From Candidatus Hydrothermia bacterium (lineage in GTDB: Bacteria; Hydrothermota; Hydrothermia; LBFQ01; DSFT01), in assembly GCA_032249175.1 (NCBI GenBank), contig JAVVGK010000002.1:1-37921 (forward strand): a stretch of DNA of 37,921 bases, in the 5' to 3' direction. The translations under genes and the position numbers were made by a program. Each line of letters starts with the position of its first letter. Within the stretch, counting starts at the first letter, position 1. This document shows, in pieces, positions 1 to 37,921 of the stretch. The notes under the pieces are model-generated. The model was not told where the DNA came from, did not search any database, and saw only the letters and a list, made by a program, of their open reading frames with translations.

Positions 1-23
1 TTTCAGAATTATTGGATAAAGCA
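1..23 (+). repeat. Repeat box copy (TTTCAGAATTATTGGATAAAGCA) at window start
   Basis: Near-identical to boxes at 5618-5640(-), 5800-5819(+), 20053-20075(-), 20171-20187(+) and 37891-37913(+). Confidence 0.85.
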
Positions 24-40
24 TAAATCATATACTTCAT

Positions 41-54
41 GCTTTAAAATTTTC
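41..54 (+). promoter_or_regulatory. Promoter-like motif GCTTTAAAATTTTC (TAAAAT -10-type core)
   Basis: 3 nt upstream of ATG 58, with no SD. The same motif recurs before other operon-first genes and the tRNA. Confidence 0.6.
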
Positions 55-57
55 AAA

Positions 58-1446
58 ATGAAAAAAAATGTTATTTTTCTATTTATTCTTGCTTGCTCAT
101 TTGTGGAAGGTGATAAATTAAAAACTGAATATGAAGAATGGTTTTCAAGTTATATTAGAGGCGTAAAAGTTGGTTATAATTACTATTCTATTAAAAAGGT
201 TTTAAATCATTATGAAGTTAAGGAAAAAGCAGTTTTAAAACTTAAAATGCTTGGACAAGATAAAGAGCTTATAACATTTACTAATGTAAAATTAGATAAG
301 AATTTAAAGACAACAGAATTTTCCTTTGAGCTTAAAACAGATGTTCAAGTGAAAGCAAAAGGAGAAGTTAAAAATAATAAGTTAATAGTTGAGTTGGAAG
401 GAACTAATATGCCTAAAACAAAAAGGACTTATGAATTAAAACATGAATTTTACTTACCTCAAAGTTGGTGGGCTGTAATTTTGCTTGGAAAAGAGCCTCC
501 AAAAGAAATGGATGTTTATGACCCTACGAATTTTGTCTTAGGTAGTGCCAAAAGTGAAAAGCTTGGATTTATTGAAACTGAATATAATGGAAATATAGTT
601 AAGGCATTAGCTTATAGAACTGATATGTTTGGCGCTCAAACAACAATTTATATTTATAATAATAAAATCATTAAAGTTGAGTCACCATTTGATATAACAC
701 TAATTAGTGAGCCTATGGAAAAAGCAACGAAAATTGGTGAAGAAAAATTAGATGTTCTTTTAATGTTTGCCATAAAACCAGAAGGCTCATTTAATCCTGA
801 AAAAGATACAATTTTAATTTTACAACTTGATAGTTTGAGAGGAAATTTAGTATTGGATTTTGGTGCTCAAAGTTTGTTAGAAAAAAATAATTCTTCTGCT
901 AAAATAAAAATAGTAAAACAAAATTTATCTATTTTAAATGAAAAAGATACGATTATCCCTGATAGTATAAAAATTTATCTTCAACCTGATGGATTTGCTC
1001 AGTCTGACCATCCAAGAATAAAGAAGCTTGCTTATGAAATTACGAAAGATAAAAAAACAAGTTTGGAAAAAGCAAGAGCAATAATGTATTGGGTATGGAC
1101 TAATTTGGAAAAAAAACCAACTGTAAGTGTTCCTAATGCAATTGAAGTTTTGGATATGGGTTATGGTGATTGTAATGAGCATTCAGTTTTATATACAGCA
1201 TTAGCAAGGGCAGTAGGAATTCCAACTGATATTGTTGTTGGACTTATATATGAAAATGGTAGATTCTATTATCATGCTTGGAATGCTTCTTATATAAATG
1301 GTAAATGGATATGGATTGACCCTGTTTTTGGACAATTTCCTGCGAATGTGGGACATTTAATGCTTCAAAGAGGCTCAATTGATAAGCAAGCTGAAATTAT
1401 GGGTGTTGTTGGTAAATTAAGTATAAAAGTTTTAAGTGTGAATTGA
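58..1446 (+). CDS. Exported protein with C-terminal transglutaminase-like (Cys-His-Asp) core domain
   Basis: 462-aa ORF. N-terminal hydrophobic signal-like segment MKKNVIFLFILAC. C-terminal GYGDCNEHSVLYTALARAVGIP...YYHAWN...WIWIDP fits the transglutaminase-core pattern. The ATG lies 3 nt after promoter-like motif 41-54. Confidence 0.75.
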   Translation: MKKNVIFLFILACSFVEGDKLKTEYEEWFSSYIRGVKVGYNYYSIKKVLNHYEVKEKAVLKLKMLGQDKELITFTNVKLDKNLKTTEFSFELKTDVQVKAKGEVKNNKLIVELEGTNMPKTKRTYELKHEFYLPQSWWAVILLGKEPPKEMDVYDPTNFVLGSAKSEKLGFIETEYNGNIVKALAYRTDMFGAQTTIYIYNNKIIKVESPFDITLISEPMEKATKIGEEKLDVLLMFAIKPEGSFNPEKDTILILQLDSLRGNLVLDFGAQSLLEKNNSSAKIKIVKQNLSILNEKDTIIPDSIKIYLQPDGFAQSDHPRIKKLAYEITKDKKTSLEKARAIMYWVWTNLEKKPTVSVPNAIEVLDMGYGDCNEHSVLYTALARAVGIPTDIVVGLIYENGRFYYHAWNASYINGKWIWIDPVFGQFPANVGHLMLQRGSIDKQAEIMGVVGKLSIKVLSVN

Positions 1447-3146
1447 TGAATTTAAGAGTTGCTATTTGTCAAATTAATTCAAAAATTGGAGACTTTGAAT
1501 ATAATATGAAAAAAATTTTAGAATTTATTGAAAAATCAAGAGAATATAATGCTGATTTAATTGTTTTTCCAGAGCTTGCTTTAACAGGATATTTAATTGA
1601 AGATTTAGCATTAAGACCGAGTTTTATTAATCAAAACATTAAAACATTAAAAAAAATAAGTCAATATGTAAATAATGAAGTTGTAATAATTGGATTTGTT
1701 AATGAAAAAAATGGTTTTATTTACAATTCTGCTGGAATTTTATATAAAGGGGAAATTATTGGAACAATTGAAAAATTTCATCTTCCAAATTATTTAACAT
1801 TTGACGAAAAAAGAATTTTTAAAGGAGGTCAGGAGTATAAAATTTTAAATATAAGTGGATATAAAGTTGGGATTGTAATTTGTCAAGATATTTGGCATCC
1901 TGATGGACCAATGAGAAAATATAGTATTTATGGAATAGACTTGGGAATTGTTATAAATGGCTCTCCATATCATGTTTCAAAGCAAGAAGAAAGAGAGCAT
2001 TTAATTATATCAAGAAATATAGACAATTTAATTCCAATAATTTATGTTAATCTTGTTGGTGGAGAAGATGATTTAGTTTTTGATGGTAGGAGTTTTGTAG
2101 TAAATGATGGAAAAGTTATTTCAAGGGCAAAAGCATTTGAAGAAGATTTAATGATTATAGATATTCCTAAAAGTTATTCACTAAAAAGTAAAATTCATCA
2201 AAATCGTTTAAATGAACATAAATTAGATGTTGAAATTAAGGAGATTTTTATTAATAAAGAGCTAAAAAATAATTTTCAATTTTTGGGATTTTTAAATGAA
2301 AATCCAATTTTTGAAGAAGAAGTTTATAAAGCAGTTTTATTAGGTTTGAAGGATTATGTTTTAAAAAGTGGTTTTAATAAAGTTATTGTTGGAATATCAG
2401 GAGGAATAGATTCTGCTTTAACTACTGTTTTGTGTGTGGATGCTTTTGGAAATGATAATGTTATTGGTGTTTGGATGGGCAGTAAATATAATAAAATTGA
2501 AAGTTATGAGGATGCTAAAATGCTTTCAAAAAACTTACATATAGAATTTTTAGAATTTAATATAGACAAAATTTTTGAAAGTTATATTCTTGAACTTAAA
2601 AAGAGCTTTAAAAATTATATTCAAGATAAAACAGAGGAAAATTTACAATCAAGAATAAGAGGAAATATCCTTATGAGTTTATCAAATAAATTTAATGCTC
2701 TTGTTATATCAACAGGTAATAAGAGTGAGTATGCTGTTGGTTATGCTACACTTTATGGTGATATGGTTGGTGCTTATGCTCCATTAAAAGATGTTTATAA
2801 AACTTGGATTTATAGAATTGCTAAATGGAGAAATGAAAAAAATAATGTTATTCCTGAAAGGATTTTTAAAAAGAGACCTTCTGCTGAATTAAGAGAAAAT
2901 CAATATGATGAAGATGAAATAGGCTCTTATGAAATTTTGGATAAAATTATTAAATTTTTTGTTGAGGATGATTTATCAAAAGAAGAAATTTTGAAATTCG
3001 TTAATGATGAAAGTTATTTAAATAAAGTTTTGGAAATGATAAGAAAAAATGAATTTAAAAGGAAACAAAGTCCATTAGGTCCTAAAATAACAAAAAGGGC
3101 ATTTTATAGAGATAGAAGATATCCAAACACTAATATTTTTCTATGA
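1443..3146 (+). CDS. nadE: Glutamine-dependent NAD+ synthetase (N-terminal CN-hydrolase/nitrilase domain + C-terminal NAD synthetase)
   Basis: 567-aa ORF. The N-terminal half has carbon-nitrogen hydrolase features (FPELALTGY, VICQDIWHP). The C-terminal half has the PP-loop GISGGIDSA and STGNKSE...GY.TLYGD motifs. ATGA-type overlap with the upstream gene. Confidence 0.9.
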   Translation: MMNLRVAICQINSKIGDFEYNMKKILEFIEKSREYNADLIVFPELALTGYLIEDLALRPSFINQNIKTLKKISQYVNNEVVIIGFVNEKNGFIYNSAGILYKGEIIGTIEKFHLPNYLTFDEKRIFKGGQEYKILNISGYKVGIVICQDIWHPDGPMRKYSIYGIDLGIVINGSPYHVSKQEEREHLIISRNIDNLIPIIYVNLVGGEDDLVFDGRSFVVNDGKVISRAKAFEEDLMIIDIPKSYSLKSKIHQNRLNEHKLDVEIKEIFINKELKNNFQFLGFLNENPIFEEEVYKAVLLGLKDYVLKSGFNKVIVGISGGIDSALTTVLCVDAFGNDNVIGVWMGSKYNKIESYEDAKMLSKNLHIEFLEFNIDKIFESYILELKKSFKNYIQDKTEENLQSRIRGNILMSLSNKFNALVISTGNKSEYAVGYATLYGDMVGAYAPLKDVYKTWIYRIAKWRNEKNNVIPERIFKKRPSAELRENQYDEDEIGSYEILDKIIKFFVEDDLSKEEILKFVNDESYLNKVLEMIRKNEFKRKQSPLGPKITKRAFYRDRRYPNTNIFL

Positions 3147-5218
3147 TTAACAAAATTCTTGAGCCAAAATCCATAGCAATTATTGGAGCTTCAAGAGATG
3201 AAAATAGTGTTGGCTTTGGTATATTAAGAAATGTTATTTTTAATGGATATAAAGGTATTGTTTATCCTGTAAATCCAAATGCCAAATCTATAATGGGTGT
3301 TAGGTGTTATAAGAATGTTTTAGAGATAGAGGATGAAGTAGATTTAGCGGTAGTTGTAGTTCCTTCAAGAGTTGTTAAGGATGTTCTTATTGATTGTGGT
3401 AAAAAAAATGTAAATTATGCTATTGTTATAAGTTCGGGATTTAGGGAAATTGGGCAAGAAGGTTTAAAATTGGAAAATGAAATTATTGAAATAGCAAAAA
3501 GCTATAATATAAGAATTCTTGGTCCAAATTGCTTTGGAATTATAAATACTGATAAGAAAATTTCATTAAATTTAACATTTTCAAAACAAATTTTAAGAGA
3601 AGGTAATATAGCATTTATTAGTCAAAGTGGTGCTTTAACAGCAGGTGTTTTAGATTATGCGAAAGATAAAAATATAGGTTTTAGTAAAGTTATAACACTT
3701 GGTAATAAAGCAGATTTAAATGAAATTGACTTTTTAAATTATTTGAAAGATGACCCTTCAACTAAGGTAATTTTATTGTACTTGGAAGATGTTTCAAAGG
3801 GTAGAGAGTTTCTTGAAGTAGCAAGGGAAATTACGGAAAATTACAAACCAATTTTAGCTATAAAATCTGGAAGAACATATGAGGGAGCAAAAGCAGTTAG
3901 TTCTCATACAGGCTCATTAACAAGCTCAGATGAATTATATGAAGCACTTTTTAGACAAAGTGGTGTTATAAGAGTTGAAAGTGTTGAGGAATTATTTAAT
4001 TATGGATTGGCTTTTTCACTAATTGATATTCCAAAGTCAAATAGAGTAGTAATTCTAACTAATGCTGGTGGTCCTGGTATTATGGCTGTTGATAGTGCTA
4101 TTAGAAATAAATTAAAAGTTCCTGAAATATCAGAAGAGACAAAGGAAAAATTGAGTAAAATTTTACCAAAATTTGCCTCACTTAAAAATCCCGTAGATAC
4201 AACAGCAAATATAAATCCTAATGAATATAAAATGGCTTTAAAAATTTTGGATGAAGATAGTCAATTTGATGGTATAATAGCAATTGTTGTTAGGGCTTAT
4301 ACTATGGATATAAATGAATTTTGTGATGAAATTATTGATATTTATAAACAAATTAAAAAACCTTTAATGATTTGTCTTATGGGCATAGTTGAAATTGAGG
4401 AAGGTTTAAAGAAATTACAATCTGCTAAAATTCCAACATATAGTTTTCCAGAGGATGCTGTAAAAAGTTTTGCCAAATTATATGAATATAGAACATGGCT
4501 TGAAAGACCAAGAACAAAAATCAAAACATTTAATGTAAATAAAATGAAAGCATTAGAAATTTTGAAATTTTCAGAAACTTCAAAAGAAGGTTTTATATCA
4601 GAGGATAAAGCATTTGAAATTTTAAAAATTTATGGGTTTAATGTTGCTCCATATGGTATTGCACATAGCCTGGATGAAGCTATTATTATTTCTGAAAGTT
4701 TAGGATTTCCATTAGTTTTAAAAATTATCTCAAAAGAAATTATTCATAAATTTGATGTTGGTGGTGTAAGAATAAATATAAAAAATTTTGAAGATTTAAA
4801 AGAAAATTTTTTAGATTTAGAAAGAAGTTTTAAGGATAAAATTGAAGGCATTATTGTTCAGAAAATGATTAAAGAAGGTTATGAGTTGATACTTGGTGCT
4901 AAAAGAGATGAGAAATTTGGTCCAATTATACTATTTGGACTTGGTGGTATTTATGTAGAAGTTTTAAAAGATATAACATTTAGATTAGCTCCTATTAGAG
5001 AATTCAGTGCTTATAGAATGATTGAAGAAATTAAAGGTTATGAAATTTTAAAAGGAGCAAGAGGACAGAAAGTTGTTAATTTTGAAAAATTGGCAGAAAG
5101 CATAGAAAGAATTTCTCAACTTATTGTTGATTTGGAAGATATAAAAGAAATAGATATAAATCCGATTATTGCTAATGAAGAAGATAGCTTTGTTGTAGAT
5201 GTTAGAATAAAACTTTGA
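3143..5218 (+). CDS. ADP-forming acetyl-CoA synthetase / acetate--CoA ligase family protein (fused CoA-binding, ligase-CoA and ATP-grasp domains)
   Basis: 691-aa ORF. N-terminus KSIAIIGASRDENSVGFGILRN...GYKGIVYPVNP (CoA-binding). ISQSGAL and SHTGSL segments. C-terminal ATP-grasp-like region (LVLKIIS...HKFDVGGV). Overlaps the nadE stop. Confidence 0.85.
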   Translation: MINKILEPKSIAIIGASRDENSVGFGILRNVIFNGYKGIVYPVNPNAKSIMGVRCYKNVLEIEDEVDLAVVVVPSRVVKDVLIDCGKKNVNYAIVISSGFREIGQEGLKLENEIIEIAKSYNIRILGPNCFGIINTDKKISLNLTFSKQILREGNIAFISQSGALTAGVLDYAKDKNIGFSKVITLGNKADLNEIDFLNYLKDDPSTKVILLYLEDVSKGREFLEVAREITENYKPILAIKSGRTYEGAKAVSSHTGSLTSSDELYEALFRQSGVIRVESVEELFNYGLAFSLIDIPKSNRVVILTNAGGPGIMAVDSAIRNKLKVPEISEETKEKLSKILPKFASLKNPVDTTANINPNEYKMALKILDEDSQFDGIIAIVVRAYTMDINEFCDEIIDIYKQIKKPLMICLMGIVEIEEGLKKLQSAKIPTYSFPEDAVKSFAKLYEYRTWLERPRTKIKTFNVNKMKALEILKFSETSKEGFISEDKAFEILKIYGFNVAPYGIAHSLDEAIIISESLGFPLVLKIISKEIIHKFDVGGVRINIKNFEDLKENFLDLERSFKDKIEGIIVQKMIKEGYELILGAKRDEKFGPIILFGLGGIYVEVLKDITFRLAPIREFSAYRMIEEIKGYEILKGARGQKVVNFEKLAESIERISQLIVDLEDIKEIDINPIIANEEDSFVVDVRIKL

Positions 5219-5228
5219 ACTGGTTTAT

Positions 5229-5576
5229 TCAACCCTTAATTTTATTTTTATTTAATTCATCTTCAATAACATTAAGCCAAGCTAATAAATATCCTTTCCT
5301 AATAATTTTTTCTACTTCATCATCATATTGCTCATCAGGTGGTTTAAGAATTGATAAAATAATAGCTTTGGATAATGCTTCTACTATATCTTCTATACTA
5401 CTATTTATAAATTCGGAGAAAACTGAGGGAAATTCTTGCGAGTATTTTTGATAAAATTCATTCCTAATCTCATCAAGAATTTCCTTATTTTCATTTTCAA
5501 TATTCATATTTCTAATTTCTTCAATAAGTGCTTTCCTAACATTTAAAAGAATTCTTTCCCTTAACATTTCAATCAT
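5229..5576 (-). CDS. Hypothetical small acidic, predicted all-helical protein
   Basis: The ORF track gives 5229-5666, but residues encoded by 5618-5640 (SRIIGQSN) come from the repeat box. The internal ATG at 5576 sits 9 nt downstream of a perfect promoter-like motif (5586-5599), so the shorter start is preferred. No family recognised. Confidence 0.55.
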   Translation of the reverse strand: MIEMLRERILLNVRKALIEEIRNMNIENENKEILDEIRNEFYQKYSQEFPSVFSEFINSSIEDIVEALSKAIILSILKPPDEQYDDEVEKIIRKGYLLAWLNVIEDELNKNKIKG

Positions 5577-5585
5577 ATTTAGAAA

Positions 5586-5599
5586 GAAAATTTTAAAGC
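5586..5599 (-). promoter_or_regulatory. Promoter-like motif GCTTTAAAATTTTC
   Basis: 9 nt upstream of ATG 5576 (minus strand) and 18 nt downstream of box 5618-5640. Confidence 0.55.
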
Positions 5600-5677
5600 T
5601 TTTAATTTCTAATTTGTTGCTTTGTCCAATAATTCTGGAATATAGATTATTCCTTATTTTTCCCACCCGCCCTGAAA

Positions 5678-5694
5678 ATAAGGCTTCGCCTTAT
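5678..5694. other. Hairpin ATAAGGC-TTC-GCCTTAT (7-bp stem, 3-nt loop) inside the repeat element
   Basis: Direct inspection of complementarity. Confidence 0.8.
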
Positions 5695-5714
5695 AAATAC
5701 CCATCTTTTGCTTT

Positions 5715-5731
5715 GGGGGGCTTCGCCCCCC
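5715..5731. other. Hairpin GGGGGGC-TTC-GCCCCCC (7-bp all-GC stem, 3-nt loop) inside the repeat element
   Basis: Direct inspection. Same GGC-TTC-GCC core as hairpin 5678-5694. Confidence 0.8.
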
Positions 5732-5806
5732 TTAAATCCCCCATTAAATCAATAGTTTTAGAAAATTTTTTATAACTTATTGATTGTCAAGAACTTAACA
5801 ATAATT

Positions 5807-5833
5807 ATTGGACAAAGCACTAATTTGTCCAAT
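5807..5833. other. Hairpin/palindrome ATTGGACAAA-GCACTAA-TTTGTCCAAT formed by the right box and an adjacent inverted half-box
   Basis: 10-bp perfect complementarity with a 7-nt loop, by direct inspection. Confidence 0.75.
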
Positions 5834-5846
5834 TCTGCTTCACTTG

Positions 5847-5860
5847 ACTTTAAAATTTTC
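5847..5860 (+). promoter_or_regulatory. Promoter-like motif ACTTTAAAATTTTC
   Basis: 5 nt upstream of fadN ATG 5866. Confidence 0.6.
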
Positions 5861-5865
5861 GCATT

Positions 5866-8166
5866 ATGAGAAAAGTTGCTGTTCTTGGAGCAGGAACGAT
5901 GGGTTCTCAAATAGCAGCTCATTTGGCAAATAATGGAATAGAAGTTATTCTCCTTGACTTAAATAAAGATATAGCTAAAAATGGCTTAAAAAGAGCATTA
6001 GAAATAAATCCGCCTGCCTTTATGGATAAGGAATTTAAAAATTTTATAAAAATTGGAGGATTTGATAGTGATTTTGAATTAATAAAAGATGCTGATTGGA
6101 TAATTGAAGCAGTTGTTGAAAAAATTGAAGTTAAAAGAGAGGTTTTTGATAAAGTTGAAAAATATAGAAAAAATAATAGTATTGTTTCTTCAAATACATC
6201 GGGAATTCCTATAAAATTGCTTGCTGAAAATAGAAGCGATAATTTTAAAGAGCATTTCCTTGGAACCCATTTCTTTAATCCTCCAAGATATATGAAATTG
6301 CTTGAAATTATACCAACTGAATGGACAAAAAAAGAAGTTATAGAAAAAATAAAAGAATTTTGTGAGGATGTTCTTGGTAAAGGAATTGTTTTTTCAAAAG
6401 ATACCCCAAACTTTATTGCTAATAGAATAGGAACATTTTCTATAATGATGGTTTTTAAACTTATAGATGAGATGGATTTAAAAATTGAGGAAGTAGATTA
6501 TTTAACAGGAGAATTAATTGGAAGACCCAGAACAGGAACATTTAGATTAGCTGATTTGGTTGGAATTGATGTTTTATATAATGTTGCTAAGAATTTAGAA
6601 AATCTTTTAACTAATGATGAATTTAAAGATGTTTTTAAAATTCCTCAATTTCTTAATGAAATGGTAAGTAGAAATTTAATTGGTGATAAAGTTAAATCAG
6701 GGTTTTATAAAAGGGAAAATAATAAACGTTTTGTTATTGATTTAAAAACACTTGAATACAGAGAAGCAATTAATGTAAATATTCCTGAGTTTTTCCAAAT
6801 TCAAAATATGGAAAATTTAGAAGATAGAATAAGGGCTATATTTAGTTTGAATACAAAGCATGCAGAATTTCTTAAAAAATTACTAACTTCAATTCTTGTT
6901 TATAGCGTAAATAGGATTGGTGAAATTGCTGATGATATTGTTAATATAGATAATGCATTAAAGTGGGGTTTTAATTGGAAATTAGGACCATTTGAAACAA
7001 TTGATGTTATCTCAAAAGAAAACTTTGAAAAATTGGTTAATTCCTATAATTTTCCATTAAATAAGGAAATTCCTGAAAAGTTTTATAAGGATAAAATGTT
7101 TTATGATTACAATTCAAGGAGTTATAAGCCAATTGAAAGAAGAAAGGAAATTATTATTATTTCTGAAATAAAAAAAGAAAATAAGGTTATTCTTGAAAAT
7201 TCAGAAGCAAGTTTAATTGATTTAAATGATGGTGTTTTATTATTAGAATTTCATTCAAAAGCTAATACTATTGGTATAGGAACAATTCAAATGTTAAATA
7301 GTGCTTTGGATATTCTTGAAAAGGAGAAAAAATTTATTGGACTTGTAATAACAAATGATGATGAAAGAAACTTTTCAGCAGGTGCGAATTTAGGTTTAAT
7401 TGCTATGTCAATTGGAGAGGGGGCATTTGATGAAATTGAAAGAGCAGTTTTAAACTTCCAAAAAGTTAATATGAGAATGAAGTACTTTAAAAAGCCAATA
7501 GTAGCGGGAGCATTTGGTATAGCGGTTGGTGGTGGTTGTGAGTTATTATTACATACTCATAGAATTGTTGCTCATAGTGAATTATACACGGGGCTTGTTG
7601 AAGTTGGAGTTGGGCTTATTCCTGCAGGTGGTGGCACAAAAGAATTTACAATAAGAGCATTAAATTATCCACAAGATGCTGAAAATTATGATGTTTTACC
7701 AATTTTTAGATTATATCTTGAAAATATAGGAAAGGCAAAGGTTAGCTCTTCTGCCTATGAGGCAAAAAATATGGGTATTTTGAAAGATGGAGATATTATT
7801 ATTTCAAATAGAGATTTTTTAACATATTATGCTAAAAATTTGGTAATTGGTTTATATAATGCTGGATTTAAAGGATTTTATGGTCCTAAAAGAGTTAGAA
7901 TGCTTGGATGGGATGGTTATAGTGCAGTTTTAGCAAGCTTAATAAATTTAAAGAGAGGGAATTTCATAACTGAGCATGATTCATTCATTATTGAAAAACT
8001 TGCTTATGTTATGACAGGAGGACCAGATGTTGCTCCTGGAACAATTTTTGACGAATGGCAAATTCTTGAAAATGAAAGAAAAGTCTTTATTGAGCTTGTT
8101 AAACATCCAAAAACCCAAGAAAGAATTTTTTATTTCCTAAAAAATAGAAAACCATTAAGAAATTAA
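5866..8166 (+). CDS. fadN: Fused 3-hydroxyacyl-CoA dehydrogenase / enoyl-CoA hydratase (FadN-type domain order: N-terminal dehydrogenase, C-terminal crotonase)
   Basis: 766-aa ORF. N-terminal Rossmann motif VAVLGAGTMGSQIA and HFFNPP. C-terminal crotonase-like FSAGANL...GGGCELLL. Promoter-like motif 5847-5860 lies 5 nt upstream. Confidence 0.85.
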   Translation: MRKVAVLGAGTMGSQIAAHLANNGIEVILLDLNKDIAKNGLKRALEINPPAFMDKEFKNFIKIGGFDSDFELIKDADWIIEAVVEKIEVKREVFDKVEKYRKNNSIVSSNTSGIPIKLLAENRSDNFKEHFLGTHFFNPPRYMKLLEIIPTEWTKKEVIEKIKEFCEDVLGKGIVFSKDTPNFIANRIGTFSIMMVFKLIDEMDLKIEEVDYLTGELIGRPRTGTFRLADLVGIDVLYNVAKNLENLLTNDEFKDVFKIPQFLNEMVSRNLIGDKVKSGFYKRENNKRFVIDLKTLEYREAINVNIPEFFQIQNMENLEDRIRAIFSLNTKHAEFLKKLLTSILVYSVNRIGEIADDIVNIDNALKWGFNWKLGPFETIDVISKENFEKLVNSYNFPLNKEIPEKFYKDKMFYDYNSRSYKPIERRKEIIIISEIKKENKVILENSEASLIDLNDGVLLLEFHSKANTIGIGTIQMLNSALDILEKEKKFIGLVITNDDERNFSAGANLGLIAMSIGEGAFDEIERAVLNFQKVNMRMKYFKKPIVAGAFGIAVGGGCELLLHTHRIVAHSELYTGLVEVGVGLIPAGGGTKEFTIRALNYPQDAENYDVLPIFRLYLENIGKAKVSSSAYEAKNMGILKDGDIIISNRDFLTYYAKNLVIGLYNAGFKGFYGPKRVRMLGWDGYSAVLASLINLKRGNFITEHDSFIIEKLAYVMTGGPDVAPGTIFDEWQILENERKVFIELVKHPKTQERIFYFLKNRKPLRN

Positions 8167-8167
8167 A

Positions 8168-9103
8168 ATGGTAGAAATTTTAAAAGCTTTTACTCTAATT
8201 TTTGTCGTTTTAACAGGTGCTGCTTATATGGTTTGGCTTGAAAGAAGAGTTTCAGCTTGGATTCAAGATAGAATTGGACCAAATAGAGTTGGACCATTTG
8301 GTTTATTACAACCACTTGTTGATGTTATTAAATTAATGTTTAAAGAAGAAATTGTTCCTATTACTGCTGAAAAATTTATTCATTTTTTAGCACCTGGTAT
8401 TGTAATTGTTTGTGTTATAACTGCAACTGCCTTAATTCCAGTAGATCCAAATTTCATTATTACAAATCCTAAAATTGGTGTTTTAATCATAATGGCTTTA
8501 AGCTCTTTATCTGCTTATTCTGTAATTTTGTCAGGTTTTGCTTCACTTACAAAATATCCAATTCTTGGAAGTTTAAGAGCTTCTGCCCAAGTTGTTTCTT
8601 ATGAAATTCCAATTGCTTTAAGTATATTATCTGTTGTTATAATGGCAAATAGCTTATCACTTGTTGATATTGTAAATGCTCAAAAAAATTTATGGTTTAT
8701 ATTCACTCAACCAATAGCATTTATTATTTATTTAATTTCTTCATTTGCTGAAACGAATAGAGCACCTTTTGATTTACCAGAAGCAGAAAGTGAATTAGTT
8801 GGAGGTTATCATACGGAATTTTCATCTATGAGGTTTGCTTGGTTTTTTGCAGGTGAATATGCTCATATCATAATTTCATCATCTATTATGACAATTTTAT
8901 TTTTGGGTGGTTGGTATGGTCCTATTAAGAGTGGATTTTGGTGGTTCTTTATAAAAGTTTTTATTCTTTGCTATATTTTTATTTGGGTTAGATGGACATT
9001 TCCAAGGTTTAGGTATGACCAATTAATGAGCATATCTTGGAAGTTTTTAATTCCAATATCTTTAATAAACCTTATTATAACATCTTTAATAAAGGCTTTA
9101 TGA
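8168..9103 (+). CDS. nuoH: NADH-quinone oxidoreductase subunit H homologue (NuoH/ND1 family membrane protein), not flanked by other nuo genes
   Basis: 311-aa polytopic ORF with WLERRVSAWIQDRIGPNRVGPFGLLQP and FAETNRAPFDLPEAESELVGGYHTEFS, both classical NuoH/ND1 signatures. Starts 1 nt after the fadN stop. Confidence 0.85.
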   Translation: MVEILKAFTLIFVVLTGAAYMVWLERRVSAWIQDRIGPNRVGPFGLLQPLVDVIKLMFKEEIVPITAEKFIHFLAPGIVIVCVITATALIPVDPNFIITNPKIGVLIIMALSSLSAYSVILSGFASLTKYPILGSLRASAQVVSYEIPIALSILSVVIMANSLSLVDIVNAQKNLWFIFTQPIAFIIYLISSFAETNRAPFDLPEAESELVGGYHTEFSSMRFAWFFAGEYAHIIISSSIMTILFLGGWYGPIKSGFWWFFIKVFILCYIFIWVRWTFPRFRYDQLMSISWKFLIPISLINLIITSLIKAL

Positions 9104-9489
9104 TAAAGCTAAATATAAAAACAACATCAAATGTCGAAATTATAGATATTACTGAAGATGTAAAAAGTGTTGTAAATAAGCTAAACAAGAAAGATGGAAT
9201 TATTCTAATTTATGTTCCTCATACAACTGCTGCTATTACGATAAATGAAAGTTATGACCCAAATGTAGGAAATGATATTATGGAAATTCTAAATATAATA
9301 GCTCCAAGAGATTTCAATTATAAGCATATTGAAGGTAATGCTTCCGCTCACATTAAGGCAAGTTTAATTGGTTCTTCTGTAATGTTAATTTTAGAGAATG
9401 GAGAAATAAAAATGGGTAAATGGCAAGGCATATTATTCTTTGAATTTGATGGTCCAAGAAACAGAGAAATTTGGATAAAGGTTATTTAG
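9100..9489 (+). CDS. yjbQ: YjbQ/UPF0047 family protein (secondary thiamine-phosphate synthase-type)
   Basis: IILIYVPHTTAAITINESYDPNV...NASAHIKASLIGSS...G.WQGI.FFEFDGPR is typical of UPF0047. ATG 9100 forms an ATGA overlap with the nuoH stop; the ORF-track start at 9037 lies inside nuoH and is less likely. Confidence 0.8.
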   Translation: MIKLNIKTTSNVEIIDITEDVKSVVNKLNKKDGIILIYVPHTTAAITINESYDPNVGNDIMEILNIIAPRDFNYKHIEGNASAHIKASLIGSSVMLILENGEIKMGKWQGILFFEFDGPRNREIWIKVI

Positions 9490-10378
9490 AAAATAAGTTT
9501 CTAACTAAAAATCCAACATTAGCAGGCCTTTCCGCCAATCTTCTCATGAAATAGGGATACCAGTGTGTTCCATAGGGTAAATAAATAGCGGTTCTATAAC
9601 CTTCGTTTTTTAATTGTAATAATAAATCAAATTTTATACCATATAGCATTTGAAATTCAAATTTACTTTTATCAACATTCATTTTCTTAACGAAATTTAT
9701 AATTCTTTCATCATGTGTAGCAATAAGTGTATAACTTGATTTTTCAAGAAGCAATTTTAAAATTTCAATATAATTCTTATCAACATCAGATTTTTTTTCA
9801 TATGCTATCTCTTTTGGCTCTTTATATGCTCCTTTTACAAGTCTAATAATTGGATTATAATTTAATAATTCTTTAACATCATTTAAGCTTCTCTTTAAAT
9901 AAGATTGAATAGCAATAGCTATTTTTTTATTTGGAAATTCACTTTTCAGTTTTTTATATAAATCAATTGTTATTTGCGTATATTTTGAGCTTTCCATGTC
10001 TATCTCTATAAAATTTGAATTTTGAACAAGTTCTTTAAGATAGTTGTAAGCTAATTTTTCATCAATATCAAGACCAATACTTGTTAATTTAACAGATATG
10101 GAATTTTCATTTTTTATATTATTTAATATCTTCATATATTCAAGAAATGTTTTTTCTGCTTCTTTTTTATCCAAAACACTTTCTCCAAGATAATCTAATG
10201 TGACTCTTATATTTAAACTATTTAATTTGTTTAAAATTTCAAGAGCAGAATTTAAGTCATAACCTGCCACAAATCTATCTACTAATTTTTTTGTAATTTT
10301 AGAATTTACTAAAAACTTTTCAAAATTTTTATTATTTGAAAGTGATAAAATGAAACTTCTTAATACACTATCAAACAC
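9482..10378 (-). CDS. Proline dehydrogenase family protein
   Basis: 298-aa ORF, GTG start. LDYLGE, ATHDERI, FQMLYGI and C-terminal YLPYG..WYPYFMRRLAERPANV are PRODH-like. Overlaps the upstream kinase-like gene's stop by 1 nt and the yjbQ 3' end by 8 nt. Confidence 0.8.
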   Translation of the reverse strand: MFDSVLRSFILSLSNNKNFEKFLVNSKITKKLVDRFVAGYDLNSALEILNKLNSLNIRVTLDYLGESVLDKKEAEKTFLEYMKILNNIKNENSISVKLTSIGLDIDEKLAYNYLKELVQNSNFIEIDMESSKYTQITIDLYKKLKSEFPNKKIAIAIQSYLKRSLNDVKELLNYNPIIRLVKGAYKEPKEIAYEKKSDVDKNYIEILKLLLEKSSYTLIATHDERIINFVKKMNVDKSKFEFQMLYGIKFDLLLQLKNEGYRTAIYLPYGTHWYPYFMRRLAERPANVGFLVRNLFSK

Positions 10379-11631
10379 TAAAACTTAACCTCCTTTTCTA
10401 TATTCTCAGTTGGAAGAACTAAAATTGGAATTTCAATTGGATTTTTTAATAAGTGATTTGAGGATTTATCTCTTATTTGAATTTTTAAATTAATTACACC
10501 ATAATAGTCTTTTTGTGTTTGAAATCTAATTGAAAACTCATTATTCTTATAACTTGTTTGAAAACTTGTGCCGGGATTGAAATTTATATCAAAAATAAGA
10601 TCAAAATTATTATTAAACTTCAAAATCACTTCACCATCACTACCTGATGAAACAAAAATTGGAGCATAAATCTCAGTTAATTTTACATTAAATGTTTCAT
10701 TCATTTGGATTTCTCTCTTAATTTTCTTACCATTTCTAATTTCATTTACAATAAATATAGAAAAACTTTGAATTTCTGAAAATGCTTCATATAATTCTTC
10801 AAGCATTTGCTGTGCACTTATAAATAATTCATCTTCCATTTCAAGTGCTTTTAATATAAATTTTTCTAATTTTTTTGGAATATTTGGATTAAGTGAAGTT
10901 GGAAGCTCTATTTTATTAGATAATTTTTCTGCATGAGTTTTAGCAATATCTTCTTCATCATAAGGTGGTTTTCCTGTTAGCATGTAATATAGTAATGCTC
11001 CAACAGAATATAAATCAAGTTCATAAGGTGTAATATCTAAACCTCTTAAAACTCTTGGAGATATCCAAGTTGGCGCAGATAAAAATCCCGAAAGCTTCAA
11101 TCTCCTTATTGCTTTTTGTGCTATATATCCAAGTCCAAAATCCGTAATTATTACATTATTATCTTTAAATCTTACATTTTCAGGTTTTAAATTCTTATGA
11201 GCAATACCATGGAAATGAGCATAAACTAATCCATTTAAAATATCTTCTGTTATATGAAATGCATCTTCCAAACTCAATTTTCCTTTTTTCTTTATTAATG
11301 TTCTTAAATCTTCAGGTAAATAATCAATTACAAAATATAAAATTTTTCCATCCATTTCCTTATCAATATCAAGTATCCAATTTATGTTTGGATGACCTTC
11401 AAGTCCTGCAACTTGTCTTAATTGCTCCAAAACTTCAATTGCTGTTTCTTTTAAAATTTGAACATCTTTTTGATCCCTAATAATGTCAATTCTAAAAATT
11501 TTTATAATTACTTCCTTATTTAAAAACTGATGAATTCCTTTATAAACATGAAATAATGGACTTGTTGCTATTTCTTCTTTTAATAAGTACTTTCCACTAA
11601 AAATTTTATTTGAAAATGGACTTTTTGTCAT
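10378..11631 (-). CDS. Ser/Thr protein kinase-like protein with non-canonical catalytic motifs (predicted pseudokinase) plus beta-rich C-terminal domain
   Basis: 417-aa ORF. Kinase-fold landmarks: VIIKIF (beta3 Lys), HKNLKPENV in place of HRDLKPxN, DFG present, SPR in place of APE, no GxGxxG loop. About 130 C-terminal residues of unknown fold. No TM segment. Confidence 0.7.
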   Translation of the reverse strand: MTKSPFSNKIFSGKYLLKEEIATSPLFHVYKGIHQFLNKEVIIKIFRIDIIRDQKDVQILKETAIEVLEQLRQVAGLEGHPNINWILDIDKEMDGKILYFVIDYLPEDLRTLIKKKGKLSLEDAFHITEDILNGLVYAHFHGIAHKNLKPENVRFKDNNVIITDFGLGYIAQKAIRRLKLSGFLSAPTWISPRVLRGLDITPYELDLYSVGALLYYMLTGKPPYDEEDIAKTHAEKLSNKIELPTSLNPNIPKKLEKFILKALEMEDELFISAQQMLEELYEAFSEIQSFSIFIVNEIRNGKKIKREIQMNETFNVKLTEIYAPIFVSSGSDGEVILKFNNNFDLIFDINFNPGTSFQTSYKNNEFSIRFQTQKDYYGVINLKIQIRDKSSNHLLKNPIEIPILVLPTENIEKEVKF

Positions 11632-11633
11632 TT

Positions 11634-12881
11634 TTAAAATTTTAAAGGTTTTTTAATAGTTAATGCTATTAAAACTAATTCAAGAGGTATCATTTTAGCT
11701 TTTGCTCTTGCACACTCAGAAGGACCGAGTATCCAATATGAAAAAAATATTATAGCAGACAATAAATAAAAGACTATTAAAATTCTCAATTCACTGTCTA
11801 TTTTCCTAAAATTCAATAAAGAATAAATAAAACAAAAAGTAAAAAATAATCCCCATATTACAAATGTCCATGGTTGGATTTTCAAAATTATATCATTTAC
11901 ATTTTTTCTAAAACTTGTAGGCTTTATAAAAAGAGCAAATGCTCCCGAAATAGTATTCTTAATGCTTTTTAAAATAAATTGGGTATTTAATTTGAACTCA
12001 TTTAATAACATTTCTCTTGCACATTTATCTAATTCATTAAAAGTCTTGCAACGATAGGCTTCAATACTAGGAAATCTGAGTTCATAACCAAGTCTTTTGC
12101 TAGCACAGCTATAAACTTCTTTCTTAGCAGATTCATAATCCATATTTTTATAACTAACCTTATAATATACAGCATAATGCCATACAAAAATATCCTTACA
12201 CAAGCTATTTGTAATAAATTGAACTGCAATAGGCAAAATAGAAATAAAAATATAAATTATTGAAAGTCTTTTCTTATGAAACAAATAAAAGAGATATATA
12301 ATAGGCAAAAGTGTAAATTCAGGTCTTGAAAGTGCCAACAAGGTTAAGAAAATTAAAGCTGTTAGTAATTTATTCCTTAAGTGAAATATAAGAAATAATA
12401 ATAAAAAGAAAATAGATATTGACTCAAGCAAAAGACTTGTTGTTTCTTTATATATATTAAAGAAAGCTAATGTAAGTAGCGATATGGAAAGAAAAAGATT
12501 TAAATTTAATTGATTTATAAGTATTGCTATTAAAATTGTATTAAAGAATGTAAAGAATATAATAAAAGCCAAGGCTGTCCAAGAGCCAAATAATTTCATA
12601 AAAATACCAAAGACATAACCTGATACAAAAATTCTTCTTCCTACTAATTCCTTCTTACCTTGTATTTCAATTACAGGAAAATTATATTTATAAACACCAT
12701 AACCTGCGGTTAAAAAATCATAGGTATCCCCTCTATAACCTATCCCCTCCTTATAAACAGAGGAAATAGAACTCAAATCCATTTTTAAACTCTTATTTTC
12801 TTTAATAGCATAATGTATTTTATTAGAAATTCCAAATATAGCCAAAACAATAGCTAAAATAAAAATAATTACACTTCTCAA
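11634..12881 (-). CDS. Polytopic integral membrane protein with a Cys-rich extracytoplasmic loop (possibly GT-C-like glycosyltransferase; family not established)
   Basis: 415-aa ORF, TTG start. Many hydrophobic spans. The loop between them contains 5 Cys (LCKD...SCASK...YRCKT...DKCARE). Promoter-like motif 12887-12900 lies 5 nt upstream. Confidence 0.6.
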   Translation of the reverse strand: MRSVIIFILAIVLAIFGISNKIHYAIKENKSLKMDLSSISSVYKEGIGYRGDTYDFLTAGYGVYKYNFPVIEIQGKKELVGRRIFVSGYVFGIFMKLFGSWTALAFIIFFTFFNTILIAILINQLNLNLFLSISLLTLAFFNIYKETTSLLLESISIFFLLLFLIFHLRNKLLTALIFLTLLALSRPEFTLLPIIYLFYLFHKKRLSIIYIFISILPIAVQFITNSLCKDIFVWHYAVYYKVSYKNMDYESAKKEVYSCASKRLGYELRFPSIEAYRCKTFNELDKCAREMLLNEFKLNTQFILKSIKNTISGAFALFIKPTSFRKNVNDIILKIQPWTFVIWGLFFTFCFIYSLLNFRKIDSELRILIVFYLLSAIIFFSYWILGPSECARAKAKMIPLELVLIALTIKKPLKF

Positions 12882-12886
12882 TTTCT

Positions 12887-12900
12887 GAAAATTTTAAAGG
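12887..12900 (-). promoter_or_regulatory. Promoter-like motif CCTTTAAAATTTTC
   Basis: 5 nt upstream of TTG 12881, within the 22-nt gap after the upstream gene's stop. Confidence 0.55.
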
Positions 12901-12903
12901 TTT

Positions 12904-14220
12904 TTAGGTTAATTTTTCCTTTATAAATTTGTAAATTAAGAAGTTGGAAATAAGACCATATCTTTTAGCTATCTCATAAGCTCTTTTTATCCAACCTTTT
13001 ATAATGTACTTTGCGACTAAATCTTGTTTTCTATGTTTTACAATTAGTTTTAAATCCTTATTTAAAATTGCTAAAAATGTGGGTTTTTTGATTTGTAAAA
13101 TAAAGTTTTTAGCATCCCTTAAATTTTTTTCAATATAATAAGAAAATGCCTTTGCCAATTTATAATTATCGTCATTAAATTCCCTATTAGCAATATCAAT
13201 CTCTATCGTTTTTATTTCTAATATAAACTTTAAGTAATTTTTTCTCAAAAAGTAAGATAATGCTTTTAAAATTTTATAATAAATACTATCATCAGAAATT
13301 CTTAAAAACTCTTCAAAATTTCCTAAATAAAATTTCAATTTTTCATCTTTAAATAATGAGTAAGCTTTTTTGATATGCCCTAAACTTACAAGAATAGAAT
13401 AAATAAGTTTTGAAAGCTCACTATCTTTTAAATTTTTATATGATTTAGTCCACCTTGAAAAAGTAGGGAATAATGTTTTATAAACTTCAACATCGTAATA
13501 AAGACTATTTAAAATCAGTAATAAAATCGGTTTCTTAATTTGCTCTGGAAGTTTAAAAAATTCCTTTAAATGATTTTTAAAAATTCTTTTTATTTCATCA
13601 TAATTCCCGCTTGCCCTTAAAAACATAATTTCAGGAATAAATAAACTATAATAAGTTAATAAGAATTTCTTTTTTAATGCTAAACTTTTATATTTCCTTA
13701 TTCTAAATATCATTTCCTTGGTCGTTACTAAAATTGTTTTAGAATGAAAAATTTTTGAATAGATATAAGAAAACTTATAAACTAATAAATTAAGAGGTAA
13801 TAAATCATCAGGAATTTTTAATAACATTTCATAATCTTCTTCTTTTGAAGGAATAAAGTGATTTAAAATTTTTTTTAAATTTTCCAAGTCATTATTTTTG
13901 AATAAATAATGAGCAAGTTCAGATATTTTTTTATTTTCTCTAAATCCATAAACATCATAAAGCGAAAGCTTAAAGTAAATAGTAGAAATTGGCATTTTAA
14001 AGATTTTTGATAAATCTTTTAGATTCAGAAATGGGTTTTTCTCAAAATAAATATAAATTTCATATGCTTTCTTATCATATTCAAGAAAGCTATCATTTTT
14101 CTTAATTCTTGAAATCGTGGAAGCACTCAAATTTAAAATTCTTGATATTTCCCTTATTTTATAGCCTTGTTTTATCATTTTCCAAGCTAAGAATTTTTTT
14201 ATAATATCAGTTTGTTTCAT
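12904..14220 (-). CDS. Hypothetical protein with N-terminal helix-turn-helix and long alpha-helical-repeat body
   Basis: KQGYKIREISRILNLSASTISRIKKN resembles a small HTH. The remainder is Lys/Leu/Tyr-rich and helical. ATG 14220 is 6 nt downstream of motif 14227-14240. The ORF-track start at 14256 would lie upstream of that motif. Confidence 0.6.
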   Translation of the reverse strand: MKQTDIIKKFLAWKMIKQGYKIREISRILNLSASTISRIKKNDSFLEYDKKAYEIYIYFEKNPFLNLKDLSKIFKMPISTIYFKLSLYDVYGFRENKKISELAHYLFKNNDLENLKKILNHFIPSKEEDYEMLLKIPDDLLPLNLLVYKFSYIYSKIFHSKTILVTTKEMIFRIRKYKSLALKKKFLLTYYSLFIPEIMFLRASGNYDEIKRIFKNHLKEFFKLPEQIKKPILLLILNSLYYDVEVYKTLFPTFSRWTKSYKNLKDSELSKLIYSILVSLGHIKKAYSLFKDEKLKFYLGNFEEFLRISDDSIYYKILKALSYFLRKNYLKFILEIKTIEIDIANREFNDDNYKLAKAFSYYIEKNLRDAKNFILQIKKPTFLAILNKDLKLIVKHRKQDLVAKYIIKGWIKRAYEIAKRYGLISNFLIYKFIKEKLT

Positions 14221-14226
14221 AAGATT

Positions 14227-14240
14227 GAAAATTATAAAGT
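14227..14240 (-). promoter_or_regulatory. Promoter-like motif ACTTTATAATTTTC
   Basis: 6 nt upstream of ATG 14220. TATAAT core. Confidence 0.55.
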
Positions 14241-14320
14241 AAAGTGATAATAACATTTTTAGTGTTTCTAAAATGCTCGTAAATACTATTGTTTTAATTA
14301 CTTAATGAAAATTGGTAGTT

Positions 14321-14333
14321 GTTTTAAAATTTC
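14321..14333 (+). promoter_or_regulatory. Promoter-like motif GTTTTAAAATTTC
   Basis: 3 nt upstream of ATG 14337. Confidence 0.5.
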
Positions 14334-14336
14334 ATT

Positions 14337-16205
14337 ATGCTTTTGATAACTTTTAATGCACTTTTTTATAAGGAGCTGAACTTTCAGGGAATTTTTAATT
14401 ATGTGACAAGTTTAGTTCCTCTTCCAAGTGGAAATTACATTCTTGTAATGCACGGCCCATGGCCTAATGGTTTTACTGGAAATTTAGAATATAATACACT
14501 TGTAAAGCTTGATAGTCTTGGTAATGTTATAAGTCATAAGGCATTTGGTATAAGCTCTTCAAATACAAGGTACCTTGAAATCTACAAGTTAGTCCCAATA
14601 AATAACTATCAAAGGATTGTTGGATTTGGATATATTAATTTTGACAATACTACGATCCAAGGCTCTGATCCCACTTATGTAATTATTGATACAAATTTAA
14701 ATCCTATAGCTTTGTACAATTTACAAAATTCATCATCTCGGGATGGTCTTGGATTTGATGCTTATATTCTCTCAGATGGAAAACTTTTTGGATGGGGCCA
14801 AGGAACAAGTCCAAATAGTGGTTATTATAACTTTCATGGTGCTTTCTTTACAAGTATAAATATAGGCTCAGGTGTAAATTACTTTTGGACAGGTCCTGCT
14901 AATAATACTTCCAATTTATTAAATGGGGCTATTAGAGGTGAGGTTAAAAATGATGTACTTATTTTATATTTATTACAAAACATTTTTTATTATAATAGAA
15001 CCCATCCATCCTTTACTTCAAATAGAGGAAAATTTAATTTATTCTTTTTCAATACACAAAATCCTTATAGTTATTGGGCTTTATCTTATAGGGTTAGTAT
15101 ATTTTCAGATTATTTAAAGGAATGGATAGGGGGTTATTTACCTGTCAATACTAGCCAAGATCCAGAATGGAATGCTGTTTTGGCTGGTGATGAAAATAAT
15201 CTTCTAATAAATGGAAGGAGTGTTGACATTTTAGTTGAGAATAATGGTTTTGTTATTGTAGCAAATGGAGGATTATGGTACGATTCAACGCAGTGTAGAA
15301 GACTATGGTGGTATTATGACTGGACATTTTTTAAAATGGATAGGATTTTTATTATAAAGTTTGATAGTAGTGGGAATTTAATGTGGGCTAAACGATTGGT
15401 TTTTCCAGGAATGAGTTGGACAAGAGGGGGTCTTAGAACCTCTCGTTGTATAAAATTCCCAAGTGGTGATACTCTTATCTATACTAATTATTTAAATCAT
15501 CAAATTAAAATTTTGGGAGTTATTAGAATTGGAGATAGTTATATTATAGGTGGCGTAAAGTATGTGGATAGCACTTGTAATGGAAATTATTGTCAACCAA
15601 AGCGAATTTCTGGTAAGCCATTTTTAATTAAGGTAGATACACTTGGTAATTTCAAGTGGGCTTATTACTATGATATTCCAAATCCTTCTTATCCATTTTT
15701 CTACATTCACGAGAATTTAAATAGAGCTATTGTAAAAGATTTTAATAATTATATATTGATGTTTGGAACAATAGGTAATAATAGTTATCGTGAAGTTTCA
15801 GGTGTTGTAATTAAGTTTGATAGTGCAGGAAATAGCTGCTTAAATAGAACTCCATTTAGTTTAAATACGGAAATTGTTGATTGGGCTGCTGATGACCCAA
15901 GTGGTTATTATGGAATTGGTCCTTGGGGTTTTACACATGATGGATGGGCTATATCAACAATGACAGGACTTACATTTAGCGGTTTAAATTGTATTATAAC
16001 GCCGGTTTCAAGTTCTGAAAACTATAATGAAAATTGCTTTAGCATTAGAAAAAACAGAATTATATTTAATTCAGATGTAGATTATAAGATATATTCTATT
16101 GATGGCAAGCTGATTAAAAGTGGAAATTCAAAGGAAGTTAATCTAAAAAAAGGAGCCTATTTAATTGAAATAAGAAAAAGAAGAATAAAAGTTATCGTTC
16201 CATAA
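14337..16205 (+). CDS. Secreted beta-propeller-repeat-like protein with T9SS (Por) C-terminal sorting domain
   Basis: 622-aa ORF. Recurrent xDxxGNxxW blades (LDSLGNVISHK, FDSSGNLMWAK, VDTLGNFKWAY, FDSAGNS). The C-terminus KIYSIDGKLIKSGNSKEVNLKKGAYLIEIRKRRIKVIVP matches the T9SS C-terminal domain pattern. Motif 14321-14333 lies 3 nt upstream. Confidence 0.7.
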   Translation: MLLITFNALFYKELNFQGIFNYVTSLVPLPSGNYILVMHGPWPNGFTGNLEYNTLVKLDSLGNVISHKAFGISSSNTRYLEIYKLVPINNYQRIVGFGYINFDNTTIQGSDPTYVIIDTNLNPIALYNLQNSSSRDGLGFDAYILSDGKLFGWGQGTSPNSGYYNFHGAFFTSINIGSGVNYFWTGPANNTSNLLNGAIRGEVKNDVLILYLLQNIFYYNRTHPSFTSNRGKFNLFFFNTQNPYSYWALSYRVSIFSDYLKEWIGGYLPVNTSQDPEWNAVLAGDENNLLINGRSVDILVENNGFVIVANGGLWYDSTQCRRLWWYYDWTFFKMDRIFIIKFDSSGNLMWAKRLVFPGMSWTRGGLRTSRCIKFPSGDTLIYTNYLNHQIKILGVIRIGDSYIIGGVKYVDSTCNGNYCQPKRISGKPFLIKVDTLGNFKWAYYYDIPNPSYPFFYIHENLNRAIVKDFNNYILMFGTIGNNSYREVSGVVIKFDSAGNSCLNRTPFSLNTEIVDWAADDPSGYYGIGPWGFTHDGWAISTMTGLTFSGLNCIITPVSSSENYNENCFSIRKNRIIFNSDVDYKIYSIDGKLIKSGNSKEVNLKKGAYLIEIRKRRIKVIVP

Positions 16206-17163
16206 AATAATTTTTAACATTTTCAATTAGTTTTTCTAAATTTATTTTTTCTTTTGCTGAAATTTTAATAACTTTAAATCCATTTATTTCATTTGGGATT
16301 TCATTTTCATTTACAATATCAATTTTGTTTATAACGATTATAAATGGTTTTTCAAGAATTTTTGGATTATAGTTAATTATCTCTTTTTTCAATTTGTAAA
16401 ATTGCTCAATAACATCACCTTGTGTAGGATCTAATAAGAATATGAGCATTTTAACCCTTTCAATATGTCTTAAAAAGCTAACGCCAAGTCCCTTTCCTTC
16501 ACTTGCTCCTTCAATAATTCCTGGAATATCTATAATTGTAATCCTATTATAATAATCATCATGAATAACACCTAAATTTGGAACTATTGTAGTAAATGGA
16601 TAATCAGCAATTTTACTTTTGGCATTTGTTAAGGCATTTAAAAGCGTAGATTTTCCAGCATTAGGAAATCCAATAATACCAATATCAGCTATTGTTTTAA
16701 GCTCTAATTTTAATTTTAGTTTTATTCCAGGTTCTCCTTTTTCAGCTATTTGAGGTGCTCTGTTTTCAGGTGTTTTAAAAGCATTATTTCCTTTTCCTCC
16801 TTTTCCACCTTTTGCGATTAAAATTTTTTGATTATGATATAATATCTCACCAATTTTTTCGTTTGTTTCTCTATTATATATAACCGTTCCAATTGGCACT
16901 TTTATATAAATGTCTTTTCCTTTCCTCCCTTTCATATTTTTAGGTTTTCCATTTTCACCATCACCAGCCTTAAAGTAATTCTTCTTCCTAAAATGTAATA
17001 ATGATGTTAAACTTTCATCACCAACAACATAAACATTTCCACCATCTCCACCGTCGCCACCATCTGGTCCTCCTCTTGGAACATATTTTTCCCTTCTAAA
17101 ATGAACAATTCCATCTCCACCTTTTCCAGATTCTACGATTATATAAGCAATATCATAACTCAT
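16192..17163 (-). CDS. obg: GTPase Obg/CgtA
   Basis: N-terminal glycine-rich Obg fold (GGDGGDGGDGGNV, GGKGGKGN). G domain with GFPNAGKST, DIPGIIEGA and NKID. Confidence 0.92.
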   Translation of the reverse strand: MSYDIAYIIVESGKGGDGIVHFRREKYVPRGGPDGGDGGDGGNVYVVGDESLTSLLHFRKKNYFKAGDGENGKPKNMKGRKGKDIYIKVPIGTVIYNRETNEKIGEILYHNQKILIAKGGKGGKGNNAFKTPENRAPQIAEKGEPGIKLKLKLELKTIADIGIIGFPNAGKSTLLNALTNAKSKIADYPFTTIVPNLGVIHDDYYNRITIIDIPGIIEGASEGKGLGVSFLRHIERVKMLIFLLDPTQGDVIEQFYKLKKEIINYNPKILEKPFIIVINKIDIVNENEIPNEINGFKVIKISAKEKINLEKLIENVKNYFMER

Positions 17164-17699
17164 AGAAATAAACTATAAAATTTTCTTGGCTCAATAACTT
17201 CAATTCCTAAATCCATAGCTAATTTAATTTGTCCTTCATCAGCAGTTGATAATATCGCTTTTTGCTCAATAGCAAGCAAAATCGTATCTATATCCTCTTT
17301 TGAATCAACAATTCCTTCCCTCATCACTCTTCTGTAATTTTCCCTTAAATAATTTATGGCTTTATCTTTGTCTTCAAATTCCCTAACTGCTTTTTCACTA
17401 ACTCTTAAACCTCTATTTATTCTATCTCTCATTTCGGATAAAAAATTATATAAGATGATTCCAGGAATTTTCACTTTATATCTATTTGGTGTTTTAACTC
17501 TAAAAAATTTTTGAAAATTGTCTGGTATTTTAATAAATGTTGAAATTTCATTTAGTGTGTTTGGTGTTAAATAAACTTTAATTTCTTTATTATTTTTTAA
17601 TTTTTCAATTAACCAATTTATAGCATCTTCTATTGAATTTGAAATTTCTTTAAAGCTATAAGGATTTGTTAAAACACTTGTATCTATTACAATTTTCAT
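17160..17699 (-). CDS. PIN_5/UPF0278 family protein, HARP-type (Homolog of Aquifex RNase P) protein-only RNase P candidate
   Basis: 179-aa ORF. N-terminal IVIDTSVLTNP. Central RINRGLR...LRENYRRVMREGIVDSKEDIDTILLA and STADEG...GIEVIEP. These match my recollection of the Aq_880/HARP family layout and size (about 190 aa). Confidence 0.65.
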   Translation of the reverse strand: MKIVIDTSVLTNPYSFKEISNSIEDAINWLIEKLKNNKEIKVYLTPNTLNEISTFIKIPDNFQKFFRVKTPNRYKVKIPGIILYNFLSEMRDRINRGLRVSEKAVREFEDKDKAINYLRENYRRVMREGIVDSKEDIDTILLAIEQKAILSTADEGQIKLAMDLGIEVIEPRKFYSLFL

Positions 17700-18100
17700 T
17701 AATTATAGGCACAACTATTAGCATATATTTCAACATTTTCAAAAACTTTTAAATTTGCTTTAAAGGTGTCAAGTGTTTCACCTGAGCAGAAATAAGAACG
17801 AGTTTCCTTTATTCCATTTACTTTAACAGAAAATTTAATAATGCCGTTTTCATGACCACTTGGAATACCTATTTTAATTGTATCAAATGTTATTGTTTTT
17901 GAATTTGAGTTTATTGTAGGACCACTTATTGTTAAGTTTCCATCATAGGTAGCATATAATGTCCAATTCTGAACAGTTTGCATAGAATCACTAACATATA
18001 TTTTTCCAGAAACTTTTAAACTATCAACGATAACATATTTTTCACCTTCAGGAGCAGATGAGCAGGCTATCAAAACTATGCTAAATAATATAAATCTCAT
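17699..18100 (-). CDS. Small lipoprotein, unknown function
   Basis: 133-aa ORF with signal peptide and lipobox (MRFILFSIVLIAC|SS). Beta-rich mature part. Located directly downstream of tRNA-Lys. Confidence 0.6.
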   Translation of the reverse strand: MRFILFSIVLIACSSAPEGEKYVIVDSLKVSGKIYVSDSMQTVQNWTLYATYDGNLTISGPTINSNSKTITFDTIKIGIPSGHENGIIKFSVKVNGIKETRSYFCSGETLDTFKANLKVFENVEIYANSCAYN

Positions 18101-18102
18101 AA

Positions 18103-18176
18103 TGGGCCCGCCGGGATTCGAACCCGGGACCCCTGGATTAAAAATCCAGTGCTCTAACCAACTGAGCTACGGGCCC
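18103..18176 (-). tRNA. tRNA-Lys (anticodon UUU)
   Basis: The reverse complement reads GGGCCCG-UA-GCUC-AGUUGGUUA-GAGC-A-CUGGA-UUUUUAA-UCCAG-GGGUC-CCGGG-UUCGAAU-CCCGG-CGGGCCC-A. This is a full cloverleaf of 74 nt with anticodon UUU and no encoded CCA. It is a GC-rich island in AT-rich DNA. Confidence 0.95.
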
Positions 18177-18182
18177 AAGTTT

Positions 18183-18196
18183 GAAAATTTTAAAGC
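18183..18196 (-). promoter_or_regulatory. Promoter-like motif GCTTTAAAATTTTC upstream of tRNA-Lys
   Basis: 6 nt upstream of the mature tRNA 5' end (18176). Because the downstream gene is a tRNA, the motif cannot be a translation signal. Confidence 0.65.
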
Positions 18197-18198
18197 AC

Positions 18199-18882
18199 TT
18201 AAATTACTTTTCCAAATTTTCTTTTTCTTTTTGAATAATCTTCTATTGCCTTTATAAATTCTTCTCTTCTAAATTCTGGCCAGAGTGTTTTTGTAAAGTA
18301 AAATTCTGAATAACTTATCTGCCATAGCAGAAAATTTGAAATTCTATATTCTCCACTTGTTCTAATAAGAAGGTCTGGATCTGGTAGATTTGGGTCATAT
18401 AGAAAATTTCTAAAAGTTCCTTCATCTACAAATTCTAGTTTTGAATTTATAATTTTATTAACCGCATCTAAAATTTCTTGCCTTCCACCATAAGAAAGTG
18501 CTAAATATAATTTTAATTTATTGTTATTTTTTGTTTTTTCAATTGCTTTAAAAAGCTCATTTTTCACATCATTTGGTAAGTAATCTAACCTTCCAATTGC
18601 TTTAATTGAAACACCATTCCTATTCAATTCATCTACTTCATTTTTTAATAGAAATTTTAATAGCTCCATTAAACCTTTAATTTCCTCTTTTGGTCTTTGC
18701 CAATTTTCCGTTGAAAATGAATATAATGTTAAATACTCTATTCCTAATTCTAAGCAAACTCTAATAATTTCTCTAACGGACTCAGAGCCAACTTTGTGTC
18801 CAATTATTCTTGGAAGATTTCTTTCATTAGCCCATCGCCCATTACCATCCATTATAATAGCAATATGCTTAGGAATTTTCAA
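18199..18882 (-). CDS. uppS: Undecaprenyl diphosphate synthase (isoprenyl transferase)
   Basis: HIAIIMDGNGRWA, YLTLYSFSTENW.RP and IRTSGEYRISNFLLWQISYSEFYF are canonical cis-prenyltransferase motifs. Confidence 0.92.
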   Translation of the reverse strand: MKIPKHIAIIMDGNGRWANERNLPRIIGHKVGSESVREIIRVCLELGIEYLTLYSFSTENWQRPKEEIKGLMELLKFLLKNEVDELNRNGVSIKAIGRLDYLPNDVKNELFKAIEKTKNNNKLKLYLALSYGGRQEILDAVNKIINSKLEFVDEGTFRNFLYDPNLPDPDLLIRTSGEYRISNFLLWQISYSEFYFTKTLWPEFRREEFIKAIEDYSKRKRKFGKVI

Positions 18883-19994
18883 TCTACATCCGAATGTTCC
18901 ACTTTTTTAACTTCTTTTCCTTTTAATTTTGAAATAATCATGGGCAATGTTGTGTATTCAAGTTCATCTTCTGGTAATCTTGAAGGCTCAAATATGCCTT
19001 GCCTTCTCATTAAGTTCGCTATTTCATAAGCAATTCTTCTTGGCTCATCAAAAGCAGGGTCATCAAATAAATCTCTTGGTCCAATTAATTTTCCATTTGA
19101 AAGCTGAAATCCAAGAGCTACTACTCTTGGAGGACCATCAAATCTTGATACATTACTTTGATGCATAGCAACCGGCATTAAAGGTCCCATATGTGAGCCA
19201 CGCATCCAACCTTCTACGATAAATGGTCTTGCAAATGGCTCTAATATCTCACCAACTGCTGGAAATCCACTTTGTGCTCTTACAATCATAACTGGATCAT
19301 CCTTTCCAACATATTTACCTGCTATAAGTGATAACTTTTGGCTTGAAGCAACAGCTGCAATTTCTTTATCTTTTCTTCTGAAGACTTTTGTAATTACATA
19401 TCTTGAAATACTTCCTATTAGAGCTAATAAATCATATAAACCTTCTGGTGTTGGAATTCTATAAGTTTCACCTTCTTTAACATCAAGAACTTCAAATTCA
19501 AATCCTTCATGCATTGATGGGTCAATTACCAGTCCTGATGTATTCATAGGATTAGCAAACATTTCATAAAGTGGTATGTTCCAAGCACTTGGAGATGTTT
19601 TATCAGCCATAAATACAATTACTGGCTCGGAAGGTCTTTCATTTATTTCCATTTCAGCAACACCAGGACCCATTCCCTTAACATTTCCACTAAATGCGTC
19701 TGATAATAAATCTTGTCCTGCTCCATATAATTTCAGTTCCTTTGCTACATTCGTTGCCTCTTTAAATGCTTCCCATGCAAGTTTATGAATTTGTTCATTG
19801 TCAGGACCATAATTATGTGTCATTATAAGGTTAATATCATCACCAACTCTACCTACAAAGTAATCTATTATTAACCCCTTATCCTTAGCTGATTGTAGCT
19901 TTTCCTCACAAGCTTCTATAAGCTTTGGATGTGTTGATGAATGTCCTACATAACCACCAACATCAGCTTTTATTACACTTATTGTAATTTTCAT
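18879..19994 (-). CDS. fbp: Fructose-1,6-bisphosphate aldolase/phosphatase (class V FBPase)
   Basis: 371-aa ORF beginning MKITISVIKADVGGYVGHSSTHP, typical of the bifunctional archaeal-type FBP aldolase/phosphatase. Strong SD (AAGGAGG) 6 nt upstream of the ATG. Confidence 0.9.
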   Translation of the reverse strand: MKITISVIKADVGGYVGHSSTHPKLIEACEEKLQSAKDKGLIIDYFVGRVGDDINLIMTHNYGPDNEQIHKLAWEAFKEATNVAKELKLYGAGQDLLSDAFSGNVKGMGPGVAEMEINERPSEPVIVFMADKTSPSAWNIPLYEMFANPMNTSGLVIDPSMHEGFEFEVLDVKEGETYRIPTPEGLYDLLALIGSISRYVITKVFRRKDKEIAAVASSQKLSLIAGKYVGKDDPVMIVRAQSGFPAVGEILEPFARPFIVEGWMRGSHMGPLMPVAMHQSNVSRFDGPPRVVALGFQLSNGKLIGPRDLFDDPAFDEPRRIAYEIANLMRRQGIFEPSRLPEDELEYTTLPMIISKLKGKEVKKVEHSDVD

Positions 19995-20022
19995 TCTTGA
20001 ACCTCCTTTTAAATTAAAGTTT

Positions 20023-20036
20023 GATAATTTTAAAGG
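20023..20036 (-). promoter_or_regulatory. Promoter-like motif CCTTTAAAATTATC upstream of fbp (leadered, with SD)
   Basis: 28 nt upstream of ATG 19994. The leader contains AAGGAGG. The box at 20053-20075 lies 16 nt further upstream. Confidence 0.5.
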
Positions 20037-20052
20037 ATAATAAGTTTTTCCC

Positions 20053-20187
20053 TGTATTGTCCAATAATTCTAAAAGGCTTCGCCATAAAAACTTCGCCCC
20101 CTTAAATTCCCCAAAAAACAATAATTTCCTGAAATTTTTATAAGTTCTTGATAATCAACTACTTAACATCATTTATTAGACAAAGCA
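20053..20187. repeat. Second copy of the repeat element, internally deleted relative to 5618-5837
   Basis: Left box ATTGTCCAATAATTCT. AAGGCTTCGCC and CTTCGCCCCCTTAAATTCCCC segments. Right half TTTTTATAAGTTCTTGATAATCAA..ACTTAACA..ATTTATTAGACAAAGCA is collinear with 5735-5819. Confidence 0.8.
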
Positions 20188-20245
20188 TTTTTCCTATCTT
20201 TTTCGGCAGGTAAGTTTTGCTTCTTGATAGCCATTTTTACTTTGA

Positions 20246-20259
20246 GCTTTAAACTTTTA
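20246..20259 (+). promoter_or_regulatory. Promoter-like motif GCTTTAAACTTTTA
   Basis: 6 nt upstream of ATG 20266. Confidence 0.45.
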
Positions 20260-20265
20260 GCAGTT

Positions 20266-20844
20266 ATGAAGGTTGAAAATTTAGTAAAGCTTTTAAAGGA
20301 AAAAAGAGAGCAAGTTATATTTGTTTTAGGCATTGTTTTGATAGTAATTATTATTTTGATTTATAATAATGCGTCAAGTAAAAGAGTTAGTGCTGATAGT
20401 CAAGTTGCTTTTATTCAAGGTTTTTATGGAATTCAATTTGGTGATACAGCAAATGCTCCAAAAATTTTAATGGAGCTTTATTCAAAGAATAAAAATAATT
20501 TTGTTGGCTTTTGGTCTGGTCTTGTTCTTGCAGATTATTACTACAAACTTGAAAAGAAGGATAATTCTTATACAATTTTAAAGGCAATTAAACCATCTGA
20601 TGAAATTGGTAAAATGGCTTATAAGGTTTTAGAAGCGGATATAAAATCCTCTCCTTCAAACTTAAACATCAAAACTGAATTTAAATCAATAAACAATTAT
20701 CTTACTTATAGGAAAGCCAAGATGCTTCTTGCTAAGGGTAATAAAAAGGAAGCTATTAAATTATTTAGGGAGATACTAAAAGGTGATGATGTTTTTTCCA
20801 ATATGGCAAAGGAAGAGCTTAGAGCATTAGGAGAAAAGCTATGA
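20266..20844 (+). CDS. Membrane-anchored TPR-like protein (YfgM-like architecture)
   Basis: N-terminal basic segment plus one TM (VIFVLGIVLIVIIILIY), then a helical TPR-like region (KAKMLLAKGNKKEAIKLFREIL). ATG 20266 is 6 nt after motif 20246-20259. The ORF-track TTG at 20224 lies upstream of that motif. Confidence 0.6.
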   Translation: MKVENLVKLLKEKREQVIFVLGIVLIVIIILIYNNASSKRVSADSQVAFIQGFYGIQFGDTANAPKILMELYSKNKNNFVGFWSGLVLADYYYKLEKKDNSYTILKAIKPSDEIGKMAYKVLEADIKSSPSNLNIKTEFKSINNYLTYRKAKMLLAKGNKKEAIKLFREILKGDDVFSNMAKEELRALGEKL

Positions 20845-21191
20845 TTTTTAATACCACAAAAATAAAGCTTATTTCAGTACTTTCTTATATTTTTCCATTT
20901 GGATTTATAAATGCTTTGTTGTTTCAAGATTTTGAAAATGATTATGTAAAATTTAATGTTATTCAAGGATTTATTGTAAATTTGCTTTATTTGTGCTTTA
21001 TAATTTTTTACCTTATGATAGCTCTTTTAATAGGACCAATACCTTATGTTGGATATATAAAGAATATCGTTGGTTTTGTTTTTCTTTCAATAAGCCTCTT
21101 TATTACGATAAGGGTGTTTTTTGCGATTTTAGATGAGGAAATATATAAAGTTCCTTTTTTAGGTTTTTTTGTTGAAAACTTTGAAAAGTGA
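20841..21191 (+). CDS. Small 3-4 TM membrane protein (DUF4870-like)
   Basis: 116-aa hydrophobic ORF overlapping the upstream stop. The YVKFNVIQGF segment resembles the conserved H/N-x-x-Q motif of DUF4870 proteins. Family call is tentative. Confidence 0.5.
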   Translation: MIFNTTKIKLISVLSYIFPFGFINALLFQDFENDYVKFNVIQGFIVNLLYLCFIIFYLMIALLIGPIPYVGYIKNIVGFVFLSISLFITIRVFFAILDEEIYKVPFLGFFVENFEK

Positions 21192-21200
21192 GGTAGGACT

Positions 21201-23705
21201 ATGTTTTTAAATAATGAGCGATTTACAGATAAAGCAAAAAGAGCGCTTCTCTCGGCAAGGGAAGAAGCTTTAAGATTTGGAAATGAATATATAGGAACTG
21301 AGCATCTTTTACTTGGGATACTTAATGTTGGCGATAGTATTGCAATTTCTGCACTTACAAATTTAGGTGTTGATATAGAGGAGCTTAGAATGGCTGTTGA
21401 GCATTCAATCCATAGGGGTGAATTTTCAAGAAGAGATTTTTCTGCTGAGCTTCCACTTAATGCTTCATCAAAGAAAGCTATAAATGGTGCTATTGAAGAG
21501 GCAAGAAGAATGGGTCAAACATTTGTTGGACCAGAGCATTTGCTTCTTGGACTGCTAAAAGATAGAAGGTCATTAGCTGCTCAAATTCTTGAAAGTATGG
21601 GTATTGATTATGAAAGTATAAGGCAGGAAATTGTTAGACTTATAAATCAAAATAGATATGAAGAATCTATGGGTTATTCATCTGGTTATAGTTATTTCCC
21701 TTCTTATGAGCAAAGAAGAACAACTACACCACAAGCACCAAGACAATCAAATACAAGAGTTTTAGATAGTTTCTCAATAGATTTAACACAATTAGCAAGA
21801 GAGGGGAAATTAGACCCTGTTATTGGTAGAGAAGAAGAGATTGAAAGAGTTATTCAAGTTCTTTCAAGAAGAAAGAAAAATAATCCTGTTTTAATTGGTG
21901 AGCCTGGTGTTGGTAAAACTGCTATTGTTGAAGGTCTTGCCCAAAGAATAGCAAATGATGAGGTCCCTCCTATATTAAGAAATAAAAGAATTGTCGCTCT
22001 TGACCTTGCTGCTATTGTAGCAGGAACAAAATATAGAGGTCAATTTGAAGAGAGAATAAAAGCTATATTAAATGAAGTTATAAATGCTCCTGATGTAATA
22101 CTTTTTATAGATGAGCTTCATACAATGATTGGTGCTGGTGCTGCTGAGGGGGCATTAGATGCTGCTAACATTTTAAAACCTGCACTTGCAAGAGGACAAA
22201 TAAGACTTATTGGTGCTACTACACTAGAAGAATATAAGAAATATATTGAAAGAGATGGTGCACTTGAAAGAAGATTTCAACCAATAATTATTGAGCCACC
22301 TTCTGTTGAAGAAACCATTAGGATTCTTGAAGGCTTAAAGAGAGAATATGAAGAATATCATGGGGTGATATATACACAAGAAGCTATTGAAGCTGCTGCC
22401 AAACTTTCAGATAGATACATTCAAGATAGATATTTACCTGATAAAGCTATTGATGTTTTAGATGAAGCAGGAGCAATGGTTAAACTCACTAAACAAATTG
22501 ATGACCCAGAATTAAACAAACTTCAAAGAGAATTGGAGCAAATTAGAAAGAGGAAAGCTTTTGCGGTTAGAAAAGAAGAATATAATTTAGCGGAAAAATT
22601 AAAGCAAAAAGAGGAAGAAATTCTTGAAAAAATTAGAAAGAGGAAAATGGAAATAAAAAAAGAAACTGCAGAAGTTAGTTATGAGGATGTTGCTAAGGTA
22701 ATATCAAGATGGACAGGCATACCACTAACTCAAATAAGTTCGGACGAGGAAAGTAAATTATTAAAACTTGAAGAAGAGCTTAAAAAATATGTAATAGGTC
22801 AAGATTATGCTATTAGTTTATTAGCAAAAGCAATTAGAAGAAATAGGGCAGGTATTAAAGATCCTAAAAGACCTATTGGCTCGTTTGTATTTCTTGGTCC
22901 AACAGGTGTTGGTAAAACTGAGCTTGCTAAAAGTTTAGCGAGAGTACTATTTGGAAGTGAGGATGCTCTTATAAGAATAGATATGAGTGAATATATGGAA
23001 AAACATAATGTTTCAAGACTTATAGGTTCGCCTCCTGGTTATGTTGGGTATGAAGAGGGTGGTCAATTAACTGAGAAAGTTAGAAGAAGACCTTATAGTG
23101 TAATTCTTTTTGATGAAATTGAAAAGGCTCATCCTGATGTATTTAATATATTGCTTCAAATCCTTGAAGATGGAATACTAACTGATGGACTTGGAAGAAC
23201 AGTCAGTTTTAGAAATACAATTATAATAATGACATCAAATATAGGAACAAAGCAAATTAGAGAAACAAAACACTTGGGTTTTTCAGTAAAGGAAGAAAAG
23301 GAACTTGATTATAATGAGCTTGAAAAAATGTTAAAAGATGAATTTAAAAAAGTAGTTTCTCCTGAATTTCTAAATAGAATAGATGAGATTATTGTTTTTA
23401 GACCATTGAATAAAGAAGACTTAAAGAGAATTATTGAAGTAATGTTAAGAGATTTAAGGGAAAGATTGAAAGAAAAGCATATTACTATTAGAGTTTCTGA
23501 TAGATTAAAGGAATTTTTAGTTAATCAAAGTTATGACCCTGAATTCGGTGCAAGACCTTTAAGAAGAGCTATAAGAAAATATATAGAAGAGCCAATAAGT
23601 GAAGCAATAATAAAAGGAGAAGTTAAAGAGAACGCTGATGTTCTAATTGATTTAAATGATAATAATGAAGTTGTTTTTAGAACGGATGTTTTAAGTGTGC
23701 TTTAA
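21201..23705 (+). CDS. clpC: ATP-dependent Clp protease ATP-binding subunit ClpC (class I AAA+ with two Clp_N repeats, short M-domain)
   Basis: 834-aa ORF. Clp_N repeats ([11 protein letters not shown] / [11 protein letters not shown]). Walker A motifs GEPGVGKT and [11 protein letters not shown]-like coiled segment. GARPLRR sensor motif. SD-like GAGGTAGG upstream. Confidence 0.92.
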
Positions 23706-23711
23706 AATTTC
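23699..23711 (+). promoter_or_regulatory. Promoter-like motif GCTTTAAAATTTC upstream of rpsT
   Basis: Overlaps the clpC stop codon and lies 3 nt upstream of ATG 23715. Confidence 0.55.
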
Positions 23712-23714
23712 AAA

Positions 23715-23981
23715 ATGCCAAAAGTAAAATTATCTGTTAAGAAGAGAGAAAGACAAAATATAAAAAGAAGACTTAGAAATTTATGGTATAAGAAAAGGAT
23801 AAAGGATGCAATAAAACGTTTCCTAAAAGCTAGTTTTGAGCAAAGAAAGGAGATTTTAAAGGAAATATATGAATATGTAGATAAGGCGGTTAAAAGAGGT
23901 GTTATTCATAAAAATAAAGGAGCAAGAATAAAGAGTAAATATGCGAAGTTATGCTTAGAAAAACAAAGCAAAGGGAAGTGA
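23715..23981 (+). CDS. rpsT: 30S ribosomal protein S20
   Basis: 88-aa basic ORF, KKRERQNIKRRLRN...IKDAIKRF. Motif 23699-23711 lies 3 nt upstream with no SD. Confidence 0.85.
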   Translation: MPKVKLSVKKRERQNIKRRLRNLWYKKRIKDAIKRFLKASFEQRKEILKEIYEYVDKAVKRGVIHKNKGARIKSKYAKLCLEKQSKGK

Positions 23982-24334
23982 TTTTGGATATTTTAAAAGA
24001 AAGTAGAAATCATCCTACTGCTGAAGAAATTTATATTAAAGCTAGGATGTTTATGCCTAAGATAAGTTTATCAACAATATATAGAACATTAAAAAATTTG
24101 GTTGATGAGGGGAGGATATTGGAAATAAAATTACAAGGCGAAAATTATTCAAGATATGACTACCCATTAAAAGAGCATCAGCATTTTTATTGTAGGAAAT
24201 GTAAAAGAATTTTTGATATTGATATATCGCTTGATGGTGATTTTGAACTGCCACATAAAGTTGAAGAATTTAGAGCTTTATTTATAGGTGTCTGTAATGA
24301 TTGTTTAAAAGGAGGTTATTATGAGAAGGTATGA
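23951..24334 (+). CDS. fur: Fur-family metalloregulator (Fur/PerR/Zur type)
   Basis: 127-aa ORF. N-terminal winged-helix KQREVILDIL...HPTAEEIY. HQHFYCRKCKRIFDI and C-terminal CNDC metal-binding pairs. Overlaps rpsT by 31 nt and rpsF by 14 nt. Confidence 0.8.
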   Translation: MLRKTKQREVILDILKESRNHPTAEEIYIKARMFMPKISLSTIYRTLKNLVDEGRILEIKLQGENYSRYDYPLKEHQHFYCRKCKRIFDIDISLDGDFELPHKVEEFRALFIGVCNDCLKGGYYEKV

Positions 24335-24608
24335 AAGTATGGTTATTATAGATACGAAAATTGAAGAAAGTGAAAGGTTAAAAACCATAAATAAAATTAA
24401 GGAGTTTATTGAAAAGTCCGGTGGAAAAATTATAAGTTTTGAGGAGTGGGGTAATAGAAAACTTGCTTATCCTATAAAGAAAAGGAATGAAGGATATTAC
24501 ATTTTATTAAAATTTGAAAGTGATAGTAAATTGCCTCTTGCTTTAAGAGATTTTTATAGACTTGAAGAAAATATATTAAGGAGCATTATTGTGAGGGAGG
24601 ATGAATAA
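24321..24608 (+). CDS. rpsF: 30S ribosomal protein S6
   Basis: MRRYESMVII...WGNRKLAYPIKK..EGYY pattern. SD AAGGAGG upstream. Confidence 0.9.
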   Translation: MRRYESMVIIDTKIEESERLKTINKIKEFIEKSGGKIISFEEWGNRKLAYPIKKRNEGYYILLKFESDSKLPLALRDFYRLEENILRSIIVREDE

Positions 24609-25072
24609 TGGCACAACTGAGATTCCCTTATATAAATTCAATAATCCTTTCTGGAAGACTTGTTAATGATTCAAACATTAAAGTTATTCCTACATCAGGA
24701 AAGCAAGTGCTTGAATTTAGAATTGCGACGAACAGAAGGTATATTTTAAATGGAGAAAATAGAGAGGAAACATTGTACATTAATTGTATTTATATGGGTC
24801 AAAGAGTTAATGAATATTCCGAAATTTTAAAAACGGGATTTCCAATAATTGTTGAGGGTCGTTTAAGATATAGGGAATGGACAGATCAGAATAATAATAA
24901 AAGAAGCACTTATGAAATTATTGTTAGTAGAATACACTTATTAGAAAGAAAGGAGCAATTTATTGAAGAGGTTGAGCCACCTCCTGAAGCTGATGAATTA
25001 GAAAAAGAAAAACCATCATTTCAAATGAACTTAGATGAAGAAGAAATAAGTGAGGAAGATATACCGTTTTAA
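24608..25072 (+). CDS. ssb: Single-stranded DNA-binding protein
   Basis: OB-fold N-terminal region with an acidic tail ending EEDIPF (canonical SSB C-terminal tip). Standard rpsF-ssb-rpsR context. SD GGGAGG upstream. Confidence 0.88.
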
Positions 25073-25086
25073 AAGGGGGTGAAAAT

Positions 25087-25278
25087 ATGAAGAAAGTTAA
25101 AAGAAAAATAGATTGGAAGGATGTTGAATTTTTAAGGCAGTTTATAACACCAAGGGGTAAAATCATGCCAAGAAGACAAACAGGACTTTCTGCTTATGAG
25201 CAAAGGCAATTAGCAAGAGCTATAAAAAGAGCTAGGATTATGGCTTTATTACCATTCGTGGAGGATTACTATCTATGA
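25087..25278 (+). CDS. rpsR: 30S ribosomal protein S18
   Basis: [50 protein letters not shown] is a canonical S18 core. Confidence 0.92.
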
Positions 25279-25700
25279 AAAAAGTTAAAGTTATTATGAA
25301 TGATGGTAAAATTTTAGAAGTAAAGTACGGATATGCCAATTATCTTATAAAAATGGGACTTGCTCAAATATATAGTGATGCTAAAATGAAGGAAATTGAA
25401 TATCAAAAGAAAGTTTTATTAGAAAAACAGGAAAGACAAAAGAAAAAAGCTCTTGAATTGAAATCAAAATTAGAAAAAGAAAAAATAAGCTTTTTGGTTA
25501 AAGTAGGTGAAGATGATAGGATGTACGGCTCAATTACTAATAAGGATATTGCTGAAAAATTAAAAGAAAAAGGTTATGATATAGATAGGAAATCTATTCT
25601 CCTTGAAGAGCCTATAAGAGCTATTGGTAGTTATACTATTCCTATAAAACTACATCCAGAAGTTATAGCGGAAATTAAGGTTAAGGTTGAGAAAGAATGA
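25275..25700 (+). CDS. rplI: 50S ribosomal protein L9 (divergent N-terminal domain)
   Basis: [12 protein letters not shown] in the N-domain. C-domain [46 protein letters not shown]. Conserved position after rpsR. Confidence 0.85.
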
Positions 25701-26143
25701 AAAACTTAATAGAAGTTGAAGTTAGAAATATCCTTTTTATTAAGAATGAGGAAGGGGAAGGCTCATTTCTTGTAATACTTGGAGAAAAGGAAGGAAAAAG
25801 GGTTTTGCCAATAAGTATAGGACTATTTGAAGCACAAGCAATAGCAAGAGCAAAAGAAGGTATAAGAGGTGAGAGACCTTTAACTCATGAACTAATTGTT
25901 AAATTATTTGAAGAAATTGGAGTTAAGCTTGAAAAAGTTATAGTTAATGACCTTATTAATGAGGTTTTTTACGCAAGGCTAATAATAAGAAAGGATGATA
26001 AGTTATTAAGTATTGATGCAAGACCATCCGATTCAATAGCAATAGCTGTTTTAGCAAATGTTCCAATTTTTGTTAGTTCAAGTGTGATGGATAGAGCAGG
26101 TGAAGAACCACCTGAAGATATAGAGGGTGATTTAGAGGCATAA
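25697..26143 (+). CDS. Bifunctional nuclease (DNase/RNase, DUF151) family protein
   Basis: LPISIGLFEAQAIA...RPLTHEL...FYARL...IDARPSDSIAIAV pattern of the BFN family. Confidence 0.8.
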   Translation: MKNLIEVEVRNILFIKNEEGEGSFLVILGEKEGKRVLPISIGLFEAQAIARAKEGIRGERPLTHELIVKLFEEIGVKLEKVIVNDLINEVFYARLIIRKDDKLLSIDARPSDSIAIAVLANVPIFVSSSVMDRAGEEPPEDIEGDLEA

Positions 26144-26144
26144 A

Positions 26145-27557
26145 TTGAGAAGAACGAAAATTATAGCAACATTTGGACCATCTTGTAAAAATGAAGAAAT
26201 TATTAGAAAACTTATAAAAGCTGGTGTAAATATATTTAGATTTAATTTTAGTCATTCAAATGCTGATGAGCATATTAATAATGCTAAAATTGTAAAGAGA
26301 ATTGCTGATGAAATGAATGTAAGGATAGCTTTCTTACAGGATTTAGCAGGTCCAAAAATTAGAATTGGAAAGATAAAAAATAATAAAGCAGTTTTAAGAG
26401 ATGAGCAGATATTTAAAATCACTACAAGGGAAATTGAAGGAAATGAAGAGATAGTTTCTGTAAATTTTAAAGAAATTGTAAATTATGTTCAAAAAAATGA
26501 TATTATTTTAATTGCAGAAGGGACAATTGTTTTAAAGGTTATTGAAGTTAATGAAGATGAAATTATTACTAGGGTTTTAAAAGGTGGTGAAATATCTTCA
26601 AATAAAGGGTTAAACTTACCATTTAAGGAAATAGATGTTTCTGCTTTAACGGAAAAGGATTTGGAAGATATAAAAAAGGGAATTCAATTTGGTTTTGATT
26701 ATGTTGCTGTTTCATTTGTTCAAAAACCATCTGATATTGAACTTGTTAGATACTATTTAAGAAAATTTGGCTCTCTTTCAAAAATTATTGCTAAAATTGA
26801 AAAACCATCAGCGGTAATGAGAATAGAAGATATTGTTGATGTTAGCGATGGAATAATGATAGCAAGAGGAGATTTAGGAATTGAATTTCCAATAGAAGAA
26901 TTACCGATAATTCAAAAAAAATTTATAAAATTATGTATTCAAAAAGGAAAACCTGTTATTACTGCTACTCAAATGTTAGAATCTATGATAAATAATCCAA
27001 GCCCTACAAGAGCAGAAGTTACTGATGTTGCTAATGCTGTTCTTGATGGCTCAGATGCCTTAATGCTTTCAGGTGAAACTGCTGTTGGAAATTATCCTGT
27101 TGAAGCAGTATCAATTATGGATAAAATTATTAGAAAAGTTGAAAATTCAATTGATTATTCAAAACCTCCATTTAGAGTTTCTCAATCTCACTTAGATATT
27201 AATGATGCTGTTGCTTTTGCTGCTTATGAGCTTTCAAAGTTTTCAAATGCTAAGGCAATTGTTGCTTATACATTTTCAGGTGATACTGCAAGAAGAGTGG
27301 CAAAATTTAGACCTTCTGTTCCAATTGTTGCTATTACACCTAATGAGTTTGTAGCAAATCAGTTAGTTTTAAGTTGGGGTGTTATTCCAATTGTTTCAGA
27401 AATGGTAAATTCATTTGAAGAAATGGTAAATATAGCAAGAATGAAGGTTAAGGAATTAGGTTTAGTAAAGGAACTTTCAAAAATTGTTATAATAGCGGGT
27501 TTGCCTCTTAAAGTTCCAGGAAATACAAACTTAATACATCTTACAGATGTTCATTAA
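26145..27557 (+). CDS. pyk: Pyruvate kinase
   Basis: 470-aa ORF, TTG start. RRTKIIATFGPS, NFSH, AKIEK, MIARGDLGIE and MLSGETA motifs. Confidence 0.92.
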   Translation: MRRTKIIATFGPSCKNEEIIRKLIKAGVNIFRFNFSHSNADEHINNAKIVKRIADEMNVRIAFLQDLAGPKIRIGKIKNNKAVLRDEQIFKITTREIEGNEEIVSVNFKEIVNYVQKNDIILIAEGTIVLKVIEVNEDEIITRVLKGGEISSNKGLNLPFKEIDVSALTEKDLEDIKKGIQFGFDYVAVSFVQKPSDIELVRYYLRKFGSLSKIIAKIEKPSAVMRIEDIVDVSDGIMIARGDLGIEFPIEELPIIQKKFIKLCIQKGKPVITATQMLESMINNPSPTRAEVTDVANAVLDGSDALMLSGETAVGNYPVEAVSIMDKIIRKVENSIDYSKPPFRVSQSHLDINDAVAFAAYELSKFSNAKAIVAYTFSGDTARRVAKFRPSVPIVAITPNEFVANQLVLSWGVIPIVSEMVNSFEEMVNIARMKVKELGLVKELSKIVIIAGLPLKVPGNTNLIHLTDVH

Positions 27558-28756
27558 TAATACAGAAAAATCCCTAAAATTGCTGATAATGAGCTTGAAA
27601 TAAAATTCGTCATATTATTTGATAAATAACCTTTTCTTTCAAATAATGCTCCAATTATGGAATCAATTAAATTTCCAAAAATTCCTATTAAAAAAACAAA
27701 AAACCAATTTTTATGAAATAATGAAATAATTAAACTTCCTAAAATCCCACCCAAAAAACCAATTAAACTAATTCCGCCCGATGTTCCTTTTTCAACCTCT
27801 TTAAAATTTGTAATTAAATATGCTTTTTTTGAAAATTTCATCCCAATTTCTGTTGAAAATGTATCACTACACATAGAGCTAACAGCACATAAATGAGCAA
27901 AATAAAGCATATCATTTGGATAAAATATATTTAATATACTTAAAATAAAGCTAATTCCACCATTAGCAATAACTTGAAATAAATTTCTTTTTGTTTTCTT
28001 ATCATTTAATTTTGACAAAAATGAGCCAAGAATTAAAAACAATAATAATGGAATAACCCACTTAAAACCTCCTGAATATAAAATAAAACTTCCAATAATA
28101 AATGTTGTTATTCCTGCTCTTAAATCAAGCCAATTAAAAAGTAGTGAAATAAATGCTATTAAAAATGCGAAAAATATAGCGCTCAAAAATGGACTTAATT
28201 TAACATTTATAATTAAAATTGAAAAAATAACAATTAGTAAATTATCTAACCCCCTTTTTGAAACAAATTCAACACTTGTTAAAAAAATTGAGAAAACTAT
28301 TGAAAATAATAAATTTTTTGAAAAATAAATGGAAAATAAAAATGTTAAAAATAAAAATGTTAAACTTCCAATAATTGTCTTATCATTTTTATTGATTTTG
28401 TTTCCAATTAAGGCACAAATAGGGTCTGAAAAGAACATAGGAAAAAGTGTCAAAAAATATAAATTTTTATTATCATAATAAACTATTGTAGAAATAAGAA
28501 CAGCTAACGGATATAAAATTGTTCCAAAATTACCCTTCTCATCATATTTAGTAATTTTTAATTTCATTCCTAAAAAATTCAAAATTGTAAAAATAGCACA
28601 TAAAATAATCATTTCTTCTTTGCTTAAAAAATAGCTTGAAATAATAACACCGATTGAAATTAAAATATGTAAAATTTTTCTTGAAATAAAATCATTTTTA
28701 ATAAAAATTTGAACAAAAATAATTGAAGCTAAAATATAAATGAAAAATAAAATCAT
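27554..28756 (-). CDS. Fused polytopic membrane protein: N-terminal phytol/dolichol-kinase-like (CTP-dependent prenol kinase family) + C-terminal DUF92/TMEM19 (VTE6-type prenyl-phosphate kinase family)
   Basis: 400-aa ORF. N-half: SRKILHIL and FFSDPICALIGNK...KTIIGSLTF, as in the CdsA/dolichol-kinase/VTE5 superfamily. C-half: NLFQVIANGGIS, CSDTFSTEIG, VEKGTSGGISLIGFLGGILGS and NLIDSIIGALFE, as in DUF92. Calls come from motif memory only. Confidence 0.6.
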   Translation of the reverse strand: MILFFIYILASIIFVQIFIKNDFISRKILHILISIGVIISSYFLSKEEMIILCAIFTILNFLGMKLKITKYDEKGNFGTILYPLAVLISTIVYYDNKNLYFLTLFPMFFSDPICALIGNKINKNDKTIIGSLTFLFLTFLFSIYFSKNLLFSIVFSIFLTSVEFVSKRGLDNLLIVIFSILIINVKLSPFLSAIFFAFLIAFISLLFNWLDLRAGITTFIIGSFILYSGGFKWVIPLLLFLILGSFLSKLNDKKTKRNLFQVIANGGISFILSILNIFYPNDMLYFAHLCAVSSMCSDTFSTEIGMKFSKKAYLITNFKEVEKGTSGGISLIGFLGGILGSLIISLFHKNWFFVFLIGIFGNLIDSIIGALFERKGYLSNNMTNFISSSLSAILGIFLYY

Positions 28757-28759
28757 TTT

Positions 28760-29635
28760 TTAAATAACTTCTCTTGGTTTCAAATTCAAAATATCCCAAA
28801 TTTCATTTTCAACACAAGTATTTCCTTCAAGTAGCATTTTAATTTGCTCATCACTTGCAGGAAACAATTCAAAATATCTAAAAATTCTTGCTAATGGTAA
28901 GATAATAAATTTTGGAATATAAATGGGAATTATAAATTTATTTTTTGATTTTGCTATTGCTTTCACAAAATCAACATATTGCCATTCTTTATTTCCACAA
29001 ATATGAAAAATTCTTTTATATGTTTTTTCGTTATTTATACTCCTTACAAAAATTTCTGCAATATCTTCTCTATGAACGGGACTAATTTTATATTTACCAT
29101 CTGAAAAAATTGGGAAGAATATAAATTTAGATAAATCAAGGACAAGTTTTTTAAAATTAAATAACTCATCATCATCAATAATTAAACTTGGTCTAAAAAT
29201 CGTCCAATTTAAATCTGTTTTTTTTAGATATTCTTCTGCCATATATTTTGTTCTTTGATAATTTGTCCCATTTTCTTTAACACCATTTGCACTCATTAAA
29301 ATAAATCTATTTATATTTAGTTTTATAGCCAAATCAATTGCTTTTTTCGTAAAATTATAATGATAATCAATAAATTTGATGTTCTTTTGTGGAAATTCCC
29401 TTATCAAACCAATCAAATAAATAACACAACTTATATTATAATTCTTAATTTCATATTCATATTTTTCAATCTCCCTAATATCTCCAATTATTGTTTTTAT
29501 TCTATCTTTTAAATCTCCAAGTTTTCTTATGGAATTTTCTCTTACAAGAAGAATTGGATTGTAGTTATATTCCAAAAGTTTTCTTGTTATAGCTTTTCCT
29601 ACAAAACCGCTTCCTCCAAGAACAAGCACATTCAT
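28760..29635 (-). CDS. NAD(P)-binding SDR / epimerase-dehydratase family protein (NDUFA9/NmrA-like)
   Basis: N-terminal MNVLVLGGSGFVGKAI Rossmann motif. YxxxK-like YQRTKYMAE. 291 aa. Overlaps the carH-like stop. Confidence 0.75.
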   Translation of the reverse strand: MNVLVLGGSGFVGKAITRKLLEYNYNPILLVRENSIRKLGDLKDRIKTIIGDIREIEKYEYEIKNYNISCVIYLIGLIREFPQKNIKFIDYHYNFTKKAIDLAIKLNINRFILMSANGVKENGTNYQRTKYMAEEYLKKTDLNWTIFRPSLIIDDDELFNFKKLVLDLSKFIFFPIFSDGKYKISPVHREDIAEIFVRSINNEKTYKRIFHICGNKEWQYVDFVKAIAKSKNKFIIPIYIPKFIILPLARIFRYFELFPASDEQIKMLLEGNTCVENEIWDILNLKPREVI

Positions 29636-30495
29636 TTTCTTTTCCTCCTTTTATAAAGTTGATTTTTTATGTCTTTTAAAAGCTCTCTATACGATGTATA
29701 TATTTTTTTGTTTAGATTTGGTTTTTCTCCATACATGGGTCCTCCAATAAATAATATACAGTTTATTTCCTTACAACCTTTATCTAAAATCTCTATACTT
29801 TTTTCAAATTTCCTTTTATCAATAATATATACTGCTGAAATTATTAAAAAATTAGGTTTTTCTCTTTCAATTGTTTTTGTAATATCAGAGTAAGGTGTAT
29901 TTGCTCCTACATATATAACATTATATCCTTCATAAGTTAAGATAAAATCAATAATTCTCAAAGGTATTTCATGAATATCACCTTCAAGGGAAGTTATTAC
30001 AAGTTTTATTTTCTTTTTCTTTTTAGCTTCAAATAAATTCTTTAAATTGATAATTGATTCAATAATTTTTGATGAGGCAATATGTTCTTGGTCTACACTA
30101 ATTTCTCCCTTTTCCCAAAGCAAACCAAGTTCAGATAAACTTTTGCTTACAATCAAATCAAATGCTTTAATAACTCCAAATGAAAATAAAATTATTTTTA
30201 ATAAATTTTCAACCTCTTTTTGACTTTTATTTAACATATAATTTAGTAATTCCTTTGATAATTCCTCATAATCTTCAAAAATAATATAAGTTAGGGTATT
30301 GACATCAGCATTTGAAAAACCAGCTAAATCAATTATTTTATTATCTTTAATAAATTTTACAATTTCTTCAATTGGAAATCTCCTATGACCACCTATTGTT
30401 TTATGGAATTTTAATAATCCTTCTCTTGACCAGTTTTTTATCGTTGCTTCACTTACACCTAAAATTTTTGCTAAATCTTTGGTTTTTAAAAACAT
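29632..30495 (-). CDS. carH: CarH/LitR-type light-responsive transcriptional regulator (MerR-type HTH + B12-binding domain)
   Basis: HTH LKTKDLAKILGVSEATIKNWSREGLL...GGHRRF. Exact Wx9EH photoreceptor signature (WEKGEISVDQEH). B12-binding region GDIHEIPL...IISAVY...FIGGP. ATG 30495 is 3 nt after motif 30499-30512. The ORF-track start at 30558 would add a hydrophobic N-terminal extension and is unlikely. Confidence 0.8.
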   Translation of the reverse strand: MFLKTKDLAKILGVSEATIKNWSREGLLKFHKTIGGHRRFPIEEIVKFIKDNKIIDLAGFSNADVNTLTYIIFEDYEELSKELLNYMLNKSQKEVENLLKIILFSFGVIKAFDLIVSKSLSELGLLWEKGEISVDQEHIASSKIIESIINLKNLFEAKKKKKIKLVITSLEGDIHEIPLRIIDFILTYEGYNVIYVGANTPYSDITKTIEREKPNFLIISAVYIIDKRKFEKSIEILDKGCKEINCILFIGGPMYGEKPNLNKKIYTSYRELLKDIKNQLYKRRKRK

Positions 30496-30498
30496 TTT

Positions 30499-30512
30499 TA
30501 AAATTTTAAAGG
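30499..30512 (-). promoter_or_regulatory. Promoter-like motif CCTTTAAAATTTTA upstream of carH
   Basis: 3 nt upstream of ATG 30495. Divergent from the crtI promoter-like motif. Confidence 0.5.
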
Positions 30513-30522
30513 ATAAAATCGC

Positions 30523-30540
30523 TAAAAAAGATAAAAAAGA
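30523..30540. promoter_or_regulatory. Tandem perfect 9-bp direct repeat TAAAAAAGA x2 between the carH and crtI promoter-like motifs (candidate operator)
   Basis: Direct inspection. Located in the 36-nt spacer between the divergent motifs. A low-complexity A-run makes chance occurrence possible. Confidence 0.3.
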
Positions 30541-30548
30541 TAATTTAT

Positions 30549-30562
30549 GCTTTAACATTTTA
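30549..30562 (+). promoter_or_regulatory. Promoter-like motif GCTTTAACATTTTA upstream of crtI
   Basis: 7 nt upstream of ATG 30570. One mismatch in the TAAAAT core. Confidence 0.45.
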
Positions 30563-30569
30563 AAACTTT

Positions 30570-32000
30570 ATGAGAGCTGTTGTTGTGGGTTCTGGAATAG
30601 GTGGATTAGCTACTGCTATAAGGCTTAGAAAGCTTGGATATAAAGTTATTATTCTTGAAAAAAATGAAAAAATAGGTGGAAGGATGGATTATATTGAAAA
30701 TAATGGTTATTTTTTTGATACAGGTCCAACATTACTTTTAATGCTAAAACCACTAATTGAACTATTTAAAGAAGTTGAAGAAAATATAAATGACTATCTT
30801 AATCTTGTAAAAATTGACCCTCTTTATAGAATATATTTTAAAGATGGAAGTTTCCTTGAACCATCAAATGATTTAGCTTATTATGTTAGACAAGTCTCAT
30901 TAAAAGAATTTAAAAATTTACTTAAATTTTATTCTGACATAACTTATATGTATAACGATACAATTTATAATTTTGTAGAAAAAAATTATTATTCGGTTTT
31001 TGACTTTTTGAATTTAAGAAGTGTAAAATTACTTTTGAAACATAAAATGCTTGATAATTTGTATTATAGAGTTTCAAGATATTTTGATGATTATAGACTT
31101 ATATTTGCTAATACATTTCAGAGTATGTACCTTGGAATTTCTCCATTTAATGCTCCATTTGTATATACCGTTGTGAATTATATGGAAGCTATTGAGGGTA
31201 TATATTATCCAATTGGTGGTATGTATCAGATTGTTAAATCTCTTGAAAAAATTATAAGTAAAATGAATTTAAGAATTTTAAGAGAAACGGAAGTTAAAGA
31301 AATAGATAAAAAAACTAATACAATATATACAAATAAAGGATTTTTTGATGCTGATGTTATTGTAATAAATGCTGATTTACCATATGCTAAAAGTGATTTA
31401 TTAAATGAGAAATTACCAAATTATGATTATTCCTGCTCAACGATAATGTTGTATATTGGTTATGAAGGTTCAACGAATATGCTTCATCATAATGTATTTT
31501 TAACAGATAATTACAAACAATCATTTGAGAGTATTTTTAATAAAGGCATTATTCCAAATGATTTATCATTTTATGTTAATATATCTTCAAAAACTGATAT
31601 AAGTCAATCTCCTAAAAACTGTGAGAATATATATATTTTAATTCCTGTTCCTAATTTAAAAGTTTTAAGGGAAAATTTAAATGAAAAATTAAACGAGATT
31701 ATAAATAAGGTTTTTGATAGACTTGAAAGTCAAACGAATTTTAGAAGAGAAAGAATAAAATTCATAATAAAAAGGACACCTTATGATTGGCAAAGTTTAT
31801 ATAACCTTAAATATGGTTCTGCTTTTGGTCTTTCTCATAAGTTTTTACAAAGTGCATATTTTAGACCTAAAAACTACGAAAAGAAGGGTATTTACTATGT
31901 AGGAGCTTCAACAATTCCAGGAAGTGGTATTCCTATGGTTTTAATATCTTCAAAGCTTGTTATTGAAAGGATTTTAAAAGATTATGGTAATGCTCCTTAG
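30570..32000 (+). CDS. crtI: Phytoene desaturase (CrtI family FAD-dependent oxidoreductase)
   Basis: MRAVVVGSGIGGLATAIRL...ILEKN..IGGR dinucleotide fold. C-terminal YYVGASTIPGSGIPMVLISSK is typical of CrtI. Confidence 0.88.
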   Translation: MRAVVVGSGIGGLATAIRLRKLGYKVIILEKNEKIGGRMDYIENNGYFFDTGPTLLLMLKPLIELFKEVEENINDYLNLVKIDPLYRIYFKDGSFLEPSNDLAYYVRQVSLKEFKNLLKFYSDITYMYNDTIYNFVEKNYYSVFDFLNLRSVKLLLKHKMLDNLYYRVSRYFDDYRLIFANTFQSMYLGISPFNAPFVYTVVNYMEAIEGIYYPIGGMYQIVKSLEKIISKMNLRILRETEVKEIDKKTNTIYTNKGFFDADVIVINADLPYAKSDLLNEKLPNYDYSCSTIMLYIGYEGSTNMLHHNVFLTDNYKQSFESIFNKGIIPNDLSFYVNISSKTDISQSPKNCENIYILIPVPNLKVLRENLNEKLNEIINKVFDRLESQTNFRRERIKFIIKRTPYDWQSLYNLKYGSAFGLSHKFLQSAYFRPKNYEKKGIYYVGASTIPGSGIPMVLISSKLVIERILKDYGNAP

Positions 32001-32766
32001 AATAAGTTTTATTATATCAATTCTAATTTTTATTTTTAGTATTTTAGGATTTTTTGTATTAAAATTTTTCCCTCATTTAACAGCTAATGTTTCAAGTTTA
32101 ATTCCATTTTTTATTAAATTTGGTGCGATTGGATTTACATTATCAACTATTTTCTGTTCATTTATCATTAGTATAAATTGTTTTGGATTTTTTAGAACGG
32201 TTTTATTATTTTCAATATCATTTATAACATCATTAACTATGGAATTATCTTCAACTTATAATGGTTTTCCATTTGGTAATTATAAATATACTGATTTCTT
32301 AGGTTATAAAATTTTAAATGAAGTTCCTATAATTATTCCATTATCTTGGTTTTCAATTGTTTCATTATCTTATTTAATTGCTAAAAGATTACTATTTAGT
32401 GGGTTTAGTTTGATAATTGCTTCAACATTATTTGGATTCTTTTGGGATTTGTCTTTGGATTTTGCTATGACAAAAACTTACCCATTTTGGTATTGGATAG
32501 ATAAAGGCTTTTTGTATGACATGCCTATAAAAAACTGGGGTGGTTGGTTATTTACATTGTTTATAATAAATTTTGTATTTTATGTTTTAAATGGAAATAG
32601 TTCTGAAAGATATTCAAAATATGTTTTTTATTTGTATCTTTTAATTGTTGGATTTAGTGTTTTAATGTCGTTATTAGGAGGTGGTTTAGTTCCGTTTGTT
32701 TTTGGGGTTTTGGGAATTTTAATAATAATTTCAATTTCAATGATAAGAAATGTGAAATTATGGTAG
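31984..32766 (+). CDS. Carotenoid biosynthesis membrane protein (DUF422/CruF-like, putative carotenoid 1,2-hydratase)
   Basis: 260-aa polytopic ORF located between crtI and crtB. Size, topology and position fit the Caroten_synth/CruF family. No diagnostic motif could be verified by eye. Confidence 0.5.
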   Translation: MVMLLRISFIISILIFIFSILGFFVLKFFPHLTANVSSLIPFFIKFGAIGFTLSTIFCSFIISINCFGFFRTVLLFSISFITSLTMELSSTYNGFPFGNYKYTDFLGYKILNEVPIIIPLSWFSIVSLSYLIAKRLLFSGFSLIIASTLFGFFWDLSLDFAMTKTYPFWYWIDKGFLYDMPIKNWGGWLFTLFIINFVFYVLNGNSSERYSKYVFYLYLLIVGFSVLMSLLGGGLVPFVFGVLGILIIISISMIRNVKLW

Positions 32767-34031
32767 ATTATAAATTTTTTGAAAAAATTATATCTAAGCA
32801 TGCGAATACATTCTATTTAGCAAGTTTAAGTTTGCCAAAACATTTAAGGTACGATTTTTGGGTAATTTATAGTTATTGTAGATTAGTAGATGAGATTGCT
32901 GATAATTTTTTTATAATTAATGATAAACAGAAAGCTTTGGATGAAATATATCAAATTAAAGAAAATTTAATTTTAGCCTTTGAAGGAAATTATAACAAGG
33001 ATAATAAAATTTTTTTAGGTCTAAAAGAAGTTTTTAAAAAGTACAAATTTGATATAAAACCATTTCTTGAACTTATTGATGGTGCTATTTGGGATATTAA
33101 AGGTATTGAAATTGAAAATTTAAATGATTTAATAAATTATTCAAAATTGGTTGCAGGTTCAGTTGGAGCGATGTTATTTCCAATTATTTCAAATTATAAA
33201 AATGAAGAAATTTTAAAATCTGCTTATAATTTTGGGATTTTTATGCAAATTGTAAATATTCTTAGAGATGTTGGAGAAGATTATAAAATAAGGAAAAGAA
33301 TTTATATTCCAAGAACAATTTTAAAAGAATTTTCAATAAAAGAATTTCATATAAAACATGGCTTAATTACACCAAATTATATTGATATGTTAGAATTTTT
33401 AATGGAAATTGCTGAAAAATTATTTTATGAAAATGTTGATAAAATAAAATTTTTAAGAGAAGAAATAAGAAAAGCTATTTATAGAGCAGGTATATGGTAT
33501 CTTGAAATTTTAAATGCTATAAGATTTAACGATTATGATAATATAAATAAAAGGGCTTATGTAAATAGATTTTTTAAGTTTTTAAGTTTGTTTTTTGATT
33601 ATAGAATTAAAAAGGAGATTTTAAAAAGAGCTAAAAAATTTAAATTTTTAAAATTTGAAGAAAGGCTTGATGTTAAAAAAGATGTAATTGTAAATTTTCA
33701 TTCTGATTTTTCAAATGCTAATGTAAATTTACCCTTTGGGAAAATTATTGTTAGTGATGCTAAAATAGAAAGTGAAAAAATTATAGATTTTTTAGTTGAT
33801 TTTAAAATTTTTAGAAAAAAATTAACATTATATATTATTGAGTTTAACGAAAATGAGCTTGTGGATTACTTTGAAAATTGGTTTCATATACATAGATTTT
33901 ATGATAATAAAATTATTGAAATTGTTGGATATAAACTTCCTATTCCGGCATTCTTAATGAAACTATTTTTTAATATAAGATATAAGAGGTTAAAAAATGC
34001 GATTAATAAGTATATTTTCAAGAGATTTTAG
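32760..34031 (+). CDS. crtB: Phytoene synthase (CrtB) with about 140-aa C-terminal extension of unknown function
   Basis: SFYLASLSLPK...YSYCRLVDEIAD (first Asp-rich motif) and NILRDVGEDY (second). Typical CrtB ends near residue 280-300, whereas this ORF runs to 423 aa. Confidence 0.85.
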   Translation: MVDYKFFEKIISKHANTFYLASLSLPKHLRYDFWVIYSYCRLVDEIADNFFIINDKQKALDEIYQIKENLILAFEGNYNKDNKIFLGLKEVFKKYKFDIKPFLELIDGAIWDIKGIEIENLNDLINYSKLVAGSVGAMLFPIISNYKNEEILKSAYNFGIFMQIVNILRDVGEDYKIRKRIYIPRTILKEFSIKEFHIKHGLITPNYIDMLEFLMEIAEKLFYENVDKIKFLREEIRKAIYRAGIWYLEILNAIRFNDYDNINKRAYVNRFFKFLSLFFDYRIKKEILKRAKKFKFLKFEERLDVKKDVIVNFHSDFSNANVNLPFGKIIVSDAKIESEKIIDFLVDFKIFRKKLTLYIIEFNENELVDYFENWFHIHRFYDNKIIEIVGYKLPIPAFLMKLFFNIRYKRLKNAINKYIFKRF

Positions 34032-35259
34032 ACTTTTGGACAATAAATTATTTGAGGGATATGAGAATAATGAGATAATTCCATTATTTTTATTTGATGA
34101 ATTTAATCAAATTGAGCATGGAGAAAACCTAAAAAGTTTATTTTTTAAAACGATTGAAAATTTTGAAGAAGAACTAAAAAAATTAAATAGTTATCTATAT
34201 AAAATTAAACTTGAAGATTTCGGAAAATTTTTAGATATTTCTAAACCTGATGTTGTTAGGGTTTGTTATGATAGTGAGCCAAGAACACTACAAAGAATAA
34301 AATTTATAGAAAACGAATGTTTAAGAAGAAATATAAAACTTGAAAAAGTTTATCAATTTTTAATTGAGCCTAAATTTGAAAAGTTCAATTTTGTTAGTTT
34401 TTCACAATTTTATAGAACATTTAAAGATGAAGATTTTGGAAAAATTATAGAAAGACCTAAATTTTTAATAACTCCCAAAATTACTTTTAATGAAATTCAA
34501 ATTCCAAAAATAAACAATAATAATAAAATTATCAAATTGTATTTTAAAACCGAAGAAGAAGTTTTAAAACATTTTAAAAAATTTAAAGAAGAGAAGTTAG
34601 AAAATTATTCAAAATTTAGAGATTATCCTTATCTTAATTGGACATCAAAACTTTCAATATATTTTAGAATGGGTCTTATTTCATATAGATATGTTATCAA
34701 TAATGTTAGTGATGAGGCATTTAGAAGGGAAATTATGTGGAGTGAGTTTTTTAGACTTTGGCTTTTTTATAATCAAGAATGTGTAAATTTAGAATATGAT
34801 AAAAAGTGGAGAAATTTTAAGTGGGATTATGATGAGGAAAAATTTAATGCTTGGAAGGAAGGTAGGACAGGTTATTTAATTGTTGATGCGGGAATGAAAC
34901 AATTAATTGAAGAAGGTTTTATTCACAATAGAGTTAGGATGATTTGTGCGAGCTTTTTAATTAAGAATCTTCATATTGATTGGAGACTTGGTGAAAGATG
35001 GTTTTATAGGAATTTAGTAGATGCTGATTTAAGCTCAAACTTAGGAAATTGGCAATGGGTTGGTGGTTTTGGTCTTGATAAAGCGCCTTATTTTAGAGTT
35101 TTTAATCCTGAAATTCAAAGACAAAAATTTGACCCTAATTTTGAGTATATAAAAACTTATATTCCGAATTATCAGAATTATAAATATAAACCTATTGTTG
35201 ATTTTTACGAAAGTAGAAAAGAATTTATAAATAAAGCAAAAAAAATTTATGAATTGTAG
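33997..35259 (+). CDS. phr: Deoxyribodipyrimidine photolyase (CPD photolyase/cryptochrome family)
   Basis: TGYLIVDAGMKQL...GFIHNRVRMICASFLIKNL.IDWR.GERWF...LVDADLSSNLGNWQW...FRVFNP are canonical FAD-binding photolyase motifs. Confidence 0.9.
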   Translation: MRLISIFSRDFRLLDNKLFEGYENNEIIPLFLFDEFNQIEHGENLKSLFFKTIENFEEELKKLNSYLYKIKLEDFGKFLDISKPDVVRVCYDSEPRTLQRIKFIENECLRRNIKLEKVYQFLIEPKFEKFNFVSFSQFYRTFKDEDFGKIIERPKFLITPKITFNEIQIPKINNNNKIIKLYFKTEEEVLKHFKKFKEEKLENYSKFRDYPYLNWTSKLSIYFRMGLISYRYVINNVSDEAFRREIMWSEFFRLWLFYNQECVNLEYDKKWRNFKWDYDEEKFNAWKEGRTGYLIVDAGMKQLIEEGFIHNRVRMICASFLIKNLHIDWRLGERWFYRNLVDADLSSNLGNWQWVGGFGLDKAPYFRVFNPEIQRQKFDPNFEYIKTYIPNYQNYKYKPIVDFYESRKEFINKAKKIYEL

Positions 35260-36088
35260 AGCTTGTAATTCAAATAATTTATTATTCTATTTTTCTTCAA
35301 AAGGGCAACTTGGTGTAAGTGGAAATTACGATTTTTATATTTGTAAAGATTGTAAAAGCTTAAATTTAAAAGCAAACTTTAAATTAAATGAAATTTTAAA
35401 ATTTTATGATGAAAATTATCCACTTTTTGATATTAAAAGAACTTGGGGTAAGTATTATAAGTTTGTTGAGCTTGAGTTGAAAAATACTATTATAAGAAGG
35501 GTAAAGTTTATTAAAAAATTTATTGATTTGAAAAATTTGAAAATTCTTGATGTTGGATGTGGTGATGGAAAATTTTTAGAATTTCTTAAAAAACAATATA
35601 ATTGTTATGTTGTCGGAGTTGATATTGTAAAATTGAATAAAAACATTAAAATTCATAATAATTTAAATGAAATTGATGAAAATTTTGATATTATTACACT
35701 TTGGCATTATATTGAACACGATGAAAATCCAATAAAAACTATTGAAAAATGTTATAATTTATTAAATAAAAATGGAATTATTATTATTGAAACACCAAAA
35801 TTTCCCTCAAATGGGTTTAAAATTTTTAAAAATAATTGGGCAGGAATTCACACACCAAGACATTTTACTATTTTTTCAAAAGAAGGTTTATTTTCTCTTG
35901 TTAAAAATTTCAGAATTATTCATTATAGCAATTTTACAAGTTTTGATAAATTCTTATTATATGGTCTTACAATTTTAGAACCAAAAGAAAAAAACTTTAT
36001 AACTTGGTTATTACTTTCATTGGTTTTTAAGCCTTTTTTATTATTTTTTAATGATATTCATACAATTGTGGTCAAAAAACATGTATAG
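35249..36088 (+). CDS. Class I SAM-dependent methyltransferase with N-terminal CxxC...CxxC zinc-ribbon
   Basis: CRACNS...CKDCKS. SAM motif I ILDVGCGDGKFLE. ITLWHYIEH. Embedded in the carotenoid/photolyase operon. Confidence 0.8.
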   Translation: MNCRACNSNNLLFYFSSKGQLGVSGNYDFYICKDCKSLNLKANFKLNEILKFYDENYPLFDIKRTWGKYYKFVELELKNTIIRRVKFIKKFIDLKNLKILDVGCGDGKFLEFLKKQYNCYVVGVDIVKLNKNIKIHNNLNEIDENFDIITLWHYIEHDENPIKTIEKCYNLLNKNGIIIIETPKFPSNGFKIFKNNWAGIHTPRHFTIFSKEGLFSLVKNFRIIHYSNFTSFDKFLLYGLTILEPKEKNFITWLLLSLVFKPFLLFFNDIHTIVVKKHV

Positions 36089-37235
36089 ATTTGCTATAAT
36101 TGGTGGTGGATTTGGGGGGTTAGTTAGTGCTATCAAACTAAAAGATTTTATTCTTTTTGAAAAATCAAAAACACTTGGTGGTTGTGGTGGTTATTTCATA
36201 AGAAATAATTTAGCTTTCAATTCTGGTGCAACAACAATAGCATTTATGGGAAAGAATGAATTCGTTTATAAGTTTTTTGAAAATTTCGGAATAAAATTAA
36301 ATTTCAAAGAACATAATTCAGCTTTTGATATAATTGATATTCAGAATAATAAAATTTTAAATTTTAAAGAAATTATAACTTCAAATGAAAAAATTTTTGA
36401 AAAAATTTATCACAATCCATTAATGTTAATGAAGTTTTTATTTGACTTTTTAAAAGTTTCAAATTTAAATGAATATGAAAAGAACTCTCTAATAATTTCT
36501 CTTCAAAGTTCAAAAGCGCCATTTGAGATTTTTAAGAAACTTTCCTATGATTATTATTTTAGCACTTGGGCTATATTTAAAGAAGGTTTTAGAAATTTAA
36601 TTGAATCTATTGAAGAAAGAATTATTGAGAATGGTGAAATTCTTAAAGAATGTGAAGTTGTTAAAATTAAAAAATTAAGTAATTATTTTGAAATTGAAAC
36701 TACTAATGGAATTTATAAAGCAAAGAATTTAGTCTTAAATCTTGACCCTTGGAATGTAAATAGAATTCTTGGAAAAAATTTATTGAAGTTACCAAATGAA
36801 AATAATTTATGGAATGCATTAGTTTTATATTTGACTTGGAAAGTTAAGCCATTAAAAAATTATTATTATTTAATTCTTGATAGGGATTTAAAAACTATTC
36901 ATGCTCCTTTTGTTAGTTTTTTTGAAAATGGAACAATTACAATTTCTTCACACTATAAAAATTATTACAATGAGAAAGAAATTGATAGTTTATTAAATGT
37001 CCTAAAAAGTATGAATATAGAATTTCAACTAATCACAATTGCTAATAGTAAATCATTTGAAAAATATACGGGAAGATATAAGGGTTATGTTGGTGGTTTT
37101 GAAATTTCATATATGAATTTAATTAGAGCTTTTTTTAGAGGTTTAAGTAAGGAAGGAATTTACTTTATGGGTGATTATTATTTCCCTGGACAAAGTCTTT
37201 CAAGTGCCATAATAAGAGCTAAATGGCTATTATGA
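36081..37235 (+). CDS. FAD-dependent oxidoreductase of the phytoene-desaturase superfamily (CrtD/CrtN-like, short and divergent)
   Basis: MYRFAIIGGGFGGLVSAIKL dinucleotide fold. C-terminal IYFMGDYYFPGQSLSSAI resembles the CrtI-family terminal motif. ATG 36081 overlaps the methyltransferase stop. The ORF-track start at 36051 adds 10 unlikely residues. Confidence 0.65.
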   Translation: MYRFAIIGGGFGGLVSAIKLKDFILFEKSKTLGGCGGYFIRNNLAFNSGATTIAFMGKNEFVYKFFENFGIKLNFKEHNSAFDIIDIQNNKILNFKEIITSNEKIFEKIYHNPLMLMKFLFDFLKVSNLNEYEKNSLIISLQSSKAPFEIFKKLSYDYYFSTWAIFKEGFRNLIESIEERIIENGEILKECEVVKIKKLSNYFEIETTNGIYKAKNLVLNLDPWNVNRILGKNLLKLPNENNLWNALVLYLTWKVKPLKNYYYLILDRDLKTIHAPFVSFFENGTITISSHYKNYYNEKEIDSLLNVLKSMNIEFQLITIANSKSFEKYTGRYKGYVGGFEISYMNLIRAFFRGLSKEGIYFMGDYYFPGQSLSSAIIRAKWLL

Positions 37236-37786
37236 AATTTATGGAGATTTGGGTTTTTTTTAAGAAAATTGAGATGACTTTTTATCTTCAAAGATGTGAA
37301 AATATAAAACAACTTATAAATTTTCATTCAAGATATAAATTGGTAATTAGAGTCTTTTCAATTGGAATTTCAAGAAAACTTGGAAGGATTTTAGCTATTT
37401 ATAATAATAATTTTTTTGAAACTTATCAAAATTACAAAAATTTGGTTTATAAGGCTTTCAGTTTAAATCCAAAGTATAATCAAAAGATTGATGCTTATTT
37501 TCATCTTTATGGAATGGTCAAGGAATCCCTTAATAAAGATCAAAGAAAGGAGCTATTGGATTTAATTGTGAATTTTAGAAGTTCTGAAATTTATGATAAA
37601 TTAATTAATGATAAATTTTTAGATTATCTGATATATGTAAATGATGAATATAAAAGAAATCTAATTTCAGGGTTTTGCTTGCTTTATGCTTTACCTCAAA
37701 TATGTTTTCAAATTCAAAGAAATTTTGTGGACAATGATTTAGAGAAAAATGAAAGCGATAAAGGTCAAGGTTTGATAATGGTCTAA
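37223..37786 (+). CDS. ybgA: DUF1722 (YbgA) family protein
   Basis: INFHSRYKL...YQNYKNLVYKAF...KIDAYFHLYGMVKESLNKDQRKELLDLIVNFRSSEI resembles the YbgA/DUF1722 core. An alternative start at ATG 37232 makes an ATGA overlap with the upstream stop. Confidence 0.6.
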   Translation: MAIMKFMEIWVFFKKIEMTFYLQRCENIKQLINFHSRYKLVIRVFSIGISRKLGRILAIYNNNFFETYQNYKNLVYKAFSLNPKYNQKIDAYFHLYGMVKESLNKDQRKELLDLIVNFRSSEIYDKLINDKFLDYLIYVNDEYKRNLISGFCLLYALPQICFQIQRNFVDNDLEKNESDKGQGLIMV

Positions 37787-37800
37787 AAAATTTGATAGGA

Positions 37801-37921
37801 TTATTAAGCGAGAGTGAAGCCCCCGAGGCATAAAAATGGGTATTTGTAATCAAAAGTCTTATTTTCAGGGTGAGCAAGGAAAATAAATAATTTCAGAATT
37901 ACTAGACAAAGCACTATATTT
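37801..37921. repeat. Third copy (left half, inverted orientation) of the repeat element, running off the window end
   Basis: The reverse complement aligns with 5618-5735 (TGCTTTGTCTAGTAATTCTGAAA...CACCCTGAAAATAAGAC...AAATACCCAT...GGGGGCTTC). Hairpin arms are degenerate here. Confidence 0.8.

Follow-up and report, generated by a model that had tools for sequence, protein, structure and literature searches.

A MITE family of 'Ca. Hydrothermia' found at a fixed distance from a promoter-like motif shares its ends with an element encoding a TnpB-related protein

The Correia (NEMIS) elements of Neisseria are non-coding units of ~100–200 bp that are bounded by terminal inverted repeats (TIRs) and present as hundreds of intergenic copies, often adjacent to promoters. 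They duplicate TA, are not known to keep a set distance from a promoter motif or to face it with one particular end, carry an internal IHF-type site, and affect both assembly and genome rearrangement. IS1397 and ISKpn1 (REP loops), IS4321 and IS5075 (Tn21 ends), and Ty3 (Pol III start sites) each insert at one set position, and in one orientation, with respect to a recurring genomic signal; safe-haven insertion spares genes and yields clustered or nested copies. The IS200/IS605 group includes several non-autonomous kinds, among them IS1341-type TnpB-only elements, PATEs, and Sulfolobus SMN1, which is linked to ISC1733 (PMC3718332, PMC4810608). IS200/IS605 elements have subterminal hairpins and no TIRs, make no target duplication, insert directly 3' of a 4–5-nt motif, and use a Y1 transposase, TnpA (PMC4810608). 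Characterised TnpBs are RNA-guided nucleases, and their elements are likewise without TIRs and without duplications (PMC4810608). TnpB genes in TIR-bounded elements are also known, with a separate DDE transposase present or acting in trans, as described in a recent survey (Altae-Tran et al. 2023, PMC10691335).

We analyzed a 37,921-nt stretch of DNA (38 kb; the window), in which an intergenic, non-coding element of 202 bp lies at 5618–5819. Like the Correia elements, the family to which it belongs is short, non-coding, TIR-bounded, and present in hundreds of intergenic copies. Unlike them, it makes a 9-bp duplication, one given end (L, as opposed to R) faces the host motif CTTTAAAATTT at 19 nt, and the element that shares its TIRs codes for no recognised DDE transposase but for a TnpB-like protein. 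The signal is a host −10-like promoter motif with insertion near −35, which differs from the signals used by IS1397/ISKpn1, IS4321/IS5075, and Ty3; a literature search found no bacterial IS or MITE precedent for promoter-motif targeting. The family resembles the non-autonomous IS200/IS605 elements in being short, linked to an OrfB/TnpB IS (here through a partner IS with a TnpB (OrfB)-type protein), common in thermophiles, and set in a fixed orientation by a short sequence (PMC3718332, PMC4810608). However, it has perfect 17-bp TIRs at its very ends and 9-bp duplications, and the motif lies 10 nt away from the duplicated site. We rejected Sulfolobus SMN1/ISC1733 as a direct precedent, as SMN stands for 'mobile non-inverted repeat' (PMC3839810). 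As in the DDE-associated TnpB transposons (Altae-Tran et al. 2023, PMC10691335), a TnpB-family gene lies within symmetrical inverted terminal repeats and has its 3' end near the transposon end. In contrast to those transposons, the present ORF runs into the TIR, and no DDE partner was found in ~1.05 Mb of fragmentary contigs. Neither a MITE derivative nor promoter-motif targeting is described in the sections of the survey consulted (PMC10691335).

The initial annotation had proposed a MITE-like element at 5618–5837 with exactly reverse-complementary termini. The termini do pair at 17 of 17 positions, and the pairing reaches 24 nt once mismatches are allowed. They are of the TG...CA type; the family consensus for the L-TIR is TGCnTTGTCCAATAATT, and the tail of the R-TIR, ...TTGGACAAAGCA, is near-invariant across 80 distinct units. 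The only ORFs overlapping the unit are chance ORFs of at most 53 aa, and contigs L005 and L008 carry an identical copy. The proposed extent needs correction at its right side: 5618–5819 is the element, and 5824–5837 is target DNA past the right end that overlaps the duplication. This half-box does form a 10-bp palindrome with the right end (5824–5833 against 5807–5816), as had been noted, and is probably a degenerate remnant end in the target DNA; BLASTN within the window gave no more element homology beyond it. The 9-bp duplication, the orientation rule, and the fixed distance to a promoter motif were absent from that annotation.

Table 1. Positions of the element, its parts and neighbors, and related copies. 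Coordinates refer to the window unless a contig is named.
Feature	Position	Strand	Remarks
Full-length MITE copy	5618–5819	+	Strand equals L-to-R orientation by definition here; end-to-end match to the 205-position family HMM
L-TIR TGCTTTGTCCAATAATT	5618–5634	+	17/17 perfect complement of 5803–5819
R-TIR AATTATTGGACAAAGCA	5803–5819	+	Exact reverse complement of 5618–5634
Target-site duplication, left copy CTAATTTGT	5609–5617	.	Same 9-mer abuts TIR
Target-site duplication, right copy CTAATTTGT	5820–5828	.	Same 9-mer abuts TIR
TIR-like TTTGTCCAATTCTG	5824–5837	+	Target DNA, overlaps right duplication copy
Subterminal C-rich box CCCACCCGCCCT	5662–5673	+	At least 90% conserved, 80 units
Hairpin 1, ATAAGGC-TTC-GCCTTAT	5678–5694	+	Predicted in consensus fold
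Hairpin 2, GGGGGGC-TTC-GCCCCCC	5715–5731	+	G and C runs at least 90% conserved
Palindrome TTGATnnTCAA	5773–5790	.	Conserved alignment columns
Promoter-like host motif CTTTAAAATTTTC, 115-aa gene with start codon 5576	5586–5598	-	Exactly 19 nt from element L end
Promoter-like host motif CTTTAAAATTTTC, 3-hydroxyacyl-CoA dehydrogenase/enoyl-CoA hydratase gene with start 5866	5848–5860	+	28 nt from R end
Truncated copy, L end	1–23	-	Unit continues past window start
Internally deleted copy, 135 bp, both TIRs	20053–20187	+	Between divergent genes
Truncated copy (L half), L end at 37913	37790–37913	-	BLASTN, other contigs
IS copy	L131 5706–7238		Same TIRs, duplication AGCCTTAAA, single 456-aa ORF
Decayed IS copy	L201 604–2022		Duplication CTTCAATTC

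BLASTN within the window matched the element to 20092–20187 (79% over 99 nt, E 2e-16), 37790–37920 (reverse orientation, 70% over 141 nt, E 1e-14), and 1–54 (80% over 55 nt), in agreement with the homologous copies reported earlier. Because these alignments extend past the promoter-proximal box, the similarity is not limited to it. The box does recur upstream of genes, and it is simply the TIR of elements inserted next to promoters. The box previously placed at 1–23 and the homologous copy placed at 37801–37921 (here 37790–37913) are truncated units in the opposite orientation. The window has four copies in all, of which one is complete, one has an internal deletion, and two are truncated, and in addition one TIR-like remnant. 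The copy at 1–23 lies 18 nt from the motif at 42–54, ahead of a gene starting at 58, and the remainder of this unit was found in L005 (9880–9966). The L end of the 20053–20187 copy is 17 nt from a motif variant, CTTTAAAATTA (20025–20035, minus strand), of a class V FBPase gene. The window stops inside the flank CTATATTT of the 37790–37913 copy, where other contigs hold one to two more units. Since the window both begins and ends in copies, the element breaks metagenome assemblies; it probably also drives rearrangements, with consequences for the quality of WOR-3 MAGs and for the annotation of promoters.

An nhmmer search of about 1.05 Mb of related DNA (WOR-3/"Ca. Hydrothermia" metagenome and MAG contigs, 27% GC, fragmentary) returned 329 matches to the ~203-bp family, 146 of them full-length and 137 distinct. 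When GTDB representatives were scanned with the 15-nt TIR, the matches listed were mostly chance single ones, and the one genome among them with the end sequence on many contigs was a WOR-3 MAG. The 9-bp flanks were identical at 9/9 positions in 38 of 138 distinct units and at 8/9 in 8 more, compared to 0.17% matching when flanks were paired at random. Flanks no longer match in about 55% of units, which requires later recombination or block movement. A related genome has an empty site: the queuosine-synthesis gene and the FTCD gene are separated by 31 nt in L005, and in L014 a unit with the duplication AAATTATTT lies between them. Units also form arrays, with junctions of exactly 9 nt in 40 of 49 cases and a head-to-tail arrangement in 48 of 49; the longest comprise four complete units, or six with partial ones. 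Two blocks of two units have the duplication outside only (L203 1697–2083 and L179 2291–2717). The size, TIRs, duplication, copy number, and empty site expected of a MITE were thus all found, the transposase of an autonomous partner being the one exception, and the earlier suggestion of a MITE-like dispersed repeat is borne out by these features together with a larger element that has the same ends. Neither of the two outcomes that would have counted against a dispersed family, a lack of further copies or a similarity restricted to the box, was observed. We conclude that 5618–5819 is a non-autonomous DNA transposon (MITE) and that low-GC WOR-3 ('Ca. Hydrothermia') bacteria of hot springs and hydrothermal settings carry its family in great abundance.

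The motif CTTTAAAATTTTC found beside start codons (5586–5598 on the minus strand, 5848–5860, and 42–54) is a host motif outside the element. The host motif CTTTAAAATTT was located at 335 distinct sites, where base composition predicts 11. An ORF start follows at 253 of these, mostly within 4–8 nt, and one site lies 5 nt ahead of tRNA-Lys. By its position statistics, CTTTAAAATTT looks like the −10 promoter element of leaderless genes. Among free L ends (148 independent loci), CTTTAAAATTT is present at 17–20 nt in 92 and at 10–13 nt in 23 more, and about 18% have no CTTTAAAATTT within 70 nt. For R ends (118 loci), the corresponding numbers are 3 and 2. The 19 nt separating the L end from the motif are without conservation. 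Reading the TIR as a sigma-54 site or as a sigma-70 −35 element was rejected, as neither these unconserved 19 nt nor the spacing to the −10-like motif fits. Where the neighboring genes stand in tandem, 87 of 92 units are oriented as predicted, and the L ends of five of six distinct IS copies are exactly 19 nt from the motif. The target rule is thus obeyed by the protein-coding IS as well, and it explains the orientation bias of the units wholly. Selection could add to the position bias besides insertion preference, and we consider this unlikely because the peak is so sharp.

The best overall explanation, to which we assign a probability of about 80%, is a MITE that makes a 9-bp staggered cut in its target, is targeted by a promoter motif, and is moved in trans by IS machinery. 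The target receives a 9-bp staggered cut, giving rise to the 9-bp duplications. Insertion is specific for both site and orientation, with the duplicated 9 bp placed 10 nt from CTTTAAAATTT and the L end facing the motif at 19 nt. If CTTTAAAATTT is the −10 element, the unit would land at about −35 and leave the core promoter unbroken. Head-to-tail arrays with exact 9-bp spacing are accounted for by reuse of the same promoter-defined target and by movement of multi-unit blocks. Targeting of a resident copy's end was considered for the arrays and set aside, as the promoter-distance rule is simpler for the same pattern; for some arrays, in which the spacers differ, block transposition has to be invoked. 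The MITE itself would be mobilised by the machinery of the IS that shares its TIRs.

A search for TIR pairs identified this IS, which is 1.5 kb long and has the TIRs of the MITE and a 9-bp duplication. In L131, its ORF ends 15 nt from the element end, running into the R-TIR; bona fide IS transposase genes also run into the TIR. The TnpB-related ORF is the sole ORF between the ends in the complete copies examined (L131, L201, and L246). The last of these, from another organism, encodes a homologue that is 47% identical; its ends (TGCCTTGTCGCAA / TTGCGACAAAGCT) are related to those of the IS, and its 9-bp duplication (TTAGTAGAA) is perfect. A Thermocrinis ruber homologue (L244) was rejected as evidence, its inverted repeat of 18 nt being imperfect and its duplication found only with an offset. 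The protein belongs to the Pfam SSO2105_N family and scores 58 bits against TIGR01766 (TnpB-related; cut-off 32) and 55 bits against guided_TnpB, under that model's cut-off of 100. The RuvC triad (D189, E252, D319) is invariant in 29 homologues, which carry the source name 'IS605 OrfB family transposase'. The closest folds are Cas12k, Cas12f, and RuvC, at low TM-scores of 0.2–0.3 and with a model pLDDT of 64. Local alignment of MITE and IS showed nothing in common beyond the ends (~18 nt) and, more loosely, a single subterminal box, so we rejected the idea that the MITE arose from the IS by deletion.

Within the element, the GC-rich blocks are the best-conserved interior positions against a background of 27% GC. 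Both hairpins with a GGC-TTC-GCC core and the CCCACCCGCCC run (5662–5672) described in the initial annotation are present. The loop of hairpin 2 is variable (TTC, AAA, AGA, TTT, or GGA). At one stem position of hairpin 1, 65 units have a C-G pair and 10 a G-C pair; as this swap tracks subfamilies, it may reflect one or two events. The covariation term of RNAalifold for the unit is only −0.67 kcal/mol, and for either strand it is mostly TIR-TIR pairing that determines the fold z-score. At gathering score, Rfam 15 matched tRNA-Lys alone in the window and nothing in the element, and a permissive-threshold search also gave nothing for the element. The best sub-threshold match in 5500–5950 scored 21.8 bits against a cut-off of 58.6, consistent with the earlier remark that no known RNA family was recognised. 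Neither internal hairpin qualified in a terminator scan, whose sole match was the palindrome formed by the R-TIR and the half-box. In the IS, a comparable box, CCCTCCACC, lies about as far from the L end. Most probably, the GC-rich hairpins and the C-rich box of the MITE are sites that transposition requires in cis; that they form a host RNA gene is less likely.

The enzyme that moves the family could be encoded elsewhere. On this reading, which we hold at somewhat below even odds, neither the MITE nor the TnpB-only 1.5-kb element is autonomous, both are moved by an unlinked DDE transposase belonging to a rarer autonomous element with the same TIRs, and the TnpB-related protein would be an RNA-guided nuclease passenger, perhaps aiding retention or homing. 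TG...CA TIRs and a fixed 9-bp duplication, both of which the element shows, are classic DDE signatures. The GC-rich 3' end of the ORF adjoins the R end and may code for an omega-RNA-like scaffold. In the survey, inverted terminal repeats are present in every one of the six TnpB branches associated with DDE transposases, and the near-identical ends around solo TnpBs imply mobilisation in trans (PMC10691335). However, when the ~1.05 Mb of fragmentary contigs was searched for TIRs paired within 6 kb and flanked by matching duplications, no DDE or other transposase lay inside such a pair; the search yielded only the TnpB-related ORF and one cargo-carrying block, and a listing of orphan TIRs was too noisy to bring out a further transposase. 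That no DDE gene turned up is weak evidence, as multi-copy IS assemble poorly. Two further points stand against a DDE enzyme in trans: the TnpB-related ORF is alone between the ends in all three complete copies and meets the R-TIR in L131, and TIR sequence and duplication length have been kept even though the protein has diverged to 47% identity. We give roughly even odds that target cutting and end joining are both carried out by the TnpB-related protein itself, which would then recognise the T-rich motif in the manner of a TAM and cut distal to it with a 9-nt stagger; to our knowledge, no TnpB has been demonstrated to be a transposase. A specific version, which we consider unlikely, is a RuvC-type TnpB-related integrase, in effect a site-specific transposase directed to promoters, that would read the motif as a TAM-like signal, cut TAM-distally at +10 and +19 counted from the motif edge, and join TIR DNA in a fixed orientation, with the MITE as its minimal substrate. 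The GC-rich interior of the MITE might then be a cis or RNA cofactor of the integrase.

Two readings make mobility secondary or absent. The unit could be a small-RNA gene or a cis-regulatory RNA/DNA module that is selected upstream of genes and contains a promoter of its own, the GC-rich hairpins, and a stem resembling a terminator. The conservation of GC-rich blocks in a 27% GC genome, the compensatory swap in hairpin 1 (65 vs 10 sequences), and an internal stretch with AAAATTTT that resembles the host promoter motif are all consistent with such a module, and strict gene-relative orientation would suit polar regulation. However, the target rule shared with the IS covers the orientation bias, the covariation is slight and its one swap follows subfamilies, and the fold z-scores mainly reflect TIR-TIR pairing on either strand. 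Given also that the unit has no Rfam family and its hairpins failed the terminator scan, we regard this module, including its proposed internal parts, as improbable. Even less can be said for an immobile bidirectional promoter/operator in which the 'termini' are operator half-sites through which a shared regulator controls divergent genes. The element does sit between divergent promoters, and the box recurs ahead of several window operons, always facing the gene. Nevertheless, 9-bp duplications of unrelated sequence around units and the empty site in a related genome refute an immobile operator, and arrays of up to four complete units, whole-unit homology over ~200 bp at hundreds of unrelated loci, and a protein-coding IS bounded by the same ends also speak against it, leaving it a negligible chance. 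A TetR-type operator was likewise rejected, the divergent 115-aa gene having no DNA-binding domain match.

MITEs are ordinary. What is unusual for the MITE described here is insertion tied to the host's promoter motif, precise to the single nucleotide and of fixed polarity, together with a TnpB/Cas12-family partner, the only protein linked to these TIR ends. Insertion at a promoter motif is a 'safe-haven' strategy of the kind that yeast Ty elements are known for. Either a whole family of TnpB-only elements depends on an unseen DDE enzyme, or a RuvC-type TnpB relative integrates; the latter would bear on the kinship of RNA-guided nucleases and transposases and on compact programmable insertion tools. 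The question is directly testable because the MITE offers a substrate of 200 bp and a target of 30 bp, both of them defined.

Three to four of about a dozen motif sites in the window, or about one in three or four, are occupied promoters. Within the full-length copy, AATCAATAAGTTA on the minus strand overlaps the palindrome at 5773–5790 and fits the IHF consensus WATCAANNNNTTR, making it a candidate IHF site.

The window copy carries the 9-mer CTAATTTGT directly outside both of its terminal inverted repeats (TIRs; 5609-5617 and 5820-5828), a target-site duplication that the initial annotation had overlooked and listed as a check. The features that it did describe were found: 17-nt termini that are perfect inverted copies of each other (5618-5634, 5803-5819), two GGC-TTC-GCC hairpins (5678-5694 and 5715-5731), a C-rich run (5662-5672) and a half-box palindrome in which 5824-5833 pairs with 5807-5816. 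G+C content of the window is 26.9%. Homologous copies elsewhere in the window were recovered by BLASTN as three further stretches, with alignments of up to 141 nt, so similarity among copies reaches well past the terminal box rather than being confined to the promoter-proximal part. In line with that annotation, no known RNA family was recognised: Rfam at the gathering score returned only a tRNA-Lys across the window and no credible match in 5500-5950.

Locations of element copies, host motif sites, neighbouring genes, contig divergence points and insertion sequences (window positions unless a metagenome or MAG locus, L, is named)
Feature	Location	Strand	Detail
Homologous stretch	20092-20187		BLASTN, 79% over 99 nt, E 2e-16
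Homologous stretch	37790-37920	reverse	BLASTN, 70% over 141 nt, E 1e-14
Homologous stretch	1-54		BLASTN, 80% over 55 nt
Left neighbour gene	start 5576	-	115 aa, no family assignment
Right neighbour gene	start 5866		fused 3-hydroxyacyl-CoA dehydrogenase/enoyl-CoA hydratase
Host motif sites	42-54, 5848-5860, 23700-23710	+	
Host motif sites	5586-5598, 11637-11647, 12887-12899, 18183-18195, 30501-30511	-	
Left element end	5618		19 nt to motif at 5598-5586
Left element end	23		18 nt to motif at 42
Left element end	20053		17 nt to motif variant at 20035-20025
Contig divergence	1-23 and 37790-37921		window ends
Contig divergence	L001/L002/L003		after 10564
Contig divergence	L005/L006/L007		before gene at window 58
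Intact insertion sequence	L131 5706-7238		1533 bp, duplication AGCCTTAAA; same insertion in L194
Insertion sequence, decayed ORF	L201 604-2022		duplication CTTCAATTC

The element belongs to a dispersed family, as had been proposed. A metagenome scan with an internal motif added 118 loci, and a profile built on 15 units matched 329 times in 1.05 Mb of related DNA (146 full-length, 137 distinct). Among 138 distinct units with both flanks, the flanking 9-mers were identical in 38 and matched at 8/9 positions in 8 and at 7/9 in another 8, while 9/9 identity occurred in 0.17% of randomly paired flanks. The duplicated 9-mers are AT-rich and otherwise unrelated to one another. An empty site was also found: 31 nt separate the queuosine-synthesis gene from the formiminotransferase gene in L005, from the window's own population, and 283 nt in the WOR-3 MAG described below, where the gap holds one unit flanked by AAATTATTT. 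Units often form arrays, with junctions between complete ends of exactly 9 nt in 40/49 cases and head-to-tail order in 48/49. Two-unit blocks with a matching 9-mer on the outer sides only (L203 1697-2083, L179 2291-2717) and a 1.7-kb TIR-bounded segment carrying two ABC-transporter genes (L206 3253-4979, duplication CTTCTTAAT) show that multimers and composites also move, so that the TIR ends can mobilise cargo. The family thus shows the defining features of a MITE and is a member of that class. A fixed regulatory region is excluded by the duplications, the empty site, the arrays and the movement of blocks.

Insertion follows a host signal. The motif CTTTAAAATTT(T/C), which adjoins start codons and lies outside the element itself, has 335 distinct sites in the 1.05 Mb where base composition predicts 11, and an ORF start (at least 80 aa) follows at 253 of them, mostly 4-8 nt on. 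One site lies 5 nt ahead of the mature 5' end of tRNA-Lys, which rules out a translation signal. TAAAAT placed 6-10 nt ahead of a start codon would look like the -10 element of leaderless mRNAs, and the motif statistics suggest that this WOR-3 lineage has a -10 element under strong conservation and that leaderless mRNAs are widespread in it. A leader with AAGGAGG is retained by a few genes, among them the one for FBPase at 19994.

Distances to the motif, counted on the outward-reading strand, were taken from each free element end after flanks had been collapsed into independent loci. The motif lay 17-20 nt away at 92 of 148 left ends and was absent within 70 nt at 27, as opposed to 3 and 92, respectively, of 118 right ends; at 10-13 nt it was found at 2 right ends. 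Before collapsing, the left-end mode was 19 nt (77 cases). No conservation is seen across the 19 bases in between. All window copies keep the rule. A second, smaller class of left ends has the motif at 10-13 nt (23 independent loci, e.g. L001 11078-11117).

The distance rule accounts for the single orientation seen in 87/92 units sited between co-directional genes, and for head-to-tail arrays with 9-bp spacing. Once a unit has inserted, the copy of the duplicated 9-mer nearer the promoter lies again at the preferred distance, and the next unit enters there, head-to-tail and 9 bp from the resident unit. If TAAAAT occupies -12 to -7, the element end falls at about -35 and the duplication at about -34 to -26, so the core promoter would survive insertion. 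Correia-type MITEs resemble this family in size, TIRs and promoter proximity, and IS elements that target REP sequences or Tn21 ends, like Ty3, likewise land at a signal that recurs in the host. Our literature search turned up no bacterial IS or MITE that lands at a fixed distance and polarity from a host -10 motif, and we found neither repeats nor transposons mentioned in a recent survey of WOR-3 genomes. The observation and its initial reading hold, and the added results attach to them a testable and potentially important question.

Eighty units, each pair below 95% identity, were aligned (mean column identity 80%). The right TIR (...TTGGACAAAGCA) is almost invariant, notably in its outer 12 nt, and the left TIR varies at positions 3-5 (TGCTTT, TGCCTT, TGGATT, TGGTGT). 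The TIRs are thus unequally constrained, and the less constant end is the one facing the promoter motif. The best-conserved interior parts are a box some 45 nt in from the left end (CCCACCCACCCT), both hairpins, a CCCCC run, ACTTAACA adjoining the right TIR, and a palindrome, TTGATnnTCAA; on the opposite strand the latter overlaps AATCAATAAGTTA, a putative match to the IHF consensus. The structure from RNAalifold consists of the TIR pairing and the two hairpins alone (covariation term -0.67 kcal/mol). In the first hairpin one pair is either C-G (65 units) or G-C (10 units), and TIR positions co-vary across ends (e.g. C-G in 43 units, T-A in 10). The TIR stem dominates both fold z-scores (-5.8 and -7.6). 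We take the interior to consist of cis-acting signals for transposition; that it is transcribed into an RNA is possible, though nothing here supports it.

When the 1.05 Mb were searched for paired TIRs with matching 9-mers at a separation of 260-6000 bp, two IS insertions were found. MITE and IS have in common only the ~18-nt ends and, loosely, a subterminal C-rich box. The motif lies exactly 19 nt away at 5/6 distinct IS left ends. The sole ORF of the intact IS (456 aa) begins 147 nt in from the left end and reaches to 15 nt from the right end, and so terminates within the TIR. Its product scores 58 bits against NCBIfam TIGR01766, 'TnpB-related protein' (cut-off 32), and 55 bits, under the cut-off, against the guided_TnpB model. 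More than 1600 homologues, mostly ~500-525 aa and named 'IS605 OrfB family transposase' (Pfam SSO2105_N), come from Hydrothermia, Calescibacterium and Thermocrinis. RuvC residues D189, E252 and D319 are invariant among 29 homologues. Only ~12 residues separate the TS motif from RuvC-III as read from the sequence; the zinc finger normally found there thus seems to be absent. A low-confidence AlphaFold model (pLDDT 64) matched Cas12k and Cas12f best in the PDB, and other Cas12 proteins and RuvC more weakly (E 0.008-0.07). In L246, from another organism, a 47%-identical homologue lies between ends TGCCTTGTCGCAA and TTGCGACAAAGCT with a perfect 9-bp duplication, TTAGTAGAA; given this divergence, ends and 9-bp stagger look like traits of the protein family. 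The L131 stretch from the ORF 3' end to the right TIR (about 6990-7238) appears much GC-richer than the 27% GC background and adjoins the transposon end, the usual place of the omega/reRNA scaffold in TnpB elements.

TIR-bounded units move with a 9-bp stagger, their position and polarity are fixed relative to the host motif, and ends, stagger and target rule are common to IS and MITE. We infer that whatever moves the IS also mobilises the MITE in trans. That the transposition machinery picks the target, as opposed to selection acting after random insertion, is favoured by the sharpness of the distance peak, by its restriction to one end and by the lack of conservation in the spacer. Membership in the IS200/IS605 or PATE classes, defined by having neither TIRs nor duplications, was ruled out since both are present here.

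The catalytic enzyme is the TnpB-related protein at about even odds. We lean towards it because the ORF is laid out like a genuine IS transposase gene, the ends change in step with the protein family, and the geometry is one of staggered cuts placed 10 and 19 nt beyond a T-rich motif. Cas12 and TnpB enzymes make PAM- or TAM-distal staggered cuts, which this geometry resembles. A DDE transposase could instead move both MITE and IS in trans, which we consider possible rather than probable. IS605-type TnpB elements are without TIRs and duplications (PMC4810608), and PMC10691335 describes TnpB genes inside TIR-bounded elements that contain a DDE transposase or are served by one in trans. No such partner was found between TIR pairs up to 6000 bp apart in the 1.05 Mb, which adds weakly to the case for the TnpB-related protein.

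Among the matches listed for the 15-nt end against representative genomes, most were single chance matches and one genome, a 'candidate division WOR-3' MAG, matched on five contigs; its loci hold ~30 units with 75-82% identity to the window copy. The closest proteins to the linked IS protein are labelled 'Candidatus Hydrothermia'. Exact-protein look-ups placed the window's genes on hot-spring-type metagenome contigs as well, and these part from one another exactly at the repeats of both window ends. A dispersed repeat would be expected to have this effect, whether by disrupting or mis-joining assemblies or through genuine rearrangements; here it reflects either strain rearrangement via the repeats or chimeric assembly. 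Past the terminal copies, contigs with the window's terminal genes run into different neighbour genes, and unit number at these repeats varies (one, two or three). Further window genes encode a class V fructose-1,6-bisphosphatase and ClpB/ClpC-type and NuoH homologues. At 29632-36088, genes for phytoene desaturase-like, carotenoid synthase, squalene/phytoene synthase, photolyase-type FAD-binding and methyltransferase proteins are divergent from the gene of a CarH/LitR-like, MerR-type regulator that has a B12-binding domain, and the region looks like a light-regulated carotenoid cluster.
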